Shown here in pieces: positions 1-64,000 of a stretch of 64,000 nt of DNA (the stretch's first letter is position 1; every line of letters begins with the position of its first letter). The stretch spans positions 2,065 through 66,064 of the forward strand of contig DATKKG010000061.1 of assembly GCA_035543015.1 (NCBI GenBank). Reading direction: 5' to 3'. The position numbers were made by a program, and so were the translations under genes. This DNA comes from Conexivisphaerales archaeon. GTDB taxonomy: Archaea; Thermoproteota; Nitrososphaeria; Conexivisphaerales; DTJL01. The notes beneath the pieces are model-generated. The model saw only the letters and a program-made list of their open reading frames with translations. It was not told the origin of the DNA and did no database searches.

Positions 1-216
1 TCGGCCTCCAAGGGTGAGCAGGTGGCCATCTCGATGAAGGAGCCGGTGATAGGGCGCCAGATCAAGGAGGAGGAGACGCTCTACTCCCTTCCCGCCAGCG
101 ACGACGCAAGGCTCTACAAGACGAGGTTCGCCGACAGGCTCTCCCCGGAGGAGACGAAGCTGCTGGACTCGATCATCACCATGAGGCGGAAGGTCCAGTA
201 CATGTACGCCTTCTGA
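1..216 (+). CDS. 3' end of an unidentified protein-coding gene (open to window edge)
   Basis: Frame 1 is open from nt 1 to the TGA at 214-216 (track ORF 22..216). No family motif recognised. Confidence 0.4.
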   Translation, partial: SASKGEQVAISMKEPVIGRQIKEEETLYSLPASDDARLYKTRFADRLSPEETKLLDSIITMRRKVQYMYAF

Positions 217-534
217 CCGGCTCTGAGAGGTCATCTTCCTATTCTTCCCTTGCAGGCATCGGCTCTGAGGACTACGGGAGTCGTCCGGTTCCCCTTCATG
301 GCTTCACCTGCCAGCCTTTTCTCACAGGCCACCAGCCTCTCTCGACCGCGGCGGGGGAGGGAACTGGCGATCCCCGCCAGCCCCCGTTCGGACAGGATTG
401 CCGCAGCGTTCGCGTCGCTAACGACCTTCCAGCCGTAGCGACTGGGGTTCGCCCTTCAGTCGGTAATCTCCCTGAACCTTCTGACCGAAAATCTATTAAG
501 AATCGCGAAGTAGGCTCTGGGAGAGGAGCGAAAG

Positions 535-945
535 TTGCCTACGTTTCAGGTAGTCCTGTCCGAGCCCAAGACGAGGAAGGCGGTCAAGCTTGAGCTCAAG
601 GACCCGAAGTCTTCCTTCATGATAGGCCTCAAGATAGGCCAGGTGGTGGACGCCAACCCCATAGGCGTCAAAGGCAAGATCAAGATCACCGGCGGGAGCG
701 ACAGGGCGGGCTTCCCCATGAGGGCCGGGATCCAGGGGGCGGGCAAGAAGTACGTAAACCTGGCTGACGCGCCGGGCTTCAAGCCGACTTCCTCCGGCCT
801 CAGGAGGAGGAAGCTCCTGAGAGGGGAGACCATCTCTGAGGACATCTACCAGGTCAACGCCGTGCTGACCGAAGGCGAAATGCCCGAGGCGCCCAAGGAA
901 GAGAAGGCGGCAGAGGAGGCGTCAGCGAAGGGCGGCAAGAAGTAG
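535..945 (+). CDS. rps6e: 30S ribosomal protein S6e
   Basis: 136 aa. TTG start preceded by GGAGAGGAG. KITGGSDRAGFPMR and GLRRRKLLRG are S6e-type motifs. Lys/Glu/Ala-rich tail. Confidence 0.95.
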   Translation: MPTFQVVLSEPKTRKAVKLELKDPKSSFMIGLKIGQVVDANPIGVKGKIKITGGSDRAGFPMRAGIQGAGKKYVNLADAPGFKPTSSGLRRRKLLRGETISEDIYQVNAVLTEGEMPEAPKEEKAAEEASAKGGKK

Positions 946-1000
946 GCCCTCCGTCGCACTGAACCTTTATCAATACACCTTCGGGATACCCTAGTTATAC

Positions 1001-2239
1001 ATGTCCAGCGGCTCCACCAAACCCATTCCAAGACAACCTGAGGTGAACATCGGCACCAGCGGGCACGTTGACCACGGAAAGACCACGCTGGTCGAGGCCT
1101 TGACGGGCAAGTGGACGAGCGCCCACAGCGAGGAGCTCAGGAGGGGCATCACCATCAGGGTGGGCTACGCGGACGCCGCCATATACCGCTGCGAGGGAGA
1201 GAGCCCGCCAGCCTGCTACAACACCGACGGCGAATGCAAGGGAGGGGAGGCGAAGCTTCTGCGGGTTGCCTCCTTCGTGGACAGCCCAGGCCACGAGAGC
1301 CTCATGGCCAACATGCTCAGCGGGGCCGCGATAATGGACGGGGCGATCATCGTGATCGCCGCCAACGAGCCCGTGCCGCAGCCTCAGACAAAGGAACACG
1401 TTCAGGCGCTGCGGATGATCGGCGTCGAGAAGGTGGTGGTGGCCCAGAACAAGGTGGACCTGGTGGCCTACGAGCAGGCCCTCGCCAACGAGTCGAGGAT
1501 TAGGAGCTTCCTCGAGTCCTACGGCTACGGCAACGCCCCCCTCGTGCCCATTTCCGCCCAGAAGCACCTGAACATCGACGCTCTCCTCGAAGCCATAGAG
1601 GCCACGATCCCCACTCCCCAGAGGGACATCGCAGCGAAGCCCTTCATGCACGTACTGCGTTCGTTCGACGTGAACCGGCCGGGGACCCCCATCGACAAGG
1701 TGCGGGGAGGGGTGGTGGGAGGCTCACTTACCCAGGGTACGCTGAAGGTGGGCGACCAGATCGAAATAAGGCCCGGCCTCTACGACAGCGTCAAGACGAA
1801 GTATGTGGCGGTCGTGACGACGGTCGTCAGCCTCGGGACAAGCGCCGGCCTCGTCGACTCGGTCAAGCCTGGAGGGCTGGTGGCGATCGGGACCACTCTG
1901 GACCCCTTCTACACAAAGAGCGACGCTCTGGTGGGGAGCGTGGCTGGAATCCCGGGCACGTTACCCGAGGAGATAAGCGACCTTGGGATGAAGCCCACGC
2001 TGTTCGACACCGTGGTTGGCGTCAACGATGTGATCAAGGTCGAGCCCATCAAGATGAACGAGATCCTGAGGCTGAACGTAGGCACCGCCACAACGGCGGG
2101 AACCGTGTTCCAGATGAAGGGAGGCAACGTCTACGTGAAGCTCAGGAAACCGGTCTGCCCGGCCCCGGGCGCCAGGGTCGCCATCAGCAGGAGGGTGGGC
2201 GACCGCTGGAGGCTCATCGGTTCGGCCACTCTGGTGTAG
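1001..2239 (+). CDS. eif2g: translation initiation factor aIF-2 gamma subunit
   Basis: 412 aa. GTPase motifs GHVDHGKTT, DSPGHE, NKVD. Cys knuckle CEGESPPACYNTDGEC. Lies in the conserved S6e-aIF2gamma neighbourhood. Confidence 0.97.
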   Translation: MSSGSTKPIPRQPEVNIGTSGHVDHGKTTLVEALTGKWTSAHSEELRRGITIRVGYADAAIYRCEGESPPACYNTDGECKGGEAKLLRVASFVDSPGHESLMANMLSGAAIMDGAIIVIAANEPVPQPQTKEHVQALRMIGVEKVVVAQNKVDLVAYEQALANESRIRSFLESYGYGNAPLVPISAQKHLNIDALLEAIEATIPTPQRDIAAKPFMHVLRSFDVNRPGTPIDKVRGGVVGGSLTQGTLKVGDQIEIRPGLYDSVKTKYVAVVTTVVSLGTSAGLVDSVKPGGLVAIGTTLDPFYTKSDALVGSVAGIPGTLPEEISDLGMKPTLFDTVVGVNDVIKVEPIKMNEILRLNVGTATTAGTVFQMKGGNVYVKLRKPVCPAPGARVAISRRVGDRWRLIGSATLV

Positions 2240-2243
2240 GCCG

Positions 2244-2618
2244 TTGCTGGTGCTGCTGGATACCTCCATCCTCATCTACCTGGTCGAAACTCCGTCCTCC
2301 TTCCTGGAGGGGCTCACGGGAAGCCTCGGGAAGGTGGAGTTCGCTGTCACCGATTCGGTCCTCGGGGAGCTGAAGGGCCTGGCCGCGTCCAGGGGCGCCA
2401 GGGCGAAGAAGGCCAAGGGCGCGCTCTCCTATGCCCAGGGGCTGAAGTCCTACCCTGTGGGAGGGGAGGCCGACGACTCTCTTGTCAAGCTGGCACTGAG
2501 GGAACGGGCCGTAGTGGCGACCCTGGATGGAGAGCTTGCGTCATCTCTCAGAAGGAAGGGGATACCAGTGGCGACCCTGAGCGGCGACCGGCTTCTAGTT
2601 CTGGGAGCGACCACCTGA
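2244..2618 (+). CDS. PIN-domain protein
   Basis: 124 aa. TTG start 4 nt after the eif2g stop. N-terminal LLDTSILIYL and later VVATLDGEL acidic PIN positions. Sits between aIF2-gamma and rpo7, a typical position in archaea. Confidence 0.75.
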   Translation: MLVLLDTSILIYLVETPSSFLEGLTGSLGKVEFAVTDSVLGELKGLAASRGARAKKAKGALSYAQGLKSYPVGGEADDSLVKLALRERAVVATLDGELASSLRRKGIPVATLSGDRLLVLGATT

Positions 2619-2639
2619 GTTCGGCCTACTTTGAAAAAG

Positions 2640-2648
2640 TTTAAAATA
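2640..2648 (+). promoter_or_regulatory. TATA-like box (TTTAAAATA) upstream of rpo7
   Basis: AT-rich box in an otherwise GC-rich spacer, about 60 nt upstream of the TTG at 2707. It lies only 2 nt from the alternative GTG at 2650, which argues against that start. Confidence 0.4.
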
Positions 2649-2706
2649 CGTGCGCCTGAGACCTCTTCGTGGAGCAGGGCCGCGAGGTCTTTGTGAGAGG
2701 GTCAAG

Positions 2707-3288
2707 TTGTTCCAGCTAGTGAAGCTGAGGGACGTCGTCCGAGTCCCGCCTGACAAGTTCAGGGAGCCGCTGAAGGGGGTAGCGGAGACCGTGCTCAAGA
2801 TGAGATACGAGAGCACGCTGACTCCGGAACACGGCTACATCATATTGGTGACCGGAGTGCAGGTCGAGCCGGTGGGCAAGATGGTCCACGGCGACGGAGG
2901 GATCTATCACCACGTCGAATTCTCGGTCCTGGCCTACGAGCCGAAGCTGCAGGAGATAGTCGAAGGGGAGGTGGTGGAGATCACCGAGTTCGGCGCTTTC
3001 GTGAGGATCGGTCCGGCCGACGCGCTCCTCCATGTCTCTCAGATCATGGACGACTACATCTCCTCCGACCTGAAGCAGGGCATCATCCTCGGCAGCAGCA
3101 CCAACAGGAAGCTCAAGGTGGGCTCGAAGGTCCGGGTGAGGATAACGGCGGTCAGCTTGAGCCGGGGCATAAGTCTCGGCAAGATCGGCGTGACGTGCAG
3201 GCAGCCGTACCTTGGAGCTTTCGAATGGATAGAGGAGGACCTCGCGAAGGCGGCGCCGAAGAAGGGCGCCAAGGAGACGAAGGCCTAG
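2707..3288 (+). CDS. rpoE: DNA-directed RNA polymerase subunit Rpo7 (E')
   Basis: The TTG at 2707 gives MFQLVKLRDVVRVPPDKF, a family-typical N-terminus. S1-like fold (GEVVEITEFGAFVRIG). The track ORF starts at GTG 2650, but the TATA-like box at 2640-2648 makes that start unlikely. Confidence 0.9.
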   Translation: MFQLVKLRDVVRVPPDKFREPLKGVAETVLKMRYESTLTPEHGYIILVTGVQVEPVGKMVHGDGGIYHHVEFSVLAYEPKLQEIVEGEVVEITEFGAFVRIGPADALLHVSQIMDDYISSDLKQGIILGSSTNRKLKVGSKVRVRITAVSLSRGISLGKIGVTCRQPYLGAFEWIEEDLAKAAPKKGAKETKA

Positions 3289-3300
3289 GGGCGTTTCGGT

Positions 3301-3489
3301 TTGACCAAGGAGCTCGCCTGCAGAAAGTGCATGTTCATCAGCCAGGGCAAGGTCTGCCCTGCGTGCGGCTCTGTGGACCTGACCGAGAACTGGAAGGGGC
3401 AGGTGGTCATATTCAACGTGGAGAAATCCGAGGTCGCCAAGACCTTGGGCGTGACCAAGCCGGGCAAGTATGCCCTTCAAGTGAGCTAG
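3301..3489 (+). CDS. spt4: transcription elongation factor Spt4 (RpoE'')
   Basis: 62 aa. Zinc ribbon CRKC...CPAC. Directly downstream of rpo7, as in most archaea. TTG start. Confidence 0.9.
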   Translation: MTKELACRKCMFISQGKVCPACGSVDLTENWKGQVVIFNVEKSEVAKTLGVTKPGKYALQVS

Positions 3490-3493
3490 GGAG

Positions 3494-4012
3494 TTGCCGT
3501 ACTACAGGCTCCAGAACTACCAGAGAGAGGACCTGAGGAGACCCCTTGGGGTCCTTATCAGCAACGGCGACCTGGCGGCCTACCTCAAGGAGGCGGTGCC
3601 GTCCGACGCGACCGTCGTGACCGTTGGGGACAGGACCACGGAATACTTCGTCACCCACGGGTGGCGCCCTTCCCTGCAGATAGTGGACACTCTTGAGAAG
3701 AGGGCGAGGCGCACGGCGCCCGTCGGAGGCTTCGACCGGATGACGAGCGTTAGCAACCCGGCCGGGGGCATCTCGAGCGAAGCCATGGAGCTGGTCCGGA
3801 CGGAACTGGCTAATGGAGGCGCCTCCAGGATCCTCGTTGTGGGCGAGGAGGACCTCCTCCTGCTGCCGGTCCTGGTCTTCGCTGCGGACGGGACCGACGT
3901 CTTCTACGGGCAGCCCAACGAGGGAATGGTCCACGTGAAGGTCTCGCCGCAGACCAGGAAGAGGGCAGTGGACGTGCTCTCCGTGATGGGATACCAGGCG
4001 CCGATGCGCTGA
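3494..4012 (+). CDS. DUF359 protein (GTP-dependent dephospho-CoA kinase family)
   Basis: 172 aa. Motifs VVTVGDRTT and LQIVDTLEKR. Conserved position after spt4. TTG start. Confidence 0.75.
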   Translation: MPYYRLQNYQREDLRRPLGVLISNGDLAAYLKEAVPSDATVVTVGDRTTEYFVTHGWRPSLQIVDTLEKRARRTAPVGGFDRMTSVSNPAGGISSEAMELVRTELANGGASRILVVGEEDLLLLPVLVFAADGTDVFYGQPNEGMVHVKVSPQTRKRAVDVLSVMGYQAPMR

Positions 4013-4081
4013 TCTGGAACCCCATGCTTCATCTCCCCCTCCACCATAAGATTCTTAAATGCACGCGCTGGTAGGCGTTGG

Positions 4082-4438
4082 ATGACTATGTCTCTGCAGC
4101 GGACGAAACTCTTCGAGAACGCATTGCTCGGCCGGAAGGAGGCCACGTACTACTTCAAAGACTCGGCCGGCATGCTGAACAGGTCCCAGGCCGTCAAGTT
4201 GGTGGCCAACGACCTCGGAGTGAAGGAGGAGAACGTGGTGGTGATGGGCATCCGCGGCAGGCAGGGGACGCGAGACCTCGTCGGCACCTTCTACGCTTTC
4301 GAAGACGTCAAGGCCGCGAAGGCTCAGCTACCGAAGCACTACTTCCTCAGGAGCATGTCCAAGGAGGACCGCAAGAAGTACTTCGAGGAAAGGAGGAAGA
4401 GCCGGGCCAAGAAGGTGGCCCCTGCGCAGAAGAAGTAG
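4082..4438 (+). CDS. rps24e: 30S ribosomal protein S24e
   Basis: 118 aa. N-terminus FENALLGRKEATYYF and basic C-terminal tail are typical of S24e. Confidence 0.93.
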   Translation: MTMSLQRTKLFENALLGRKEATYYFKDSAGMLNRSQAVKLVANDLGVKEENVVVMGIRGRQGTRDLVGTFYAFEDVKAAKAQLPKHYFLRSMSKEDRKKYFEERRKSRAKKVAPAQKK

Positions 4439-4455
4439 GAGTTGATGCCTAGACA

Positions 4456-4692
4456 ATGAGCACGGAAGTAACGCCGCCGGTGGAGGAGAAGAAGCCGAAG
4501 GCAGTCCGAAAGCCGAAGAAGCCGAAGGTGAGCCCGTCGGTGTACAAGTTCTACACGGTAAGCGGTGCCGTCCTTTCCAAGACCAAGAGGGAGTGCCCCA
4601 GGTGCGGCAGGGGGACCTTCATGGCTCAGCACAAGGACAGATACTACTGCGGCAAGTGTGGCTTCACCGAGTGGTTCGAAAGGAAGCGCTAG
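4456..4692 (+). CDS. rps27ae: 30S ribosomal protein S27ae
   Basis: 78 aa. Lys-rich N-terminus and zinc ribbon CPRC...CGKC. Follows rps24e. Confidence 0.93.
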
Positions 4693-6311
4693 GAGGCCTC
4701 CAGCTCCTTCCTGATGGCTATGGCCACAGGAGGCTGGACGAGTATCTGAAACGGAAGCACGTATTTTGATGCCGAAGCAGAGAACATGTTCTCCCTTGGG
4801 CCCGTTTCACAGTAGCCGTCCCTGAACAGCCTCACGAGGTTGACGGCGGCCTCGGGCGACTCGGCGGTTATGGCGGAATAGTAGAGGTATTCCACTATGT
4901 CCCAGGGCTGCTCGCCTCCCTCCTCCGCCTGTTCTAGGTCCACGATGTTGACGCCCGCGGCGTTGATGAGGACGTTGCTGGGCTTCGTATCGCCCAGGCA
5001 GAAGTTCGTGGCGTGGATGCTCCCCAGGACCCGTGCGAACCTGCGGACCTTCTCCGCAGCCGACGGGTTTCCCTTCATGGCCAACCGGGTTATGGGCTCG
5101 AGGTTCTCGCCGTCGACGAACTCCTTTACTACCACCCTGTCGTCCGGCGCGACCAGGAGGATGCGTGGCGCCAGGGCCCCCGCCTTCCTGACGGCCAGGG
5201 TCCCCCTGTACTCCCTGGAAAGCCTGAGAAGGGGCTTGGACTCGAACTGCTTGGCAGTGACCGTCATCATGTTGGCCACCACCCACTTGAAGCTCCAGAA
5301 GTCCTGGAACTTCTTGGCGACGACCTTTGTCTCGCCGCCGGGGTACTGGATCGTGTACAATATCGCTGAGGAGAAGAAGTCCCCCATGTTCTCCGTCTTG
5401 TACTGGTAGGGGGAGCCGATCCCCAGCTCGGCTATCGCCTCCCTGATCCAGTCGGAGGAGAAGACGAGCCTTCCGTGGGGGAGGCGGATGAGCCCCTTCG
5501 GATTCTCCAGCTCGGACGGAAGCCTCTCCACCCCCCGGCTCCTGCTGATCTTGGAGGTGAGCTCCTTGAAGGCGGTGTTCGCCCCCACCATCCCTGCGAA
5601 ACCATGAGCGATGTACTGCCTGACCCCCCTTTCGGCGACCCGGAGCGGCTCAGAGAAGAGAGGGGCCTTGATGATCTTGGCCGAGTCCGCCGTCAGGACG
5701 CAGTAGCCCCCTTCCCTCTTCATCAGCCCCTCCTCCACCAGGTCCCCTATGACGATCTCGAAACCCTTCAGGGTGCTGACGAGGTTCTCCTCCTTCTGCG
5801 GGCCGCTGTAGGTCCTCGAGTAGGAGTAGATGACCGGCGGGTAGACGAAAGCCCGCTTCTTCAGCTTCTCGAAGAGGAAATACGAAGGGGGGACGAGCAT
5901 CTGCTGAGCGAAGTCGTCGTACCTGTCCAGGAGCTCCTCCACAGCTTCGAGGACGACCCGCCTCTTGAGGGATAGCTCAGCCTTCTTCAGGAACTCGGAG
6001 CCGTGCAGAGGCTGGTAGGTGTTAAGGAGGCGCCCCGAGACGAATTCGCCGAGCGATGCCTTCGTGGCGTCCTTGACGAACGACCCTTCGTCCACCAGCA
6101 GCGCAGAGAACTGCCTTCCGTCGATGGAGCCGTAAATGTACTTGGCCCTTGGGCGCAACTTGTCCAGGACCACAATAAGGTCGAAGTCGCTGTCTGGCCT
6201 GGAGTAGCCCGCGACCTTGGAGCCGTAGGCGGCGATGGCCACCACCTTCCTCGCCTTCGCGACCGAGGCCGCGGCCTTCAGGACGACCTCGCTGTCCCCA
6301 GGTCCCAGCAT
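4689..6311 (-). CDS. nucleotidyltransferase-domain / protein-kinase-like fusion protein
   Basis: 540 aa. N-terminal NTase signature [25 protein letters not shown]-terminal kinase catalytic loop [11 protein letters not shown] followed by VDLEQA. The start shares 1 nt with the stop of the upstream gene (TGATG at 6309-6313). Confidence 0.8.
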
Positions 6312-6997
6312 CAGTCGGCCATCTCCTTGAGCTTGGCAAGGGCCATGGGGTCGAAATCGGCGTTCAGGACGGCGTCGAGGGGTATCCTCGCGGAGTTGTC
6401 GTCGGGGTTCACCACCTTGACGGGCAGCTTTCGCTCGTACCAGTTCTTTATAGTCCTCTGGTTCAGCGCGTCGTCGGTGAACCCCTCCTCGAACTTGGCG
6501 TCTATGAGGCTCGAGAGGCTCTTGAAACGACCGAAGACCTTCTGGGGCGGTACCGCCTCCTCCATGTCCCTGTAGGTGGCCTCGAACATCGTGGAGGCGG
6601 CCGGGGAGGAGACGGGCTGCTCCGAGAATCGCCTGACCAGCTCAAGGTAATGGGTGAACTCGTGGGCCACCACCGCTAGGACCGTCCTCTTCGAGGCGTA
6701 CAGGATAAGGGGCGCGGTGAACTCGACGAGCAGGTGTAGTCTGCCGTTGGCCGCGGCTGGCACGTTCCTGGCGTAGTAGATGCCGGTGACGCCGACCTCG
6801 GCCTCTGACCTGACCAGGATGAGGAGCGGCTCAACGTAGTACGGCGGGTACGTCAGGCCAGCCGCCTTCTCCACCTTGCCGATCGATTCGGCCAGGACCC
6901 CCATCCTGTCCTCGAGCTTGGCGTAGACATCGGGCGGCAGCCTCCCCACCTTCACAGCCTCTCTGGGCCTTGCGAGAGGATCCACCCGAAGCGGCAT
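6311..6997 (-). CDS. HExxH-motif protein (putative zinc metallopeptidase)
   Basis: 228 aa. The only motif seen is VVAHEFTHYLE. Translationally coupled to the NTase-kinase gene. Confidence 0.65.
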   Translation of the reverse strand: MPLRVDPLARPREAVKVGRLPPDVYAKLEDRMGVLAESIGKVEKAAGLTYPPYYVEPLLILVRSEAEVGVTGIYYARNVPAAANGRLHLLVEFTAPLILYASKRTVLAVVAHEFTHYLELVRRFSEQPVSSPAASTMFEATYRDMEEAVPPQKVFGRFKSLSSLIDAKFEEGFTDDALNQRTIKNWYERKLPVKVVNPDDNSARIPLDAVLNADFDPMALAKLKEMAD

Positions 6998-7109
6998 GTC
7001 AAAAAAGCCACGGCGCGGCGCGTTAAAGGCTTTGCTCTCGCTGTTCAGGGGCGGTTGCGATGCCTTGCCGGGTCCATCCGAATCCCTTCCTACCTAATGT
7101 TTATATCAA

Positions 7110-7886
7110 GTGTTCGGAGGCACAGCCTTGCTGGTCGTCCACGTGAGGTGCGGGGCCTGCGGAGCCGAGGAGCCATTTCCATTCAAGTGTGCCTACTGCG
7201 GCCTCTACTTCTGCGGAGAGCATCGGCTGCCGGAGAACCATGCCTGCACGAAGTACGCCTACGCCCTTCCCCCCAGGCAGTACACGACGACCGCCGACGG
7301 TAGCATGAGCTACTTTCCGGGCTCCAGAAGGCGGTCGCCGCTGGACAGTGAGGCCGTCTCGTTCGCCGTGGGTGCGGTCCTCGTGTGGCTGGTGGGCGTT
7401 TCGATGCTGGGCTTCGAACCCAGCAACTTCGGCCTGGTGGTCAACAGCGTCCTTTTCGTCGTTGCCTTCCTCGGTCACGAATACGCCCACAAGCTGGCGG
7501 CGCATCACTACGGCCTCTGGGCCGAGTTCAGGCTGAACCCGCTGGGAGCCCTGCTTACGGCCCTTTCGATAGTGCTGCCCATCAAGTTCATCGCCCCCGG
7601 GGCGGTCATGTTGGGCGGATACAGCGACGAAAGGACGCTAGGGATAGTCGCGGCAGCCGGCCCCCTGGTCAACATAGCCATGTCTGCAGTGCTTGGGCCC
7701 CTGGTCTTCCTTCCCTCGGGCGGGTACCTTTGGCCGGCGTTCTATGTAAGCTCGTTCATCTCGGTCTTCAACCTGATCCCGGTGGCCATCCTCGACGGCA
7801 AGAAGGTGTTCGACTGGAACAAGGCGGTCTGGGGCGCCATGTTCGCCATCTCCGCCGTCTTTCTCTACGTCGCCTGGGTCGCCTAG
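7110..7886 (+). CDS. AN1 zinc-finger / M50 (site-2 protease-like) membrane metalloprotease
   Basis: 258 aa. N-terminal Cys/His AN1-like finger (CGACG..FKCAYCGLYFCGEHRLPENHAC). HEYAHKLAAHHYG HExxH motif inside a polytopic membrane domain. Confidence 0.85.
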   Translation: MFGGTALLVVHVRCGACGAEEPFPFKCAYCGLYFCGEHRLPENHACTKYAYALPPRQYTTTADGSMSYFPGSRRRSPLDSEAVSFAVGAVLVWLVGVSMLGFEPSNFGLVVNSVLFVVAFLGHEYAHKLAAHHYGLWAEFRLNPLGALLTALSIVLPIKFIAPGAVMLGGYSDERTLGIVAAAGPLVNIAMSAVLGPLVFLPSGGYLWPAFYVSSFISVFNLIPVAILDGKKVFDWNKAVWGAMFAISAVFLYVAWVA

Positions 7887-7894
7887 GGGACGCC

Positions 7895-8539
7895 TCAGGG
7901 TATCCCTATTTCCTCTACGACGAGCCGGCCGACCACGTCGGGCCTCTTCAAGAGACCGGGCTTCGCAGCGTGGAGGGTGACGGTGAGGTCGGCCCTGACG
8001 ACGAGCCCATGGTCCTCGCCGGTGTCCGGGTCGAGACCTGAAGGTATGTCTACGGCGACCTTCAGGGCCTTCGAGGCGTTGATCATGGAGATGGCCGTGG
8101 CGTGAGGCTCACCCACCGCTCCCTTCACGCCGGTTCCGAAGACGGCATCCAGGATCACGTCGCTGGAGTCGAAGAGGGCTTTCAGGCCGGATAGATCCTG
8201 AGCCGCTGCGACTTCGTTGATTCGGATGTCGTCAAAGGTCGAAATCATGTCCCATTGGGCGACCGCATCTTCAGCCCTCACCTTAGCCCTGCCCCCCAGC
8301 AGGATCAACGAGACATGCGCCCTGCCCGAGAGGTGCCTTGCGGCCGCCGCGCCGTCGCCACCGTTGTTGCCCGTCCCTGCCACTACTAGCACCGAGGGCT
8401 TCAGGCTTGCATCGAAGAGCTCGCAGACGTTCTCGGCGAGCGCCCTCCCGGCGTTCTCCATCATGAGCAGGCGTGAAACGCCACGCGATACGGCTTGGTC
8501 CTCCGCCTTCCTCATGGATGCCGAGTCGAGTACCTTCAC
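7895..8539 (-). CDS. nnrE: NAD(P)H-hydrate epimerase (YjeF N-terminal domain)
   Basis: 214 aa with VVAGTGNNGGDGAAAARHL, the hallmark loop of this family. Confidence 0.85.
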   Translation of the reverse strand: MKVLDSASMRKAEDQAVSRGVSRLLMMENAGRALAENVCELFDASLKPSVLVVAGTGNNGGDGAAAARHLSGRAHVSLILLGGRAKVRAEDAVAQWDMISTFDDIRINEVAAAQDLSGLKALFDSSDVILDAVFGTGVKGAVGEPHATAISMINASKALKVAVDIPSGLDPDTGEDHGLVVRADLTVTLHAAKPGLLKRPDVVGRLVVEEIGIP

Positions 8540-9348
8540 GGCGCGGCACCAAGGATGCCGACGGTCAGGGGCTGCACCCCCCTCTCCCTCAGGGCTGCGA
8601 CCAGGGGGTTTATTCCGACCGAGTCGCCCGATTCGTGCCCGAGCAGCACGAGGTTCCTGCTGGTGGGGTCGTCCTTGAGCCTTCTCAGCTCGTCTGCGTC
8701 TATGTGCATGTAGACCAGCGTGTCGACGCCGTGGGTGAAGTACTCCTTCGCGATCCCGTACCCCCCGTTCGTCCCCGCCGCCACAGCGAGCTTCGTCTTA
8801 CCTCTCGGTGAAGAAGGGTCACCGAGGACCACCTCGGGCTTGACCAAGGAGGCCCTGTACTCTGGCAGGGTGAGCAGGGAATCTACGATGTCCGACACTT
8901 TCGGGCCCGCCTTCGCCAAGGTCGCCGACATGACGTGCCTTCCTATCTCGTCGCACGGAAGGTGCACGTTCATGAGGGGCATCTTCATCTTCTCCGCCGC
9001 CTCGACCACCTGATTGTAGATAGCGGGATGCGCCTTCAGCCTCACCTTCCTCACGAGCTGGTCCACCGCGGCGCTGGCTTCGGACTTGGGCACCCCTTCC
9101 TCCATCATGAACTGGACATGGCGGGCCAGCACCTTGTAGAAGTTGACGCTGGTGCCACCGAGGGGGTGGTGGGAGATCACGCTGTCGCAGCCCAACTCCC
9201 TGGCCAGGACGAGCTCCGCGACCCCCACGTCGATGGAAAGCCACGGCCTTCTGATGTCCCCGCCGGGAACCTGGATCCCCGTGTCTGCGGGGACCTCTTT
9301 GAATCCTGCCAGCTTCAAGGCGGTTTCAATTATCTCGGTTTGGTTCAT
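8536..9348 (-). CDS. NIF3 (DUF34)-like metal-binding protein
   Basis: 270 aa. VISHHPLGG and C-terminal LLGHESGDSVG resemble NIF3 metal-ligand motifs. 4-nt overlap with nnrE. Confidence 0.55.
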   Translation of the reverse strand: MNQTEIIETALKLAGFKEVPADTGIQVPGGDIRRPWLSIDVGVAELVLARELGCDSVISHHPLGGTSVNFYKVLARHVQFMMEEGVPKSEASAAVDQLVRKVRLKAHPAIYNQVVEAAEKMKMPLMNVHLPCDEIGRHVMSATLAKAGPKVSDIVDSLLTLPEYRASLVKPEVVLGDPSSPRGKTKLAVAAGTNGGYGIAKEYFTHGVDTLVYMHIDADELRRLKDDPTSRNLVLLGHESGDSVGINPLVAALRERGVQPLTVGILGAAP

Positions 9349-9416
9349 GAAGGATTACTTTCTCGTCGGATAAGGCGACCACAGTTTTTAAGCGTGGTGC
9401 CGGTTGTTGGACCCTG

Positions 9417-10208
9417 ATGCCTCTCATCGCGCTGCTCAGCGACTATGGCCTTGGCGACCATTATGTGGGAGTCGTGAAGTCCGTGATACTGGGCATATGC
9501 CCCGAGGTCGTCTTCATCGACATCACCCATGAGCTCGCACCGTACGACGTAAAGGATGGCGCCTACGTTCTCCTCCAGGCCTCCAAGTACCTGCCTAGGG
9601 GCTGCGATGTCCTGGCGGTGGTTGACCCGGGGGTCAACACTGATCGCCGGGCTATCGCTGTGAAGACCAAGGAGAGACTGTACGTGGGTCCGGACAACGG
9701 ATTGCTCTACCCTGCCGCGTCCCGGGAAGGGATCCTGGCGGTATACGACGTTGGCAGGGGCGCCCAGCTACTGTCTGAGAAGGGGACGTTCGCCGGCAGG
9801 GACGTCTTCGCCCCCACGATCGCCTGCGCGGCCAAGGGGATGCAGTTGGGGCGGCTGGGCAAGGAGGTCGATGGGATGGCCGTGCTGGAGTTTCCAGGGG
9901 CAAGGTATTCCCCAGACGCCATCACAGGGGAGGTCCTCCACCTCGACCGGTTTGGAAACGCCGTTACAAACATCGAAGGCGAGGGTTTTCACGCTTGGAG
10001 GAAGGGCGAGGCTGAGTTCGAGCTCCTGTCAGGCGAAAGGGCCGCCAGGGTTCGACTGGCGTCGTCATACCAGGAGATAGACGGGACGGGGATCATTGTG
10101 GGCAGCGGTGGGGCTCTCGAAGTCTCCCGCAGGGAGGGAGGGCCCGGCTTCGTCCTGAAACGGGGGGATGGTTTCTCGCTTGAGCTCGTCTCGAAGCCGC
10201 GCCGTTAG
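9417..10208 (+). CDS. SAM hydrolase / SAM-dependent halogenase family protein (DUF62)
   Basis: 263 aa. N-terminus IALLSDYGLGDHYVGVVKSVI and later VVDPGV are characteristic of the family. Confidence 0.8.
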   Translation: MPLIALLSDYGLGDHYVGVVKSVILGICPEVVFIDITHELAPYDVKDGAYVLLQASKYLPRGCDVLAVVDPGVNTDRRAIAVKTKERLYVGPDNGLLYPAASREGILAVYDVGRGAQLLSEKGTFAGRDVFAPTIACAAKGMQLGRLGKEVDGMAVLEFPGARYSPDAITGEVLHLDRFGNAVTNIEGEGFHAWRKGEAEFELLSGERAARVRLASSYQEIDGTGIIVGSGGALEVSRREGGPGFVLKRGDGFSLELVSKPRR

Positions 10209-10298
10209 TGCAACGCGGTTGTCGCGTTTGTTAACACTTCTTGTCGGAAGCACCTATTTAAGCCACGGAAGGACGAACATGTCGCTGCCGGATCACTG

Positions 10299-10607
10299 AT
10301 GACCACAAACAACCTCGTCACGGAGATAGTGTCGAAGACGCTCACCGACCTTTTCGGGCAGCAGACGACAGACATGGTATTCTCGTTCTGCGAACGGAAC
10401 GGTCTCCCCGTGGCGCTCATACCCCAGCGGCTCGTCCCCTTCGGCAAGCTTCTCGAGGCCCTTCTGGGCGAAGTCACCGCGGCCTCGGTCAGCAACCTAA
10501 TCGCCAAGAACATCCTCGCCGAGTTCAACATGACGATCGTTGGTGAGCAGCCGACACTCGAGGAAGCTTCGCGAGTCGTGTGGAACCAGAGGAAGCTCAA
10601 GGTCTAG
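10299..10607 (+). CDS. hypothetical small protein
   Basis: 102 aa, helical, no motif. Possibly distantly related to ORF 27199..27498 (by-eye pattern only). Confidence 0.5.
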   Translation: MTTNNLVTEIVSKTLTDLFGQQTTDMVFSFCERNGLPVALIPQRLVPFGKLLEALLGEVTAASVSNLIAKNILAEFNMTIVGEQPTLEEASRVVWNQRKLKV

Positions 10608-10609
10608 GG

Positions 10610-11089
10610 CTACAGCTCAGACCTTCCCTCAACCTCTTTGAGCCACTTCCTTTTGGCCATGTAATCAGGGCACTCCCTTTCGACCAGGCTCCAGAAGCGC
10701 TTCGAATGGTTGGGCTCCCTGAGGTGCATCAGCTCATGGATGACCACGTAGTCGATCACCTCCTGCGGGGCCGTCGCTAGCTTCATGTTGAAGCTCAGGT
10801 TGCCCTTGCTGGAGCAGCTCCCCCACCTGGTCCTCTGGTTGCGGATCATGATGGTGTTGTATTCGAGCCCCAGCTTCCTGGCAAGACGCCAGACCGTCTG
10901 TTTGATTGCGACGGTTGCCTCCGATCTGTACCAGCCGTCCAGCGCCTTCCTGATTTCGCTGATGGTGGCCCGAGGCACCAGAACGACCGCCTCGTCGCCC
11001 TCGAGGCGGACCGTGGAGCGAGGGTTTCCATCGGCTACGACCTTGACGCGATACTCCTTGCCCCTGAAAAGGACGCTCTGAGCCACCAA
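10610..11089 (-). CDS. YgjP/DUF45-type (M48-like) metallohydrolase
   Basis: 159 aa. The HELMHLREPNHSKRFW motif block is typical of DUF45. Confidence 0.85.
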   Translation of the reverse strand: MVAQSVLFRGKEYRVKVVADGNPRSTVRLEGDEAVVLVPRATISEIRKALDGWYRSEATVAIKQTVWRLARKLGLEYNTIMIRNQRTRWGSCSSKGNLSFNMKLATAPQEVIDYVVIHELMHLREPNHSKRFWSLVERECPDYMAKRKWLKEVEGRSEL

Positions 11090-11220
11090 GCGCCGACCTT
11101 CAGACGAGGCGGGCTGCAGGATTCATAACGCTTTTGGTCTTGGGCGAAGGCACGAAACCTGCGACGATGCCGCCTTTCGTTCTCTGGCTGCCGCTGGGCC
11201 AGACTATGAAAAGCGGTGGC

Positions 11221-12114
11221 TCACCCATCTTTGGGCTTCTGAATGCCGGCGGCCACGTCGGGAGCCTCGGTCACGACCTCCGTGCTCTCCTTGTGCTTGA
11301 GCGGGTGGGTCGGCTCGGGCTTGTCGAGAAGCTTGGTCAGACGCAGGTGCTGGCTGGTGCCACCCCGGCGCACCTTGATCACTTCGGCCATGATAGAGAT
11401 TGCTATCTCCTCCGGGGTTTCGGCCCCGATGTCGATTCCGACGGGGGCGTAGATCTGGAAGAGCCTGTCCGCTGGGATCCCTTCCTTCAGGAGTTCCCTG
11501 TAGGCGGAGTTCACGCGGTTCTTGCTCCCAATCATCCCTACGTAGCGCGCCTTGGTGTCGAGGACCGTGCGAAGGGCCTCCGCGTCGTACCTGTGCTCCG
11601 TTATGACCAGGATGTTGTCATAGGCGTTGATCTTGACCTCCCTGATCTTCTGGAGCACGTCCTGGGTGTAGACCTCGGCGTTCGGGAACGCCTCGACCGA
11701 AGCGAACGGGTCCAGGACCATGACCCTGTACCCGAGCATCTCAGCCAGCTTGTAGCATGCCCGGGAGATGTTCCCTGACCCGAATATGATCAGTCTCTCG
11801 CTGGGCTCCACGAGCTCTAGCGCGACCTTGACGGTGCCGCCGCAGGCCATCCCCAACCCGCTCCAGCTTTCATCACCGAGGTTGAAGTCCTTAATCCGGG
11901 TCTGGCCGTCTTCGAAAACGAACCTGGCCTCACGCACGACGTACTTCTCGACGCAGCCCCCTCCGATGGTCCCAACGGTGGGCCCAGCCTCGGGGATGAT
12001 CATCTTTGTGCTCACGCCCCTCGGGACTGAGCCGTCAGCCTCTACGACGGTGGCGATGACTAGCCTCATTCCGTCCGCCAACATGCGGGACGCGATGGTG
12101 TAGATGTCTTCCAT
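11221..12114 (-). CDS. XdhC/CoxI-family accessory protein
   Basis: 297 aa. N-terminal XdhC domain (ATVVEADGSVPRG) plus Rossmann-like LIIFGSGNISRACYKLAEMLGYRVMVLDP. Confidence 0.8.
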   Translation of the reverse strand: MEDIYTIASRMLADGMRLVIATVVEADGSVPRGVSTKMIIPEAGPTVGTIGGGCVEKYVVREARFVFEDGQTRIKDFNLGDESWSGLGMACGGTVKVALELVEPSERLIIFGSGNISRACYKLAEMLGYRVMVLDPFASVEAFPNAEVYTQDVLQKIREVKINAYDNILVITEHRYDAEALRTVLDTKARYVGMIGSKNRVNSAYRELLKEGIPADRLFQIYAPVGIDIGAETPEEIAISIMAEVIKVRRGGTSQHLRLTKLLDKPEPTHPLKHKESTEVVTEAPDVAAGIQKPKDG

Positions 12115-12130
12115 TGCCTATGAACCCCCC

Positions 12131-12427
12131 TCAGTCCCACCTTTGCCCGCAAGGGCCGATGGCAGGCAGGGGCTTCTCGGCCATCTTCTCGGGGGATCTC
12201 TTGACGATCAGGTGGAAGTCAGCACCTTCCTCTCTGGAGTTCATGATCTCCTGGCCGTGGTTCCAGCAGTACCTCAGGACGTTGTCCTTCGAAGTGTGGT
12301 CGTTGACGACGATCTCAATGACGGTGCCCATCTCCGCCTTCTCGATAGCCCTCTTGGTCATCAGGATGGGCTTGGGGCAGGGTTCGTCCCTCGCGTCAAC
12401 GAGGACTTGCGTCGTAAGCACGCACAA
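12131..12427 (-). CDS. tusA: TusA/SirA-family sulfurtransferase
   Basis: 98 aa. DARDEPCPKPILMTKRAI carries the CPxP active-site motif. Confidence 0.85.
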   Translation of the reverse strand: MCVLTTQVLVDARDEPCPKPILMTKRAIEKAEMGTVIEIVVNDHTSKDNVLRYCWNHGQEIMNSREEGADFHLIVKRSPEKMAEKPLPAIGPCGQRWD

Positions 12428-12671
12428 TAGTAATCGCGCCTATTTACGTAGTAGCTGCTTTAAAACGTTATCCACGGCGACCTATAGGTGATAAGTACAA
12501 TAATGATTCGGTCGCTGACGGGCGTTGCGGCTGGACGAAATGCGAGCCCCCCGATCACGCAGGAACTGGAACTCGCATTCATCTGCGCGGGGCGTCCTGG
12601 TACTTACCGTCTCGGCCTTCCACTTACAATATTAATATAGCGCGGAGGAGCTCATCCCGTTTCAGAACACC

Positions 12672-13868
12672 ATGCTCAAGCGGGTCATGCCAAGCAAGTC
12701 CGCCGCGACGGACTTCTTCATCATACTCGCCACCGTCGTGGCACTGACCTTCTACATCTACTCCGCCTCCGGCATATTCGTCGGTGTGCTTCTTGCGGTG
12801 CTCTTCGGGGCGTTCACCTGGGCACTTCTGAAGTCCACCAAGCCGTACCGCGTAAGGTCCGTCTACGTTTTCGGCCTGACCGCCGCAACTTGGATCGCGT
12901 TCTACGCATTCATTTCCCAGCTGGGCCCATCCTACCTGGGGAAGTGGCTGGCCACACACCAGAGGGTACCGCTGACCCCCGACCCCATAACCAACAGCGG
13001 CTTCGTCTCCATCCTGTGCCCGTACCTGCTCCCGACCGCTTTGGGGAAGCCGGTGACGGTGCAGGTCCCCGTCTACATCAAGTTCTTCTCGTCTTTCCCC
13101 CCCAGCATAGGCACTTTCTCCGTAATCTTCCTGGCTTACCTCGGCACCGCCTTCGTCCTGGGCAAGGGCTGGTGCGGCTGGCTGTGCCCCTTCGGCGGTC
13201 TGGGCGAGACCGTCCGCCAGCTGCACAGGCCGTTCAAGTTCTACACGAAGTCGGTCAGCCGGATCAAGAAGGCCTCCGCGAAGAGGGGGGTCAACCTGGA
13301 GGGACAGGAGCAAAGCCAGATGCTCCGCGACGTGAAGTACGCCTTCCTCGTCGTCACCCTTCTTCTGGCGCTCGTCTACACGGTCCAGTGGTTCTGCGTG
13401 TTCTGCTGGGCCGGCGTTCTCGGATGGTTCGCGTCACCCTTGAACTTCGACATCTTCGTGGCCATCCTGGCCGTGATCTTCCTGGGCCTGCCCTTCATCA
13501 GCACCAAGAAGTGGTGCCACTCCATTTGCCCTATAGGGGCCGGACTGAGCATGATGGACGGGGGGACGCCGTTCCAGATAGAGATCGACGAGGAGGCGTG
13601 CAACGAGTGCTACGCCTGCCTGAACGTCTGTCCGACGTTCGGATTCGCCCGGAAGGCTGACGGGGCGATTTACGTAACGGACACCTGCGATAAGTGTCTG
13701 GTCTGCCTCTACAAGTGCCCCAGCAAGGCGATCGAGCTCCACTTCTACAACATCAAGACCGACGCTAAGAAGTTCCTCGTGCCGAGCGTCACCGTCCTTG
13801 GGGCGTTCTGGTTCTACTGGTTCATAGTCGTGGTCTACAACCTTCTAGTGCTGGGGGTGTTCCACTGA
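12672..13868 (+). CDS. NapH/MauN-like membrane polyferredoxin
   Basis: 398 aa. Polytopic N-terminal half with GKGWCGWLCPFGG. Two CxxCxxCxxxCP motifs (CNECYACLNVCP, CDKCLVCLYKCP). Confidence 0.8.
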   Translation: MLKRVMPSKSAATDFFIILATVVALTFYIYSASGIFVGVLLAVLFGAFTWALLKSTKPYRVRSVYVFGLTAATWIAFYAFISQLGPSYLGKWLATHQRVPLTPDPITNSGFVSILCPYLLPTALGKPVTVQVPVYIKFFSSFPPSIGTFSVIFLAYLGTAFVLGKGWCGWLCPFGGLGETVRQLHRPFKFYTKSVSRIKKASAKRGVNLEGQEQSQMLRDVKYAFLVVTLLLALVYTVQWFCVFCWAGVLGWFASPLNFDIFVAILAVIFLGLPFISTKKWCHSICPIGAGLSMMDGGTPFQIEIDEEACNECYACLNVCPTFGFARKADGAIYVTDTCDKCLVCLYKCPSKAIELHFYNIKTDAKKFLVPSVTVLGAFWFYWFIVVVYNLLVLGVFH

Positions 13869-14557
13869 TGCTGGACCTCCTCGCTGCGGGCCTGCTGCTC
13901 GGGCTGAGCAGCGGGATACAGTGCTCCGTCGCCTGCCTTCCTCTCCTGCTGACCCAGCTGACGGGAGGAAAGACCACGCCCGGGGAAGGCGTCCGCATAG
14001 CCCTGCTGTTCTCGGTGGGCAGGCTTCTGGTCTACTTCTTCGTCGCGTACGTCCTCTTCTATTCGCTGGGCTTCTTCGGGACGGCGCTGCGGAACCCTCT
14101 GTCTGAGTCGCTCTCCTCCCTGCTCCTCGGTGTCATAATGGTGTACTACTGCTATAGGGCCATGTTCAAGAGGGGGAAGGCCGCGTGCAACACGGGCATC
14201 CAGAAGAGGCTAATCAGGCTACCGTTCACCTCCGTGGCGCTGACTGCGAAGCCCGGCAGAAACGGGACCTCCCTTCTGCTGGGTGTCATCTCGAGCCTGA
14301 ACGTGTGCCTGCCCCTGGTCGCGCTCATTTCACTGTCGGCGTTGACGAACCTGGGGGCAACGTTCGCCTCGGTCTCGATGTTCTGGCTCGGGTCATCCGT
14401 CTACTCGTTCGGGCTGGCCCTTATGATGGCGGGGGCGGCGCGGATCAGGATGGGGGCTGCGCTCCGAAGGCGGGTGGGCTTCATAGGGAGCCTCTCCGGC
14501 ATGATGTTCGGCGCCTTCCTGGTTCTGGCGGGGATCGCTTCTCTGGCGCCCCTCTAG
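13868..14557 (+). CDS. polytopic membrane protein (DsbD/CcdA-like, tentative)
   Basis: 229 aa with about 6 hydrophobic segments. N-terminal GIQCSVACLPLL Cys pair. TGATG overlap with the upstream polyferredoxin gene. Confidence 0.6.
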   Translation: MLDLLAAGLLLGLSSGIQCSVACLPLLLTQLTGGKTTPGEGVRIALLFSVGRLLVYFFVAYVLFYSLGFFGTALRNPLSESLSSLLLGVIMVYYCYRAMFKRGKAACNTGIQKRLIRLPFTSVALTAKPGRNGTSLLLGVISSLNVCLPLVALISLSALTNLGATFASVSMFWLGSSVYSFGLALMMAGAARIRMGAALRRRVGFIGSLSGMMFGAFLVLAGIASLAPL

Positions 14558-15006
14558 AAGAGCCTCTGGAAGACGTTGATGTAGTTCAGCATCACGAACT
14601 GAAAGAAGAGGATGCCGACGTAGAAGCCGACGAGATAGACTATGGCCGCCCCGTTGCCTGTCGTGGCGTTCACGTGCTGCCTCAGCGGGCATCCCTCTGC
14701 CATCACGGAGAAGAAGGCGTAGCCGAGGCCCCCTATGGCTGCCAGGATTATCGTGGCGATCGAGCCTGCGCCTGGCTCGTTGTGAAGCATCAGCGGGAAG
14801 TCCGCCATGTGGGGGGCGAACCTGAAGAAGAGCAGGTAGCCGACCAGAGCCCCCAGCGCCATGCCGATGATGGTCCTCATGAAGAGGGTGTCCTTGAAGA
14901 GGTAGAGGTCTCTGTAGCCCGAGATGGAGCAGGACTTCGACCTCTGCCACAGGTAGCCGATCACGCCCCCGGCGGCCAGAGTTGCGAGGCCTATCTCAAG
15001 CGTCAA
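14554..15006 (-). CDS. YeeE/YedE-family membrane protein, second half-size paralogue
   Basis: The family-like sequence (LTLEIGLATLAAGGVIGYLWQRSKSCSISGY) begins at a TTG at 15006. That TTG overlaps the TGA of the upstream half (TTGA). The rest of the long track ORF is Arg/Pro-rich shadow. Confidence 0.7.
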   Translation of the reverse strand: MTLEIGLATLAAGGVIGYLWQRSKSCSISGYRDLYLFKDTLFMRTIIGMALGALVGYLLFFRFAPHMADFPLMLHNEPGAGSIATIILAAIGGLGYAFFSVMAEGCPLRQHVNATTGNGAAIVYLVGFYVGILFFQFVMLNYINVFQRLF

Positions 15007-15470
15007 AACCTGACCCTCCACTTGAGGTAGTTGACGGAGATTACAACTCCAGTGAGCATCCCCGCCAGGCCGATGAGGGCGATCAGGCTGCCATACATCA
15101 CGGCCATTATGATGTGCACCGAGCAGTAGCCCAGCGTCAGCCCGAACAGGGCCACGAAGAAGCCGTTGATGAAGTGGTCCACGGGGTGGCGAGGCATCCT
15201 GAAGTTCCACTCCTTGTTGCGAAAGGTGGAGATGCTGGCTCCTATCAGGACGCCCACGACCGTGAGGACAGGTATGTCGACGGAGGGGTCGTGCACATAG
15301 AGCGTCGTGCCGAACAGGTGGTTCACCGTCCAGTCGATCAGGTCGCTCGGGTGGCTGATGAAGCATATCCCGAAGGCGGACGGAGGGGCCACGTAGAACA
15401 CGGCCTGGGCGATGGCCGCCCATAGGCCGGTCACGAATCCCGCTGTGAGCTTGTCAACCTTCAAGACCAT
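15003..15470 (-). CDS. YeeE/YedE-family membrane protein, first half-size paralogue
   Basis: 155 aa, 4 hydrophobic segments, conserved Cys context FGICFISHPSD. Confidence 0.75.
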   Translation of the reverse strand: MVLKVDKLTAGFVTGLWAAIAQAVFYVAPPSAFGICFISHPSDLIDWTVNHLFGTTLYVHDPSVDIPVLTVVGVLIGASISTFRNKEWNFRMPRHPVDHFINGFFVALFGLTLGYCSVHIIMAVMYGSLIALIGLAGMLTGVVISVNYLKWRVRF

Positions 15471-15475
15471 AACAC

Positions 15476-16348
15476 CTAGACAGTGTCCACCACCTTGCGG
15501 ACGGCAGGCCCAAGGTTCTTGATGATCTGGAAGACCTGGGTCGACGGATCGGGGTTGGTCATCTGCCCGGCCAGGCGGTTCGCCCTTCCGGCGATGACGC
15601 AGGCCTTTACCGGCTCGTATCCGCCCGATATGAGAGCGGACACCATACCCGTGATGGTGTCGCCTGTGCCACCGATGGGCTCCAGGGCGGGGATGTTCGG
15701 CTCTGAGATGGTGCTCACGACCTTGCCGTTGTCGACTATGAAGTCCACCGGACCCTTGATCAGCATGTAGCGGGGCGCGTTGCCGGACGCGTAGGCCTGG
15801 TCTATCAGCTTGGGCACCTGCGTCGTGTCTATCTCGAAGAGCATCGACTTCACGTAGGCCGGGTGGCCGGCCTCCGGGTCAGCGAGGAAGCAGATCTCGC
15901 CGGCGTCGGGGGTGAAGAGGTCGAACTTCCTGCAGGAGCCCGTGGCCTTGGCGATGAGCATGGAGCCCGCGTCCGCGATCATGAAGGGCCTCTTGGGCCA
16001 GTAGTCGAGCATCTCGACGAACTCCATGAAGGGCTTCCGCAGCGGCAGGATGTAGTGCATGGTCAGGGCGGAGGCCCCCAGTGAAGCGGCCTTCTCAGTC
16101 AGGTAGGTGTACAAGGACGCGGACCCGGTCCCTTGGCCGAGGTCGCCAGCTATGGCCCCGACCGGAGGCTCCATGCCAAGGGACTGAGTGCAGGTGGCCG
16201 CCGCGGCCATCATGGCCATGGCGCCGATTGACCTGAGCTCCTTCGGGATCTTCGTTTCGCCCAGGGAGATGGTCTCGCCGTCATACCGTATGGTGCCGGC
16301 CAGCACCTCCTTCTCCTCTATCGGCATCGTGCCGGAAAGCAGGAGCAT
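15476..16348 (-). CDS. ribokinase-fold protein, NAD(P)HX dehydratase (YjeF C-terminal)-like
   Basis: 290 aa. GGTGDTITGMVSALI and FTPDAGE resemble NnrD motifs. The N-terminal 80 aa are atypical. Confidence 0.6.
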   Translation of the reverse strand: MLLLSGTMPIEEKEVLAGTIRYDGETISLGETKIPKELRSIGAMAMMAAAATCTQSLGMEPPVGAIAGDLGQGTGSASLYTYLTEKAASLGASALTMHYILPLRKPFMEFVEMLDYWPKRPFMIADAGSMLIAKATGSCRKFDLFTPDAGEICFLADPEAGHPAYVKSMLFEIDTTQVPKLIDQAYASGNAPRYMLIKGPVDFIVDNGKVVSTISEPNIPALEPIGGTGDTITGMVSALISGGYEPVKACVIAGRANRLAGQMTNPDPSTQVFQIIKNLGPAVRKVVDTV

Positions 16349-16936
16349 CTACTTCATCTTCCTCCAGGCTGCAAGGGCGGCTTCGTAGGCCTTCTGAAGC
16401 GTGTAGGCGCAGAGGGTGAAGCCCAGCTCGTTGGGAGACACGACCTTGTCCAACGGCTGGCCGATCATCTTCAGGGCAAGCAGGGGGATGTCAGGACAGC
16501 CTCCGCCCGAGATGTTGACTATCGTCCCCGTCTTCTTGTTGAAGGTCAGCTTCATGTTGCCTACCCTGATCATGAGCCACTCGCCGAAGTCAACCTTCTT
16601 GATGAGCTTGCTGACCTGCAGAGGAGGGAGGTCTCCTTCGGAAGCGAAGACGACGTCCAGTATCGGGATCCCGTCGGCCCTGAGGACCTTCTCCGCCGCG
16701 TTCACTTGGTTGCTGGGCACCGACATGGCGATGTCGCAACCGGTCCTGACTTCGGGGGGAGGGGCACCAGCCTTGGTATCGAAGCCGGCACGCTTGAGGA
16801 CATGTTCGGCCCTCATGGCGTCCCTGAACAACTCGAACAAGAAGAGGGACCTGGAGAGGCCGTATTCGTCTGTCCGCTTGGACGGTGTGGACATCGGGTC
16901 GCTCGACAAGTCATCTACTGCGTATAATATAATCAT
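16349..16936 (-). CDS. DUF3343-like (putative S/Se carrier) domain protein
   Basis: 195 aa. LFLFELFRDAMRAEHVLKRAG...CDIAMSV resembles DUF3343. The stop abuts the start of the next gene (TAGATG). Confidence 0.55.
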   Translation of the reverse strand: MIILYAVDDLSSDPMSTPSKRTDEYGLSRSLFLFELFRDAMRAEHVLKRAGFDTKAGAPPPEVRTGCDIAMSVPSNQVNAAEKVLRADGIPILDVVFASEGDLPPLQVSKLIKKVDFGEWLMIRVGNMKLTFNKKTGTIVNISGGGCPDIPLLALKMIGQPLDKVVSPNELGFTLCAYTLQKAYEAALAAWRKMK

Positions 16937-16999
16937 TTGACTCCGCAGCCGGACAACGGAAACGCCAAGCCCGTCGAGGAGAGGAATGGAGGAGGGGGC

Positions 17000-17479
17000 T
17001 CATTCGAAGGCCTCCGCCTCCCCGTCCAGGCCCACGATGACATCCGCAAGGGCGGTGACCCCAGCCACCAGGGCGGGCGTGGGCCTCCCCTTCATCTTCC
17101 TCACCTGAACGCCCAGCAGCATTATCTTCGTGCCCTTGAGGTCCTGTGAAATGACTTGGGCGACAACCGCCAGCGGGAACTTGTGGACCAGGAAGGCCTT
17201 CGTTTCCTGTTTCAGGAGGTCCTCCAGCACCACCTCCCCCGGGCCGAGGCTGCGGTCCACCGCGTTAGCCATCAGGATCACATCGGGGTGCGCCTCGATG
17301 ACCTCGGGAAGGAACTTCTCGGGCGTCGTCTCGCACAGGATCGGCCTTATGTTCGCCACTCTCTTCTTGATCTTCCTAAAAAGAAGGGGGCCAGCGACGT
17401 CGTCCCCCCAGTCGCTGCCCACGCACATGACGAGCGTCCGCCGGCCCTTGACGAGCCGGCGAATCTCTTCGGTATCCAT
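17000..17479 (-). CDS. [NiFe] hydrogenase maturation endopeptidase
   Basis: 159 aa. LVMCVGSDWGDDVAGPLL resembles the GxGNxxxxDDGxG motif. Last gene of the hydrogenase structural cluster. Confidence 0.75.
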   Translation of the reverse strand: MDTEEIRRLVKGRRTLVMCVGSDWGDDVAGPLLFRKIKKRVANIRPILCETTPEKFLPEVIEAHPDVILMANAVDRSLGPGEVVLEDLLKQETKAFLVHKFPLAVVAQVISQDLKGTKIMLLGVQVRKMKGRPTPALVAGVTALADVIVGLDGEAEAFE

Positions 17480-17492
17480 TGGTGAGCTACAG

Positions 17493-18359
17493 TCAGGCGG
17501 TCTGGGCTTTCGGGGCTATTTGCTTTTCGTCCTCCAGCAGGGCGTTGTACATGGTGACGAAGTTGTACGAGAACGGGCAGACCCCCGCGCAGAGGTTGCA
17601 CTGGGTGCATGTCGCCAGCTGTTCGGACAGGTACCGGAGCTCAATTGGGGTGAACTTCCTCGTCCTGCGTATCTGGTAGTACTTCCTCAGCTTGAGGACC
17701 GGAGCCTCCATGGGGTCCCTGTTGAATGCCTCGTAGGTCGGGCAGACCTCGACGCACCTTCCGCACTTGCCGCAGGCGGATGCGAAGGCAAGCATGTTGG
17801 TCCTGCTCTCGTTCTTGGTGAACCTCCAGTAGAGCGTGGCTATGCCGTGCCTGACGGCCCCTCCCGCGAAGAAGGAGACCACCAGCCAGGCATAGAGTAT
17901 GGGGAGGTGCAGCGAGCCGAAGAAGGCCAGCGCAGGCGCACCGAAGCTCTGGAGGGTAATGATTCCCAGGACTTCAGACAGCTGTACGAGCCCGACGGCG
18001 GCGAACGCCAGCATGAAGACGAAGTCGAGCCAGAAGACCCTGCCGTAGGCGACCCTGAAGTATGGGTTCCTGAAGTACCTGATCGTCAGCCCTATTCCTC
18101 CTGCCAGGATGAGCAGGCCCGTTATGCCGTGTATCCAGGAGAGAACCCATCCGTTGCCCCCGAACACGTCTGCCGTGCCCGTGAGCATGTAGGGGACCTC
18201 CATGAGGATGCCCGTTATGATGTTGCCCCAGAGGCCGAGGTGGAAGACGAAGTCGCTGTAGCCCACCGTGAAGCTCCTGGAGAACAGGAGCTGGAGCAGC
18301 CCTGGCTTCTTGGCCTGCAGCGACGACAGCTTGTACTTTGCTTCCTTGCTCTTTGCCAT
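17493..18359 (-). CDS. hydrogenase-associated membrane protein: polytopic His-rich domain fused to 2x[4Fe-4S] ferredoxin domain
   Basis: 288 aa with about 5 hydrophobic segments, then CGKCGRCVEVCP and CTQCNLCAGVCP. NarI/DsrM-plus-ferredoxin-like by eye. Confidence 0.75.
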   Translation of the reverse strand: MAKSKEAKYKLSSLQAKKPGLLQLLFSRSFTVGYSDFVFHLGLWGNIITGILMEVPYMLTGTADVFGGNGWVLSWIHGITGLLILAGGIGLTIRYFRNPYFRVAYGRVFWLDFVFMLAFAAVGLVQLSEVLGIITLQSFGAPALAFFGSLHLPILYAWLVVSFFAGGAVRHGIATLYWRFTKNESRTNMLAFASACGKCGRCVEVCPTYEAFNRDPMEAPVLKLRKYYQIRRTRKFTPIELRYLSEQLATCTQCNLCAGVCPFSYNFVTMYNALLEDEKQIAPKAQTA

Positions 18360-18360
18360 G

Positions 18361-19284
18361 CTACTTCACCTTCTCCTCCTCTGGTTTGACGACCATGGGC
18401 TTCTCCTGCTTGCTGTCACGCCATCTGAGGGCGAAGAACGCCACACCCGCCAGCAGGGGTATCCAGGCGAGCCTCACCCACTCCTCGGCGGTCGACACCA
18501 GCCTGTTGGTGCTCGGGTAGGCGGACTTCACGACCGTCACGTCGGACGAGGCAGACATCGTCTTGAACTCGTCGCCGGTGAGGACGTAGAAGGTCGACGT
18601 GTCGTTTTGATACAGCATCGTGGCTCCATTGCCCAGTGCCGTGACAACCTTCTGTCCCATCGAGACCATGTCGGAGGTGGAGCCCCAGTTCTTCGCGAAG
18701 GTCGTCAGGCTCGCTGCCTTCAGCGTCTGCGCCGTCGGGCCGCCTCCAGGGCAGACCTGAACGCAGAACGGACTGGTCTGTCCGTCCTCCGTGAAGTTGA
18801 CGCAATGGTCGCACCTCAGGATCTTCTTGTTGGCGTTGTCGGTGGTTATCGAGCCGAAGGGGCAGACCGAGGTGCAGAGGAAGCAGCCGATGCACCTGTC
18901 TTTGTCGTAGGTGACCGTCCCCGACGGAAGCTGGGTGAGGGCGTGCGACTGGCACACCGTTACACATGGTGCGTCGTTGCAGTGGAGGCAGTTCTGGGGA
19001 ATGGGCAGGGTCTGGTTGGGGCCCGCTGTCGCCACCTTCGTGTAGGGGTTGAAGCTGGGGTACTGGCCCCTGAAGGCGCTCAGGTCGGGCTTGGCCTTTC
19101 CTTCATGGTACTGGGTGCAAGCCTCGACGCAGTGATCGCATCCGATGCAGTTACCGACCACTATCAGCATGGCCCTCGACGGGGTGTTCGCTCGCACTAT
19201 CCTGGGGGCCGTGGCCGCCGTGACCACGACGAGCCCGCCGCCGGCCGCGGCGGTCTTCAGGAATGTCCTTCTATCCATCTTCAT
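18361..19284 (-). CDS. Tat-signal four-cluster ferredoxin (HybA/DsrO/PsrB-like) with C-terminal membrane anchor
   Basis: 307 aa. Twin-arginine leader MKMDRRTFLKTAAAGG..VRA. Four Cys cluster motifs. C-terminal WIPLLAGVAFFALRW. Confidence 0.85.
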   Translation of the reverse strand: MKMDRRTFLKTAAAGGGLVVVTAATAPRIVRANTPSRAMLIVVGNCIGCDHCVEACTQYHEGKAKPDLSAFRGQYPSFNPYTKVATAGPNQTLPIPQNCLHCNDAPCVTVCQSHALTQLPSGTVTYDKDRCIGCFLCTSVCPFGSITTDNANKKILRCDHCVNFTEDGQTSPFCVQVCPGGGPTAQTLKAASLTTFAKNWGSTSDMVSMGQKVVTALGNGATMLYQNDTSTFYVLTGDEFKTMSASSDVTVVKSAYPSTNRLVSTAEEWVRLAWIPLLAGVAFFALRWRDSKQEKPMVVKPEEEKVK

Positions 19285-19285
19285 C

Positions 19286-20698
19286 TCAATTCCCTCCTAT
19301 GACCTTGCGGACGCTTCCATCCTCGTTCACCAGCTCCACCTTCAGTGCCCTTTCGAGGTGCGTCGCGCAGGAGATGCAGGGATCGTATGCCCTGATGACC
19401 AGGCCCACTTCGTGCCACAGCAGGTCCTCGTTGACCTTCCCCGGGCTGACGTTCCGGTTGGCGGCGCTCCAGAGGGAGGCTTCGAAGCCATTGGCGTTGA
19501 TCACCGTCGGGGTGATGATGTTGGCCTTCGTGATGAAGCCCTGGTCGTCCCACTTGTAGTTGTGGATGACCGTGCCCCTCGCGGCCTCGCACGAGCCGGC
19601 GCCTTCTCCGGCCTTCATCTTGAAGGGTGTCTTCAACTCTCCCTGGCATATGGTCGGATCGGACAGCAGCTGCTCCAGGCGCTCTGCGGCGAAGACGAGG
19701 TTCACGTACCTCGCGAGGTCGTACTGCAGGGTGCCGTGCACCGGGTTGCCGTACTTGCCCCTGAGCTCCTTCAGAAGCCTGTCGGCCACTTCCGTGCCCA
19801 TCCCCTTGTTGACGTTGACGCGCGCGAGGGGGCCGGTCCGTATGAACGCCCTCTCCTTGGGCTGGCCCTTGACCGTGACGCTCTTTCCGTAAGAGTAGGA
19901 AAGCGGTTCCTCGACTATCTGGTTGAGGTAGTCAGGGGCGTTGAACTCGGAGATCTTGGCCCCGGTCTTGTCGACGATGTTGATCGTCCCCTGGTAGAAG
20001 TTGACGTTGCCTCCGTTGCTCATCCCGAAGTATCCCGACTCCACTTTGCCCAGCTCGATGTTGTCGTCCACGAACTTGTTGAAGATCGGGGCGATGGCGG
20101 CGTCGTACCAGCCTATGACGTTCTTCTTCGCCTCCTGGACGTATCCCAGGAGCTTCTTCCGCATGTCTTCGTCGAAGCCCCTGTTGATTCCGCCGGGGAC
20201 TGCCGTCATGGGATGCACCGCCTGGACGCCGATGGTCTCGATCACCTTCTGGCCGACGGCCCTGGTGTAGACCACCTGCTTTGCCACCTCCGGGAACTTC
20301 CTGTAGACGCCGATGATGTCGCGCTGCGTGTAGGGAAGCTCGGGGAGGAGGAAGTCGGGTCCCGCGAGGATGAACGTATGAAGCGTATGGTCGCCGAGGA
20401 TCTCTCCCATCAGCATGAGCTCCCTCAGCTTCTCGGCTCGCTCCGGTATCTCCAGGCCGAGTCCGTTGTCGATGGCCTTGGCGCTGGCCAGGTGGTGAGG
20501 TATCGGGCAGACGCCGCATATCCTGGTTACGATGATGGGAGCCCTGTGGACCAGCCTGCCTTCGAGGAACTTCTCGAACCCTCGGAATTCGGCGAAGTCC
20601 GCCATCGTGCGGGTGACCTTGCCCTTCTGGTCGAGCTGCACCTTAACGGTGAGGTGCCCTTCGATCCTTGTAACTGGGTCGATTTCGATCTGGCTCAA
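19286..20698 (-). CDS. [NiFe] hydrogenase large subunit
   Basis: 470 aa. RIEGHL near the N-terminus. RICGVCPIPHH and C-terminal DPCISCATH Ni-ligand motifs, plus a ~23-aa processed tail. Confidence 0.95.
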   Translation of the reverse strand: MSQIEIDPVTRIEGHLTVKVQLDQKGKVTRTMADFAEFRGFEKFLEGRLVHRAPIIVTRICGVCPIPHHLASAKAIDNGLGLEIPERAEKLRELMLMGEILGDHTLHTFILAGPDFLLPELPYTQRDIIGVYRKFPEVAKQVVYTRAVGQKVIETIGVQAVHPMTAVPGGINRGFDEDMRKKLLGYVQEAKKNVIGWYDAAIAPIFNKFVDDNIELGKVESGYFGMSNGGNVNFYQGTINIVDKTGAKISEFNAPDYLNQIVEEPLSYSYGKSVTVKGQPKERAFIRTGPLARVNVNKGMGTEVADRLLKELRGKYGNPVHGTLQYDLARYVNLVFAAERLEQLLSDPTICQGELKTPFKMKAGEGAGSCEAARGTVIHNYKWDDQGFITKANIITPTVINANGFEASLWSAANRNVSPGKVNEDLLWHEVGLVIRAYDPCISCATHLERALKVELVNEDGSVRKVIGGN

Positions 20699-20704
20699 GC
20701 TATG

Positions 20705-21193
20705 TCAACCTCCGAGGATGTCGCTCAACAGCTCCCTGATGACCGGGCCCGGTGGGGGGCAGCCCGGTATCACGTAATCCACCTTTACGTGTTTGGAAAG
20801 TGGCTCGACCTTGTCCAGAAGCTCGGGAACGCCTTGGGTAGGGGGGTGGCCGTCGTACGCTCCCTCGAGCAGCTCCTCCTTGGTGAACAGGTTCCCCAGG
20901 CCCACGAGCCCGGCCGTGCTCGGGCAGGTCCCGAAGGACACCAGGATCTTGGATTTCCTCCTAGCCTCTTGCACTCTTTCCAGCTCGTGCTTAGTTCTGA
21001 CGGTGCCAACAACGAAGGTGACGTCTGCTTCGTCGAAATCATGGGCGCTCGACAAGATGGGGGCGTAGACAAGGTCCACGGTCTTGTCAAACACCTTCAG
21101 CAAGGGAACGCCGAGATCAGCCAAAGCGATTTCACATCCGCCGCAGATGGCACAGTCTTCGATTGCGAGTCTTGCTTTAGCCGCCATAGCCAA
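20705..21193 (-). CDS. [NiFe] hydrogenase small subunit (minimal, proximal cluster only)
   Basis: 162 aa. Motifs CAICGGC, GTCPSTAG and PGCPP. Only five Cys in total. No signal peptide. Confidence 0.85.
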   Translation of the reverse strand: MAMAAKARLAIEDCAICGGCEIALADLGVPLLKVFDKTVDLVYAPILSSAHDFDEADVTFVVGTVRTKHELERVQEARRKSKILVSFGTCPSTAGLVGLGNLFTKEELLEGAYDGHPPTQGVPELLDKVEPLSKHVKVDYVIPGCPPPGPVIRELLSDILGG

Positions 21194-21390
21194 TAACTTA
21201 CTTGTTGAGTCGTTGTTGCTCTAATAAGTCTAACTTACTGGTAATAATTACAGCCTCTTCATGCATTGAGAAACAGATATAGTAATTATAGCAAGAGTTT
21301 AGCGGTTTGTTTCTTGCACTTTCCGAGCCAGGAAAACCAATTCTGTCACACCCGCAAAGGATTAAAGCCGCGCGACGGCGAATCTGAGCT

Positions 21391-21921
21391 ATGCGGTTGC
21401 CGTCCACCAAAACGATCGCCCTGTCGGTCGCAGGGGTCGTCCTGACGTACGTCCTTACGTACTATACGATGCCGTATCAGTTCGGCATAGTCATCGCGTT
21501 CCCCCAGGTGGGGGTCCTGCTTGCGGCCTGTGCGGGAGGCCCCCTCTGGGGGGTCCTCGCAGGCGCGGTAGGCGGGCTGGCGTTCTACTACTCCGGCGCA
21601 GGCACGATATGGCTCTACGAGTTGATCCCGCTAGGGCTTGGGGCCGGCCTGCTCGCCTACAGGTTCAGGGCGTTCGCCGCCTCGATGCTCTCCTGGGTCA
21701 CCCTCGGCGTCATGTTCTCCTACTACGCCTATTCGCAGGAGTCGCAGACGAGCCAGGCACTGTACTCCTGGCTCATAACGGGCTCGTACGAAGTGGCGAT
21801 TGCGGCGGTTGTGGTCGACGTCGTGCTCACGCTCCTCCACATTTCACGCGTGCGGCCGAAGAAAGCGGCCGCCGAGAAGGAGACGGCCCGGTCAGAAGCT
21901 CAGACAGAGATCGGCCTCTAG
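21391..21921 (+). CDS. polytopic membrane protein, unknown function
   Basis: 176 aa, 5-6 hydrophobic segments, charged C-terminal tail. Confidence 0.6.
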   Translation: MRLPSTKTIALSVAGVVLTYVLTYYTMPYQFGIVIAFPQVGVLLAACAGGPLWGVLAGAVGGLAFYYSGAGTIWLYELIPLGLGAGLLAYRFRAFAASMLSWVTLGVMFSYYAYSQESQTSQALYSWLITGSYEVAIAAVVVDVVLTLLHISRVRPKKAAAEKETARSEAQTEIGL

Positions 21922-22242
21922 CATCTTCCTGCTGATATCGGCCCTCTTGGCCACGGCGAAGTCCGGAGCGAGGGTGGACTGGTCGATCCCCTGGTCCCGC
22001 AGGGACTCCTCCTCCACAAGGAACTTCTTCCCATTCTGCTCGGGGAAGAACTCCAGGAACTTGGTGGCATACATACGGTCGACTCCCTTGACGGCGCAGC
22101 GGGCCCCCTTTCCGATGAAAGCCACCGTAACCCTGTGGTCTTCATCGCCGCTCAGCATCCCTGCGGAGACCCGGAGCCCCTCGACGAAGTAGGCGCTGCT
22201 CACCGGAGACCTCATGAAGATCACCAGTATTTCCCTGGGCAT
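21892..22242 (-). CDS. DsrE/DsrF (TusC)-like sulfur-relay family protein
   Basis: 116 aa. ILVIFMRSPVSS..EGLRVSAG pattern of the DsrE/F fold. Third gene of the trio. Confidence 0.6.
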   Translation of the reverse strand: MPREILVIFMRSPVSSAYFVEGLRVSAGMLSGDEDHRVTVAFIGKGARCAVKGVDRMYATKFLEFFPEQNGKKFLVEEESLRDQGIDQSTLAPDFAVAKRADISRKMLEADLCLSF

Positions 22243-22255
22243 TCCACCATCTCTC

Positions 22256-22516
22256 CTAGAGGAAGTTCACGACCTTCTCGGCCTCCATCATGGAAACCAG
22301 CCCGGCGAAGTCGATGGGGTGTGCCCCCTGAGGGAACGAGTCGCCGAGCCCCCGCGAAATGGCGTCCTCCCCGATGTAGTAGACCTCTCCCTTGAACAGG
22401 CTACGCTTGGCCAAATAGACACCGTCCTGCAGCAGCACGACCTTGGCTGAGGGGTCGTAGGCAGCGTAGGCGAAGGCCAGGTCAGCGTACGGCTCGTCGA
22501 CGAGGTAGATCGCCAA
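22256..22516 (-). CDS. DsrH (TusB)-like protein
   Basis: 86 aa. The VVLLQDGVYLA motif is typical of DsrH/TusB. Confidence 0.65.
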   Translation of the reverse strand: MAIYLVDEPYADLAFAYAAYDPSAKVVLLQDGVYLAKRSLFKGEVYYIGEDAISRGLGDSFPQGAHPIDFAGLVSMMEAEKVVNFL

Positions 22517-22528
22517 CCCAATCTCCCC

Positions 22529-22882
22529 CTATATGGTGACCAGCCTGTCGACCTTGCTAGCCAGGCCAGCCACGAAGGCCACGCTCACTATCTTCACTCC
22601 CTTGTAGTAATCCTTCCCTTCATCCAGGCCCCTGTTGTAGCTGCAGACCTCGCAGGCGTAGATTTCGGCGCCCTTGGCCAGGAGCGCCTTGAAGTAGTCC
22701 ATGGGAAGCTTCTGCAGGACGGGAAAGACCTGCGTTCCCAGAGCGTTGTATATGCCATCCAAGAACAGGAAGAACGTGACCTTGTCGGACCTGTCCAGGG
22801 CGGCGTCGGCGATGCGGCACGCCGTCTGCCAACGCTGGCTCTGAAGCGGTCCGCCTGTCAGAATGATGCCGAACTCTGTCAA
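22529..22882 (-). CDS. DsrE (TusD)-like sulfur-relay protein
   Basis: 117 aa. FGIILTGGP N-terminus and YACEVCSYNRG, the active-site Cys context. Confidence 0.75.
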   Translation of the reverse strand: MTEFGIILTGGPLQSQRWQTACRIADAALDRSDKVTFFLFLDGIYNALGTQVFPVLQKLPMDYFKALLAKGAEIYACEVCSYNRGLDEGKDYYKGVKIVSVAFVAGLASKVDRLVTI

Positions 22883-22909
22883 GTCGCGAGTTTCTACACA
22901 GGCCCTGAC

Positions 22910-23422
22910 TTAAACTTTATCGCTTACATATCGCATCCAAGAGAGTCTCAGTGCAGCGGCCACTTCCCTGCGATAGAGCCAGGTGAGCGCCGCCACGGTC
23001 AACAGCGGGACCAGGGCATAAGGATAGAGGATGGAGGTGATGCCGGTGCTCATGACCATTCCCACATAGCCGAAGCCCGTCCCGTTGAAGAAGAGAGGAA
23101 TGTTGGAGATCAGCAGGGTGAGAACGAAGGAGACGAAAGCCGCCCTGAGCTTCTCAAGGTTCCAGGTCAGGAAGAGGGGGATGGCGACAAGCCCGAACCG
23201 TGGGTCGAAGAACGAAAGGCCCACGAGGAGCCCGGAGGTCACAGGCCTGTTCTTGCGGCCAGCGTACAGAGAAAGGAGCAACAACGAGGTCTCCAGGACC
23301 TTGGGCTGGCCCTCGACATTCGCCGCCTGAGGGTAGGCGGCGACGAACGTCACAAGGTTGAGGAGGATCAGGATGGAGGACGCTACGAAAAACAGCGCCC
23401 TTCCGGCGATCACCTGCTCCAC
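22910..23422 (-). CDS. polytopic membrane protein (possibly a C-terminal fragment of a GT-C-type glycosyltransferase)
   Basis: 170 aa, all hydrophobic segments. GTG start preceded by an in-frame TAA. Lies about 90 nt from the element boundary. Confidence 0.5.
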   Translation of the reverse strand: MEQVIAGRALFFVASSILILLNLVTFVAAYPQAANVEGQPKVLETSLLLLSLYAGRKNRPVTSGLLVGLSFFDPRFGLVAIPLFLTWNLEKLRAAFVSFVLTLLISNIPLFFNGTGFGYVGMVMSTGITSILYPYALVPLLTVAALTWLYRREVAAALRLSWMRYVSDKV

Positions 23423-23512
23423 AGCTTCTTATGTCGTCCAAGGGGGAATCAAAAGCTTGCGCCGAACGCGAAGGAGCGGCCCTGTACGAAGTATTTGCTA
23501 GGTCTTTTGCTG

Positions 23513-23526
23513 TGGTGCGAGGCGCG
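23513..23526. repeat. att direct repeat (distal copy) TGGTGCGAGGCGCG
   Basis: Identical 14-mer at 30342-30355, which is the 3' end of tRNA-Gly. A further 8-nt partial copy (TGGTGCGA) lies at 23546-23553. Confidence 0.7.
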
Positions 23527-23713
23527 AGCGCCAGGTCTCAAGCTCTGGTGCGATTGCTACGGATTCCGAAATGGGATTGCACAGCAATGCACCAGCGCTA
23601 ACTTCGATTAACGGATATTTAATTCTGCCCTGATTCGGTTCTGTGAACTCTTCGGTTGACGGGCAGACCTAAACCCCTTGTGAATTATCGGTGATAGATA
23701 CCAAGGAAGTGGA

Positions 23714-23932
23714 CTAAAGATAGGTGCGCAAATCCTTGTGGTTCTCATCGGCCTTCTTGGTCAGGGCGAGTTGAGCGGCTTTGGATAGAGATTTCCATCG
23801 TTTCGCTTGCGCCTCCGTCACTTCGTAAAGAAGGTAGTCACCATCCTCCGCTGGTATGGATAGACCTTCCTGTGTAGCAGCCAGCTTCCCCAAGTCAGGT
23901 ACTCTAATGTTGGGCATCACACAGCATGCCAA
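23714..23932 (-). CDS. hypothetical small protein
   Basis: 72 aa ORF in the element. No motif. Confidence 0.35.
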   Translation of the reverse strand: MACCVMPNIRVPDLGKLAATQEGLSIPAEDGDYLLYEVTEAQAKRWKSLSKAAQLALTKKADENHKDLRTYL

Positions 23933-24253
23933 CGCCTGTTATTCAAGTTTGGAGATTTGGACTTTGGTAACTTAACGGGAGTCGAAGATAAGTCAGGTTG
24001 GTGGTAACTGGCGGGAGATGACTATCACTTCGCGATATTCCGAAAGTCTTCATTACCATGTACAAGGGTTTCGTCGAGCTGGAAGACTGGTGCAAAGGCA
24101 AGATAGAACTCAGGATTCCTACGCTTTAGGCCCAGTGCATGTGCGCTGGGATTATGGATGCCTAACGCGGCTCGGTAGAACTCGTTCTTGTCCGCAGTAG
24201 TACCGACAGGAAAACCTCTGAGGACGCGCGCATGAAAAAAGTCGCATGTGTTG

Positions 24254-24958
24254 TCAGGATGTGATCGAAGTGTAGTACTCGTAGTCTGAGACAATGGTTT
24301 GATGAACATTGTCAAATGGATAGCCTGGGATCGGGTCGTAACCAGTGGAATCGGTCCAGAACCACCAGACGTTGGTGTTTGTCTTGTATTCCAAGTATTG
24401 CCAGTGGCTAACCTGCTTCCCGACGGTGTCTGGAACGTGTGTTGATTGGGACTCTAGCTGCGAGAGAACCAGAGCTGCGACGTTGAGACTCTGAAATGTG
24501 TATTCTTTGACCACGCTCCCGTCGACCGTCGCCCTCCAAGTATAGGGATTCTGATTGACCAGACTCTCGACCTGGTACCCGTGGTAACCGTTGTTCGGCG
24601 AACCCCAGAAGTTACTGGTTACAACCCCTTGATCTATTATGGTATAGTAGTACTGTTGGCTATATCCCAGCGGCCATTGCAGGTGTCGGTCTATACCGAC
24701 TTCAAAGGAATTGCCTCCTGGGGATATTGCCACAACATGAGTCCAGATGTAGTCACTCCACCAGTTGTTCAGGTTCACGTTGTTGATCATCCCATAGCCA
24801 TAGACTCCGTACTTGTAGGCCACGTTGCCGCATCTGTACTCTATGCCTGCGTTGCCAGTCATAGCGTTTGCTGCCTGAATCTGAAGCGGGCCAATGAGAG
24901 CTGCTGCTTCCACTTGGAAAATGAGTAAGACGAGCAAAATAACGAAAGTACTTCTCAT
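24254..24958 (-). CDS. secreted Tyr/Trp/Asn-rich protein, unknown function
   Basis: 234 aa. N-terminal signal-like MRSTFVILLVLLIFQVEAAA. Aromatic-rich, beta-type composition. Confidence 0.7.
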   Translation of the reverse strand: MRSTFVILLVLLIFQVEAAALIGPLQIQAANAMTGNAGIEYRCGNVAYKYGVYGYGMINNVNLNNWWSDYIWTHVVAISPGGNSFEVGIDRHLQWPLGYSQQYYYTIIDQGVVTSNFWGSPNNGYHGYQVESLVNQNPYTWRATVDGSVVKEYTFQSLNVAALVLSQLESQSTHVPDTVGKQVSHWQYLEYKTNTNVWWFWTDSTGYDPIPGYPFDNVHQTIVSDYEYYTSITS

Positions 24959-24964
24959 GTATGA

Positions 24965-25738
24965 TCACCTCATGGAAGTGACGAGCTTCATAGTATCATC
25001 CATCGACAGGACAGACCTGATTACGTAGGAGCCACCAGGGCTGTAGATGCCGATGTAGATGCCGCTGTATTCGAATCCGATAGTCTCGCCAATCGCGTTC
25101 TTGGTCGTGCCTTCCTTCTGTACCCGTATGTCGGCAGGAACCCCGAGGAGCTGTTCTCTCGATATCGTAACGAGGTTGGTGCCGTTGAAGGTCGTGTTGA
25201 TCTTTGCTATCCAAGCATCGATCTTCTGATTGATAACCGCCTGAGCTTCGCTTGGCGCCGCCGAAGTCCACGCGCTATCAGGCGGAGTGACGGTCAAATC
25301 AAGTTGGTACGGTTCTCCCATCTTAGAACTTCCGAGGATTTCGATGAATTGGACTTTCCGACCGAGTATCTTCGACCAAGCGTTTTCGCTAGGGGAAGAC
25401 ACGGTATTGAGAGATGTGTAGGAGTAGACGTATGTGATTCCTCCGCTTGAATCATTGAGTGTGTTGCTGTCAAAAACTAGGACTGCTTGGAGCTTGAGCC
25501 CGTTGGGAACAAAAGTGGGCTGCATTACGCTGCGTCCGCCAGCCGCCAGGAGCTGCTGAGCTTCCTCGGACGTAACCAGCCATCCCTGGGTGTTGTAGGT
25601 CACGTGCAGCGCATCTGTGGAAGCGGGCGACCACAAAACGGCAAGTACGGGAATTGTCAATGCTACTACTACGAGGGCAATTATGACGAAGTCCTTGGCT
25701 CTAGGGTGAGATACGGTCTTTGGGTTCATAATCCTCAC
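24965..25738 (-). CDS. N-terminally membrane-anchored extracellular protein, unknown function
   Basis: 257 aa. Single N-terminal hydrophobic segment FVIIALVVVALTIPVLAVLW. 6-nt spacer to the downstream gene. Confidence 0.7.
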   Translation of the reverse strand: MRIMNPKTVSHPRAKDFVIIALVVVALTIPVLAVLWSPASTDALHVTYNTQGWLVTSEEAQQLLAAGGRSVMQPTFVPNGLKLQAVLVFDSNTLNDSSGGITYVYSYTSLNTVSSPSENAWSKILGRKVQFIEILGSSKMGEPYQLDLTVTPPDSAWTSAAPSEAQAVINQKIDAWIAKINTTFNGTNLVTISREQLLGVPADIRVQKEGTTKNAIGETIGFEYSGIYIGIYSPGGSYVIRSVLSMDDTMKLVTSMR

Positions 25739-25876
25739 TTGGAATAATCCAAGAAATAGGATATTTACTGTTGCGCATCCTGGCTACGTATCTTATGTAC
25801 TCACTCAGGATAAGTGTGAACACTTGCTCTCTTCATCTGTATCGTTCCTGTCGAACTGACGTATATCACGGTCATC

Positions 25877-26662
25877 GTGAGAGGCCTCCTAGCGCCCAAT
25901 CGTCCCCGTAATCCTTATAGTAAGGACTGGGGCTTGAGACTATCAAGGAGAGCTGCCAGGCCATTGCGGGCTCGGCCTACGCCTGATGATGACAAACCAG
26001 ACAGCCTATTCGAGTCCTCCACTAGGCTTGCCGATAGACTCACCAGACGAATAAGGTTCGAGCTGGGAGTGTACGCTCTTGCCTACGGGATGGCCGTGTG
26101 GGTGATCTTCTTCCTGCTTGCGAGTTCTTTGAGCCTTGGTTTGTCATACATTGGCTCTCCCGACTCGGCATCATCTCTCCTTCTTCGCAATCCAGTATCA
26201 TTGGTCATTTTCGCTGCAGCGAGCATCGTTCTTGCGGGGACTGCGTACGCAATCGGAAAGCGGAAATGGAAAGAACTCTTCGGTCTAAAGAGCCAGTTGA
26301 ATGCAGTATCCAGGGGCCACGGTGCCAAAGGAGGAGGAGCTGAACCAAGCGAGGAAGGAATGAGCGTCATGGAACCGTACTTCTTCCTAGCCGACAAGCT
26401 GCCAGGATGGATGGCGGAATCTTACAGGCTCAAGATCGGGCAGGCCGTGACGTTTGGTTTGGGCGCATTCTTGCTGGTTATGGTTGTCTCTTGGCCGAGC
26501 TTGGGCGGAATCACACTTGCTGCATTGACGGGGTTCCTCGTTTGGCTGTACTTCAGGTATGAAGGGAAGTCGGCATATGATCACGAACGCCGTAATGCTG
26601 CCGCGAGAATCGAGAAACTGAGACTGGAGCAAGAAGGGCTGGTCAGAAACCTGTATGAGTGA
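25877..26662 (+). CDS. four-segment membrane protein with charged C-terminal helix (module partner of the wHTH gene)
   Basis: 261 aa. Two hydrophobic pairs and a C-terminal RRNAAARIEKLRLEQEG. Same architecture as ORF 62431..63147. Confidence 0.65.
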   Translation: MRGLLAPNRPRNPYSKDWGLRLSRRAARPLRARPTPDDDKPDSLFESSTRLADRLTRRIRFELGVYALAYGMAVWVIFFLLASSLSLGLSYIGSPDSASSLLLRNPVSLVIFAAASIVLAGTAYAIGKRKWKELFGLKSQLNAVSRGHGAKGGGAEPSEEGMSVMEPYFFLADKLPGWMAESYRLKIGQAVTFGLGAFLLVMVVSWPSLGGITLAALTGFLVWLYFRYEGKSAYDHERRNAAARIEKLRLEQEGLVRNLYE

Positions 26663-26933
26663 AGATGGCTGGAAGCCAGACCCATACGTTCTAGCCAGAC
26701 TGGTTGACACGCTCTCTAGGAATGGCCCGATGAAGAGGACCAACCTTCAGATGAGCGCCAGACTGAATTACTCGGCTCTGACCAGATATGTCGATTGGAT
26801 GTCTCAGCATAGCTTGGTTGGAATCAATGAGGATGAAGGTTCCCAGATGGTAGTTCTTACTCAGAAAGGGAAGGACGCACAAGAAGCATTCGTCAAGTGG
26901 CTCGCCAAGGTGTTCGACAGCTACACTTTCTGA
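26655..26933 (+). CDS. small winged-helix DNA-binding protein (HTH_45-like)
   Basis: 92 aa. GPMKRTNLQMSARLNYSALTRYVDWMSQHSLV. Clear paralogue of ORF 63144..63425. 8-nt overlap with the upstream gene. Confidence 0.7.
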   Translation: MSEDGWKPDPYVLARLVDTLSRNGPMKRTNLQMSARLNYSALTRYVDWMSQHSLVGINEDEGSQMVVLTQKGKDAQEAFVKWLAKVFDSYTF

Positions 26934-27198
26934 CATCGGCTTCCAGCTCGATAGAATGATTCAACGGAGATCGTCCTAGATTAGTCTCCTTAGGCCTGGA
27001 ACACGGGAGCAAGACAGGTAGTTCTTGAAATGGGAAAATGATCGAATCGGGAAAACCACCTAGCGCCACTACGAAGTTCACGTGTCACAGATGCGTATCC
27101 GCAGTGCGCATCTAAGCTACCGAACCCCTAATTATCGCGACGAATCTCTCAAGCGCCACTCAGAGCAAATCTGAGGCCACAACTGAAGGCAGGAAGAA

Positions 27199-27498
27199 AT
27201 GACGAAAGATAAAGAGTTTGAGAATAGGGTCACCAAGTGCTTCGATATCAGCCTGGACCGACTTGGAACGGGTGTCAGGGACGTCGTTTACAGGTACTTG
27301 AAACTCACCAGTGGGATAGAACGTACTGCTATTGTGGACAATCCAGACGAGTTCATGAGGGCTCTTACGGAGATTTTCGGAATGGGTGCGCACTACATAG
27401 AGAGAATGGCCACAGAAGCAATCGAAGAAGAGTTCGACCTCGGTCCTACCCCCAGAGATCTCGTGAATGCGGTGCCCAAGGCAAAAGCTGAGAGATAA
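27199..27498 (+). CDS. hypothetical small protein
   Basis: 99 aa ORF, helical, acidic. Confidence 0.5.
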   Translation: MTKDKEFENRVTKCFDISLDRLGTGVRDVVYRYLKLTSGIERTAIVDNPDEFMRALTEIFGMGAHYIERMATEAIEEEFDLGPTPRDLVNAVPKAKAER

Positions 27499-27912
27499 TC
27501 CTATCCAGCACTCACGAATCAACTAACCCAGATCGACCTTATGATTCCAAAATCCAGAGGGAAGAATGTATCGCAACCCAAGGGTTGAACTAGGTGGCGC
27601 TTCCGCCCCACCGCCAAACAGCATGGACAAGAAGCTGAAGGGGAATGAAACGCTAGGTGGTTCTGTTGCGTTGACGGTTGACGGGACAAGATCACGGCGC
27701 TGTAAGGTTTCTGTTGATGTATCCGAAGTATACACTCCGCTGACGGCTTCTTGGACAACAGACTGTTGACATACTCTTTGATATTTATTACACGATCTAT
27801 GTTAAGCTACGCCTTCGACTGGCAAACTCGCTCTGTCCGAGCAATCAACCGAAACTTGGCATTACCCAGACTCTGCTCAATCAACCGACGATTGACCAGG
27901 ACCTAGGAGAGC

Positions 27913-28584
27913 TTATCCGAGAGAAAGCTCGTCGCCCTCGGGATAACGCTGTTCGTATTGAAGCCCCTTGAGGTATTCGTTAAGCTTGTCCTTCGTGTCG
28001 TGTTCGACCTTCCGCACTACTTCTTTCTCGGCCAACGAGTCGACGTAGGGGGGAACCCGATACGCCTTCTTCGTCTTTGTGTTGACCAAGACGTAGGGCT
28101 TGTATGGGTACTCCTCTTCTTGACCGAGGTCCACATAATGAATCATAAGATGCGAGAAGCGGGAGATGTTCTCCGCAACCTTGACCATGTCATCTACGGA
28201 CATGACCCTTTCCCTGTTCTCTAAGAGGTATTTGCCAAGGATGACAGCCAACAACTCAACCGCCCCAAAGGACACTACAGTCTGAAGCTGTAGCAAGTTC
28301 ATCTGAATCAGAGAGCCTAACAGGTATAGTACTGCGAATCCCAGCGCGATCACCCAAGCGTATAGCCAGAGTACCCTTATGGCTTCCTTCGTTGTCGGTT
28401 TGAAATGCTTCCACCGATAATAGAAATATCCATAAACGACTTCTGCGACTGAAAGCCTCCTGTGCTCTACTTCTGGCAGCCTTTGTGACCCATTAGTGGG
28501 TTCGCGCATGGCTCTTAAGAATGTTGAAAAGAACGGCTCTAGGAAGTCTTCGGTTGACTGACCGAAAACCCTACACGTTATCAA
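27913..28584 (-). CDS. membrane protein with cytoplasmic C-terminal domain, unknown function
   Basis: 223 aa with two central hydrophobic segments. TTG start. Confidence 0.55.
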   Translation of the reverse strand: MITCRVFGQSTEDFLEPFFSTFLRAMREPTNGSQRLPEVEHRRLSVAEVVYGYFYYRWKHFKPTTKEAIRVLWLYAWVIALGFAVLYLLGSLIQMNLLQLQTVVSFGAVELLAVILGKYLLENRERVMSVDDMVKVAENISRFSHLMIHYVDLGQEEEYPYKPYVLVNTKTKKAYRVPPYVDSLAEKEVVRKVEHDTKDKLNEYLKGLQYEQRYPEGDELSLG

Positions 28585-28756
28585 CCGACAACTTCCCAGA
28601 GCCCAGAGGCCAGTCGGTTATAAGCTCAGCAAAGCAGTAAGACGTGTACCGGAAGCAAGAAGATGTCAAGCCCGAGACAGTCGAAGTGCCGGTGAAAGTC
28701 TTGGAGGGGATCTTGGAAGAGCTGGACAAACTGAGGAAAGAGATCCGAGGTTCGTC

Positions 28757-30079
28757 CTAGCTCGCCGTTTCCCTCTTCCGGTCCCGTTTCGTTAGAAGCT
28801 CTGCTACCTGGGCTTGAAGGCCCTCGAGTCTTCTGTCCCATGCCTCCTCCTTCATTCTCGTCTTCTCCTCAAGCTCTTTCCTTTCGAGCTCCATCTTCTT
28901 GCGTTCGCTCGCGATCTGCTCTTCCATGCGCTGCTGAAGGGTCGGATTGGGATTCATCCCGAGTGGGGCCGAACATGTGCCGCAATATGCCATGGATGGC
29001 GGATTCTGAGAGTGACATCTAGGACAAAGTATCATCTGTGGCCTCGGCTTCTCGGCTTCCTGCCCCATGTAGAGCCGCTTGGTCATCGCCGTAAGGTCGT
29101 TCTGGGCCAGGTGTACGTAGGTGCTCGGCATCGTGGAGTTGTCGGACCAGCCGTACTTCTTCCTCAACCCCTCTTCGTTCATCCCCAGGCGCGCGTCCCG
29201 CGTCGCGGCGGAATGGCGGAAAAGATGATGGTACACGTCCCGCTTCCTGACGCCGGCTCTGTCGGCCAGCTTCTTCAGGTCCTTCCGGGACGCATAATAT
29301 CCCCATGCCTCGCCATACCCGTTGTTGCTCTGGTTGACGAAGAGAGGAGCGTTAGGGTCCTCCTTCGCCGGATGAAATTCAAGCCAAGCGGCGACGTAGG
29401 CCGCTGAAGTGCAAAGGTATAGGTTTCTGGGGTCGGTCTTCGACTCCGGGATCATGCAGAACATGTCATTGTCGACGAAGCTGATGTCACCCACTCGCAG
29501 CTTGAGGAGCTCTCCGATGCGAGGCCCGATTTCGTAGCTGAGGGCGACGTAGGCTTTCATCATCGGTCTTGTTGCGGCCCTGATCATACGAGTTACCTCC
29601 TCGTCCGTGAATAGGTCCGTGGGCACGACCCTCTTGTTTCGCTTGATGGTCGTGGAGAGCATCTCCACTTCGGGTGGGAAGATGTGCCTCCTCTGCCATT
29701 TCGCGTATTCTTCACGGGGGGCCCTCAGCCATTGGAAGTAGGATTTCAGGACCTGGACATAGTCCCGTTTCGTGCTGTCCCTGCAATCCTCCAAGGTCTT
29801 GGAGTTCTTCATGGAGTAGATCCATGAGGCGAGCTCGACGATCGTGTCCGAGTCGGCAGCTTCGAACGACGTTCGACTGGAGTGGAGGTGAATGGCCATC
29901 TGCTCAAGGTGATAGCCGTACTTGGTGACGCGCCCGAGGTTGAGGTTTCGCGCGATCAGCAGGTTCAGGAAGGCCAGTATTTCGGTCCTGTCCCTCTGAT
30001 CGATCGCTGCTCTGCCTATGTTCCTCCTGCACACCTCCAGTCGTCGTCCATAGCCGTGAATGTCGTGGGACATGGTCAT
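28757..30079 (-). CDS. tyrosine recombinase/integrase with C-terminal zinc ribbon and coiled-coil tail
   Basis: 440 aa. Catalytic-region motifs LFRHSAATRDARLG and STYVHLAQ. CPRCHS..CGTCSAP ribbon followed by an E/K-rich heptad-like tail. Confidence 0.9.
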   Translation of the reverse strand: MTMSHDIHGYGRRLEVCRRNIGRAAIDQRDRTEILAFLNLLIARNLNLGRVTKYGYHLEQMAIHLHSSRTSFEAADSDTIVELASWIYSMKNSKTLEDCRDSTKRDYVQVLKSYFQWLRAPREEYAKWQRRHIFPPEVEMLSTTIKRNKRVVPTDLFTDEEVTRMIRAATRPMMKAYVALSYEIGPRIGELLKLRVGDISFVDNDMFCMIPESKTDPRNLYLCTSAAYVAAWLEFHPAKEDPNAPLFVNQSNNGYGEAWGYYASRKDLKKLADRAGVRKRDVYHHLFRHSAATRDARLGMNEEGLRKKYGWSDNSTMPSTYVHLAQNDLTAMTKRLYMGQEAEKPRPQMILCPRCHSQNPPSMAYCGTCSAPLGMNPNPTLQQRMEEQIASERKKMELERKELEEKTRMKEEAWDRRLEGLQAQVAELLTKRDRKRETAS

Positions 30080-30341
30080 GGCCGGGCAGGCCTCCTTTCG
30101 ACCCTGACATGAATTCTCCCGGTCTCAGGCCAGCGGAAATCGCTTGAGAGGGTTGCCGACTCATCACTCCATGGTCGACGATCCCCCATTGCAGATCGGA
30201 GTACCGCCTTGTTCGGGCGCGCTGTTTCTCTCCGCAGAGGCAGAGCCGTCCGTTTGGCGTGCCGGTGGGAACTGGCCATTACAGGCCAGATATGCGGGAG
30301 CTTAAAAGACACCGGACGGTGGCGCACCAGACTTGGAGTTA

Positions 30342-30419
30342 TGGTGCGAGGCGCGGGATTTGGACCCGCGTTGCCACCTTGGGAGGGTGACGTCCTAGAC
30401 TAGGCTAGACCAGCCTCGC
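30342..30419 (-). tRNA. tRNA-Gly (anticodon CCC), CCA encoded
   Basis: Hand-folded cloverleaf. Acceptor GCGAGGC/GCCTCGC. D stem GTCT/GGAC. Anticodon stem TCACC/GGTGG with loop CTCCCAA. T arm GCGGG-TCCAAAT-CCCGC. Discriminator A, then CCA. Confidence 0.9.
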
Positions 30420-30442
30420 CCAACGGAGCTATCTGTACGGCG

Positions 30443-30449
30443 TATTTTA
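30443..30449 (-). promoter_or_regulatory. TATA-like box (TAAAATA) for tRNA-Gly
   Basis: AT box about 24 nt upstream of the tRNA 5' end. Confidence 0.4.
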
Positions 30450-30908
30450 CCTTTCGTCCGGGCTCGAGGAGTCGTCGCGCGGCTCGTCAGCCTTCGGCAC
30501 CCCGGGTCTCCCCTTTCCCCCAGAGCCCATGCCGGACACCACCTGTTCGACGTACTCGAGCGTTATCACCCCGGAGTTGATCAAGTTCGTGAGGGCGTTC
30601 GCGGACGCTATCCCGGTGACCCTTCCCGACGTGCCCCTGATCTCCCTCCACCGCAGCTTGGTGTTGCCGCTCTTGGACTCGTATATGATGCCGAGGACGT
30701 CCCTGGCGTCGACGAAGCTTATCTCACGTATCTTCTTCAGGCTCGCCTTATCCGTGGCCTCTACGTATATGGCCCCCTGGCCGCTCTCCCGCTCGGGGAA
30801 GACGTCGGGGTCGTGGTAGTAGCTTTCAGGGATGTAGGAACGGCAGGTGCTGTAGATAAGGAACATCCTGAACCTTTCAAGTGTGGCTTCAATGTTAATC
30901 TCGACCAT
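30447..30908 (-). CDS. hypothetical protein
   Basis: 153 aa ORF with core-like GC content. No motif recognised. Gly/Pro/Asp-rich tail. Confidence 0.6.
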   Translation of the reverse strand: MVEINIEATLERFRMFLIYSTCRSYIPESYYHDPDVFPERESGQGAIYVEATDKASLKKIREISFVDARDVLGIIYESKSGNTKLRWREIRGTSGRVTGIASANALTNLINSGVITLEYVEQVVSGMGSGGKGRPGVPKADEPRDDSSSPDER

Positions 30909-30950
30909 GGATGTGCCACTTACAGCGCTTAAGCTAGGGGAGTCAAGTAA

Positions 30951-31751
30951 TTAATGGCTATGCCTTCGGGCCGGCCCCTCTCTTGGAGGCCCCGCGTCAG
31001 GAGCCTCCTGGTCCAGCCGAAAGACATCCAGCAGGGAGACCCCCGATTCGTCTATCTTCATGTTGATCTGCCAGCTCTCTACGCCCTTCTCTGCCGCCTC
31101 CTCGGCCGCGTCCGCTATCTTCGAGTTCGAGCTGTCCCTGGGAGGTCGCCTGAAGGGGGGCGCGTCGTAGAGGTAGCAGAGGGCTATCAGGGCCCTCCTC
31201 CCTCCTCCAACGTAGGCGGACAGCTCCGAGAAGTGGCGTATCAGCCTGTCGAAGGAGTCGAACTTCGAGTGGCCCACCGTCGGTCCCCCTCTGGAATCGA
31301 GCGTGATGAGAGGCGTCTTGATCTCCAGGAGGGAGTCGCCGACCTTGAAGTCTATCCTGGAGTGGCCAATTCTGACTTCTCTGCACACCTCCCCGGAGGC
31401 CATCGAAGAGAGCTGTCCATTTGCCAGGAAGTGGTGCACGTACCGGTTGGCGGCCGTCTGGTTGATGCCGATCCAGTCTCCGCCTCGGCCTGCGGAGGCA
31501 CCGGGGGACACCGCCTCCACGGTGTACGCCGTCTTCCTCCCCTTTCCCGTCCCCCGCGAAAGGAGGCAGCGCAGGCCTTCCACCTTCAGGTCCCCGATGC
31601 GACCGGTGGTGGGGCAGTGGCACCTATACGTCCGGCCCCCCGTCCTGACCATCATCACGAACCTGTTCGGCCTTGAGACTACGACCCCTTCTCGGAGCCT
31701 GGGGTAGAACCTGAGCCTGGTGCCGTCATGACTTTCCGCCCGGGCCACCAC
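30951..31751 (-). CDS. sfsA: SfsA-family protein (sugar fermentation stimulation protein homologue)
   Basis: 266 aa. VVSRPNRFVMMV...YRCHCPTTGRIGDL is the family-typical N-terminal block. Confidence 0.85.
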   Translation of the reverse strand: MVARAESHDGTRLRFYPRLREGVVVSRPNRFVMMVRTGGRTYRCHCPTTGRIGDLKVEGLRCLLSRGTGKGRKTAYTVEAVSPGASAGRGGDWIGINQTAANRYVHHFLANGQLSSMASGEVCREVRIGHSRIDFKVGDSLLEIKTPLITLDSRGGPTVGHSKFDSFDRLIRHFSELSAYVGGGRRALIALCYLYDAPPFRRPPRDSSNSKIADAAEEAAEKGVESWQINMKIDESGVSLLDVFRLDQEAPDAGPPREGPARRHSH

Positions 31752-31844
31752 GTCTTCCGGGACGGGCCGCCAGTATCTAAGGCTCTCCGGTCAAGCGGCG
31801 GGCGGCGGGATATCGTTAATAGGCGACGCGGCCGGTCTTGCAGA

Positions 31845-31905
31845 CGGCGATGAAGACTCTAGCCCATGCGACTTCGGGATGAGCTGGATCTTGAGTTCTG
31901 AGCCG
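31845..31905 (+). ncRNA. candidate box C/D sRNA
   Basis: 61 nt in a 310-nt spacer. Terminal stem CGGC/GCCG brackets GAUGA (31849-53) and CUGA (31898-901). Internal GGGAUGA (31876-82). The D' box is degenerate and the C'-D spacer is 15 nt, longer than the typical 12. Confidence 0.3.
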
Positions 31906-32061
31906 ACCACGTCAGAGCGCCCCACCGGGAGGAATCGCTGAGACCTGCCTCTCCAGAGGGACCGGTCGAGAGGCATCTGAGCTACTGACCTTTTCGACGG
32001 TGACAGAGATTAAAAGTTCTTAAGGGCAAAAATTGCCACCACTATCAGAGGTTAATTACCG

Positions 32062-33657
32062 TTGGAGCTGGAAGGTCCCAAGCCGCCCAGGCAGCTCATG
32101 TCGAAGACCAAGAGCATCTGCCCGGAATGCAACAGGATAATCCAGGCAGACATATTCGAGAGGGACGGCAAGGTCTTCATCTCCAAGGAGTGCCCCGAGC
32201 ACGGGTCCTACGAGGACCTGTACTTCGGAGACTACGACATGTACATGCGCTTCTCCAGGTACGCCAAGGACGGCAGGGGGATAGCGAATCCCGAGATCAA
32301 GGCCCAGGGAATCAACTGCCCCGCGGGGTGCGGCCTCTGCTCCAACCACCTCAGCCACACGGCCCTCGGGAACATCGTCGTGACCAACCGCTGCGACCTG
32401 AACTGCTGGTACTGCTTCTTCTACGCCGAGAAGGCCGGCTACATCTACGAGCCCTCCCTGGACCAGATTCGAGCGATGGTGAAGAAGATGAGGGGGGAGG
32501 AGCCCATCGGGGGTGCGGCGATACAGCTTACCGGGGGCGAGCCGACCCTTCGCGAGGACCTCGTCGACATAGTAACGATCTGCCACGAGGAAGGGATCGA
32601 GCACGTCCAGCTCAACACCGACGGCATCAACCTCGCGAAGGACCCCACCCTGGCCCAGCGGGTGAGGGACGCCGGGGTGAACACGGTCTACCTGAGCTTC
32701 GACGGGGTGACGCCCAAGACCAACCCCAAGAACTTCTGGGAGATACCGGCCGTCCTGAGGAACTGCAGGGCCGCATCCCTGGGCCTAGTGCTGGTTCCCA
32801 CCGTGATCAGGGGCATGAACGACTACGAGGTGGGTGACATGATAAGGTACGGGTTCAAGAACAGGGACGTCGTGAGGGCGGTCAACTTCCAGCCCGTGTC
32901 GCTCGTCGGAAGGCTCACGAGGCAGGACCTGGCCAAGCTGAGGATCACGATCCCCGACGTCATCAAGCGCGTCGAGGAGCAGACGGACGGCGTCATCTGC
33001 AAGGACGATTGGTTCCCCGTTCCGTCATCCCTGCCGTTCTCCACGTTCGTCGAAGCCTGGGTAGGGACGCCCCAGTACGAGCTGACGACCCACTTTGCGT
33101 GCGGCGCGGCCACGTACATATTCGAGAAGGACGGAAAGATGGTGCCCCTGACGCGGTTCATCGACATACCCGGGCTCCTAGAGTTCCTGAATCTGGAGTC
33201 GGACGCCTTGAATCAGGGAAGGTCCAAGCTGGTGGCCGGCGCCAAGCTCCTCCTGCGGCTCAGGAAGTTCATCGACTCGGACAAGGCCCCCGAGGGAATG
33301 AAGCTGGGCGACATCCTCTACGACTCCATCGTGAAGCACGACTACACTTCGCTTGGGGAGTTCCACAAGCGCTCCCTGTTCCTGGGCATGATGCACTTCA
33401 TGGACAAGTACAACCACGACGAGGAGAGGGTGCGCCGCTGCGACGTTCACTACATGACTCCCGACGGCCGCATCATACCGTTCTGCAGCTTCAACGTGAT
33501 CCCGGAGTGGTACAGGGATGCCATCCAGAAGAAGTACTCCATCCCGATAGAGGACTGGGAGAAGCGCACCGGCAAGACCCTCAAGGAAGGGTACTACAAG
33601 CGGGGACCGGTCCCCGCCGGGAACGACCAGAACCTCCTGACGGCCTCGACGGCATAG
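32062..33657 (+). CDS. large radical-SAM protein with N-terminal zinc ribbon (tetraether-lipid-synthase-like architecture, tentative)
   Basis: 531 aa. CPECNR...CPEHG ribbon, CPAGCGLCSNH, and radical-SAM triad CDLNCWYC. Confidence 0.85.
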   Translation: MELEGPKPPRQLMSKTKSICPECNRIIQADIFERDGKVFISKECPEHGSYEDLYFGDYDMYMRFSRYAKDGRGIANPEIKAQGINCPAGCGLCSNHLSHTALGNIVVTNRCDLNCWYCFFYAEKAGYIYEPSLDQIRAMVKKMRGEEPIGGAAIQLTGGEPTLREDLVDIVTICHEEGIEHVQLNTDGINLAKDPTLAQRVRDAGVNTVYLSFDGVTPKTNPKNFWEIPAVLRNCRAASLGLVLVPTVIRGMNDYEVGDMIRYGFKNRDVVRAVNFQPVSLVGRLTRQDLAKLRITIPDVIKRVEEQTDGVICKDDWFPVPSSLPFSTFVEAWVGTPQYELTTHFACGAATYIFEKDGKMVPLTRFIDIPGLLEFLNLESDALNQGRSKLVAGAKLLLRLRKFIDSDKAPEGMKLGDILYDSIVKHDYTSLGEFHKRSLFLGMMHFMDKYNHDEERVRRCDVHYMTPDGRIIPFCSFNVIPEWYRDAIQKKYSIPIEDWEKRTGKTLKEGYYKRGPVPAGNDQNLLTASTA

Positions 33658-33772
33658 GAGAAGGGCACTTTCAAAAGCGGCAGATCGATGAATGCATGAA
33701 TACTTTCATTCTGCTCCACATAGATAATCCACTGCAAACCATGATAAGTGTTATAACCTGTAAAACTGTGTT

Positions 33773-34927
33773 GTGACGTGGATGGGCTCGTCTGTCTTCA
33801 AGGAGGAGTACAAGCTCCTTCCGGACCACCTGCCCGAGAAGATACCCCACCGTGAAGGCGAGCTCGCGCAACTCAGGAGGATGTACTCCTCCTTGCTCTC
33901 CCCCGTCCCCACCCCCGCCACCTCCTTCCTGCTGGGTCCGGTGGGCACGGGCAAGACGATGCTGGCCAGGAAGCTCTGCGGCGGCCTGGAGGAGGACGGC
34001 AGGAGGAACGGCTTCATTGTCAAGGCGATCACGGTGAACTGCAGGATAGACAAGGGACCGTCGTCCGTGCTCAACCGGATGGTGGAGTCCCTCGGCCTCA
34101 CCTTCCCAAAGAGGGGCTACGAAGTGCAGGAGACCCTGCGATTCCTCATGGACGAGCTCCTTCAGATGAAGGCCAGGCTGCTCCTAGTGCTGGACGAAGT
34201 CGACAGCCTCGTGTCGGCCAGCGGAGCTGCCTTCCTCTACACCCTCGCGAGGATAAACGAAACGGTGAGCTCGCCAGTGCTCTCCCTCCTGATGATTTCG
34301 AAGGACCTGAGGTTCTTCTGGGAGGTGGACGCCAGCACCCGCAGCTCCCTGCAGAAGGCGGTCGTCAAGCTGTCCCCTTACACTGCGGACCAGCTCCTGG
34401 CGATAGTCCTGAGCAGGAGCGAAGAGGCCCTCAACCCCGGGGTGCTGGGGGAGGACACGGCCCGCCTGATAGCCGGGACGGCGGCCGACTCTGGCGACGC
34501 CAGGTACGCCATCGAGCTCCTCTACAGGTCCGCCAAGATGGCCGACTACAACGGCGCGGAAAGGGTCAGGGCGGCCGACGTGCAGGAGGCCAGGAACAGC
34601 CTCCCGCCCCAGGTCAGCCTCGAGGAGCTGAACTACCTGAGCCGCCATGAGCGGATAGTCCTCCTGGCCGCCGCGCGCCTGCTGAGGCCCGCCGACAAGG
34701 CGTTCGTGTCCACCGGGGAGCTGGAGGCCGAGTACGGCACGATCTGCTCTTCGATGAGCCTGAAGCCCCGCCGCCACACCATGATCTGGATGTCGATACA
34801 GAACCTGAAGGCCAGGGGCTTCTTCGTCGCGTCGCAGTCCGGGAAGGGCAGGAGGGGGCGGACGACGCTCATAGGCCTGAACATCTCCCCGCAGGAGGTC
34901 ATCAGGACGTGCTCGGGGGAGGAGTAG
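33773..34927 (+). CDS. cdc6: Orc1/Cdc6 replication initiator
   Basis: 384 aa. Walker A GPVGTGKT, LVLDEVD, and a C-terminal winged helix. The start may be the ATG at 33782. Confidence 0.92.
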   Translation: MTWMGSSVFKEEYKLLPDHLPEKIPHREGELAQLRRMYSSLLSPVPTPATSFLLGPVGTGKTMLARKLCGGLEEDGRRNGFIVKAITVNCRIDKGPSSVLNRMVESLGLTFPKRGYEVQETLRFLMDELLQMKARLLLVLDEVDSLVSASGAAFLYTLARINETVSSPVLSLLMISKDLRFFWEVDASTRSSLQKAVVKLSPYTADQLLAIVLSRSEEALNPGVLGEDTARLIAGTAADSGDARYAIELLYRSAKMADYNGAERVRAADVQEARNSLPPQVSLEELNYLSRHERIVLLAAARLLRPADKAFVSTGELEAEYGTICSSMSLKPRRHTMIWMSIQNLKARGFFVASQSGKGRRGRTTLIGLNISPQEVIRTCSGEE

Positions 34928-34928
34928 G

Positions 34929-35228
34929 TTGGAGCAGCTGAGGCTGGAGGATGTCCTGGGGGCGGCCGGAAAGGTGAAGGTCCTCCTCCTTCTCATCGGC
35001 CAGGAGGAGATGAACATCTCTCAGATCGTCAAGCTTTCGGGGTTGGAGCACTCCTCCGTGCAGAAGCACCTGAAGTCGCTGTGCGACCAGCACCTGGTCA
35101 GGGAGAAGAGGTACGGCAGGATCAGGATATTCGCCCTGGAGGAGAAGAACCCCTACGTGGCGCTGCTGAAGAGGTTCTTCGCCGACTGGAGGAGGCTGGG
35201 CGAAGGCCAGGCGGCCGGATACGCCTGA
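34929..35228 (+). CDS. ArsR-type winged-helix transcription regulator
   Basis: 99 aa. NISQIVKLSGLEHSSVQKHLKSLCDQHLV is the HTH. TTG start 2 nt after the cdc6 stop. Confidence 0.75.
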   Translation: MEQLRLEDVLGAAGKVKVLLLLIGQEEMNISQIVKLSGLEHSSVQKHLKSLCDQHLVREKRYGRIRIFALEEKNPYVALLKRFFADWRRLGEGQAAGYA

Positions 35229-35284
35229 AGGGACAACGATAGCGTTTTAACCGGTGGAATGGATATCGGATGCAGTGAACACCC

Positions 35285-35722
35285 TTGGCTAGGATGGTGG
35301 ATATCTCGGCGAAGCCGGTCGTCCGGAGGGAGGCCGTCGCCGAGGGCTTCATAGAGCTCAACAGCGGGACGATCAGGGCCATCAGGGAGAAGCGCCTCGA
35401 AAAGGGCGACGCGGAGGAGATCGCCAAGCTGGGCGCGATAACCGCCGGGAAGCGCACCTCCGAGATACTCATGCTCTGCCATCCGATACCCATCGAGTCC
35501 TTCGAGGTGGACGTGAAGGTGGAGAAGGACGGGGTCAGGGTCACCAGCCACGTCGTGGCCCTCGCCAAGACGGGGGTTGAGATGGAGGCGCTGACCGCCG
35601 TGGCCATGGGCCTTCTGAACGTGTGGGATGTGACCAAGAAGTACGAGAAGGACGCCCAGGGGCAGTACCCCTCCACCGCCATCAGGGACATACACGTCGT
35701 GCGCAAGGTGAAGAAGCAGTGA
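35285..35722 (+). CDS. moaC: cyclic pyranopterin monophosphate synthase MoaC
   Basis: 145 aa. MVDISAKP..., LCHPIP, and GVEMEALTAVA motifs. Confidence 0.9.
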   Translation: MARMVDISAKPVVRREAVAEGFIELNSGTIRAIREKRLEKGDAEEIAKLGAITAGKRTSEILMLCHPIPIESFEVDVKVEKDGVRVTSHVVALAKTGVEMEALTAVAMGLLNVWDVTKKYEKDAQGQYPSTAIRDIHVVRKVKKQ

Positions 35723-36246
35723 GCGAGCCGGCCGAGCACCACCACCATGACAGGAGCGACCTCCGGATAGGCGTAGTAACCGTCAGCACATCGAGATCCG
35801 CCGCCGCCAGGAACGGGAAGGAGTTCAAGGACGAGTCTGGCGAAGGAGCCTGCGCCATCGCGGTCGCGCGCGGATACCGTGTGACCTTCAGGAAGCTGGT
35901 GGGCGACGATATGAACGAGATCCGGCGCGCCTTCACCGAGGGGCTGGCCACGGGGCTCGTGGACGCCTTGGTATTTGTCGGCGGGACAGGGGCGGCCTCG
36001 TCGGACGTGACGCCGGAGGCCGTGGAGCCGATGCTGAAGAAGACCCTCCCCGGCTTCGGTGAGCTCTTCCGCGAAAGGAGCAGCCAGAGGATAGGCGTGA
36101 GCGCAGCTCTCAGCCGGGCCTTGGCGGGCACAGTGGACGAGTTCGCCGTCTTCTGTCTCCCCGGCTCGACGGACGGCTCTTCCCTGGGTATGGAGATGGC
36201 GATGGAGCTCCTTCCACATCTGAAGGCGCTGCTAGGTCCCGCCTAG
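35719..36246 (+). CDS. moaB: molybdenum cofactor biosynthesis protein MoaB/MogA family
   Basis: The GTG at 35719 overlaps the moaC stop (GTGA). LRIGVVTVSTS..., VFVGGTGAASSDVTPEA, PGSTDG. Confidence 0.85.
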   Translation: MSEPAEHHHHDRSDLRIGVVTVSTSRSAAARNGKEFKDESGEGACAIAVARGYRVTFRKLVGDDMNEIRRAFTEGLATGLVDALVFVGGTGAASSDVTPEAVEPMLKKTLPGFGELFRERSSQRIGVSAALSRALAGTVDEFAVFCLPGSTDGSSLGMEMAMELLPHLKALLGPA

Positions 36247-36588
36247 GGAGTCGGCCCACTTCTTCCTGTATGTGGCCAGGTCCCCTCCAGCGCAGTCCGA
36301 GCAGAGGCACCTGCCGCCCACGGAGTCCACGGAACATATCGCCCTGAAGGAGCAGTCGGCGCAGGAAGCGTCCTTGCCGCATGTGAAGCACTTGAAGGAG
36401 AAGTAGACCTCCCCTCCCGCCGCGGCCGCTATGATGCGCTTCGCCGCGGCAAGGTCGGCGCTCGACCTGATGAAGAACCCGCGCCCGGTCTTGTATTCGA
36501 CTCCCGCCTTCATCAGCTCCTTGAAGGCCGCCGTGCCCAGCCTTGGCAGGTTGACCCAGGTCTCGAGGGGGATCCTAGTCTCCGCCAT
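36232..36588 (-). CDS. Cys-rich hypothetical protein co-transcribed with the ECF module
   Basis: 118 aa. Cys motifs CFTCGKDASCADCSFRAIC...CLCSDC. Its ATG lies 1 nt after the ecfT stop. Confidence 0.55.
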   Translation of the reverse strand: MAETRIPLETWVNLPRLGTAAFKELMKAGVEYKTGRGFFIRSSADLAAAKRIIAAAAGGEVYFSFKCFTCGKDASCADCSFRAICSVDSVGGRCLCSDCAGGDLATYRKKWADSLGGT

Positions 36589-36589
36589 G

Positions 36590-37321
36590 TCAGACCACCC
36601 GGAAGCAGAGAAGCACTCCAGCCCATACGGCGACCGTCACTAATAAGGCGGCGTAGTCCCTCGACTTCAGATGGAGCGCGTAGAGGGAGGTCGGGTTCTT
36701 CACGGCGCCGTAGCCTCTGGACTCCATGGCCTCGGCGAGCTCCCCGCTCCTCACCAGGGCGTTGACTATGAGGGGTATGAGCACCGGTATGAGGTTCCTC
36801 AGCCTCTTCGCAGGCCCTCCCTTGTCCATCTCCAGGCCCCTCGACTTCTGGGCGTCTATGATCTGGGTCAGGTCGAGCATAAGCACTGGGACGAACCTGA
36901 CCGCCGTGACGAAGGCGAAGACGAAGTCCCTGGGGAGCCTGAACCATCGCATCACGTACTCCAGCTCGTCGGGTGAGGTGGTGACGAAGAACAGGGAGGT
37001 CGAGGCCACTATCGCCATGAAGCGGAGGGTGAGGGTGGCGCTCCTGTAGAGCCCGTAGCTGAACACAAGGTTGATGACGAATATGAAAGCGGCGAAGGTC
37101 AGCGACACGCTCATCACCTTGCCCAGCCTGCGCAGCGACTTCGCCAGGGCCGCAGGCACGGCTATGGCGCAGAACGCTATGGCCAGCTGGTAGAGGTCGG
37201 TCGTCAGCAGGGAGATCGAGAACAGAGCTATGGAGATCAGGAGCTTCACACGGGGGTCTAGGCGGTGGATGGGGGTGTCCTCATGCCTGAACCTCAGCCC
37301 CTCGGCCAGCAGGTGGGCCAT
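36590..37321 (-). CDS. ecfT: ECF transporter transmembrane component EcfT (CbiQ family)
   Basis: Starts at MAHLLAEGLRFRHEDTPIHRLDPRVK (ATG 37321, TGATG overlap with ecfA). Polytopic. The upstream part of the track ORF is shadow. Confidence 0.85.
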   Translation of the reverse strand: MAHLLAEGLRFRHEDTPIHRLDPRVKLLISIALFSISLLTTDLYQLAIAFCAIAVPAALAKSLRRLGKVMSVSLTFAAFIFVINLVFSYGLYRSATLTLRFMAIVASTSLFFVTTSPDELEYVMRWFRLPRDFVFAFVTAVRFVPVLMLDLTQIIDAQKSRGLEMDKGGPAKRLRNLIPVLIPLIVNALVRSGELAEAMESRGYGAVKNPTSLYALHLKSRDYAALLVTVAVWAGVLLCFRVV

Positions 37322-38130
37322 CAGGGCTCCCTCCGTTCGAGCCAGTGGACCGCGTCGGAGACGTTGCGGAAGGAGGGGCTCCGGCCGAGCATCTTGGATA
37401 TCGTGACCAGCTGCGGCTGCCTGAGCCCTGCGCTCTCCAGGAGGTCTGAATCGGAGTAGACCTCCTCCGGGTCGCCGTCCCTGACGACCTTGCCTGCGAT
37501 CATGACCACCGTCCTGGCCCAAAGCGGCCAGAGGAACTCGAGGTCGTGGGAGACCACTATGACGGTCTTCTCCGCCTCCATGAGCCTCCTGATTGTCTCA
37601 AGGATGCGGAGCTTGCTGGGGTAGTCCTGGCCCACGGTGGGCTCGTCGAGGACGAGGACGTCGGGGTTCCAAGCGGTGACCGCGGCGATGCAGAGGCGCT
37701 TCTTCTCGCCGCCGCTGAGGGTCAGCGGAGCCCTCTTCCTCAGGTGTTCGAGGCCGAAGTAGCGGAAGACCTCGTCGGTACGCTTGGCGGCCTCATCTTC
37801 GGAGAAGCCGAAGTTCCTGAGGCCGAAGAGCACCTCGGCCTCGGCCGTCTCGGAGAAGAGCTGGTGGTCCGAGTTCTGGAAGACAAGGCCCACCCTGCGG
37901 GATAGCTCGGCGACGCTCTGCTCCCTGGTGTCCTTGCCGAAGACCCTGACGGTTCCCGAAGACGGCTTGAGAAGGCCGTTCAGGTGCTTGAGCAGGGTCG
38001 TCTTGCCGGCGCCGTTCCCGCCGACTATGGCGATCACCTCGCCCTTGTCAATGTCGAGGCTCACCCCGTCCAGGGCCACGACCCCGTTGGGCTGCCTGAA
38101 GGCGACGTCCCTAAGCTCGATTACCGCCAA
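37321..38130 (-). CDS. ecfA: ECF transporter ATPase EcfA (second copy)
   Basis: The TTG at 38130 gives LAVIELRDVAF. Walker A GGNGAGKTT, signature LSGGEKKR, Walker B VLVLDEP. Confidence 0.88.
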   Translation of the reverse strand: MAVIELRDVAFRQPNGVVALDGVSLDIDKGEVIAIVGGNGAGKTTLLKHLNGLLKPSSGTVRVFGKDTREQSVAELSRRVGLVFQNSDHQLFSETAEAEVLFGLRNFGFSEDEAAKRTDEVFRYFGLEHLRKRAPLTLSGGEKKRLCIAAVTAWNPDVLVLDEPTVGQDYPSKLRILETIRRLMEAEKTVIVVSHDLEFLWPLWARTVVMIAGKVVRDGDPEEVYSDSDLLESAGLRQPQLVTISKMLGRSPSFRNVSDAVHWLERREP

Positions 38131-38882
38131 ATCTCCTTCGCCTCGGAGCAGAAGGCATCGACGGTGAGCCCAATGCCATGGGGCCACTTGCCCGCCTCTC
38201 GCAGACGCCTCTGCACCTCCACGACGGTGGGAGGCGAGAGGCCCACTTCGTGGAGGCCCTCGGAGGAAAGGACCTCCGCCGGGGGGCCCGACTTCCAGAC
38301 CTTGCCTCCGGAGAGGATTACGAGCTGGTCGGCGATGGGGGCCACCAGCTCCAGCCTGTGCTCGACGAGCAGGACGCTGAGGCCAAGCTCGGAGTTGAGC
38401 CTCTCGACCAGTGCCACCACCCCGTCGGCCGTCCGCGGGTCCAGCAGCGACGTGGGCTCGTCCAGCACGAGCAGCTCCGGGCCCATGGCCAGTGCGCCGG
38501 CTATGGCGACGCGCTGCTTCTGCCCGTCGGAAAGCTCGCTTGGCGACCTGTTGCGGAGCCCCTCGATGCCGAGGAGCTTGAGGGATTCGTCCACCCGGCG
38601 GACGATCTCCGGGCGTGGGACCCCGAGGTTCTCGAGGCCGAAGGCGACGTCCCTTTCGACCGTGAACATGAAGATCTGGTTCTCGGGGTTCTGGAAGAGG
38701 AAGCCGATCTTCTTGGCCAGTTCGTAGGTGGGCGTCTCCTGCGCCACCAGCCCGTCCACCACAACCCTGCCCGTGTATTCGCCAGGGTAGATGTGTGGAA
38801 TCAGGCCGTTGATGGACCTGAGGAGGGTGGTCTTCCCACTTCCGCTGGCCCCTGCCAGGACGGCTATCTCCCCCCTCTTCAT
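38121..38882 (-). CDS. ecfA: ECF transporter ATPase EcfA (first copy); canonical-start ORF is N-terminally short
   Basis: Walker A GASGSGKTT, LSDGQKQR, LLVLDEP. Conserved-looking coding sequence continues upstream to 38975 without an ATG, GTG or TTG (see findings). Confidence 0.85.
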   Translation of the reverse strand: MKRGEIAVLAGASGSGKTTLLRSINGLIPHIYPGEYTGRVVVDGLVAQETPTYELAKKIGFLFQNPENQIFMFTVERDVAFGLENLGVPRPEIVRRVDESLKLLGIEGLRNRSPSELSDGQKQRVAIAGALAMGPELLVLDEPTSLLDPRTADGVVALVERLNSELGLSVLLVEHRLELVAPIADQLVILSGGKVWKSGPPAEVLSSEGLHEVGLSPPTVVEVQRRLREAGKWPHGIGLTVDAFCSEAKEIWR

Positions 38883-39033
38883 GGAGAGGTCGACGTGCTG
38901 AAGGGTGGGGACGTCCGTCCCTTGGTACCTGAACGAGAAGTCCTCGAACTTCAGAATCTCGTCAGCCGTCCCCAGTCACCTACGCGAAAAGTCAAGGGCT
39001 TGGAGTGGCTTATTAAACTGTTGCGGGGGTCGC

Positions 39034-40044
39034 TCAGGTGATCTCTTTCAGCTGGATCCCGAGCCTGGACCCCAGGAACTCCTTGAACGAAAGGATCACA
39101 GCTTCGGGCTTGGCCCGGACGTTCATCGAAGCGGCGGTCGGGTGGCCGCCCCCGGCTCCTCCATGGGCATCGGAAAAGGCCTTGCAGAAGTCGATGCCGA
39201 GGTGGATCCCCGTCTTCTCCTTGAAGATCTGGGTGGAACGGAGGCTCGCCCTTGTCTCCTCCTCTACTTCGCCGAGGGCGAGGGAGACGTCCGCCCCTAC
39301 GTCGATAAGGGAGCGGGCCACCGAGGCCTGGAAGGAGCCCACCGTGGTCAGGGCGACCAGCCAGTCTCCCGCCCTGTAATAGGTGGCCCTCTTCGACGCC
39401 TTGATCCTGGCGATGGACTCGGAGACGTCCCTCCGGGTGCGGAGCACGGACCTGGCCTTCTCCACGTCCGCGCCCAGGCGGCAGAGGCGGTCGACGGCGG
39501 ATATCGTCCTGTTGGAGGCGATGGTCAGGAACTGCGAATCGGCCATTATCCCGAGGAGGAGGGCTGTGGCCGTCGGCTTCCTCACCTGAATGCCGGCGCC
39601 CTCCGCAAGACGGAAGACGAGCTCGCTGGCCGACGACGCCCGAATGTCAACGACCGCCCTGTCGACGACCCCCTTCATGCTGTCGTCCGGGGGATGATGG
39701 TCGACGAGTACCCGATAGGACTTCATCGACCTGATGACCTCCAGCTGGGCGCTGAGGAGGGACGAATGCCCCGTATCCGTCACGAAGACGAGGTCGTAGG
39801 GCTGGACCGGGATCTCCTCCAAGAACGAAGCTTTCAGCAGGGAGAGGACCTTCCTCGACTGGAGCGTGACTCCTTCGGGGGAGACGAGCGTAACCTTCTT
39901 GCGACCGCCAGAAGCCGACGCGAGCCTCTTTATCGCGAAGGCGGAGGCGACGGCGTCCACGTCCGCGTTCCTGTGGGTCACGACGAGGATCCGCCGGGCT
40001 GAAGCGAGCCGCCTAAGCGGGTTTCCGCCTCGAGAGGGGCTCAA
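39034..40044 (-). CDS. DHH/DHHA1-family phosphoesterase (NrnA-like)
   Basis: 336 aa. Motifs HRNADVDAVAS, VTDTG, DHHPP, GGGHPTAA. Confidence 0.85.
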   Translation of the reverse strand: MSPSRGGNPLRRLASARRILVVTHRNADVDAVASAFAIKRLASASGGRKKVTLVSPEGVTLQSRKVLSLLKASFLEEIPVQPYDLVFVTDTGHSSLLSAQLEVIRSMKSYRVLVDHHPPDDSMKGVVDRAVVDIRASSASELVFRLAEGAGIQVRKPTATALLLGIMADSQFLTIASNRTISAVDRLCRLGADVEKARSVLRTRRDVSESIARIKASKRATYYRAGDWLVALTTVGSFQASVARSLIDVGADVSLALGEVEEETRASLRSTQIFKEKTGIHLGIDFCKAFSDAHGGAGGGHPTAASMNVRAKPEAVILSFKEFLGSRLGIQLKEIT

Positions 40045-40047
40045 CGC

Positions 40048-40335
40048 CTATTTGGCGGGTCGATCTTGCTTGCTCTTTAAAGCTTCGTTGACCTTGTTCT
40101 GCACTTCTTGAAGGCTGGCGCGGATCCTTTCCTCCTGCTTGGCTAGAACCTGGATCCTCGTGCTGGTGAGGTCCGCCTTCTCCTCCAGCTCCTTCAGGAC
40201 CTCGTCCTTGTTGGCCTTGACGAGCACCGAGCCTGCGTTCTTGTACACGGTGGCGTCGGGGGCGGCCTTCTTGAGCTCCTCGGTCGCCCTGTCGGCCTCG
40301 GCTTTTTCGGCCTCGAGAAGCTGTTTCTGGCTCAC
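40048..40335 (-). CDS. pfdB: prefoldin beta subunit (canonical-start ORF; true N-terminus probably at 40419)
   Basis: Coiled coil - beta hairpin (VYKNAGSVLVK) - coiled coil. The in-frame upstream 28 codons encode the expected N-helix (DFPPWLKEQLARYDQLQQNLQAI). Confidence 0.85.
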   Translation of the reverse strand: MSQKQLLEAEKAEADRATEELKKAAPDATVYKNAGSVLVKANKDEVLKELEEKADLTSTRIQVLAKQEERIRASLQEVQNKVNEALKSKQDRPAK

Positions 40336-40414
40336 TATCGCCTGGAGGTTCTGCTGAAGCTGGTCATAGCGGGCCAGCTGCTCCTTCAGCCAAGGAGGGA
40401 AATCGGTGCTCAGT

Positions 40415-40651
40415 TCAATCCACCGCCCGAATGCTCTCTCGTGCTGCCTTTAAAAGTCTTAGAACCGAGCCGGCGAAGATCCTTGCATCCCCCAGGGTCT
40501 TCGCTCCGACCCTGAAGCGGAGCCCTCCTGGCCTGAGCTCGACGCTGAATCGGACCCTTCCGTAGGCGGACTCCGGATAGAGGGCTTCGAGCAGGGCCTT
40601 CGATTCGGCCCCGCTTGCCTCTACGTCCATCTCCACCGAGGTCTCATTCAT
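40415..40651 (-). CDS. small protein, Pcc1 (KEOPS subunit)-like by size and context
   Basis: 78 aa, between rpl37ae and pfdB. The assignment rests on context and size only. Confidence 0.45.
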   Translation of the reverse strand: MNETSVEMDVEASGAESKALLEALYPESAYGRVRFSVELRPGGLRFRVGAKTLGDARIFAGSVLRLLKAARESIRAVD

Positions 40652-40853
40652 AGGAGTAGGCCCCGCCGGCCGCCTTGAAGCCGCACTTGTCGCACTGCCA
40701 TACGCCGGCGGCGGCGCGGCGGAACTTCAAGGAACCGCAGCTGGGGCACTTCCTCTTGGCTTTGAGAACCCTGTGGACCCTGCTGTACCTCTTCCTGACG
40801 GTGGCCCCGTACTTCTGTCCCAGGCCCTTAAGCGCTTGATCCTTCCTTGGCAA
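40644..40853 (-). CDS. rpl37ae: 50S ribosomal protein L37Ae (L43e)
   Basis: 69 aa. KYGATVRKRY and zinc ribbon CPSC...CDKC. Confidence 0.93.
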   Translation of the reverse strand: MPRKDQALKGLGQKYGATVRKRYSRVHRVLKAKRKCPSCGSLKFRRAAAGVWQCDKCGFKAAGGAYSYE

Positions 40854-41667
40854 ACCCCACAGCCTCTCTGATCCTTGCCTCTATCTCCTTGGACCTCGCC
40901 ATGGACAGGTCAAGCGCCCTTAAGACTTGCTCCGGGGAGAAGCTTCCCTGGCCACCCTTCTGGGCCGCGCAGGCCTGGCCGTCAGCTATGGCGAAGGTTA
41001 TGCGAGCCTCCTGGATGGCCTCCTCTTCCGTGGTTGGGTCCGACAGGAGGAAGTCGCCCAGCTTGGAGGTCGTCACCGAGACCGGTATGCGGAGTATCGG
41101 CAGGGCCGACACTTCCTCCAGCTCGACGACCTGGTCCTCCTTGAGGGTCATCTTCTTGAACTTGGCGTTCGCAAGGGCGGCCACCACTGCGTACGAGGTC
41201 GCGTCGAGCAGGTTGCCGTCCACGTTGACTATGGCGACGTCGACGAATATCGAGTAGACCTTCTTCCCTTCCTCGATGACCATCTGGTGCATGTCCACCA
41301 TGTGAGACTCCCTGACCCCTCTGTCGACGACGCGGGCCAGCTCTATCGAGTCCTCGTCCGGCGGCCCGGGCTCTGCGTAGGCCGAAGCTATGGGGAGGAC
41401 TTCCGCCCCCACCACCAGGATCCCTTCGTCCGGCGTGTCCGGGAAGGGAGTGCCCACCGCGACCTTGACCCCTGCAACGACCCTCGTGTATCCGAGGTCC
41501 ACCGTCGCGGAGCCGTTGGCCTTGATCATGGTCCCGACCTGTATCTTCAGGTCCCTGTAGTCGTTGAGGCCGCGTCCGTCGGACCTCCTGCCCTGGGAGT
41601 ACTGCTCAAGCATCTGCTCCCTTCGCAGGTTGTCCACGAAAAGGGCCTTCCTGTATGATGTAGACAT
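40828..41667 (-). CDS. rrp42: exosome complex component Rrp42
   Basis: 279 aa. RNase PH-like (GRRSDGRGLNDYR, GSATVDLG). Follows rrp41. Confidence 0.9.
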   Translation of the reverse strand: MSTSYRKALFVDNLRREQMLEQYSQGRRSDGRGLNDYRDLKIQVGTMIKANGSATVDLGYTRVVAGVKVAVGTPFPDTPDEGILVVGAEVLPIASAYAEPGPPDEDSIELARVVDRGVRESHMVDMHQMVIEEGKKVYSIFVDVAIVNVDGNLLDATSYAVVAALANAKFKKMTLKEDQVVELEEVSALPILRIPVSVTTSKLGDFLLSDPTTEEEAIQEARITFAIADGQACAAQKGGQGSFSPEQVLRALDLSMARSKEIEARIREAVGFAKEGSSA

Positions 41668-41670
41668 CTT

Positions 41671-42399
41671 CTAGGCCTCCTTGATCTTCGGAGTCGAATC
41701 CCCGAAGTACTTGCTTATGACCGCTTCGCGCTGGACCTTGTAGACCTCCTTGCAGGCCTCCTTGGCCATGTTGAATGCTTTCTCGAACTCCTCGCGGGTC
41801 AAGAAGCCGTCCATCTGCAGCAGTGTCACCTGGTCCATGTTGGGCATGTAGGCGACCGGCAGGTCCACCTGACCCTCCTTGTCCTCTTCGTCGCAGAGGT
41901 CGAGGATCAGCTTGTCCTGGGCCTTCCCGGCGGCGACGGCGACTACCATGTCTCTCATGGTGATGCCTGCGTCCGCGAGGGCAGCCGCCGCCGCTGTGAT
42001 GCTGGCGGCCCTGGAGCCCCCGTCCGAGGTGAGCACCTCGACGTAGATTTCTATGGCCGTCCTCGGGTACTCCTCGAGTATCAGGGCAGGCGTCAGGGCC
42101 TCCCTGATGACCTTGGAGAGCTCTATCTCGCGCCTGGAAGGCTGCGGTGGCTTCCTGTCCGGGACGGAGAACGGAGCCATGTGGTACCTGCACTTCAGTA
42201 CCGCCCTGTCGGCCATGGCTATGTGCTTCGGGTGGCATTCTTTCGGTCCGTGGACTGCGGCGAAGATCTTGTTCTTCCCCCACTCTATGTACGCGGACCC
42301 GTCGGCGTTCCTGAGCACGCCGACCTGGATCTTGACGGGCCTGAGCTCGTCGAGCTTTCGCCCGTCGATCCTCAACCCGTTCTCGTCTATCAGGTTCAT
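41671..42399 (-). CDS. rrp41: exosome complex exonuclease Rrp41
   Basis: 242 aa. RIDGRKLDELRP, ADGSAYIEWG, and DGGSRAASITAA RNase PH motifs. Confidence 0.93.
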   Translation of the reverse strand: MNLIDENGLRIDGRKLDELRPVKIQVGVLRNADGSAYIEWGKNKIFAAVHGPKECHPKHIAMADRAVLKCRYHMAPFSVPDRKPPQPSRREIELSKVIREALTPALILEEYPRTAIEIYVEVLTSDGGSRAASITAAAAALADAGITMRDMVVAVAAGKAQDKLILDLCDEEDKEGQVDLPVAYMPNMDQVTLLQMDGFLTREEFEKAFNMAKEACKEVYKVQREAVISKYFGDSTPKIKEA

Positions 42400-43199
42400 T
42401 CTCTTTTCTCCTCCAATGAATCTTTATCCCGGCGCCGATCCTCTTGAGGCTCAGCCGCCGCATCGGCCGCGGCCTTTTCCGAAACCGGGGCCTGCGCCTG
42501 CTCGGCCGGTTGCTCTGCCGTGAGGCCCAACCTGTCCGCCAGGAACCTCTCTATCTTCTCGGTCAGGCCGGACATGTGGGCCATGTCCTCCACCATGTTG
42601 ATGGCTTCCATGGCCAGGGCCGCCCCTTCCTGTGGCCCGGAGATTATGATGTAGCCGTTCTGGCCTATGATGATCTTGCACCCCGAGGCCTCCTCGATCA
42701 TCTTGCTCATGCTGCCCCTCCTGCCGATGAGGCGCGGTACCTTCACGGGCTCGATCTTGACGACATAGCCTGCAGGCGCGAGGCCGAGCCTCGGCCCGGA
42801 CACGGAAAGCATGGGGTCCTTGGACCTGTCAAAGGCGGCCACCAGAGCGATGATGGTGTCACCTACATCAAACTTGTTGCGGAGGTCGTCCTTCTCCGCG
42901 CTGAACCTGCGGCCGTATACGCTCGACGCCGGCAAAAAGGCCGGGAAGAACGAATTTATGTCAACGGTCCATGCGAATGCGGACACGTCGGTCACCACCC
43001 CGATTACTACATCGTCGGGCTTCGGAACGTAGGGGCCCGAAAGCGGGATGACCTTGACCTTGTTTCCGTCCAGCTCGCACAGGCCGACTCTCATGGCATA
43101 CACCTTCTCGCCGATCGAGTAGGCGTTGCTCACTGGGACGTAGTCCCCTTCGGCTATGACGTCGCCTGGTACGACGTACTTCCTTTCGACTTTGCTCAA
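42396..43199 (-). CDS. rrp4: exosome RNA-binding subunit Rrp4 (S1 + KH) with acidic/Ala-rich C-terminal tail
   Basis: 267 aa. VVPGDVIAEG N-terminus, S1 fold, and KH motif IGRRGSMSKMIEE. Confidence 0.9.
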   Translation of the reverse strand: MSKVERKYVVPGDVIAEGDYVPVSNAYSIGEKVYAMRVGLCELDGNKVKVIPLSGPYVPKPDDVVIGVVTDVSAFAWTVDINSFFPAFLPASSVYGRRFSAEKDDLRNKFDVGDTIIALVAAFDRSKDPMLSVSGPRLGLAPAGYVVKIEPVKVPRLIGRRGSMSKMIEEASGCKIIIGQNGYIIISGPQEGAALAMEAINMVEDMAHMSGLTEKIERFLADRLGLTAEQPAEQAQAPVSEKAAADAAAEPQEDRRRDKDSLEEKRE

Positions 43200-43211
43200 T
43201 TTGGTTTCTAT

Positions 43212-43901
43212 TCACTCCACGGGAGAGACTTGGGCAGTTCCTTTCGTCGCCGAACCGAGCCTGTCGAGGAGGCTCCTCTGGGTGGCGATGGGTATCTCTA
43301 TCACGGCGTTCAAACCACCGTCGCTGCGCCACTCCTCCTTGAGGATCTCCCCGAAGCTCTTCAACGTGCCCAGCGTCTGCGGCGCGTGGATCGCATCCAC
43401 CTGAACCTTTAGCTTGATGTTGCCCGTTTTGAGCGGAAGGATAGCCCTGAGCTCGTCGATAATCTTCTTCGCTTGCTCTTCGGCGTCCTTGTTCGGGTCG
43501 ATCACGACGCGGACCTGCTGTAGCGCCTGCTCAATCCTCAACGGCGGATGTGGCAGGTTTGTCTTCGGGTCGACGTAGTTCTTGGAGATGAAGCTGACTA
43601 TCTGCTTCCGCTTTTCATCGACCATCTTCCTTCTCTGGTCGGTGGTCAGCTGAATCTCGCCCTTCTGAAGGATAGCTTGGGCCACCTGGTCGAGGTTGGT
43701 CGTCTTGAAGCATTTCATCAGCTTCTCTTCTGAAGCCCTCTGGCCCTTGTTCGAATCCGTGAAGACTTCGTCCGAGGCCAGTATCTGGCTCAGTTCCACC
43801 CTCTTGCCCAGCTTGTAGTTCAGAGCCGCATCAGGATCGACAAGTATCTCGAACCTGTCGCCTCCCACCACAAAGCGGACGGTGGTCAGCTTATCAGCCA
43901 A
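43212..43901 (-). CDS. sdo1: SBDS-family ribosome maturation protein (Sdo1)
   Basis: 229 aa. GGDRFEILVDPD and EVFTDSNKGQRASEE motifs. Immediately upstream of rrp4. Confidence 0.92.
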   Translation of the reverse strand: MADKLTTVRFVVGGDRFEILVDPDAALNYKLGKRVELSQILASDEVFTDSNKGQRASEEKLMKCFKTTNLDQVAQAILQKGEIQLTTDQRRKMVDEKRKQIVSFISKNYVDPKTNLPHPPLRIEQALQQVRVVIDPNKDAEEQAKKIIDELRAILPLKTGNIKLKVQVDAIHAPQTLGTLKSFGEILKEEWRSDGGLNAVIEIPIATQRSLLDRLGSATKGTAQVSPVE

Positions 43902-44305
43902 TTCTCTCCTTCACTAGGCGATGAGTCGTGGGTGATATAAAGATAGTTGTGAGGTTGCGGGGGGCACTGCTTCCATCAAGGCCAACGCAGAAGACTGGGC
44001 CGTTTCAGGGCTCTAAAGGGTCGGCATGGCCCTGACGATGAATCACGCCTACGGGAGGATCATCACCCAGAAGTACCTCCTGGGGGTCGTCGCGAAGGCT
44101 CCCGTCCTCAGCTGCTCTCCAGCCGAGTCCGCGTTCAACCCCCCGTACGTTACTCAGGTTGCCCTGAAGGTACTCGCCCTCCACATGGACGCAACCCGTC
44201 TTTCGTCGGGTTCGGAGGCGAGAAGCCGCCTCTGTGGCCTTGGCAGACTCCCTCTGAGGGCGTGTCCGCCAAGACCTCCCCCGGGTAACGGGTACCCGGC
44301 GATTG

Positions 44306-44479
44306 ATGATGGAGATGCCACTTCCCGTTTGGTTCCGAGTCATAGCAGTCATACTTGTCACTCTTTCATGGCTCTTCCCAGCACAGCTGGGTGAGCTAGT
44401 CTGGATCGGCGTCCTCACGGGCGCGGTAGGGCTGATGCTAGCATTCGTCGGCGAGCGGGCGGCCAGCGGGAGGCTATGA
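44306..44479 (+). CDS. possible small two-helix membrane protein (below the ORF-track size cutoff)
   Basis: Hand translation gives MMEMPLPVWFRVIAVILVTLSWLFPAQLGELVWIGVLTGAVGLMLAFVGERAASGRL. The surrounding long ORFs have implausible composition. Confidence 0.3.
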   Translation: MMEMPLPVWFRVIAVILVTLSWLFPAQLGELVWIGVLTGAVGLMLAFVGERAASGRL

Positions 44480-44760
44480 GAGGACGTTGGTAGGAACAGG
44501 TGAAGAGATGAGCTGGCGAGGTATTCAAAGGACATGGAGGAGATCATGGGAGGGTCGGGCGACGAGCTGGAGAGGGAGGATGACAGATGAGAACAATCGA
44601 TTTTCTCGGGAGATATCCAGGAATGTGATGAGATGCTGGAAACGATATCCTCGTGGATTGGCTTCCGGGAGAGTGGCGGGACTCGCCGACATTCATTGGA
44701 ACGAGTCACCGGGCCAATGCAAGTTGGACCGACCAGAAGTGCTCGAATTCGTCGAGAGAA

Positions 44761-45552
44761 TCAGACTAGCTTTCCTTCTTCCCAGTAATAGAAGAACACG
44801 TCCTTCGCCCAGCTAAGAAATGTCGGGTCCATACCATAGAATCCGACATAATCCACCCCCCCTCCAATCAGACGAAAACACACGACGGCCTCCTTATCGG
44901 TGATGGCCATGATCGTTGGGATGTCGGAGAGACTCCTCACTTCAACGTTCTGTGTAAGTGCGGGCGGGTTCACACTGGTGGGAATGAGCCTTTCTGAAGT
45001 AAGAAACCTGAACTTCACTCCTTTGCGGACCTTCTCATTCACTGTTTGACCTGCAGATGCGAGGGCCTGTTCTCCAATGGCCCACACGTACTCCTCGGCC
45101 TCGCTGAACATCCGTCCAACCTTGTTGAAGTTCTCTATCGTGTCCGTTCTCAGTTCCGTCTGTGAGAGCTCCCCTATCCTGTTCACGAACTGATGGGGAA
45201 GGCGGGAGACGTCGTGGTTAAGGAAATACTCCCTGTGCCTGAATGCGAACTCCGAAGAGGAAATGAGGTGGAGCTCGAGCCTGCCGTATTCTGTAACGGT
45301 GTAAGAACCATCGGGCTTCCTCTGGACGAGGGAGGCCTCGCTCAAGCGTCGCAGCTGCCTGACAGCCTCTGTCGCAGTCAGGTCCAGCCGGCGGGCGATC
45401 TCCTGAGTCCTGAGATCTCTCTTCAGCAGCTCGCGCAGAATGCCGAGCCTGCTTTCACTGGCAAGTTCAAGGAACAGCCTTTCGACTCCTTCTGGATCTT
45501 CCAAGCTCCTTCGCCGATGTTCAAGCGTTTGCGTCTCCACGTTATTATCCAT
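44761..45552 (-). CDS. ArsR-type wHTH regulator with DUF1724 (FilR1-like) C-terminal domain
   Basis: 263 aa. HTH LRTQEIARRLDLTATEAVRQLRRLSEASLV. Paralogue of 47044..47901. Confidence 0.8.
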   Translation of the reverse strand: MDNNVETQTLEHRRRSLEDPEGVERLFLELASESRLGILRELLKRDLRTQEIARRLDLTATEAVRQLRRLSEASLVQRKPDGSYTVTEYGRLELHLISSSEFAFRHREYFLNHDVSRLPHQFVNRIGELSQTELRTDTIENFNKVGRMFSEAEEYVWAIGEQALASAGQTVNEKVRKGVKFRFLTSERLIPTSVNPPALTQNVEVRSLSDIPTIMAITDKEAVVCFRLIGGGVDYVGFYGMDPTFLSWAKDVFFYYWEEGKLV

Positions 45553-45783
45553 TGCACACTCTCATCGAACAGAGAGAGTCAGTCCCGCCCCTCAGACCAA
45601 TAGATCGTACGCAGCATTGCTTACGGGTAAACATCCGAATCAACCTAGGGCTATCAGCGTCGCTATCTGTACCACTGACTCAGGCAAGTGAAACCCGGTG
45701 ATGTCTGAAAGGAAGACGCTTGAGAAGGAGGGGGTTCCTGCGGACCCCCGGAGGGCGCAAGATAACGAAGGAGCTCAAGGGAG

Positions 45784-46515
45784 ATGACGACTCCAGCCTC
45801 GAACGCCGAGACCGCGGACGTTCCATGGAAGAGCCTTTACCGAATTGGTGGGGTGGGGGGCCCAGTTGCAGGAATGCTCATCGTAGTTGACCTCCTCGTA
45901 TTCATGTTGTGGCCGCAGCCCAGCACGATTGACGGGTGGTTCGAGCTATTTCGAAGGAGTTGGCTGGTCGGACTCCTAGACCTTGACCTCCTGGGCATCA
46001 TTGCGTATGTCTTCATCTCCCCCATCGTCCTCTCCCTCTACTTCTCCCTAAGAAGGACGAGCCAAGCTTGGATGTCGATAGCCACCGCTCTCACCTTCGT
46101 CGGGATATCTGCATACTTCGCCTCGAACACCGCTCTCTCCATGCTCTCTCTGAGCAATCAGTATGCGGCCGCGACGACTGACGTGCAGAGGTCGATCCTT
46201 CTGGCGGCGGGACAGGCGATGCTCGCACTCTTCCTGGGTCCTGCGTTCACCGAGAGCTACATCCTCGTATCGTCCTCGCTCCTGATCACCGCAATTGTCA
46301 TGCTACAAAGCAAGAGCACGTTCAGCAGGAGGACTGCCTACGTAGGGATACTTGCGAACCTGGCCGGGGTGGGACAGTACCTCCCCATCATGATCACCAG
46401 CCTGGCCCTCGGAATAACTAATTGTGTTGCTCTAGGGATTTGGTTCATCATGATCGGTCGGAGGCTCCTACGGTTAGGGGAGGCTGGCTACAAGGTGGAG
46501 GTGAATCCGAAATGA
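45784..46515 (+). CDS. polytopic membrane protein (DUF4386-like, tentative)
   Basis: 243 aa with about 6 hydrophobic segments. Confidence 0.65.
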   Translation: MTTPASNAETADVPWKSLYRIGGVGGPVAGMLIVVDLLVFMLWPQPSTIDGWFELFRRSWLVGLLDLDLLGIIAYVFISPIVLSLYFSLRRTSQAWMSIATALTFVGISAYFASNTALSMLSLSNQYAAATTDVQRSILLAAGQAMLALFLGPAFTESYILVSSSLLITAIVMLQSKSTFSRRTAYVGILANLAGVGQYLPIMITSLALGITNCVALGIWFIMIGRRLLRLGEAGYKVEVNPK

Positions 46516-46721
46516 CAAGGATGCCATCTCTTGACGTATTAGCATGGTACCTGGTCGCATTGGTGGTTGCCAGCCACGGGATGACCTACACCATGTTCGC
46601 CACACTTAACGAACGGGTATTAGTAGGATGGAGGGGAAGTTCCTGGCTTCTAGGCACCACCTTCACGGGTGGCACGCTCAGGACACTCGCGCTCGCCCTC
46701 TGGGTGGTGACGCCCAGGTAG
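46512..46721 (+). CDS. small membrane protein, possibly a 5' gene fragment
   Basis: The ATG overlaps the upstream stop (ATGA). 69 aa with two hydrophobic segments. Runs into the mgsA remnant. Confidence 0.3.
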   Translation: MTRMPSLDVLAWYLVALVVASHGMTYTMFATLNERVLVGWRGSSWLLGTTFTGGTLRTLALALWVVTPR

Positions 46722-46900
46722 GCACGATGACCGCCGAAGGAAAGGTCGACGTAATCATGTTCTTCTGGGACCCGCTGACCTCCGAACCTCGCGACGCAGA
46801 TGTGAAAACCCTCTTGCGTCTCGCAGTGCTGTACGACGTTCCCATTGCCTGCAATCGCAGCACCGCAGATTTCCTCATTTCCTCTCCGATGTTCAAGGAT
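46697..46900 (+). pseudogene. methylglyoxal synthase (MgsA) remnant, central/C-terminal part only
   Basis: PLGGDAQVGTMTAEGKVDVIMFFWDPLTSEPRDADVKTLLRLAVLYDVPIACNRSTADFLISSPMF matches the MGS core. The N-terminal half of the domain is absent, and the PHDPD His is replaced by Arg (PRDAD). Confidence 0.6.
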
Positions 46901-47043
46901 TGGAAGCGGGAAAGGCGGAGCTCGAGAGACTGGCTCGAAGACGGAATGGCAGGCGCAGATGGAGGTCCTAGTCAGGCGGCATTGTGGAGGACGCCCCCGA
47001 GCGTACGCCTCGGGATCTCTTATCCGGACTTCCGGGCACTCCG

Positions 47044-47901
47044 TCAGCTGAGTGGCACGTACTCTGGCGTCGCCCTGGTGGAGGAGCTCCAGTAGTGCAG
47101 GAACAGTGCCTTCGCCCACTTGACCGACATCTCGTCTGAGGCCCTGAAACCGCGATAGTCCATCTTGCCATCCGTGTTCGAGAATCCTAAGGCGGCGAGC
47201 TCCTTGTCAGAGAGGCATATCAGGACGTCCACGCTCTTCAGGAGCCTCTCTTCGAACAGCCCTTTGTTTATGGCCCTGCTGAAAGAAGCATCGGTCATAC
47301 GCTCCAGGGCGTCCCTGGGCGGGGCGACCCCCGTTGGAAGGATGAGCCTGAACTCAACACCCCTGTCCAGCGCCTCCTCGAGCCTGGGGATGGTGCTCAC
47401 CAGCACCTGGTCGGAAAGGATCCAGATGTGCTTCTCGGCCTTCTGAATCATGTTCTCGACGTTGGAGAAGGCGACCATGACGTCGTCTATCATTTCGCAG
47501 CCGCTCAGCGAGGCGAGGCCGTAGGAGAACTCCCTGGGCAGCCTCGAAAGCGTGTGGGTGAGGAAGTAGTCGCGGTGCCTGGAGAGGAAGTCCAGGCCGG
47601 CGAGGAGGTTCATGGTCGCCTCGCCGTACGGTGTCAGGCGGAAGGTTCCGTCGGGATCCTTCACGATGAGCCTGGCCTCGGAAAGCCTCGAAAGGTTCCG
47701 GGCGGCCTCCTGAACGGTGAACCCGAGCCCCTTGGACAGATGAGAGAGCCGCATGGGCTTCTTCTTCAGCTCCAGTAGCATGTTCAGCCTGTCCTCGCCC
47801 GCGAGCTCGAAGAGGGAATCGTGCAGAGCTCCCAAACTCTGTCCACCTTCCGAGACTACGCACGGCCGCCTTTTAATTGATGCTGAATGCTGAGATTTCA
47901 T
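47044..47901 (-). CDS. ArsR-type wHTH regulator with DUF1724 (FilR1-like) C-terminal domain
   Basis: HTH MRLSHLSKGLGFTVQEAARNLSRLSEARLI. A start at the ATG at 47901 avoids a divergent overlap with 47964. The track ORF extends to 47973. Confidence 0.8.
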   Translation of the reverse strand: MKSQHSASIKRRPCVVSEGGQSLGALHDSLFELAGEDRLNMLLELKKKPMRLSHLSKGLGFTVQEAARNLSRLSEARLIVKDPDGTFRLTPYGEATMNLLAGLDFLSRHRDYFLTHTLSRLPREFSYGLASLSGCEMIDDVMVAFSNVENMIQKAEKHIWILSDQVLVSTIPRLEEALDRGVEFRLILPTGVAPPRDALERMTDASFSRAINKGLFEERLLKSVDVLICLSDKELAALGFSNTDGKMDYRGFRASDEMSVKWAKALFLHYWSSSTRATPEYVPLS

Positions 47902-47963
47902 AGGAGCTGCTGAGGACGGTTTATCCCCGTTTCCGGCCCTCTCCTTGCCAGAGGAACGGAAAG

Positions 47964-48536
47964 ATGAGGGCACTTGTGTTGAACGGCTCCGAGGCCGAGG
48001 GGAGCGTCGTTGACGGGATCTCCGACTACCTCGTAGACTTCCTTAGGATCAAAGGGCATGACGCGGACGTCATGGCCCTTCGAGACGAGCGCATCGCACC
48101 CTGCCTGGGCTGCTTCTCCTGCTGGACAAGGACTCCAGGCCGTTGCATAATCGAGGATGAAGGTGCGACCCTGCCGAGGAGGGTGATGGGGAGCGAAATC
48201 CTCTTCCTGTTGACCCCTGTGACGTTCGGCACGTTCTCCTACCAGCTGAAGAAGGCCGTCGACAGGTACGCATGCCCACTCCTCCTGCCCTTCTTCGCGA
48301 AGGTGGACGGGGAGACTCACCATGCGGCAAGGTATGCGCAGTATCCGAAAGTGGTCGCCATAGGGGTCCTCCCAAGCAAGGACGAGGGAAGCGAAGCTCT
48401 GTTCTCGGCGCTGGTGGACAGGAATGCGATCAACATGCACACAGAGGCCATCTCAGTGATAGTGTACTCGGACGAGACCTCAGATTCGATTAAGGAGAAA
48501 CTCAGGTCGGCTCTGACGAGGGTGGGAGCTTGGTGA
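47964..48536 (+). CDS. flavodoxin-fold NAD(P)H-dependent FMN reductase / iron-sulfur flavoprotein-like
   Basis: 190 aa. MRALVLNGS N-terminus and Cys motif CLGCFSCW..PGRC. Confidence 0.75.
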   Translation: MRALVLNGSEAEGSVVDGISDYLVDFLRIKGHDADVMALRDERIAPCLGCFSCWTRTPGRCIIEDEGATLPRRVMGSEILFLLTPVTFGTFSYQLKKAVDRYACPLLLPFFAKVDGETHHAARYAQYPKVVAIGVLPSKDEGSEALFSALVDRNAINMHTEAISVIVYSDETSDSIKEKLRSALTRVGAW

Positions 48537-49243
48537 CGCAGGGCGTTTCTCGGGCGGCTATCCTGGTAGGCAGCATGAGGGGCCGTATCAGCACGTCGGA
48601 CTCCCTGGGATCCTTCCTGGCGGACAAGCTTGAGGGGCGCGGGGTGGCCTGCGAGAAGGCGTACCTTGCCCAGTGCCTCGGCTCCGATGAGAAGAGTGCT
48701 CTCCTTCTTGGGCTCGTCGACCGGGCCGACCTCGTGGTGCTGGCGTTTCCCCTTTACGTCGACAGCCTGCCCTCACAAGCGATAAGGGCGCTAGAGCTGA
48801 TAGCTGAGCATGAGAAGGGTTCCGCCAACCCCAGCGGGAAGAGCTTCGTCGGCATAGTGAACAGCGGCTTCCCGGAGGCCAGGCAGAACGATTACGCGCT
48901 GGCCGTCTGCCAGTCGTTCGCTCGGCAGGTGGGCTTCAGGTGGGCGGGCGGTCTGGCCCTGGGCGGAGGCGGCATGGTGGGAGGAAGGCCTCTAGCCGAA
49001 GGAGGAGGAGGGGTCAGGAACCAGAGGGCCGCCCTCGAAATGGCAGCCGACTCCCTGGCCAGAGGCGAGGTGATTCCAGAGAAAGCGACCTCTCTGATGT
49101 CCAAGCTGGGGATCCCCAGGTGGCTGTATCTGTGGATGGGGAACCGGAGATGGCATTTCGAAGCCAGAAGCCACGGCGTGTCGGCAGAGTTGCGCGACAG
49201 GCCCGCCGAAGTGGACCTGGAGACTAGACAAGCCACAAACTAG
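48530..49243 (+). CDS. flavodoxin-fold protein (NAD(P)H:quinone reductase-like)
   Basis: 237 aa. AAILVGSMRG..STS and DLVVLAFPLYVDSLPS. Its start overlaps the upstream stop. Confidence 0.7.
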   Translation: MVTQGVSRAAILVGSMRGRISTSDSLGSFLADKLEGRGVACEKAYLAQCLGSDEKSALLLGLVDRADLVVLAFPLYVDSLPSQAIRALELIAEHEKGSANPSGKSFVGIVNSGFPEARQNDYALAVCQSFARQVGFRWAGGLALGGGGMVGGRPLAEGGGGVRNQRAALEMAADSLARGEVIPEKATSLMSKLGIPRWLYLWMGNRRWHFEARSHGVSAELRDRPAEVDLETRQATN

Positions 49244-49285
49244 GGTAGCCTTCCGTGAACATCATTCATATATGCAAAGGAGCAG

Positions 49286-49774
49286 ATGCAAGCCAAGAGG
49301 CCAATCATCGATTTGGCGAGTCCAGCACAGGTCTCCAAGTATGCCGTCGCGTTCGTAGTTGCGGGCGGAGTGATATGGGTGGCCGGCGCGATTCTCTATA
49401 GCGTCCAGATCGGTTCCTGTTTCTCGTGCGCTTCTGCTGTGGTAGGTCCTGGGGTGAACACTTCGACTTTCTCTCCAGCTGCCATCCGCAACCTGGCCTG
49501 GGATGGCCTCTACGCCAACCTCTACGTGGCCACGGTAGGGCTGCTCGCTATCGCCATAGGCCTCAGGGCTTTCAGGCGTGGCGAGACTTGGTCCTGGTAT
49601 GCGGTAGCGATCTTCGCGGCGAGTGGAATCCTGACCGCCAAGCTTGACGAGGCGAGCTGGGGAGGCTGGTATACGTTCATCTTCCTCGGCCTCCCGCCAC
49701 TCCTGGGGCTGACGCCGTCCGCAGGCAGCTTCTTGAGAAGGGCACCTCGCACGCGGACTCTCAAAGGGGCCTAG
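49286..49774 (+). CDS. membrane protein, unknown function
   Basis: 162 aa, 4 hydrophobic segments. Confidence 0.6.
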   Translation: MQAKRPIIDLASPAQVSKYAVAFVVAGGVIWVAGAILYSVQIGSCFSCASAVVGPGVNTSTFSPAAIRNLAWDGLYANLYVATVGLLAIAIGLRAFRRGETWSWYAVAIFAASGILTAKLDEASWGGWYTFIFLGLPPLLGLTPSAGSFLRRAPRTRTLKGA

Positions 49775-49905
49775 TTCTGCCGAACCATCATTCAGACATT
49801 GAGCGGCGCCAACCTCTCCCACGATTTCCCGAGAACCCCCTGGCAGATGGATAGGATGGCGCTCGAAAAGGTCGGTTCTAGTTACAGCCGTGGGAGGGAG
49901 TCTTA

Positions 49906-49917
49906 TATACTAGTATA
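49906..49917. promoter_or_regulatory. perfect 12-bp palindrome TATACTAGTATA upstream of vapB (candidate operator/TATA)
   Basis: Self-complementary 12-mer ending 12 nt before the vapB ATG. Confidence 0.4.
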
Positions 49918-49929
49918 CCCTTATACCGC

Positions 49930-50148
49930 ATGAGTGAATTGACGGAATCGACCACCGTGAAGGTGTCAAAGGAGACCGTGAGGAGGCTCGCCGCCCTCCA
50001 GCGGAGCCTCCACGCTAGAAGCATGGACGAAACGATAGCGATTCTGGTGAGACGGCGGAGGAAGGAGGCGCTCGACGCGGCCTTCGGGAGCGACCCGACG
50101 GCTTCGAGGAGCTTCACGGAGGAGGACCGCCTTGAAGACCGTAGTTGA
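49930..50148 (+). CDS. vapB: VapB-type antitoxin (ribbon-helix-helix-like)
   Basis: 72 aa. TTVKVSKETVRRLAALQ N-terminus. Overlaps vapC by 17 nt. Confidence 0.7.
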   Translation: MSELTESTTVKVSKETVRRLAALQRSLHARSMDETIAILVRRRRKEALDAAFGSDPTASRSFTEEDRLEDRS

Positions 50149-50542
50149 TTCCTGGGCCTGGGTGGAGCTGTTCAAGGGGAGTGCGGCGGGGAGGAATGCA
50201 AAGGAGCGAATTGAAGAAGCAGACGACGCGTTCACTCCAAGCTTGGTCCTTGCAGAGTTGGCTGGGAAGTACTTGAGAGAAGGAGTCGACCCCGCCGTGA
50301 CGCGTCGGTGGCTCCAGACGATATCCGAATCCACAGAGGTAATTGGAATCGACATCGACCTTGCACAGATGTCCGCAAAGGCTTCAATCGAGCTGTACGA
50401 AAAAGCGCGATCCGAGGGTATCAGAAGACCCGGCCTCGGTGATGCGATAGTGTTGGCCACCGCAAGGAGCTGCCAGGCGCTGGTCCTGACTGGTGATCCC
50501 CATTTCAAAGGCTTGCCTGAGACCTCGTGGCTCGAGGGTTGA
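50132..50542 (+). CDS. vapC: PIN-domain toxin VapC
   Basis: 136 aa. VVDSWAWVE, LAELA, GLGDAIVLATA, and LTGDPHF acidic PIN positions. Confidence 0.88.
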   Translation: MKTVVDSWAWVELFKGSAAGRNAKERIEEADDAFTPSLVLAELAGKYLREGVDPAVTRRWLQTISESTEVIGIDIDLAQMSAKASIELYEKARSEGIRRPGLGDAIVLATARSCQALVLTGDPHFKGLPETSWLEG

Positions 50543-50615
50543 AGGTCCAAGGGTGTCTTGGCCCTACCCTCAGCCGCTCAAAGTACTCTCAGCGCCCGTA
50601 TCTGTTCAGCCCATC

Positions 50616-50640
50616 TTCGCGGGCCCAAGCCCACGCCCAA
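50616..50640 (+). repeat. intergenic motif copy 1 (TTCGCGGGCCCAAGCCCACGCCCAA)
   Basis: Member of the six-copy family TTCGYAGGTCCAAGCCCACGC. Shares the upstream CAGCCCAT with copy 3. Confidence 0.8.
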
Positions 50641-50836
50641 GAGAGGAAACCCAGGCAGCATGGCGCCCGACCTAGCGTAGCCTCGGAAGTCTGTATCCGT
50701 TTCGACCGTAAGGTGGAAGCAAAGATAGTTCTGAGCTTGTCTCGAAGGGGGTCCAGATTCGCGAAGTGAAGGAAACGCAGAATCCTTAAGAGAGGTTATC
50801 CCAACAAATCATTCTCAAAGAAGGAGAGCGCGACAA

Positions 50837-51145
50837 TTGGCTATTGGGATCTATATCGTTATGGGAGCAATCCCAATTGTTATAGTCTTCATAGCATCCG
50901 GGCTATTGCTCGGAAGGAGAGGTCGCGGCAGATTAGTCGAGTGTCCAGAGTGCGGAGCTCAATTCAAACGGCCAGCCTACGCCGAGAAGCCGGTTGGGTT
51001 TGGACCAGGGTTGCCAAGCACAGGAGGAGAATTCACGTGCCCAAAGTGCAAGTACAGGGCCAATACCTCTAGCTTCAGGTACGTGAACGAAAAGGAGAGC
51101 AATCCCAGCGTAGATAGCCCGGCTCAAAGAGGGCGTTACCCATGA
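50837..51145 (+). CDS. membrane-anchored zinc-ribbon protein coupled to the ABC transporter
   Basis: 102 aa. N-terminal hydrophobic helix, CPECG...CPKC. Its stop overlaps the ABC ATPase start (ATGA). Confidence 0.6.
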   Translation: MAIGIYIVMGAIPIVIVFIASGLLLGRRGRGRLVECPECGAQFKRPAYAEKPVGFGPGLPSTGGEFTCPKCKYRANTSSFRYVNEKESNPSVDSPAQRGRYP

Positions 51146-52098
51146 CATCTCCTGCTCCCGCGATTGAAACGGTTGGGCTCACCAAGCGGTTCGGCGACCT
51201 TACCGCGGTCGACAGCGTGACCCTCCGCGTCGAGCAAGGCGAGGTCTTCGGGTTCCTTGGACCCAACGGGGCGGGAAAGACCACGACAATCAGGATGCTC
51301 TGCTGCCTGATATCAAAAACCAGCGGAGAAGCGAAGATTGCCGGCTATGATGTTGGCAAGGATGCGGATTCACTGAAGATAAGGAAGCTAATCGGGTTGG
51401 TACCGGACAACGTGGGCCTCTACGACGACCTGAGCGCCTACGACAACTTGGACTTTTACGGCAAGCTGTACGACTGCCCGGATGCCCAGCGGAAAGAGAA
51501 TATCCAGCGATTCCTGACGATGCTGGGCCTCTGGGAGAAGAGGGACGTCATGGCCGGGACCTACTCCAAGGGGATGAAGCAGAAGCTCGCGATCGCGCGT
51601 GCCCTCATACATGAGCCAGAGCTCCTCTTCATGGACGAACCCACGGCCAACCTGGACCCGGAGTCCGCCAAGACGGTCAGGGATTTCATCCTCGAGCTGA
51701 AGAAAGAGAAGAGGACCATCTTCCTCAACACGCACAACCTGGACGAAGCCCAGAGGATATGCGACAGGATTGGAATCCTGAACACCAAGCTCATCGCGAC
51801 GGGCACTCCGCGGGAGCTCGAGAGGGCGCTGAGCAGCGGTGGAGGCACCAGAACGACAGTTGTGCTGCTTCAGGAGCAAGCGACGGATGCGATGCTGGCG
51901 GGATTGAGACAGCTATCGGGGAACGTCACGACGGAAGGGAACAAGCTGACGATCGAGCTGAAGGACCCTGAGAAGCAGAACGCCGCCGTCATCGCGGCGA
52001 TAGCCAAGGCCGGAGGACACATCGAGTCCGTGACAATCGCCGGCGCCTCACTTGAAGACGTATACCTGAAGCTGGTGAGGGAAGGAGGGGGGAGTTAG
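51142..52098 (+). CDS. ABC transporter ATP-binding protein (ABC-2 exporter type)
   Basis: 318 aa. Walker A GPNGAGKTT, signature YSKGMKQK, Walker B LLFMDEP. Confidence 0.93.
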   Translation: MTSPAPAIETVGLTKRFGDLTAVDSVTLRVEQGEVFGFLGPNGAGKTTTIRMLCCLISKTSGEAKIAGYDVGKDADSLKIRKLIGLVPDNVGLYDDLSAYDNLDFYGKLYDCPDAQRKENIQRFLTMLGLWEKRDVMAGTYSKGMKQKLAIARALIHEPELLFMDEPTANLDPESAKTVRDFILELKKEKRTIFLNTHNLDEAQRICDRIGILNTKLIATGTPRELERALSSGGGTRTTVVLLQEQATDAMLAGLRQLSGNVTTEGNKLTIELKDPEKQNAAVIAAIAKAGGHIESVTIAGASLEDVYLKLVREGGGS

Positions 52099-52102
52099 GA
52101 GC

Positions 52103-52846
52103 GTGCGGCTCTCCAAGGCCTGGATCATAGCTGCAAAGGACTTCAAGACTTACCGCAAGAAGAAGAACATCATGTATTCGTTGGTCGCCGTTCCGCTTCT
52201 CATCGCCATTCTCATCCCCGCAGTCATAGGCTACATCGGCCAGAAGAACACCAGCCGCACCTCCCCTGCCGAGCTGATGGTCCTGTTACCTGCGTTCCTC
52301 TTCTTCTACGTCATTCTTGGATCGTATCTATCTACTCCGATAGCATCGTACACCATCGCTGGCGAAAAGGTCGAGAAGAGCCTCGAGCCGCTCCTCGCGA
52401 CGCCCACGACCGACAGCGAGATCCTACTCGGAAAGGGGATAGCTGCCTTCTTTCCGCCTCTAGCCGCGGTGCTGGGAGGATCCGCACTCTTCATGCTTCT
52501 CATGGACCTGACCACCAAGGACAAGCTTGGTTACTACTACTTCCCGAACTGGAATTCAGCCATCGTTATACTCTTGCTTCTTCCGCTCGCGTTGTTGATG
52601 AGCGTACAAATGAACGTAATCGTGTCCTCGAGGGTGACCGACATCAGGTCTGGACAACAACTCGGAGCGCTGACGATGATTCCGTTTTTGGGGTTGTATG
52701 TCGCCGGGGAGCTCAAACTGATCGACCTCGGAGACACCAGCAACCTGCTGATGATCGCCGGAGCCTTGCTCGTGGTGGACGTGGTGCTCTTCTTCGTTTC
52801 GAGAGCGACGTTCCGCAGAGAGGAGATACTGACAAAATGGAAGTAG
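52103..52846 (+). CDS. ABC-2-type transporter permease
   Basis: 247 aa, 6 hydrophobic segments. Directly follows the ATPase. Confidence 0.8.
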   Translation: MRLSKAWIIAAKDFKTYRKKKNIMYSLVAVPLLIAILIPAVIGYIGQKNTSRTSPAELMVLLPAFLFFYVILGSYLSTPIASYTIAGEKVEKSLEPLLATPTTDSEILLGKGIAAFFPPLAAVLGGSALFMLLMDLTTKDKLGYYYFPNWNSAIVILLLLPLALLMSVQMNVIVSSRVTDIRSGQQLGALTMIPFLGLYVAGELKLIDLGDTSNLLMIAGALLVVDVVLFFVSRATFRREEILTKWK

Positions 52847-53208
52847 GCGCCCCAACTTCGAAACCGGTCCAAGATTTGGACGGCGCAAATCTCTTTTATA
52901 TTCCGTCATCTTTCGCAAGACGCATGGCCAAATCCAGTTTCGAAGTAGGAGAGAAGGAGAAGCACACGCTTACAGTAGATCTTGACTGGGTAATGAAGAG
53001 AATCCTCATCGAGCTGGACGGAGAGAAGCTGGCCGATGAATACTACTACTCGCTCGGTGCGAAGACATGGTCTTTCGACGTAGGAAGCTCTGAGGTACAC
53101 AAGGTCGAAGTCAGACTAGGAATGACTTTGCCCCTACTCGCAATTGTAAAGAGAAGGGAAGTGAAGGTGCTCGTGGACGGGAAGCCAGCACGGAGTTCGA
53201 GCGCCTGA
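52837..53208 (+). CDS. hypothetical protein
   Basis: 123 aa ORF overlapping the permease stop by 10 nt. The start may be the internal Met (MAKSSFEV). Confidence 0.45.
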   Translation: MEVGAPTSKPVQDLDGANLFYIPSSFARRMAKSSFEVGEKEKHTLTVDLDWVMKRILIELDGEKLADEYYYSLGAKTWSFDVGSSEVHKVEVRLGMTLPLLAIVKRREVKVLVDGKPARSSSA

Positions 53209-53251
53209 AACTGAGGATATGGCGCTATGCAGCACTGATGCGTCGATCTGA

Positions 53252-53285
53252 CTGAAGATGACGAGCATCTCTCAGTCATCTTCAG
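53252..53285. other. 11-bp perfect inverted repeat (CTGAAGATGAC / GTCATCTTCAG, 12-nt loop)
   Basis: Read directly from the sequence. Lies between ORF 52837..53208 and the histidine-kinase remnant. Confidence 0.6.
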
Positions 53286-53310
53286 GTTGTTGGAAACAAT
53301 GGGTTGATTC

Positions 53311-53451
53311 GATGAGGGCACGGGCCTCGGGCTGGCAATCTGCAAGAGGCTCGCGGAGGCCCGCCACGGCACGATCTCCGTGAAGAGCGAGCTTGGAGAG
53401 GGGACAACCTTCGCGCTTACGTTTCCTCTCAGGCGGTACCCTGCCGGCTAG
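53311..53451 (+). pseudogene. histidine kinase remnant (C-terminal HATPase_c G2 box only)
   Basis: Hand translation gives [40 protein letters not shown]. An in-frame TGA lies immediately upstream, and the H, N and G1 boxes are absent. Confidence 0.65.
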
Positions 53452-53846
53452 GAGGCTCTCATGTTGGAGGGTCCTGCGCAGCCACAGGTAGAACTCAAAT
53501 GCGCGAGAGGAAGAGCCGGAGGCCGCCATCGTCGCAACGCGAGCAGTTGAAGGATCACCTCCCGGTCAGACCCTTCCATGACGGCCTATCCCCCCCAACC
53601 GTGCCAAAGGGAAGCGGCGATCGACGAAGCGTAAGGCACTTTGTGAACTCTTGCCCAGGCTGAGATAATCGGAGGAAAGCGACCTGTTGCGCAGTCAATT
53701 CTGACATGTCGGATGTGTATCGCTCGGTTGGGCACACGACATATGGGCTTCTGCGACATAGAGTTGAGCCATTTCAGAATCGGGAATGACGAGGCTGCTC
53801 AGGAGCCCGAAGCTTATATCTCAGCGGCGCCTCAGCCAGCACCGAG

Positions 53847-54401
53847 ATGTCAGACGAGAGAGATCCCTCCTTCGAGAGAGCTGTGACTCTGCTCATTTCT
53901 GCACTGCACATTGAGGGCCCAATGGGGGACCTCGCCCTAGCTCAGCTCATCCTCCTTGGAGAGAGATGCAGATCCCATGTGGTCTCGTTCCTGGAGGAGG
54001 AGCTTTCACTGAGGGAGGATTATAGGAGGCTCTACGAGGAGCTCGCCAAGAGTGGTGGCGTGGTCTCTCCCGTGGACCGCAAGCTGCTGGCCGAGATGGT
54101 AGCCAGGCATGGTTTCGTCGGCGAGGATGGAACCCAGAAGCAGTTCAACGCCGCCGACGTGGAGCTGCACGGGAAGGAGCTCCTCGGAGGGTACGACTAC
54201 GCCTACCAGCCTCGCGGCTACATATCAGCAGTCCAGCGGTGCTGCGACCTCCTGGGCCTGTTGGGCGACCCTGAATCTCTCGATGTCTTGGAGAGGATCG
54301 ATAGCGCGCTGGGAGACGCGGTCCCTCAGGCCCGCCAGGCGATCGAGAGGCTGAAGCCGAGCGGCAACCACGCCCAGCAGTCAAGTCCAGCTGGCCGATG
54401 A
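53847..54401 (+). CDS. helical-repeat hypothetical protein
   Basis: 184 aa, Leu/Glu-rich helical composition. No motif. Confidence 0.55.
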   Translation: MSDERDPSFERAVTLLISALHIEGPMGDLALAQLILLGERCRSHVVSFLEEELSLREDYRRLYEELAKSGGVVSPVDRKLLAEMVARHGFVGEDGTQKQFNAADVELHGKELLGGYDYAYQPRGYISAVQRCCDLLGLLGDPESLDVLERIDSALGDAVPQARQAIERLKPSGNHAQQSSPAGR

Positions 54402-54511
54402 GGACTCCTTGATAGGTCTCGCAGCCCAGGAGCTCTATTCGCCTCCACCGTAAGATGAAAGCAAAGATATGTGCCCCATCTCATCCATATGAGAGGAGCA
54501 TGAGACGCGGT

Positions 54512-55255
54512 CTACTTCGAGGTCTCGGTGGGCTCGCCGGGCTTGGATACCCTGGCGACGTAGGCGTTGATCTCCTCTTCCGTCAGCTTCCTCATTTCCT
54601 TCGTCTTGACTTCCACCACGGCCATCTTGATGTGCTTCGGCTCGGCCTTGTCCTCCCCGCTCTTGCCGATGCTCTCCACCGCCAGCAGGCAGGCGGCATC
54701 CAGGGACATCTTCTTCGAATACTTCTGCTCGAGGAGCTCGTTCACCTGGTCGCCTCCGCCTCCTATGGCGATGGCGTCGTAGCCGAGATACGTGCCGCTG
54801 GGGTCCGTCACGAATATCGACGGGCCGTTCTTGTCGACTCCCGCGACGATCAGCGAAACGCCGAAGGGCCTCACGCCAGCGTACTGGGTGAACTGCTGTG
54901 CAGCGTCACCGAGGTGGCGAGCTATGGCCTCTACGTCGATCGGCTCGTCATAGATCAGCCTGTTGTTCTGGGCCTGAACCCTGGCCTGGTCGACCATGAC
55001 GCGGGCGTCGGGCACGTAGCCCGCGGCCGCTATGCCTATATGGTCGTCCACCTGGAAGAGCTTCTGGCTCAGATCACCGTTCTGAAGCTTCCTTACGCGT
55101 TCTTCTGCACAGAGCACTACGCCTTCCTCGCATTTGATCCCAATGGCGAGGGTCCCTCTCCTCACCGTCTCGATGGCATACTCGACCTGATAGAGACGGC
55201 CGTCGGGGGAGAATATCGTCAGAGCCCTGTCGTATCCTGCTGATGGAGCAAACAT
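54512..55255 (-). CDS. psmA: proteasome subunit alpha
   Basis: 247 aa. YDRALTIFSPDGRLYQVEYA N-terminal signature. Confidence 0.96.
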   Translation of the reverse strand: MFAPSAGYDRALTIFSPDGRLYQVEYAIETVRRGTLAIGIKCEEGVVLCAEERVRKLQNGDLSQKLFQVDDHIGIAAAGYVPDARVMVDQARVQAQNNRLIYDEPIDVEAIARHLGDAAQQFTQYAGVRPFGVSLIVAGVDKNGPSIFVTDPSGTYLGYDAIAIGGGGDQVNELLEQKYSKKMSLDAACLLAVESIGKSGEDKAEPKHIKMAVVEVKTKEMRKLTEEEINAYVARVSKPGEPTETSK

Positions 55256-55363
55256 TACGAATACTCACCGACTTACTCTGGCTAGAAAATCGGGTCTTTT
55301 TAACTCTTTTTGGAATTAGCGACCAAGCGTTTAAGACCTCCTAAAGTCACTCCAGAATGAACC

Positions 55364-56392
55364 TTGAAGCCCATTCTCTGGGAACAGGGCTCGCTTCGGG
55401 TCCTGGACCAGCGGCTGCTGCCGACGAGGAAGGTGTGGCAAAACGTGGATTCGGCGAAGGAGGCGCATGATTTCATCCGGGACATGGTGGTGAGAGGGGC
55501 GCCGCTGATTGGAGTGGTGGCCGCTTTCGGTGTGGCCCTGGAGGCTAGGCGGCTCCGTGGCGGGGACCCAGCGGATTTCAGGAGGAAGCTGGATGATGCC
55601 GCCCAATTCATCTCTTCGGCGAGGCCGACCGCCGTCAACCTCGCCTGGGCGGCTGGGATGGTGTCGCGCATCGCAGGGGAGGAGGCCTCGGTGAGCTCCA
55701 TGAGGGAGAAGGCCCTCCAGGTCGCCGTCTCGATAATGGAGAGGGAGAGGGAGATGAGCAGGAGGATAGGGCAGAACGGCGCCGAGCTGATCGTTGACGG
55801 CGACACGATCATGACTCACTGCAACGCCGGCGCCCTGGCCACCGTGGAGCTTGGCACGGCGCTGGCCCCGGTCAGGGTCGCCGTCGCCCAGGGCAAGCAG
55901 GTGAAGGTGATCGCCACGGAGACGAGGCCTGCCCTTCAGGGTGCCAGGCTCACCGCCTTCGAGCTGATGGAGGACGGTATCGATGTGACGCTGATCTGCG
56001 ACACCATGGTGGGGATCACAATGGCCAGGGGGATGGTCGACAAGGTCTTCCTTGGCGCCGACAGGGTGCTGGCCGACGGGACCGTCTACAACAAGATCGG
56101 AACTTACCAGGTGGCCGTCTTGGCGCAGCGTCATGGCGTGCCCTTCTACTCCGTCTTCCCTCAGTCGACCTTCGATTTCAAGAGCAGGGCGGAGGATGTC
56201 AGGATCGAGGAAAGGAGCCCGGACGAAGTCACGATGATAAGGGGAAGGCGGATCGCCCCGAGGGGGGTCAAGGTCTTCAACCCGGCCTTTGATGAGACGC
56301 CGCCGGAGCTCGTGACAGGGTACATAACGGACCGCGGGGTCGAGCGGCCGCCCTTTGCAAAAACAGCAAGCCTCGGGATGGATTCAAGGTAA
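55364..56392 (+). CDS. mtnA: methylthioribose-1-phosphate isomerase / aIF-2B-I family protein
   Basis: 342 aa. LRVLDQRLLP and MVVRGAPLIG motifs. TTG start. Confidence 0.78.
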   Translation: MKPILWEQGSLRVLDQRLLPTRKVWQNVDSAKEAHDFIRDMVVRGAPLIGVVAAFGVALEARRLRGGDPADFRRKLDDAAQFISSARPTAVNLAWAAGMVSRIAGEEASVSSMREKALQVAVSIMEREREMSRRIGQNGAELIVDGDTIMTHCNAGALATVELGTALAPVRVAVAQGKQVKVIATETRPALQGARLTAFELMEDGIDVTLICDTMVGITMARGMVDKVFLGADRVLADGTVYNKIGTYQVAVLAQRHGVPFYSVFPQSTFDFKSRAEDVRIEERSPDEVTMIRGRRIAPRGVKVFNPAFDETPPELVTGYITDRGVERPPFAKTASLGMDSR

Positions 56393-56477
56393 TAATGGTC
56401 GATAGCAGCCGTCCGATTCAAATAACAACAGTAACCAAGTAACGCTATTAAGGCGCCCGTCGCATGCTTCGGGTGGT

Positions 56478-57593
56478 TTGTCGGCAAGCGCGATTCATAG
56501 GGGACTCGAAGATGTCGTCACCGGCGAAAGCAGGATTTGCTACATAGACGCCATCAAGGGGACTCTTCTCTACCGAGGCTACGACGTCGAAGAGCTCGTC
56601 CAGAAGTCCACCTACGAGGAGGTGGCCTACCTCCTCCTCTACGGGAACCTGCCGAAGAAGGCCGAGCTGGACAGGTTCAAGCTGGAGCTCTCCAACAGGT
56701 GCGCCGTGCCCAACCAGGTGCTCACGATCATAGGGAGCTTCCCGGCGGACAGGAACGCCATGGATATGCTCAGGACCGCCGTTTCGGCTCTGTCGCTCTA
56801 CGACGTTGTCCCCAACGACCCGTTGAAGCAGAGCATGTCGATCGTCGCCAAGATGCCGAACCTGATATCTGCGGTGTACAGGCAGAAACAGGGCGAATGG
56901 TTCGTTCCCTTGCGCAAGGACCTGTCGCTGGCTGCGACCTTCCTCTACTCGAGCTACGGGACCGAGCCGGACCCGCAGGACGCGAAGGTGCTGGACGCGC
57001 TCCTCATACTTCATGCCGATCACGAGCTGAACGCCTCGACCTTCGCAGCCCGCGTGGCAGCTTCGACCCTGTCAGACGTCTACTCGTCGTTCGTCAGCGC
57101 CATCGGAGCGCTAAAGGGCTCGCTGCACGGCGGGGCCAACCAGCAGGCCTTCGAGATGCTGGAGGAGATCGGCGAACCGGGCAGGGCGGAGCAGTACGTG
57201 CTGGCGAGGCTGGCCGAGAAGAAGAAGATCATGGGATTCGGCCACCGCGTCTACCGCCTCCAGGACCCGAGGGCTGCGATAATGCGCAGGTTCCTGGAGG
57301 ACATCTCCCGGAGGAAGGGGAACACCACCTACCTCATGATAATCGACGAGCTAGAGAAGGTTATGAAGAGGGAGAAGGGCCTGTACTCCAACCTCGACCT
57401 GTACACCGGCTCCATCCTCCACCTTCTTGGCTACCCGTCGTACATGGACCCCCTGTTCTTCGCCGTTGGCAGGTCGTCGGGGTGGCTCGCCCACATACTC
57501 GAGCAGTACCAGGACAACAAGATCATACGCCCGAGGGCGGAGTACGTCGGCGAGATGTACCGTCCCTACACCGCGATTGAGAAGAGGACGTAG
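56478..57593 (+). CDS. gltA: citrate synthase
   Basis: 371 aa. LILHADHELNAST and GFGHRVY active-site blocks. TTG start. Confidence 0.93.
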   Translation: MSASAIHRGLEDVVTGESRICYIDAIKGTLLYRGYDVEELVQKSTYEEVAYLLLYGNLPKKAELDRFKLELSNRCAVPNQVLTIIGSFPADRNAMDMLRTAVSALSLYDVVPNDPLKQSMSIVAKMPNLISAVYRQKQGEWFVPLRKDLSLAATFLYSSYGTEPDPQDAKVLDALLILHADHELNASTFAARVAASTLSDVYSSFVSAIGALKGSLHGGANQQAFEMLEEIGEPGRAEQYVLARLAEKKKIMGFGHRVYRLQDPRAAIMRRFLEDISRRKGNTTYLMIIDELEKVMKREKGLYSNLDLYTGSILHLLGYPSYMDPLFFAVGRSSGWLAHILEQYQDNKIIRPRAEYVGEMYRPYTAIEKRT

Positions 57594-57611
57594 AGACAGA
57601 CCAGCGTATTT

Positions 57612-57619
57612 CTTTTAAG
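57612..57619 (+). promoter_or_regulatory. TATA-like box (CTTTTAAG) for tRNA-Arg
   Basis: The T/A run ends about 25 nt upstream of the tRNA 5' end. It may also serve as an oligo-T terminator for gltA. Confidence 0.4.
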
Positions 57620-57643
57620 CCCACGGATGAGTAGGGAGCCTGC

Positions 57644-57736
57644 GGGCCCGTCGTCTAGCTTGGATTAGGACGCTGAATCGAGAGATGCGCAAGCCTTCGG
57701 AGCCGGAGATCGGGGGTCCGAATCCTCCCGGGCCCG
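57644..57736 (+). tRNA. tRNA-Arg (anticodon UCG) with 17-nt non-canonical intron (57676-57692, between positions 29/30)
   Basis: Acceptor GGGCCCG/CGGGCCC. D stem GTCT/GGAC. T arm GGGGG-TCCGAAT-CCTCC. Removing 57676-57692 gives anticodon stem CTGGC/GCCGG and loop CTTCGGA. The splice sites sit in a hand-folded bulge-helix-bulge motif. No CCA is encoded. Confidence 0.8.
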
Positions 57737-57846
57737 CTAAACCTTTCAAGAAAGCAGACCATATTATGCAAATCGCATGTCATCCCAGTTCGTTGCCCAA
57801 AAACGCCATCGTCCACCTCTGACTTCATCAGACTTCCTAAGTTTAG

Positions 57847-57870
57847 TCGTAGGTCCAAGCCCACGCCCCA
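57847..57870 (+). repeat. intergenic motif copy 2 (TCGTAGGTCCAAGCCCACGCCCCA)
   Basis: Family member, ending 47 nt upstream of ORF 57918. Confidence 0.8.
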
Positions 57871-57917
57871 GCCTTCCCCTTTGTCAAAACTAATAGGTTG
57901 GGAACTCCTCTCTGACC

Positions 57918-58409
57918 ATGATGGCTAAGCGATTCCAGCTTGTAATTGTCGTGGCATTGGTCGTCATCTTCTCTGTAGCAGCAGCGTATGACTTCATAGC
58001 TGCTCAGGCCCCACCGTCGAACCAAGAGAAGGTCGACACCTGCGCCACGAAGATGACCTTCAACGGCACGGTGTATTGTTCGTTTGATGTTACAGGCTTC
58101 ACCACGGTGAGTAACCAGGGCTATGCTAACATGAATCATCCCGTCGACTTCATGGGAGTGCTTTTTCAGACGATCTGCCCTTATGGCTACGATGGCTGTC
58201 CGAATCCTGGGACTGTGACGACCGTCACCAGTTTAGGCGTTGTTCAGATGAACCTGACTTTCGCAGATAGGAGGAGCGAAATGGTCTCGGTTGTCTTCGG
58301 CGACGATATCCCGCCTCCAGTCCTTTCCAAGCATTCAAATCCTGTGGCAGGGTTCGAGATTCTTGGACCATATGACTCGTTGAAGCTTGTTCTCCTGGTC
58401 CAAGCATAA
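57918..58409 (+). CDS. N-terminally anchored/secreted Cys-containing protein, unknown function
   Basis: 163 aa. Hydrophobic N-terminus FQLVIVVALVVIFSVAAA. Confidence 0.65.
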   Translation: MMAKRFQLVIVVALVVIFSVAAAYDFIAAQAPPSNQEKVDTCATKMTFNGTVYCSFDVTGFTTVSNQGYANMNHPVDFMGVLFQTICPYGYDGCPNPGTVTTVTSLGVVQMNLTFADRRSEMVSVVFGDDIPPPVLSKHSNPVAGFEILGPYDSLKLVLLVQA

Positions 58410-58438
58410 GCGGGTTGGCTTCCACGACAGCCCATTCA

Positions 58439-58463
58439 TTCGCAGGTCCAAGCCCACGCCCAA
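58439..58463 (+). repeat. intergenic motif copy 3 (TTCGCAGGTCCAAGCCCACGCCCAA)
   Basis: Family member, ending 42 nt upstream of ORF 58506. Followed by an ATAAAAG TATA-like box. Confidence 0.8.
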
Positions 58464-58505
58464 AGAGCATGAGATAAAAGGGCGGGTGACTAACCGCGAT
58501 TTGAC

Positions 58506-59339
58506 TTGAGAAGGGCCTACGTCGTTGGCGTGGCTGTAGGTGCGATTCTAGCCGCTGTCCTTCTCCTTACAGTCCTTCAGTCCTACCCTCCCGCTTCCTC
58601 GACAGTCTTCAACCTGACAGTAGGACAGGCGATATCACACAGAGCTGAATTACAGGACCCTTCGGGAATGACGGACTTTGTCGCGAATGAAACGTTCCCC
58701 ATCACGGTTGTTTCTCCCAAGTCCACCGACGTAGAATTGGACATCACCGGTCTTCCGGACTCCGCCTGGGCATCGCTGAGCACAAACACGCTCAGAAACG
58801 TTGGCCCTAGTGGCAAGGCCGCGATCCTGACGATCTTCGGCGCCATAGCTGACAGCGGAGGACCTGGTGGGGCACCTACTTACAATGTCACAGTGACAGC
58901 CCATGGTGCGGACGGTTCCTTATCCCAAGTCGGTTTCAGCGTGATCGTTCCTGTACCCCTGACCGTCCTTCACCAGCCCGGTCCCCTGAATATCACTTGG
59001 ATAGAGCCTTGGAGAGCCAGTCAAAGTGGGCCGTCTTACACGCTCTGTGGAGCCGTATACGACCCCCAGACCACCTCCTCCGGGTCCCTGCCTGTGGAAT
59101 TGACACCTTTGGGAATGGTCAACGGGAGCCAGATTATGCCTCTCCCATCATGGATAGCATTTACGTGGCCCGTTCAAGTGACGAAGCTAGAAGCTGAGAT
59201 GCCCATTTACTTCGAAACGGAAGCCTTGCTCAACGGCGCCCCTGTTGGAGCCTACACCTTCGCTTTTGGCGAGGAGATTGGTGGCGTGGCTTTTGTGTTC
59301 AATGTAACGATGGATATCATTCCCCCCATACCAACCTGA
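58506..59339 (+). CDS. N-terminally anchored extracellular protein, paralogous to the C-terminal half of ORF 59554
   Basis: 277 aa. Anchor VVGVAVGAILAAVLLLTVL. Shares blocks with 59554..61056 (VGPxG..IL, VYDP, P(L/F)PSW, AP(V/L)G, (I/V)PP(I/V)). Confidence 0.7.
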   Translation: MRRAYVVGVAVGAILAAVLLLTVLQSYPPASSTVFNLTVGQAISHRAELQDPSGMTDFVANETFPITVVSPKSTDVELDITGLPDSAWASLSTNTLRNVGPSGKAAILTIFGAIADSGGPGGAPTYNVTVTAHGADGSLSQVGFSVIVPVPLTVLHQPGPLNITWIEPWRASQSGPSYTLCGAVYDPQTTSSGSLPVELTPLGMVNGSQIMPLPSWIAFTWPVQVTKLEAEMPIYFETEALLNGAPVGAYTFAFGEEIGGVAFVFNVTMDIIPPIPT

Positions 59340-59466
59340 GCTACCGAAGAGTTTCGGGATTGTGATTACCGAGAAGTCGGAGCCCGGAAACTCATACAGG
59401 TCGCAGGAGTCTGGATTTGTCAGAGAACGGGACCACCCAGACTGATAGCCCAAAGATCTATCCTCG

Positions 59467-59487
59467 TTCGCAGGTCCAAGCCCACGC
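59467..59487 (+). repeat. intergenic motif copy 4 (TTCGCAGGTCCAAGCCCACGC)
   Basis: Family member, ending 66 nt upstream of ORF 59554. Followed by a GTATAAGAAA TATA-like box. Confidence 0.8.
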
Positions 59488-59553
59488 GCTGAACCGTCTC
59501 ACATCGCTTCGTATAAGAAAGGGCAGCTTCTGTTGAATGTATGACGTGATGGT

Positions 59554-61056
59554 ATGGACAGGATGGGAGTTGGAAAGGTACTCACTGCTTGCTTGGTAGC
59601 CCTACTTGTTCTTGGAACATTGACTCTAGTACAAGAGATAACCCTACAGCAGGAGTTGAAATCACAGCAGGATACCATTGACTCTCTCAGGAACCAACTG
59701 AAGCAGCAGGCAGACGTCATCGCGAACCTGACAGCGGCGCTCAAGTCTCAACCCATTCAGATTGCCTATGGCTTCGACTCATCCTCGCTAGAGCTGGTCG
59801 CGACCACCCTTACCCCTGTCATCCAGCAGGGAGACAACGTGAGCATTCGTGTCAAGGTGTTCAACCCTCTGGACTACGGCCTCCAAGCGAGCGCATACCT
59901 GGAGTCCACCTCTCTGGACACCTGTGGCAACCTCTCGCCCGTTGACTTGGAGGCGTATTTCGGCAACTACACCCTGGACAACATCCCCGACGTCTATCCA
60001 CTCCTGCTCAGCTACGGCGCTGCCAATCCCGACTACTACTGCCCGCCTGCAGGCGACAACTACGTTGGCTACACCTTCTATCCTCACAGCGACGTAGCCT
60101 TGGCCCACTCGGAGCTCTACAATTACACGGCCCTGGCGGAGGTGCAAAGGACCTTCAACGCGACCGGCGACTACGTGTATGGATATGACCCCTCCACTTC
60201 GTATTACGGCAGCATCTACCAGAGCTTCCAAGTGGGGACGTATACCGTCCTCGCCTCCGACGTCTGGGGCCACCAAGCGCTATGTTACTTCCGGGTAGTC
60301 GCGACAGGACCCGTGCCGCCGCTTTCGATCGCCCTAGCGGGAGTCGGGCTGAATACCACTTCGTTTACCATCGGCTCGGCCTACTCCTCGTTCCCTGGTT
60401 CAGAGGACCTGTCTCTGTCCATATGGGCTCAGTCTGCCGCTCACGTTCACCTGTCCATGGAAGGCATGATGGACGGCGTCTGGTTCAAGTTCAAGCCGGC
60501 AGAGCTGTCTTCCGTGGGACCCGAAGGGGCGTCTTCTATCCTCGAAGTGGCGGGGGCGGTAATCCCGATGGGGGGAAACGGCAATTGGCCAGAAGTCACG
60601 ATTGTGGCATACGATGACGCAGGGGATTCTGCCAAGCTGAACATCACCTTGACGTATGATGTCCCGGTGACGATTCTCAGGTCCCCCTCCGTCATCCCGC
60701 CTGTGACATTTGACAGCTACCCGGACCGGGTAGGCGCTGGGCAGTACGGCGGCAATTACTACGGAGTAGTCTACGACCCCATCTCAGGCGGCGCGGAGCC
60801 GACGCTCACCGTCAACCTGAGCACCCTAGGCATACTCGTCAACGGCACTGTGCAGCCATTTCCCTCTTGGCTTCAGGATTCAATCCCCCTAGCACCATTC
60901 GTCTTGTCGGAAGGAGTGCCCTACTACTTCTTCGCCGGCGTCAAGGTCGGCGACGCGCCTCTAGGCAACTTCACGGTCGCCATGAGAGAGACGGTCGGGG
61001 GAATGGACTTCATGCTTTACATCAACTACACCGTAGTGCCTCCAGTCAGGACCTGA
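59554..61056 (+). CDS. large N-terminally anchored extracellular protein with coiled-coil stalk
   Basis: 500 aa. Anchor LTACLVALLVLGTLTL, then a Gln/Leu heptad-like stretch, then beta-rich domains. The C-terminal ~200 aa are homologous to ORF 58506. Confidence 0.75.
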   Translation: MDRMGVGKVLTACLVALLVLGTLTLVQEITLQQELKSQQDTIDSLRNQLKQQADVIANLTAALKSQPIQIAYGFDSSSLELVATTLTPVIQQGDNVSIRVKVFNPLDYGLQASAYLESTSLDTCGNLSPVDLEAYFGNYTLDNIPDVYPLLLSYGAANPDYYCPPAGDNYVGYTFYPHSDVALAHSELYNYTALAEVQRTFNATGDYVYGYDPSTSYYGSIYQSFQVGTYTVLASDVWGHQALCYFRVVATGPVPPLSIALAGVGLNTTSFTIGSAYSSFPGSEDLSLSIWAQSAAHVHLSMEGMMDGVWFKFKPAELSSVGPEGASSILEVAGAVIPMGGNGNWPEVTIVAYDDAGDSAKLNITLTYDVPVTILRSPSVIPPVTFDSYPDRVGAGQYGGNYYGVVYDPISGGAEPTLTVNLSTLGILVNGTVQPFPSWLQDSIPLAPFVLSEGVPYYFFAGVKVGDAPLGNFTVAMRETVGGMDFMLYINYTVVPPVRT

Positions 61057-61246
61057 ATGCTACAGTCTCGAAGCGGATCTGCGTCGCCATAGCCTAAGGA
61101 ATCCTAGGGACGGCGCTGTCGGCCGGTAGGTTGTTGACGTATTCTCCACCCTGGCTAAGGTAGCTCGAGACATTGGAGACCGGAACCACCTGCTATCTCC
61201 GAGCAGCTCTAGGCTCGTACTCCGACCGCCTCAGCCTGACTATTCT

Positions 61247-61275
61247 ATTGCTTTCAATAGTATGAAGATGATTTA
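61247..61275 (+). repeat. AT-rich repeat R copy 1 (ATTGCTTTCAATAGTATGAAGATGATTTA)
   Basis: Related to the copies at 62325 and 63441. Lies 20 nt upstream of motif copy 5. Confidence 0.65.
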
Positions 61276-61294
61276 GACTCATCCTCATCCCTTC

Positions 61295-61311
61295 TTCGCA
61301 GGTCCAAGCCC
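61295..61311 (+). repeat. intergenic motif copy 5, 3'-truncated (TTCGCAGGTCCAAGCCC)
   Basis: Family member lying between two convergent genes, with no co-oriented gene downstream. Confidence 0.75.
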
Positions 61312-61366
61312 TTTGGAACTAGTTGTTGATAGATGCCGAATCCCTCCCGACCCGGCCACACCCCCT

Positions 61367-62185
61367 TTATCTCAGATAATCGATGTATCTTGTTGCCGAC
61401 CTTTGGACAGCGCGGTCGGCGCCACCAACGACTTCCCTGCCTTCGAATCCACTGTAAAGCTCTTCAAATTCGTAAGGTCTGATTCGCGACGCGATCGCCC
61501 TGACCGTGCGTGCAGGGAGAGGAATGAGGTTTGGAAAGCTGTGCATGAAGCTCACCCACTTTCGGTCCATGACTACGTAGATTGTGTCGCCTGTCAGGAG
61601 AACGCCTTTCCCTGCGTCATCTGGACGCCAGTATAGCACACTGCTGCCATCGAAGTGCCCTCCTAGGTCTATCAACTCCAGCCCAGCCAGAGGAGACGTC
61701 TTCCTCCCTTTCCAGTAGGTGATCTTCTCACCTTTCCTCTGTGCCCACTTCCTATCCAGCTCGTGCAGGAACACCGGGATCCCTCCGAAGGCTTCGCTCC
61801 ACTCCAAGAACGACCCATAAAGGTGGGGATGCGACATCGCGATGGCGTCGATCCCACCCAGATCTCTGATTATCGAGATAGTGGAATCATCCAGGTAGGT
61901 TACGCAGTCCCATAAGAGATTCCCGAGTTTCGTTTGAACCAGAAACGCCCTCTGACCTATGGCGAAGGGGGGATTCGTGATTATCTGGTGAAGCCCGGCT
62001 CTCACTCGTTCGACCCTGTTTCTGAATCCGCGCCGTCTCATCTCTTCGAGGCTAGTCCATTGCTGGCCTTCCCAGCCAACGTACTGTCTGTCGTTGGTGC
62101 AGATTGGGCAGACGCGTGGGGGTCGTCTGGAGTCACCAAACTGAACTCCACAGGTCTTGCAAACGTATTTCGTCATTAGATTCAC
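61367..62185 (-). CDS. MBL-fold hydrolase-like protein with N-terminal zinc ribbon
   Basis: 272 aa. CKTCG...CPICT ribbon. AMSHPHLYG is a degenerate HxHxDH motif. Confidence 0.75.
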   Translation of the reverse strand: MNLMTKYVCKTCGVQFGDSRRPPRVCPICTNDRQYVGWEGQQWTSLEEMRRRGFRNRVERVRAGLHQIITNPPFAIGQRAFLVQTKLGNLLWDCVTYLDDSTISIIRDLGGIDAIAMSHPHLYGSFLEWSEAFGGIPVFLHELDRKWAQRKGEKITYWKGRKTSPLAGLELIDLGGHFDGSSVLYWRPDDAGKGVLLTGDTIYVVMDRKWVSFMHSFPNLIPLPARTVRAIASRIRPYEFEELYSGFEGREVVGGADRAVQRSATRYIDYLR

Positions 62186-62297
62186 AACCCGCTTTCCCTG
62201 TCCCCTCTCAAAGTGGGCTCTATCTGGGGAATGGACTGCGTGAATTAAAGGAGTCGTGAGAATCCACCTTCCGAAACCATCAAATCAAGGCCCCACA

Positions 62298-62310
62298 GGG
62301 CCCGCTAACC
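62298..62310. repeat. direct repeat of the tRNA-Arg 3' end (GGGCCCGCTAA-CC)
   Basis: The 11-mer GGGCCCGCTAA is identical to 57730-57740 (acceptor 3' strand plus trailer). Confidence 0.5.
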
Positions 62311-62324
62311 GGCCTCACTCTCGT

Positions 62325-62366
62325 TCAGTTAGCCAGTTGTTCTCAATAGGATAGAGATGATTATCT
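62325..62366 (+). repeat. AT-rich repeat R copy 2
   Basis: TCAGTTAGCCAGTTGTTCTCAATAGGATAGAGATGATTATCT. 37 of 42 positions are identical to copy 3, with one indel. Confidence 0.75.
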
Positions 62367-62380
62367 TCACGGCTCGTTTC

Positions 62381-62401
62381 TTCGTAGGTCCAAGCCCACG
62401 C
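62381..62401 (+). repeat. intergenic motif copy 6 (TTCGTAGGTCCAAGCCCACGC)
   Basis: Family member, ending 29 nt upstream of ORF 62431. Confidence 0.8.
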
Positions 62402-62430
62402 TAGCGTAGGCCGTCGATTCTCGTGGCCTC

Positions 62431-63147
62431 TTGGGAGATAGTCATGACGGACATACTCTCGATACGTTACGCTTTTTAGACAAAGACGGCTACTTTAGTC
62501 CGTTAGACATGCCGGCGCCCACCTCAGAAAGTGATTCGGTCGAAGCTCTAGTAGAGGAAATCTCAAGGAATCTTGAGGCATGGGTCAAAGCTGCCAAGCA
62601 AAGAGCCATCAGCGACGCCCTTGGCGAGGCTGCATTCATAGCCGCCGTTATCGCCCTTGGTGTCTGGGTCGGGCTCTACAGCCTTCTGATCGACATGACG
62701 GGAAATCTGCCGAATTCAGAACTTCATCTTTTGCTGACGGTCTCCATTTCGCTGGCCGTGGGAGCCGTGGTCTACTACTGGAAGTACTCACGAAGAGCCA
62801 GATACATCAAAATGGAGGTGAGTCTGAAGCGGTTGAAAGCTGGAACTCAAGCTTCAAGGCTCGAAGATGCGATGCTTGCGCTGGACAGCTTGATTGCTTC
62901 ATTCCCTGAAATAACAGCTCAGATGGGTGATGACGTATGGTACTATGCGGGCCTCGCGTTCACAATTGGGCTCTTCTTGGGAGGCATCTTCCCGTTTGGC
63001 ATCCTCCTCGGCTTCTTCTTGGGAGGTTCAACTTGGATTTATTTTAGCAGAAAAGCCATTGTCCGGATGAGGAGGGAGGTTGAGAAGTACAAAGGATGGA
63101 GCTCTAGGCTGAACCAGCAGAGGGATTCCTTCCTCAGGGACATGTGA
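62431..63147 (+). CDS. four-segment membrane protein with charged C-terminal helix (module partner of the wHTH gene)
   Basis: 238 aa. Two hydrophobic pairs and a C-terminal RMRREVEKYKGWSSRLNQQRD. Same architecture as 25877..26662. The start may be the ATG at 62444. Confidence 0.65.
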   Translation: MGDSHDGHTLDTLRFLDKDGYFSPLDMPAPTSESDSVEALVEEISRNLEAWVKAAKQRAISDALGEAAFIAAVIALGVWVGLYSLLIDMTGNLPNSELHLLLTVSISLAVGAVVYYWKYSRRARYIKMEVSLKRLKAGTQASRLEDAMLALDSLIASFPEITAQMGDDVWYYAGLAFTIGLFLGGIFPFGILLGFFLGGSTWIYFSRKAIVRMRREVEKYKGWSSRLNQQRDSFLRDM

Positions 63148-63425
63148 GAGAGATGGACAAACCAGACCTCTATGTTCTAGCCAGGTTCCTGGGTGTGCTT
63201 TATTCCAGCGGTGGACCCATGAAGAAGACGAACATTCAGACTTCTATCGGCCTCAGCTATCCTCGGTTTATCGAGTATCTCGAATGGATGGAAGCCCATA
63301 GTCTTGTTTCAAGGACGATAGGCGGCGATGGGTCCGAGCTGGTGGACCTGTCGTCCAAAGGGCTCGACCTCTACGTTAGGCTCTTTGAATGGATTCGGGA
63401 TGCGATGAAGGGGCCAGAACGATAG
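63144..63425 (+). CDS. small winged-helix DNA-binding protein (HTH_45-like)
   Basis: 93 aa. GPMKKTNIQTSIGLSYPRFIEYLEWMEAHSLV. Paralogue of 26655..26933. 4-nt overlap with the upstream gene. Confidence 0.7.
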   Translation: MREMDKPDLYVLARFLGVLYSSGGPMKKTNIQTSIGLSYPRFIEYLEWMEAHSLVSRTIGGDGSELVDLSSKGLDLYVRLFEWIRDAMKGPER

Positions 63426-63440
63426 CTCCGCCCAGCTCTC

Positions 63441-63483
63441 TCAATTAACCAATTGTTCTCAATATGATAAAGATGATTAATCT
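63441..63483 (+). repeat. AT-rich repeat R copy 3
   Basis: TCAATTAACCAATTGTTCTCAATATGATAAAGATGATTAATCT. Contains the 7-bp inverted repeat CTCAATA...TATTGAG. Confidence 0.75.
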
Positions 63484-63670
63484 ATTGAGAGCCCTACCTC
63501 AGCCTCAGCGAAACCTTGAGCCTACAGCTAGGGCAATTAACTGACATGATTACCCCACGCGTAACTTAGAGACTTATAATATCAGATCACACCTTATCGC
63601 TTTGCTATGGTATCAGGGGTCTGACGAACCTCTGAATCTAGTGTTGATATATCCGTGACGGAAACGTTAA

Positions 63671-63904
63671 TCAACGAATCATCAAAGCTACCCATATCAG
63701 AACGAAGCCTACGATGATTATCGTCAGGACGGCCCCAATCAAGAGCACCAGCCCACTCGTGTCGAACATGTTGATCCCAGATTTCTGAGCCAGCGTGCCA
63801 AAGGACCTTCTCATCAGGACCGCCGCGACGACCGTCAGATCAAACAGGATGATCAATGCCCCGGCGATGGCCCCGATGTAAGGCGCCAGCCCATTCCAAT
63901 TCAA
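63671..63904 (-). CDS. small two-helix membrane protein
   Basis: 77 aa with two long hydrophobic segments. Confidence 0.4.
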   Translation of the reverse strand: MNWNGLAPYIGAIAGALIILFDLTVVAAVLMRRSFGTLAQKSGINMFDTSGLVLLIGAVLTIIIVGFVLIWVALMIR

Positions 63905-64000
63905 GCTCTGTCAGTTTATCGCCCGCCACGCGGTCGGGTCAGACCAGCTGGACATGTGAAGGCCGATGAGCGAAAGCTTGCACACGGCTGCCGTAGTGAC

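Follow-up and report, generated by a model that had tools for sequence, protein, structure and literature searches.

A [NiFe] hydrogenase of group 3 ancestry that probably faces the cytoplasm, with a proposed electron wire across the membrane

A five-gene operon within a 64,000-nucleotide stretch of DNA from a Conexivisphaerales archaeon (contig DATKKG010000061.1; hereafter the window) encodes what is, on balance, probably a [NiFe] hydrogenase of group 3 descent that faces the cytoplasm and is connected to an electron wire across the membrane. In this proposal, the large subunit would lie at the inner surface of the membrane together with a small subunit that holds a single cluster, and this proximal cluster would exchange electrons with two C-terminal [4Fe-4S] clusters of a 288-residue membrane subunit. 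Four conserved histidines of the latter would ligate a pair of haems b, situated towards opposite faces, by way of which electrons would traverse the bilayer, and a Tat-exported, tail-anchored ferredoxin on the outside would provide the link to an extracytoplasmic redox partner. To our knowledge, textbook hydrogenase classes do not include such a layout, which might represent a novel link between hydrogen and membrane energy. A literature search found no paper describing this architecture, while "group 3e" lineages have already been named.

The five genes lie on the minus strand with intergenic gaps of 1-13 nt, as re-read from the sequence, and the operon is confirmed as real and conserved. 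The same operon was found in a Nitrososphaeria genome (L004) in which the small subunit comprises 164 residues and the large subunit is only 66% identical. Given that the short small subunit persists at this level of divergence, it is a conserved feature and a frameshift artefact is excluded. Genes for sulfur trafficking (DsrE/H/F, TusA and YeeE) flank the operon, and the synteny of genes for a Se/S carrier, a kinase-like protein and YeeE is kept between the window and L004.

The large subunit (470 aa; positions 19286-20698, minus strand) carries the NiFe ligands C61 and C64 in RICGVCPIPHH and C441 and C444 in DPCISCATH and matches PF00374 at 2.7e-33, in agreement with its initial annotation as a [NiFe] hydrogenase. 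The top NCBIfam match was VhuA, at 335 bits against a model cut-off of 800 bits, and the top PDB match was MvhA (5odc_F, 321 bits); models for the group 1 large subunits of Hyd-1 and Hyd-2 reached only 87-92 bits against cut-offs of 969-1101. In a tree of the top 120 matches, in which the genome's own 3b-like outgroup was the only reference for groups 3a/3b/3d, the protein fell within a 43-row clade (SH-aLRT 100, stem 0.44) that is sister to, and thus outside, the clade of canonical Mvh/Vhu enzymes (group 3c), the host's own MvhA included. Its sequence marks the large subunit as a group 3 descendant that lies outside the Mvh clade proper. Membership of the group 1 membrane-bound uptake enzymes was rejected on the large-subunit scores and on a small subunit with no Tat signal and only five cysteines, and the comparison with such enzymes made in the initial annotation had to be given up. 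Enzymes of group 3 are cytoplasmic as a lineage, and Tat signals are not known from them.

Membership of group 3c was also rejected, given the sister-clade position and a small subunit of 162 residues as against the three-cluster MvhG of ~290-320 aa. The MvhAGD/VhuAGD enzymes (5odc) are nevertheless the nearest in sequence, both for the large subunit and for the N-terminal domain of the small subunit (110 bits); their NiFe and proximal ligands match those of the window proteins, and both systems combine a C-terminal extension with a protease. By contrast, the window small subunit has no domain for medial and distal clusters, MvhD and HdrABC are absent from the operon, and the partners encoded there are membrane and exported proteins. 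The genome does encode MvhD and HdrABC, but at another site and in company with a canonical Mvh: on contig C80, genes for MvhD and HdrA accompany those for MvhA and a small subunit of 320 aa. Assignment to group 3d (Hox) was rejected because no gene for a HoxFU-type NAD(P)-binding diaphorase was found in the operon or its flanks. The small subunits of HoxHY (5xf9) and of the Acetomicrobium NiFe-HydABCSL enzyme (7t2r), at 179-189 aa, align end to end with the window protein, but the window lacks the diaphorase genes (HoxFU/HydABC) and the electron partner would be a membrane protein instead.

In [NiFe] enzyme maturation, a C-terminal extension of the large subunit is removed by a protease. The ~23-residue tail annotated after DPCISCATH was read as exactly 23 residues (19289..19357, minus strand) and is presumably cleaved, by analogy, by the maturation endopeptidase of the operon (159 aa, HycI/FrhD-like; 17000-17479, minus strand). 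In profile searches, this protein scored 46.8 bits with TIGR00142 and 45.4 bits with TIGR00072, the latter just under the trusted cut-off of 47.45 bits. A protease-like gene also lies within the operon in L004, L006 and L017. In the archaeal locus L019, a 163-aa reading frame of similar size was seen by eye, divergent beside the operon.

The small subunit (162 aa; 20705-21193, minus strand) contains five cysteines in total (14, 17, 20, 90 and 145). The proximal-cluster ligands C17, C20, C90 and C145 are invariant across 8 homologues and align with those of VhuG/MvhG. PF01058 was the sole Pfam match, and the protein covers positions 1-164 of the 286 in the VhuG model, aligns to the N-terminal halves of solved VhuG/MvhG and ends 17 residues past GCPP, exactly where the proximal-cluster domain ends. 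The sequence thus supports a subunit that can hold the proximal cluster only, as originally annotated, and one-cluster small subunits of 179-189 aa are indeed present in solved group 3 enzymes (7t2r_E and 5xf9_C). No RR motif was found in it, and the frame upstream of its start is closed 13 codons away and so leaves no room for a leader; a longer frame with a leader was therefore not available here, and the L004 version is similarly short. The initial annotation had further proposed that the Tat signal and the medial and distal clusters had moved to another polypeptide. This view was not upheld: the C-terminal FeS domain of MvhG has no detectable similarity to either the ferredoxin or the membrane subunit and, on this sequence comparison, the medial/distal-cluster domain is best described as lost and replaced, not relocated.

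The only Tat leader of the operon, together with a C-terminal anchor, resides on the four-cluster ferredoxin (307 aa, HybA/TtrB/HmcB/DsrO type; 18361-19284, minus strand), as had been claimed. The twin-arginine signal peptide (residues 1-32; 19189..19284, minus strand) begins MKMDRRTFLK and continues through a hydrophobic stretch to VRA. Although the Pfam TAT_signal score of 19.0 bits is under the cut-off of 22.7, an RR motif is likewise present in the ferredoxin orthologues of L004, L008, L011, L017, L027 and L028, and TatC is encoded in the genome. The protein has 16 cysteines in four cluster motifs and matches Fer4_11 in Pfam; its NCBIfam matches to HybA (2e-23), TtrB, HmcB and DsrO lie between 1e-20 and 2e-23, and none reaches its equivalog cut-off. 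Near its C terminus, the hydrophobic stretch LAWIPLLAGVAFFAL (residues ~270-290; 18415..18477, minus strand; hydropathy 2.25) is followed by the basic tail RWRDSKQEK. The ferredoxin is accordingly predicted to be Tat-exported and tail-anchored, with the basic tail in the cytoplasm. In E. coli hydrogenase-2 (HybOABC, group 1c), the four-cluster ferredoxin is likewise of HybA type and bears a Tat leader and C-terminal anchor itself. By contrast, the window small subunit lacks the Tat signal, medial and distal clusters and anchor, the large subunit is not of group 1, the membrane subunit is not NrfD-like as HybB is, and the cytoplasm is the most likely location of the catalytic dimer.

The membrane subunit (288 aa; 17493-18359, minus strand), a member of a rare family of about 290 aa, combines four transmembrane helices (residues 36-171; 17847..18254, minus strand) with a domain for two [4Fe-4S] clusters (residues 190-270; 17550..17792, minus strand) that matches Fer4_8 and carries CxxCxxCxxxCP twice, at C196-C206 and C251-C261. 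It has exactly four histidines (40, 77, 151 and 171), and no CCG domain (PF02754) was found in it, the protein ending 27 residues past the second cluster motif; its annotated composition was thereby borne out. Counts of lysine plus arginine in the N terminus, loops 1, 2 and 3 and the region after TM4 were 7, 0, 4, 0 and 4, which indicates an N-in/C-in topology with the FeS domain in the cytoplasm. The histidines are placed in TM1, TM2 and, twice, TM4, near alternate membrane faces, and are kept across distant clades, both archaeal (L019) and bacterial (L011); in an alignment of 25 homologues (A1), His151 is substituted in three. These four residues putatively hold two haems b, from which transmembrane electron flow would follow.

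Structural support for the membrane fold is moderate. A search of Foldseek with an AF2 model of pLDDT 73.5 returned mycobacterial EtfD (9ojn) with probability 1.0 and a TMq of 0.59 but a weak E value of 0.043, and NarI of nitrate reductase A with probability up to 0.98 and weak E values of 0.5 or higher. The modelled fold thus appears to resemble EtfD and NarI, the best structural matches, which share with the proposed arrangement a cytoplasmic electron input and a membrane haem b domain. By contrast, EtfD is a 742-residue protein with CCG domains and a different histidine distribution from the four-helix window protein, whose histidine placement also differs from the NarI pattern; no match to Pfam Nitrate_red_gam was found in the membrane subunit. 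Nitrate_red_gam and/or CCG domains do occur in P0284 and P0169, relatives recovered by profile. In one relative, the same membrane domain is fused to a GltD-like pyridine-nucleotide oxidoreductase module, and in others to CCG domains; both kinds of module are taken to be cytoplasmic.

EtfD, NarI and the sequence relatives with Nitrate_red_gam plus CCG domains are members of families that interact with quinone or phenazine. Given these affiliations, the membrane subunit may be coupled to quinone, with the hydrogenase reducing quinone or quinol feeding the enzyme, and with the ferredoxin forming a second quinol-linked branch. Genes for UbiA-family prenyltransferases adjoin the hydrogenase genes in L008 and L019, and CydA, a subunit of a haem-dependent quinol oxidase, is encoded in the host genome, both of which would suit such coupling. 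Markers of quinone synthesis (MenD and MqnA/D) were, however, not found in this 88%-complete genome, no quinone site is recognisable from sequence, and the constant pairing with an exported partner on the other face reads most simply as through-transfer. Quinone coupling is considered unlikely.

A survey of homologous operons showed that the core is constant and its outer partner is not. In 11 of 12 distinct loci (the twelfth is interrupted by a contig end), a membrane subunit of ~280-312 aa adjoins the large subunit and a small subunit that is either 162-193 aa long or fused. From this gene co-occurrence, the small subunit may dock on the membrane subunit at its FeS domain. Every complete locus has a gene for an exported redox protein beside the core; elsewhere this partner is a ferredoxin plus a Tat-dependent PhsA/PsrA-like enzyme, an exported AFOR or a 13-haem cytochrome c. 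No catalytic outer partner is encoded in the window operon, and none was identified in the genome.

The side of the membrane occupied by the hydrogenase is indicated by ~17 related protein clusters in which the small subunit follows, within one polypeptide, an exported domain, a TM helix and a stretch of RKRK. Nine of these consist of ferredoxin, TM helix, RKRK and small subunit, without a Tat leader; at the one such locus examined (L006), the neighbours of the fusion are a TorD-like chaperone and a PhsA/PsrA-like molybdoenzyme that bears a Tat signal. At least eight others have a different extended N-terminal domain before the TM helix, basic RKRK-like stretch and small subunit, and a hydrophobic signal-like segment opens 6 of 8 of these non-ferredoxin fusions. 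The junction, ...QWAPWI...ARKRK...LKLAIVDCAICGGC, is common to all, and the anchor of the window ferredoxin resembles the helix between exported domain and small subunit in these relatives (a shared W-x-P, by eye). Given that the small subunit follows the TM helix and RKRK, it should lie on the opposite side from the ferredoxin domain, placing the hydrogenase in the cytoplasm. In L019, a 13-haem cytochrome c stands in for the ferredoxin; it has a hydrophobic signal or anchor at its N terminus and no RR, and is presumably Sec-exported. Sec-exported proteins are not known to carry folded passengers.

These observations bear on the two models first put forward for the operon. In one, the dimer would bind the Tat-bearing ferredoxin inside the cell and leave together with it. 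H2 would then be oxidised outside, and its electrons would enter by way of the haems, reach the FeS domain and end on an acceptor in the cytoplasm, for which the sulfur-relay proteins encoded nearby are an example. Partner-borne Tat signals are established for [NiFe] large subunits and for PsrB/DmsB-type proteins, the flanking DsrE/H/F, TusA and YeeE genes could supply the acceptor, and energy would be conserved as in a classical redox loop. Against this stand the fusions, the L019 locus, which keeps the core with its apparently Sec-exported cytochrome c, the cytoplasmic location of group 3 enzymes characterised so far, as generally known, and a cytoplasmic FeS domain that would be left without a dedicated partner. 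Such export is very hard to credit. The other model, a hydrogenase inside the cell passing electrons via the membrane protein to an exported FeS protein, gains from the same fusions and from L019 and is most likely; the original interpretation is in this respect partly supported, along with its enzyme type, single cluster and Tat ferredoxin.

Haem supply offers a further angle. The genes for ALAD and porphobilinogen deaminase (HemB and HemC) are absent from 5 of 5 genomes of the host genus, whereas sister genera have both, and five further genomes with a gene for the membrane subunit have no ALAD either; haem would therefore need to be scavenged. This is plausible, if unproven, given that CydA is encoded. 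The missing genes would fit a scheme in which no electrons cross the membrane, the helices being a haem-free anchor, the FeS domain reducing cytoplasmic clients such as persulfide carriers, and the ferredoxin serving another enzyme; the synteny common to the window and L004 would fit it too. Such a scheme is nonetheless highly improbable, since the four histidines are kept at matching depths in L019 and L011, CydA shows haem proteins in use, and the exported redox protein is not only always beside the core but, in the nine ferredoxin clusters, fused to the small subunit. If electrons do cross, as is preferred here, H2 oxidation with outward flow would consume membrane potential, and H2 evolution from a low-potential outer donor would build it as a redox loop.

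Two lineages termed "group 3e" were compared with the window clade by description only. That of PMC9723726 is a divergent group 3 lineage from Desulfobacteria MAGs, called periplasmic; that of bioRxiv 10.1101/2021.08.23.457424 is a divergent group 3 lineage from Anaerolineae, which the preprint places beside 3c/3d and in which a small subunit is reported but electron-transfer subunits were not recognised. The membrane subunit, ferredoxin and topology are described in neither paper. The window clade itself includes an Anaerolineae member (L011).

The overall plan is reminiscent of the transmembrane redox complexes DsrMKJOP, Hmc and Tmc of sulfate reducers and of HdrED/HmeCD, in which FeS proteins lie on both faces of a haem b membrane protein; the exported DsrO/HmcB-like ferredoxin, cytochrome b-type membrane protein and cytoplasmic Fer4_8-type module have counterparts in the window, that of the cytochrome b being putative. 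By contrast, the catalytic CCG domains of DsrK/HmcF/HdrD are absent from the window, where the hydrogenase appears to substitute for them, as are any NrfD-type subunit and cytochrome c. In G357, the ferredoxin and membrane pair adjoins a separate CCG protein and not a hydrogenase.

Five co-directional genes, spaced 1-13 nt apart, were found on the minus strand at 17000-21193, and their products carry the features described in the initial annotation. The small subunit (162 aa; 20705-21193, minus strand) has PF01058 as its only match and contains five Cys residues, at positions 14, 17, 20, 90 and 145. The large subunit (470 aa; 19286-20698, minus strand) carries the motifs RICGVCPIPHH and DPCISCATH, the latter followed by a 23-residue tail. 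The remaining products are a 307-aa ferredoxin with a twin-arginine (Tat) leader (MKMDRRTFLK), four cluster motifs with sixteen Cys residues and, near the C-terminus, a hydrophobic segment with basic residues after it; a 288-aa membrane subunit with two CxxCxxCxxxCP motifs, exactly four His residues in total and no CCG domain; and a 159-aa protein that matched hydrogenase endopeptidase models with scores slightly under their cut-offs. A longer or frameshifted small subunit was ruled out, the reading frame being closed 13 codons 5' of the start and a length of 162-177 aa recurring in the comparative loci L004, L008, L011, L018, L019, L027 and L028. Given that the operon recurs in L004, from a Nitrososphaeria genome, with a small subunit of 164 aa and a large subunit of just 66% identity, the short form is conserved and does not reflect an assembly or frameshift artefact.

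The small subunit aligns to the N-terminal 150-165 residues of the solved VhuG and MvhG proteins and stops 17 residues past the GCPP motif, which corresponds to a domain boundary. Residues C17, C20, C90 and C145 are invariant in distant homologues; C14 is not. Small subunits with a single cluster have precedent in the 179-aa and 189-aa chains of 7t2r and 5xf9, which align end to end with the 162-aa protein. It had been proposed initially that the medial and distal clusters had moved to another polypeptide. When the C-terminal 160 aa of MvhG from the same genome were compared with the membrane subunit and the ferredoxin by phmmer, no similarity was detected (E 0.18 or higher). The C-terminal FeS domain was therefore lost and its function replaced, not moved.

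The nearest genomic relatives of the window are Conexivisphaerales/Nitrososphaeria MAGs. The large subunit matched best to VhuA (335 bits versus a cut-off of 800) and to MvhA of PDB 5odc, and scored <100 bits with group 1 models. Three [NiFe] hydrogenases are encoded by the window's genome: that of the window operon, a canonical Mvh on contig C80 (320-aa small subunit, MvhD, HdrA and HdrBC) and a group-3b-like enzyme of four subunits on contig C27. In a maximum-likelihood tree of the best 120 database matches and the paralogues from the same genome, the large subunit fell within a clade of 43 rows (SH-aLRT 100, stem 0.44), sister to a 79-row clade containing the genome's own MvhA and the enzymes of Methanocella, Methanobacterium and Methanomicrobiales. 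The eight loci of known gene context at the time of tree construction all sit within the 43-row clade, which also includes an Anaerolineae member. Such genes bear the JGI name 'F420-non-reducing hydrogenase'.

Across a full-length alignment of 25 membrane-subunit homologues, H40 and H77 are invariant, H171 is nearly so and H151 is present in 22. Basic residues are concentrated at the N-terminus (seven), in loop 2 (four) and after helix 4 (four), with none in loops 1 and 3; this pattern points to an N-in/C-in topology with a cytoplasmic FeS domain, which would put H40 and H171 close to the inner face of the membrane, with H77 and H151 close to the outer one. Haem binding by this subunit is putative. 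The best PDB match of an AF2 model (pLDDT 73.5) was mycobacterial EtfD (probability 1.0, TMq 0.59), followed by NarI, from which the window protein differs in its His pattern; the Foldseek E-values for this model were weak (0.043 for EtfD). The family is rare, given that just 14 clusters at E ≤ 1e-30 were retrieved when 1.84 billion representative proteins were searched with its profile. Among genomes sampled from the phylum, 2 of 401 had the gene; within the order it was present in 5 of 36, each of these a member of the window's genus. In one genome of that genus, the orthologue (G413:C3:223906-224770) is cut in two by an in-frame TAG and is possibly a pseudogene or the product of a sequencing error. 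In distant relatives the same membrane domain is fused to Fer4_8 and two CCG domains, one of these proteins also having a Nitrate_red_gam match, and in P0168 (820 aa) the four-helix domain is joined to a GltD-like Fer4_20/pyridine-nucleotide-disulfide oxidoreductase module and a further ferredoxin domain. Because of these fusions, the membrane domain looks like a socket for differing cytoplasmic redox modules.

In a survey of homologous loci, the core of small, large and membrane subunits was present in every locus not cut by a contig end, accompanied by different exported redox proteins. A tail-anchored Tat-ferredoxin is the partner in the window and in L002 (assigned there from ORF size and position alone), L004, L008, L011, L017, L027 and L028. 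In L006 and L007, the gene for a PhsA/PsrA-like molybdoenzyme with a Tat leader (408 bits to PhsA) lies 5' of that for a 442-aa fusion, with a TorD-like chaperone gene after it. This fusion consists of a leaderless ferredoxin domain, a transmembrane helix, the sequence RKRKR and the small-subunit domain. The 488-aa small subunit of L017 (L017:5538-7004) is similarly extended: its small-subunit domain is preceded by a hydrophobic, signal-like N-terminus, a ∼280-aa domain, a transmembrane helix and RKRK. A database search with the L006 fusion yielded nine ferredoxin::small-subunit clusters along with eight or more L017-type clusters. The latter (P0337-P0344), together with L017, are 442-502 aa in length and carry the ∼280-aa domain, of unknown fold, and the transmembrane helix; a hydrophobic signal-like N-terminal segment is present in six of eight clusters and a CYCH motif near the N-terminus in several. 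The junction ...QWAPWI...(TM)...ARKRK...LKLAIVDCAICGGC is common to all fused clusters.

In the archaeal contig L019, the place of the ferredoxin is taken by a 13-haem cytochrome c (460 aa) with an N-terminal anchor, which is encoded together with a 3-haem protein (319 aa) at L019:9536-12088, after the hydrogenase and membrane-subunit genes; additional multihaem proteins and a UbiA-family protein are encoded upstream. The loci L027 (122-6416) and L028 (114-6416) each comprise a single operon encoding a Tat-ferredoxin, an AFOR, an anchored Tat-ferredoxin and the membrane, small and large subunits, and AFOR genes also adjoin the core in L010/L011, L008 and L026. Signal-less AFOR-family proteins adjoin ferredoxins in L027, L028, L010/L011, L008, L026 and L025. 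These ferredoxins carry Tat leaders in L027, L028, L008 and L025; no RR motif was seen in the AFOR-adjacent ferredoxin of L026, and that of L010/L011 is partial, its gene running off the locus end. Given that the signal-less AFOR of L027 and L028 shares an operon with a Tat-ferredoxin and the core, its export is implied. Genome G357 has a ferredoxin-membrane pair with a separate CCG protein and no hydrogenase; in this locus (L025; G357:C13, 5373-12721) the pair is followed by the CCG protein, a Tat-leader FMN_bind protein and ApbE, and is divergent from an adjoining Tat-ferredoxin and AFOR.

These loci bear on which side of the membrane the hydrogenase faces, for which the initial annotation had offered two models: export of the hydrogenase as a hitchhiker on the Tat-ferredoxin, or a cytoplasmic hydrogenase wired across the membrane to an exported ferredoxin. 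In the fused proteins, a transmembrane helix and a basic run directly precede the small-subunit domain, which would accordingly be cytoplasmic, across the membrane from the exported domain. The cytochrome c of L019, whose N-terminus is a hydrophobic anchor lacking an RR motif, presumably takes the Sec route, and to our knowledge a Sec-exported protein cannot bring a folded hydrogenase across the membrane. In addition, the constant partner is a membrane subunit whose FeS domain is predicted to be cytoplasmic. Provided that one topology is common to the whole clade, hitchhiker export is unlikely and a cytoplasmic hydrogenase is favored. On the basis of gene co-occurrence, the membrane subunit's FeS domain is the proposed docking site of the small subunit.

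We consider it probable, with appreciable room for doubt, that the enzymes of this distinct group 3-derived clade form the cytoplasmic head of a modular electron wire across the membrane. Electrons would pass between the NiFe site, the proximal cluster, the two membrane-subunit clusters, an inner and an outer haem, the four ferredoxin clusters and the outer partner. The parts are of known kinds, put together in an arrangement without prior description. Precedent for the inner end is found in NarGHI, where a cytoplasmic FeS protein feeds a haem-b subunit, and for the outer end in FdnGHI and HybA, where an outer ferredoxin sits on a membrane subunit; Hmc and DsrMKJOP have FeS proteins on both faces. 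With outward flow, H2 would be oxidized inside and an acceptor reduced outside at the expense of the membrane potential. Potential-driven unfavorable reduction is known from Bacillus succinate:menaquinone reductase and from the thiosulfate reductase of Salmonella, and outward flow fits the PhsA/PsrA-like and multihaem partners. If electrons instead entered from an outside donor of lower potential than H2, a redox loop would build membrane potential. Exported AFORs fit inward flow because aldehyde/acid couples lie near -580 mV. A more speculative and rather doubtful proposal is that the clade constitutes an uncharacterized class of respiratory hydrogenase, in which a cytoplasmic group-3-type enzyme, a dihaem/FeS membrane subunit and interchangeable exported oxidoreductases would operate with no need of a quinone pool, the direction being set by the partner. 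Under this proposal, the exported AFOR that shares an operon with the core in L027, L028 and L010/L011 would be the candidate for oxidizing a very low-potential outer substrate; electrons delivered inward would reduce cytoplasmic protons and a redox loop would build membrane potential, a 'proton respiration' that dispenses with the ion-pumping modules of group 4 enzymes. With PhsA/PsrA-like or multihaem partners, the wire would run outward as a one-complex H2:sulfur-compound or H2:mineral reductase.

Genes for haem synthesis were sought in the host genus and its relatives. ALAD (HemB) and porphobilinogen deaminase (HemC) were absent from all five host-genus genomes, both being present in three of four sister-genus genomes of the family; ALAD was also absent from G357 and from the genomes holding L004, L002, L001, L005 and L011. 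The quinone-synthesis markers MenD and MqnA/D were not found in the window's own genome, which is 88% complete. This genome encodes CydA (C40:72288-73760), subunit I of cytochrome bd, a haem- and quinol-dependent oxidase, and the same pattern was obtained with control genomes of Lactococcus and Bacteroides, which are haem auxotrophs. Cofactor scavenging is therefore plausible, and the gene content suggests haem auxotrophy with scavenging in the host genus.

In hydrogenase classifications, group 1 enzymes are outward-facing and quinone-linked, those of group 3 soluble and cytoplasmic, and those of group 4 membrane-bound and ion-pumping. The clade would break this scheme of location and coupling, with group-3 catalytic subunits holding one FeS cluster at the cytoplasmic head of a wire whose outer end is variously a ferredoxin, a molybdoenzyme, an exported tungsten-type AFOR or a multihaem cytochrome. 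Should the wire operate as proposed, archaea and Chloroflexota would have a testable route for extracellular electron transfer linked to H2, a redox loop would emerge as a possible form of energy-conserving H2 evolution, and 'F420-non-reducing hydrogenase' labels in genome surveys would imply the wrong physiology. The bioenergetic direction of the wire is an interesting question raised by the clade. Full-text literature searches turned up no account of the present architecture, just 'group 3e' names and the enzyme of Pyrodictium delaneyi, which the literature presents as a two-gene 'type 3 cytoplasmic hydrogenase'. The 'group 3e' enzyme of Desulfobacteria MAGs was called periplasmic (PMC9723726), and that of Anaerolineae was reported with a small subunit and no recognized electron-transfer partners (bioRxiv 10.1101/2021.08.23.457424); the membrane subunit, the ferredoxin and the topology are described in neither paper. 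Either 'group 3e', compared here by description only, could overlap the 43-row clade.

Within the window's own genome, neither an AFOR nor an operon-linked molybdoenzyme was found as an outer partner: tblastn gave no AFOR, no molybdoenzyme was found beside the window operon, and the molybdoenzymes on contigs C67 and C10 adjoin ferredoxin-like matches of their own, with a TorD-like match also on C67. A second Tat-leader ferredoxin (283 aa) is encoded with a 406-aa polytopic protein, NrfD-like by eye, at C40:49698-51766, and no catalytic-subunit ORF was recognizable by eye beside this pair. The window operon is flanked by sulfur-trafficking genes (DsrE/H/F, TusA, a split YeeE and a Se/S-carrier-like protein). 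Upstream lies a DsrE/DsrH/DsrF-like trio (21892-22882), and downstream are XdhC, TusA and a 398-aa NapH-like (Fer4_5) membrane polyferredoxin (11221-13868). The downstream order of Se/S-carrier-like, NAD(P)HX-dehydratase/kinase-like and two YeeE half-genes is common to the window (14554-16936) and L004 (9601-13011), the split of YeeE into two genes of ∼155 aa being kept in both. Given these flanks and the order kept in L004, there are hints that sulfur compounds may be the partner chemistry in the window organism. DsrE-like and NapG/NapH-like genes also follow the hydrogenase in L006. Directly upstream of the L004 hydrogenase operon lies a three-gene set of the CoxSLM type (xanthine dehydrogenase family; L004:1418-5415); in the window, just the XdhC maturation gene lies nearby.

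Follow-up and report, generated by a model that had tools for sequence, protein, structure and literature searches.

A co-oriented 23-bp motif between small gene units in Conexivisphaerales archaea as a candidate recombination junction of gene cassettes

A short motif with the 23-base consensus TTCGCAGGTCCAAGCCCACGyCC separates small gene units in a Conexivisphaerales (Nitrososphaerota) archaeon and its relatives. Judged from sequence comparison, it may well be the core of a recombination junction between mobile gene cassettes, a reading that we hold at roughly even confidence. In the window, the whole 64,000-nt stretch of DNA analysed, the spacers hold five full copies and one truncated copy, all on the plus strand (Table 1). 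A preliminary description of the window had offered three readings, an integron-like cassette platform, a regulon of surface proteins and scars of tRNA-targeted integration. The first is the best supported of the three, through the polarity of the motif, the size of the units, the homology breakpoints and a unit present in one strain and absent from another, but it does not hold as an integron by definition.

Motif copies and gene units in the window

The window was searched with a 21-mer pattern allowing up to two mismatches, and the chance level was taken from 100 shuffles. Five matches were obtained, on the plus strand only, against a chance expectation of 0.00. The copies first described are therefore real, with the start of the second corrected from 57847 to 57846, and the 3'-truncated copy between convergent genes was also borne out. 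Copy 1 lies 74 nt past a PIN-domain gene and precedes an ABC-transporter unit. Two further same-strand copies, absent from the preliminary description, lie about 4.7 and 5.1 kb past the window end.

Each interval between copies 2 and 6 (593, 1028, 1828 and 1086 nt, the first given earlier as 592) holds one gene, as had been described, three of them on the plus strand with a hydrophobic N-terminus and one on the minus strand. The minus-strand gene had been called MBL-like; the gene is present, but its match to Lactamase_B is weak (E = 9e-4) and below the curated cut-off. The protein of unit 3 belongs to the largest array family (17 members), and the arrangement of copy 3 with a gene of the 277-aa family is also found in a SPRUCE MAG (L005). 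The winged-helix protein of unit 5 shares 46% identity with that of the tRNA-Gly element. No unit-level differences were found when the window was compared with sister contigs of 99.7% identity, which counts against the cassette reading.

Table 1. Features of the motif array and its surroundings in the window
Feature	Position	Strand	Details
Motif copy 1	50616-50638	+	TTCGCGGGCCCAAGCCCACGCCC; pattern search
tRNA-Arg(TCG) gene	57644-57740	+	internal, non-canonical intron; borders the island with copies 2-8 on the left
Motif copy 2	57846-57868	+	pattern search
Unit 1 gene	57918-58409	+	163 aa; hydrophobic N-terminus; without Pfam family
Motif copy 3	58439-58461	+	pattern search; TATA-like box 12 nt downstream
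Unit 2 gene	58506-59339	+	277 aa; orphan, exported or membrane-anchored; unit 3 paralogue
Motif copy 4	59467-59489	+	pattern search; followed by CGCTTCGTATAAGAAAG (TATA-type promoter)
Unit 3 gene	59554-61056	+	500 aa; exported orphan
M2 copy a	61247-61273	+	TTGyTTTCAATAnnAyrAAGATGA
Motif copy 5	61295-61311	+	3'-truncated; flanked by convergent genes
Unit 4 gene	61367-62185	-	272 aa; weak MBL-fold match, N-terminal zinc ribbon; opposite to motif
M2 copy b	62320-62363	+	17 nt upstream of motif copy 6
Motif copy 6	62381-62401	+	pattern search
Unit 5	62431-63425	+	membrane protein (238 or 212 aa) and 93-aa winged-helix protein (HTH_45)
M2 copy c	63436-63493	+	form with ATTAACC.ATTG direct repeats
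M3	63527-63583	+	GCTAGGGCAATTAAC..ACCCCACGCGTAACTT, joined to AGAGACTTATAATATC in place of the motif

Two companion motifs that the preliminary description lacked, M2 and M3, accompany the array. The junction of M3 with AGAGACTTATAATATC is a module that closes arrays at their 3' side; it lies past the last motif copy in 7 of 7 loci, and the 5.1 kb that come after it in the window are free of the motif. The junctions carry an AGCCCA(CGC) box as direct repeats, in M3, in an upstream gCCCAtt and in the motif itself.

Distribution and polarity across genomes

Scans of public genomes and metagenomes recovered 222 copies at 76 loci, some in MAGs of three related species and others on contigs from peat and soil, and the range of the motif is limited to three GTDB species and the window genome. 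Several arrays occur per genome with core genes in between, some of them distant from tRNA genes. The location in spacers noted in the window holds generally, with 210 of the 222 copies (95%) intergenic. Copies follow each other at a median of 758 nt (10th to 90th percentile, 402-2245), mostly with one gene per interval; 51 units consist of a single plus-strand gene, 35 of a single minus-strand gene, and few hold several genes. Altogether 118 unit genes are on the plus strand and 66 on the minus strand (36% reversed). Compared with motif-distant genes, the unit genes have a lower GC content (0.547 vs 0.576, P = 9e-6) and a lower codon-usage score, and they are enriched for membrane or exported proteins.

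A logo built from 172 non-redundant contexts gave a block with sharp bounds, 20 near-invariant positions and random flanks, a pattern that suggests purifying selection acting on the copies as one unit. Neither dyad symmetry nor a hairpin was found in the motif, nor does it have an attC-like fold.

Copy orientation is uniform in all 56 contigs with at least two copies, an outcome with a probability of 2^-146 under a random model. The direction is constant per contig and independent of gene strand. Homologous ABC-transporter units were found in either orientation relative to the motif, which counts against the cassette reading.

Homology breakpoints and the exchange point

The motif is the point where homology breaks in both partners in 20 of 52 distinct internal breakpoints between contigs, against a null of 9.8% for intergenic positions (P = 3e-8), and in 8 of 12 for pairs at 95% identity or above. 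Copy 1 of the window is itself such a breakpoint; its 90% homology to the peat contig L036 stops 2 nt past the copy. Comparison of strains also revealed gain or loss of a unit. The strains of L046 and L065 are about 99% identical, yet a single 336-nt unit with a TATA box and a 71-aa ORF, placed between two direct motif copies, is present in one and absent from the other. Units recur with other neighbours as well. A 716-nt unit of L034 is also in L038, where neither neighbour is the same, and a 419-nt unit is common to L068 and L074 with the motif at both edges.

Seven junction pairs share only one flank. In six of them, differing bases track the left flank at motif positions 1-6 and the right flank at positions 7-21, while in the seventh (L034/L038) it is identical in both partners. 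The L046/L065 junction maps to AAGCC, a 5-nt identity 9 nt upstream of the motif. Because this junction lies outside the motif, the exchange point is inconsistent across the examples, and homologous or microhomology-mediated events may lie behind junctions of this kind.

tRNA genes, islands and integrases

The tRNA gene at the left border of the array was not detected by ARAGORN or Rfam, and reads as tRNA-Arg(TCG) once a variable internal stretch is taken out. It is conserved downstream of citrate synthase in relatives, where the internal stretch varies, and every related lineage has different gene content beyond it. Copy 2 begins 106 nt after this gene, in agreement with the distance of about 110 nt first reported. 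The 3' end of the tRNA-Arg gene, CCTCCCGGGCCCGC, recurs about 11.5 kb downstream, outside the window. Two islands are bounded in this way by 14-nt repeats of a tRNA 3' end, one at 23513-30419 (tRNA-Gly, with an integrase) and one at 57644-~69259 (tRNA-Arg).

The preliminary statement that no recombinase is nearby stands for the array, but not for the window, which has a tyrosine integrase at 28757-30079. Among about 185 proteins of the loci scanned against Pfam, no recombinase was recurrently linked to arrays and no IntI was found. The sole tyrosine integrase among them is within a 9.5-kb motif-free insert, and its relatives are at most 42% identical and located elsewhere.

Proposed mechanism

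In the proposed mechanism, the modules would be cassettes that carry one to three genes and a promoter of their own, strung in chromosomal arrays in a soil and peat clade of Conexivisphaerales. A putative site-specific recombinase acting in trans would pair two motif copies, and recombination of two direct copies would release the module between them as a circle, which could enter at any resident copy by the reverse reaction. Such a cycle would keep the copies co-oriented whatever the strand of the cargo gene. We infer the recombinase, the circular intermediate and an exchange point at or inside the 5' portion of the motif. For the enzyme, the leading guess is a tyrosine recombinase akin to the integrases that target tRNA genes in motif-bearing genomes, given the likeness of the motif to a tRNA T-arm/acceptor segment.

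Alternative explanations

An unlikely alternative is that the motif primarily binds a protein or organises the chromosome in a polar manner. It might serve as a boundary of acquired genes or silence them, or be a polar signal linked to replication or repair, and the mosaicism would then be a by-product of homologous or microhomology recombination at repeats. Co-orientation persists across core genes or more than 3 kb in five pairs (such as window copies 1 and 2, 7.2 kb apart, and L080, 4.7 kb) and in L013/L014, 50 kb apart, which hints at a chromosome-scale polarity beyond what local integration alone explains. Core sites of tyrosine and serine recombinases, and attC sites, typically have dyad symmetry or a hairpin; the motif has neither, nor a linked recombinase. 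The position of the L046/L065 junction and the AGCCCA(CGC) direct repeats, which would fit cooperative protein binding, point the same way. Against this, homologous recombination is not expected to be efficient over as few as 21-23 bp, yet 20 of the 52 breakpoints fall there, and the copies cluster in variable, low-GC, cassette-like stretches; the window is free of them for its first 50 kb. We know of no archaeal polar signal with the length or local density (about one per kb) of the motif.

A cis-regulatory site, an upstream activating site or operator of a transcription-factor regulon of envelope and exported proteins, is improbable. Co-oriented next genes do start 45-130 nt past the motif with a TATA-like box between, as was described after copies 2-4 and found there; a TM-like segment is encoded in 58% of unit genes, compared with 27% of motif-distant genes; and the motif is kept across species before homologous genes such as the 277-aa family. 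However, in 82 of 195 cases (42%) the gene that follows runs the opposite way, with its stop codon next to the motif, and motif polarity ignores gene strand. A TATA-like word comes after the motif in 12 of 70 cases with a co-oriented gene but in 1 of 50 with a reversed one, so that the promoter is the gene's and not the motif's. The promoter distance is variable (12, 20, 25 and 72 nt in the window), and 20 near-invariant positions over 172 contexts are atypical of factor sites.

The likeness to the T-arm/acceptor 3' segment of tRNA-Gly(CCC) was reproduced at 17 of 21 positions and is non-random (8 of 5000 shuffles reach its score, and none of 4000 random pieces of the window does), and with the tRNA-bounded islands, tRNA-3'-like fragments beside array ends at other loci, and the short att sites, tRNA targets and tandem integration documented in Thaumarchaeota (PMC8371274), it is what favours decayed tRNA-derived attachment sites of serial integrations. 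As stated this is very improbable: the match to the adjacent tRNA-Arg is no better than shuffles (1474 of 5000), the true att repeats of the genome consist of the final 14 nt of tRNAs, a segment that the motif leaves out, the 0.3-2 kb units lack integrase remnants, the consensus is unlike any functional T-arm with stem positions no longer pairing, and scars would be expected to decay independently, whereas 172 contexts have one sharply bounded consensus in common.

Comparison with known systems

REP/BIME repeats are short, lineage-specific, highly repeated and intergenic, as is the motif. Unlike the motif, REPs form palindromes, can face either way and are not known to mark the edges of shuffled gene units.

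Archaeal tandem elements at tRNA genes, termed 'gene capture' (She et al.; Krupovic et al. 2019), are likewise tRNA-adjoining (reviewed in PMC8371274). The island of the main array is bounded by a tRNA-3'-end repeat, a second such island has an intact integrase, and the motif resembles a tRNA T-arm. The known cases are whole multi-kb plasmids or proviruses, each with tRNA-derived att on its flanks, whereas the motif units are 0.3-2 kb and without integrase, their repeat does not come from the adjacent tRNA, and arrays also lie away from tRNA genes. The archaeal dif consensus of two 11-nt inverted repeats and a 6-nt spacer (PMC8371274) did not match the motif.

The plasmid dif (pdif) modules of Acinetobacter (PMC6449649, PMC13141974) are also small accessory modules bounded by a short 28-bp site, shuffled between replicons by host XerC/XerD in trans, with no recombinase gene inside. 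Their sites are dyad-symmetric with the flanking pair inverted, whereas the motif has no dyad symmetry and all its copies are direct.

Integron arrays and CALINs, including archaeal integrons (Ghaly et al. 2022, PMC9668308), share with the motif arrays tandem short units, mostly of a single gene, at a recurring site, sites in one orientation less than 4 kb apart, units that recur in other contexts or are present or absent between two sites, diverse cargo of mostly unknown function, and the missing neighbouring integrase of most arrays. The attC site of integrons, an imperfect inverted repeat of 55-140 nt, folds in single-stranded form and is conserved in structure, whereas the motif is 23 bp, non-palindromic and conserved in sequence. 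Motif arrays also differ in their reversed genes (36%), in TATA boxes of their own for co-oriented genes rather than a shared Pc, and in the several arrays per genome among core genes. Because an attC fold and an IntI are lacking, they are not integrons as defined; they look integron-like, but built on another kind of site.

Motif copies and the units between them

The 23-base motif TTCGCAGGTCCAAGCCCACGyCC was found in 222 copies, allowing at most 4 mismatches, across 76 loci (450 kb; ~0.1 copies calculated by chance) from public genomes and metagenomes, designated here by L-numbers. It is intergenic in 210 of the 222 copies, and in every one of the 56 loci that have two or more, the copies are co-oriented, at a median spacing of 758 nt (10th-90th percentile 402-2245). 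In the window, the copies reported in the preliminary description were recovered on the plus strand with TTCGYAGGTCCAAGCCCACGC, for which 100 shuffles gave no match, and the 3'-truncated copy was likewise present. Each interval indeed holds one gene: three plus-strand orphans with hydrophobic N-termini and one minus-strand protein with a weak MBL-fold match. An ENA sister contig carries two extra plus-strand copies ~4.7 and 5.1 kb beyond the window end. Coordinates are collected in the table.

Coordinates of features in the window, unless another contig is named
Feature	Position	Strand	Remarks
Motif copies 1-4 and 6	50616, 57846, 58439, 59467, 62381	+	TTCGYAGGTCCAAGCCCACGC, at most 2 mismatches
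Motif copy 5	61295-61311	+	3'-truncated
M2	61247-61273, 62320-62363, 63436-63493		many loci
M3-AAAGACTTATAATATC	63527-63583
tRNA-Arg(TCG)	57644-57740
tRNA-like fragment, 70 nt	L002 4646-4715, ~5.2 kb past window end		starts GGGCCC, ends CCTCCCGGGCCCGCCA
Second island, tRNA-Gly(CCC) element	23513-30419		GC ~0.51; orphan genes; no motif copies
tRNA-Gly(CCC)	30342-30419	-
14-nt repeat of tRNA-Gly 3' end	23513		CGCGCCTCGCACCA
Tyrosine integrase, 440 aa	28757-30079	-	inside tRNA-Gly element
Membrane-protein/winged-helix pair	25877-26933; 62431-63425		tRNA-Gly element; unit 5
ABC-transporter unit	50637-53238; L016 945-3355		also L012, L046, L065
37-nt direct repeat	50691-50727, 54433-54469		CTsTATyCGyyTCsACCGTAAGrTGrAAGCAAAGATA
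Difference patches, window and ENA contig	48388-48397, 53203-53523, 54426-54485, 61853-61991, 63543-63569
tRNA-3'-half-like fragments	L047 3130-3245, L014 5600-5650, Ga0335070_10001461 14350-14385		T-loop and acceptor

The units, that is, the stretches between neighbouring copies, contain one plus-strand gene in 51 cases, one minus-strand gene in 35, no called gene in 28 and a few genes in the rest. Genes outside the ENA contig were called by codon usage with a tool of our own, trained on the ENA calls and able to reproduce them. Relative to the motif, 118 genes inside units are co-oriented and 66 (36%) reversed, and the next downstream gene is reversed in 42%. Their families include ABC and MFS transporters, thermopsin, a DUF2807 adhesin-like protein, a CAAX protease, an exosortase-like protein, NHL repeats and many orphans. 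A TM-like segment is present in 58% of unit genes versus 27% of genes at distances above 3 kb from the nearest motif copy (Fisher P = 0.001); the GC content of unit genes is 0.547 versus 0.576 (P = 9e-6), and their codon-usage score lies below that of motif-distant genes.

A logo of 172 non-redundant contexts gave the motif as a sharply bounded block, preceded at a variable few bases by a weak gCCCAtt box, with random flanks beyond 23-30 nt. The consensus has no dyad symmetry. An attC-like fold of the motif with its flanks, envisaged in the preliminary description, did not emerge from 101-nt single-stranded DNA around six copies, where z-scores on both strands ranged from -2.7 to +1.5 and no common motif-containing hairpin was formed; Rfam gave no match at the copies. 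The motif was rejected as coding sequence, its frame being broken by variable spacers and indels. TATA-like words follow the motif in 12 of 70 cases with a co-oriented next gene and in 1 of 50 with a reversed one, so the promoter belongs to the gene. A TATA-like box of its own lies 20-40 nt ahead of the start codon in co-oriented genes, and the motif-to-TATA distance in the window varies from 12 to 72 nt.

Homology breakpoints at the motif

All-against-all comparison of the loci identified 52 distinct internal homology breakpoints, 20 of them within 20 nt of the motif in both partners, a zone that covers 9.8% of intergenic positions (binomial P = 3e-8). Among pairs of at least 95% identity, 8 of 12 breakpoints fall on the motif. 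L005 and L034 are identical through motif position 20 and unrelated thereafter, and the homology of L036 to the window (90%) stops 2 nt past copy 1. Whole units are also found in new surroundings: a 716-nt unit of L034 recurs in L038 at 97% identity with both flanks unrelated, and a 419-nt unit with the motif at both ends is common to L068 and L074.

The preliminary description had looked to strain comparison for gain or loss of whole units. The ~99% identical strains L046 and L065 differ by one 336-nt unit between two direct copies, consisting of a diverged motif copy, a CGCTTCGTATAAGAACG promoter and a 71-aa ORF; in a second strain pair, L047 and L063, a unit is replaced. A systematic search for further indels among collinear contigs recovered two events only. 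The window and its 99.7%-identical sister contigs (L056 and the 86.5-kb ENA metagenome contig, a separate assembly of 99.68% identity) differ by clustered point changes only, and no unit is gained or lost between them. The 56 differences from the ENA contig bunch in a few short patches, a pattern suggestive of recombination or gene conversion over short tracts among co-existing strains.

Seven junction pairs, a small informative sample, share only one flank. In six, variant bases 1-6 of the motif track the left flank and bases 7-21 the right; in the seventh the motif is identical in both partners and uninformative on the exchange point. The L046/L065 junction maps, unlike these six, outside the motif, at a 5-nt identity (AAGCC) 9 nt upstream, so that the apparent exchange point differs among the examples.

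The ABC-transporter unit was found to be circularly permuted. In four other contigs a 118-aa gene, the ATPase and the permease lie in this order between two motif copies; in the window the order is ATPase, permease and a 123-aa homologue, without a motif-bearing joint. Re-insertion of a circular form would be expected to leave such a permutation, as would a tandem duplication with a later deletion.

Companion motifs and the array end

Two companion motifs, M2 and M3, occur co-oriented with the main motif at a subset of joints. M2 (caATTAACCtaTTGTTTTCAATAACAyAAAGATGA) matches the orientation of the main motif in ~50 instances with two exceptions, and in its long form the core TTGTTTTCAATAACAyAAAGATGA lies between direct repeats of ATTAACCTATTG. 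A role for M2 as promoter or protein-binding module is possible; a C/D-box sRNA was discarded, as no C box was recognised by eye. M3 (GCTAGGGCATTTAAC-N9-AACCCCACGCGTAACTT) has the AAsCCCACGC box in common with the main motif and continues either into cagcccatt plus the motif or into AAAGACTTATAATATC. RNAalifold predicted no pairs in M3 and no conserved RNA structure.

In all 7 loci that have it, the M3-AAAGACTTATAATATC form follows the last motif copy (the window, L058, L065, L068, L082, L089 and Ga0335070_10001461, the last being a reverse-complemented join of L051, L033 and L043), and arrays thus have a defined 3' end module. The DNA beyond it is motif-free: L082 has core genes there, Ga0335070_10001461 an integrase insert, and the window a stretch of 5.1 kb.

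Distribution and synteny

An exact search with one genome for each GTDB species found the motif in three MAGs only, from peat and soil, one labelled Conexivisphaerales and two Nitrososphaerota, each with several copies on several contigs. Besides the genome of the window, the motif-bearing species are thus JBEKZX01, CAVYVS01 and CAWJIE01. The same search gave four single bacterial matches, near the 2.2 calculated by chance. JGI metagenomes from peat and soil added 65 motif loci, and the comparative material is entirely metagenomic and fragmentary, with SPRUCE peat, Microflora Danica and ERZ27256600 among its source metagenomes. Viral contigs contained neither the motif nor an M3 junction, and a lone viral match to an M2 fragment (L094) was attributed to chance in AT-rich DNA.

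Relatives with 83-93% identical citrate synthase retain the exosome-SBDS-proteasome-aIF2B-citrate synthase-tRNA-Arg block. Their syntenic locus has zero motif copies and other genes after the tRNA, and it could not be used to delimit units. In relatives (L018, L022, L028) the SBDS and exosome genes stand directly before the proteasome alpha gene, and window positions 46500-54500 hold in their place a 184-aa gene, the ABC unit, motif copy 1 and PIN-domain genes. This neighbourhood is a second synteny break associated with the motif. The 37-nt direct repeat, 81% identical between its copies, lies in two unrelated spacers.

tRNA-bounded islands

The tRNA-Arg(TCG) ends 106 nt before copy 2. Neither ARAGORN, with and without introns, nor the Rfam tRNA model called it. 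It is kept after citrate synthase in relatives, an internal 11-18-nt stretch being the sole variable part, and intron-deletion variants and cross-species comparison showed that it reads as tRNA-Arg(TCG) once this stretch is removed. The short non-canonical intron lies in the anticodon-stem region and differs per related lineage, with conserved exons.

The 3' end of this tRNA recurs past copies 7 and 8, and copies 2-8 therefore lie in an island of ~11.5 kb bounded by a 14-nt repeat, CCTCCCGGGCCCGC. Its GC content is 0.52-0.57 versus ~0.61, and no integrase was found inside it. The likely right border (attR) is the 70-nt tRNA-like fragment, whose 3' end (CCTCCCGGGCCCGCyAAAC) repeats that of tRNA-Arg and which M2 precedes at promoter distance; ARAGORN and Rfam made no call for the fragment. 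The second island similarly carries a 14-nt direct repeat of its tRNA 3' end, CGCGCCTCGCACCA. For Thaumarchaeota, short att sites of this kind have been described, along with tRNA targets and tandem integration (PMC8371274).

The resemblance of the motif to the T-arm and acceptor 3' segment of tRNA-Gly, noted earlier at 17 of 21 positions, held up: only 8 of 5000 shuffles, and none of 4000 random pieces of the window, scored as high. Because the match exceeds both controls, a tRNA-derived origin of the site is possible, as is its use by tRNA-targeting integrases. The match to the adjacent tRNA-Arg is at chance level, and the motif fails as an att repeat identical to its neighbouring target, a feature of the repeats CCTCCCGGGCCCGC and CGCGCCTCGCACCA instead.

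At three sites, array ends or degenerate motif copies are followed by fragments resembling a tRNA 3' half, one of which ends in CCA. A pair of genes for a membrane protein and a winged-helix (HTH_45) protein occurs in both the tRNA-Gly element and unit 5, with the winged-helix proteins 46% identical (E = 3e-20), and connects array cargo to integrative elements. An exact-protein look-up with the 93-aa winged-helix gene gave no match.

Recombinase search and interpretation

Pfam searches of the window genes and of ~185 proteins from the 76 loci, which derive from incomplete genomes, identified no recurrent array-linked recombinase. One Phage_integrase protein occurs in the array loci (L051), within a 9.5-kb motif-free insert that splits a 17-copy array; being non-recurrent, at most 42% identical to its relatives and part of a separate insert, it was rejected as the platform enzyme. 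The window integrase was set aside as well, as it was found in no other array locus.

The best-supported reading is that the motif would form the core of the joints at which small mobile gene cassettes recombine, the cassettes being moved by site-specific excision and insertion at direct motif copies. Such a mechanism would account for polarity regardless of gene strand, the cassette-like spacing, the breakpoints at the motif and the present/absent unit. The preliminary description had left this reading beside a regulon signal and tRNA-derived att scars. The chief rival takes the motif for a polar signal, protein-binding or chromosomal, to which recombination is secondary; it draws on the lack of a recurrent recombinase, the asymmetry of the motif and its co-orientation across core genes. 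A regulon site would fit the envelope-rich cargo, but the orientation data speak against it. The sharp consensus that the copies share, and the small units that lack integrases, make serial tRNA att scars less likely.

More broadly, and with a good deal of doubt, this clade might hold a form of cassette capture unrelated to integrons, with an asymmetric 23-bp site, M2 and M3 boxes, an array-end module, a candidate unrecognised recombinase (possibly strand-specific or replication-coupled) and several chromosomal arrays of envelope-related accessory genes. To our knowledge, no system other than integrons that builds chromosomal arrays out of single genes is well understood. If true, a second mechanism would mean that array-based gene capture had arisen at least twice. 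It would also account for the diversification of the cell-envelope repertoire in little-studied archaea of soil and peat, and could provide a novel site-specific recombinase whose 23-bp target is asymmetric. We know of no comparable polar element in archaea (23 bp, perfectly co-oriented, about one copy per kb), so that even as a polar chromosomal signal the motif would be without a described archaeal counterpart.

Comparison with known systems

An attC site consists of imperfect inverted repeats (R''-L''...L'-R') and forms a hairpin as single-stranded DNA, whereas the motif has neither dyad symmetry nor a common single-stranded fold. Integrons also encode IntI, with its specific additional domain, beside attI; at the Pfam level and in incomplete genomes, no IntI was found, and the sole Phage_integrase match among the proteins of the loci was the non-recurrent one of L051. 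Integron cassettes are generally promoterless, co-oriented and served by a platform promoter, whereas here the co-oriented genes have their own TATA-like boxes and 36% of the unit genes are reversed. The arrays resemble integrons in that two or more co-oriented sites less than 4 kb apart separate short ORFs (56 loci, median 758 nt). Only canonical attC/IntI integrons have been reported in archaea (PMC9668308). The dif site of Xer modules is 28 bp long, with two 11-nt inverted arms around a 6-nt spacer (PMC8371274), unlike the motif with its lack of dyad symmetry.

Other known elements differ further. Regulon sites of transcription factors keep a fixed orientation, a fixed distance or both relative to the promoter, in contrast to 42% reversed downstream genes and distances of 12-72 nt in the window. 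MITE and REP elements, which have terminal inverted repeats or a palindrome, similarity extending into the flanks and copies in both orientations, are set apart by the random flanks of the motif, its lack of a palindrome and its single orientation per contig; CRISPR spacers measure 25-50 nt, whereas the motif intervals measure 260-2500 nt and contain genes; and no sign of a structured RNA came from Rfam at the motif copies or from RNAalifold in M3. Although it falls outside the definitions of both, the cassette system would, by this comparison, work like an integron or a dif-module system.
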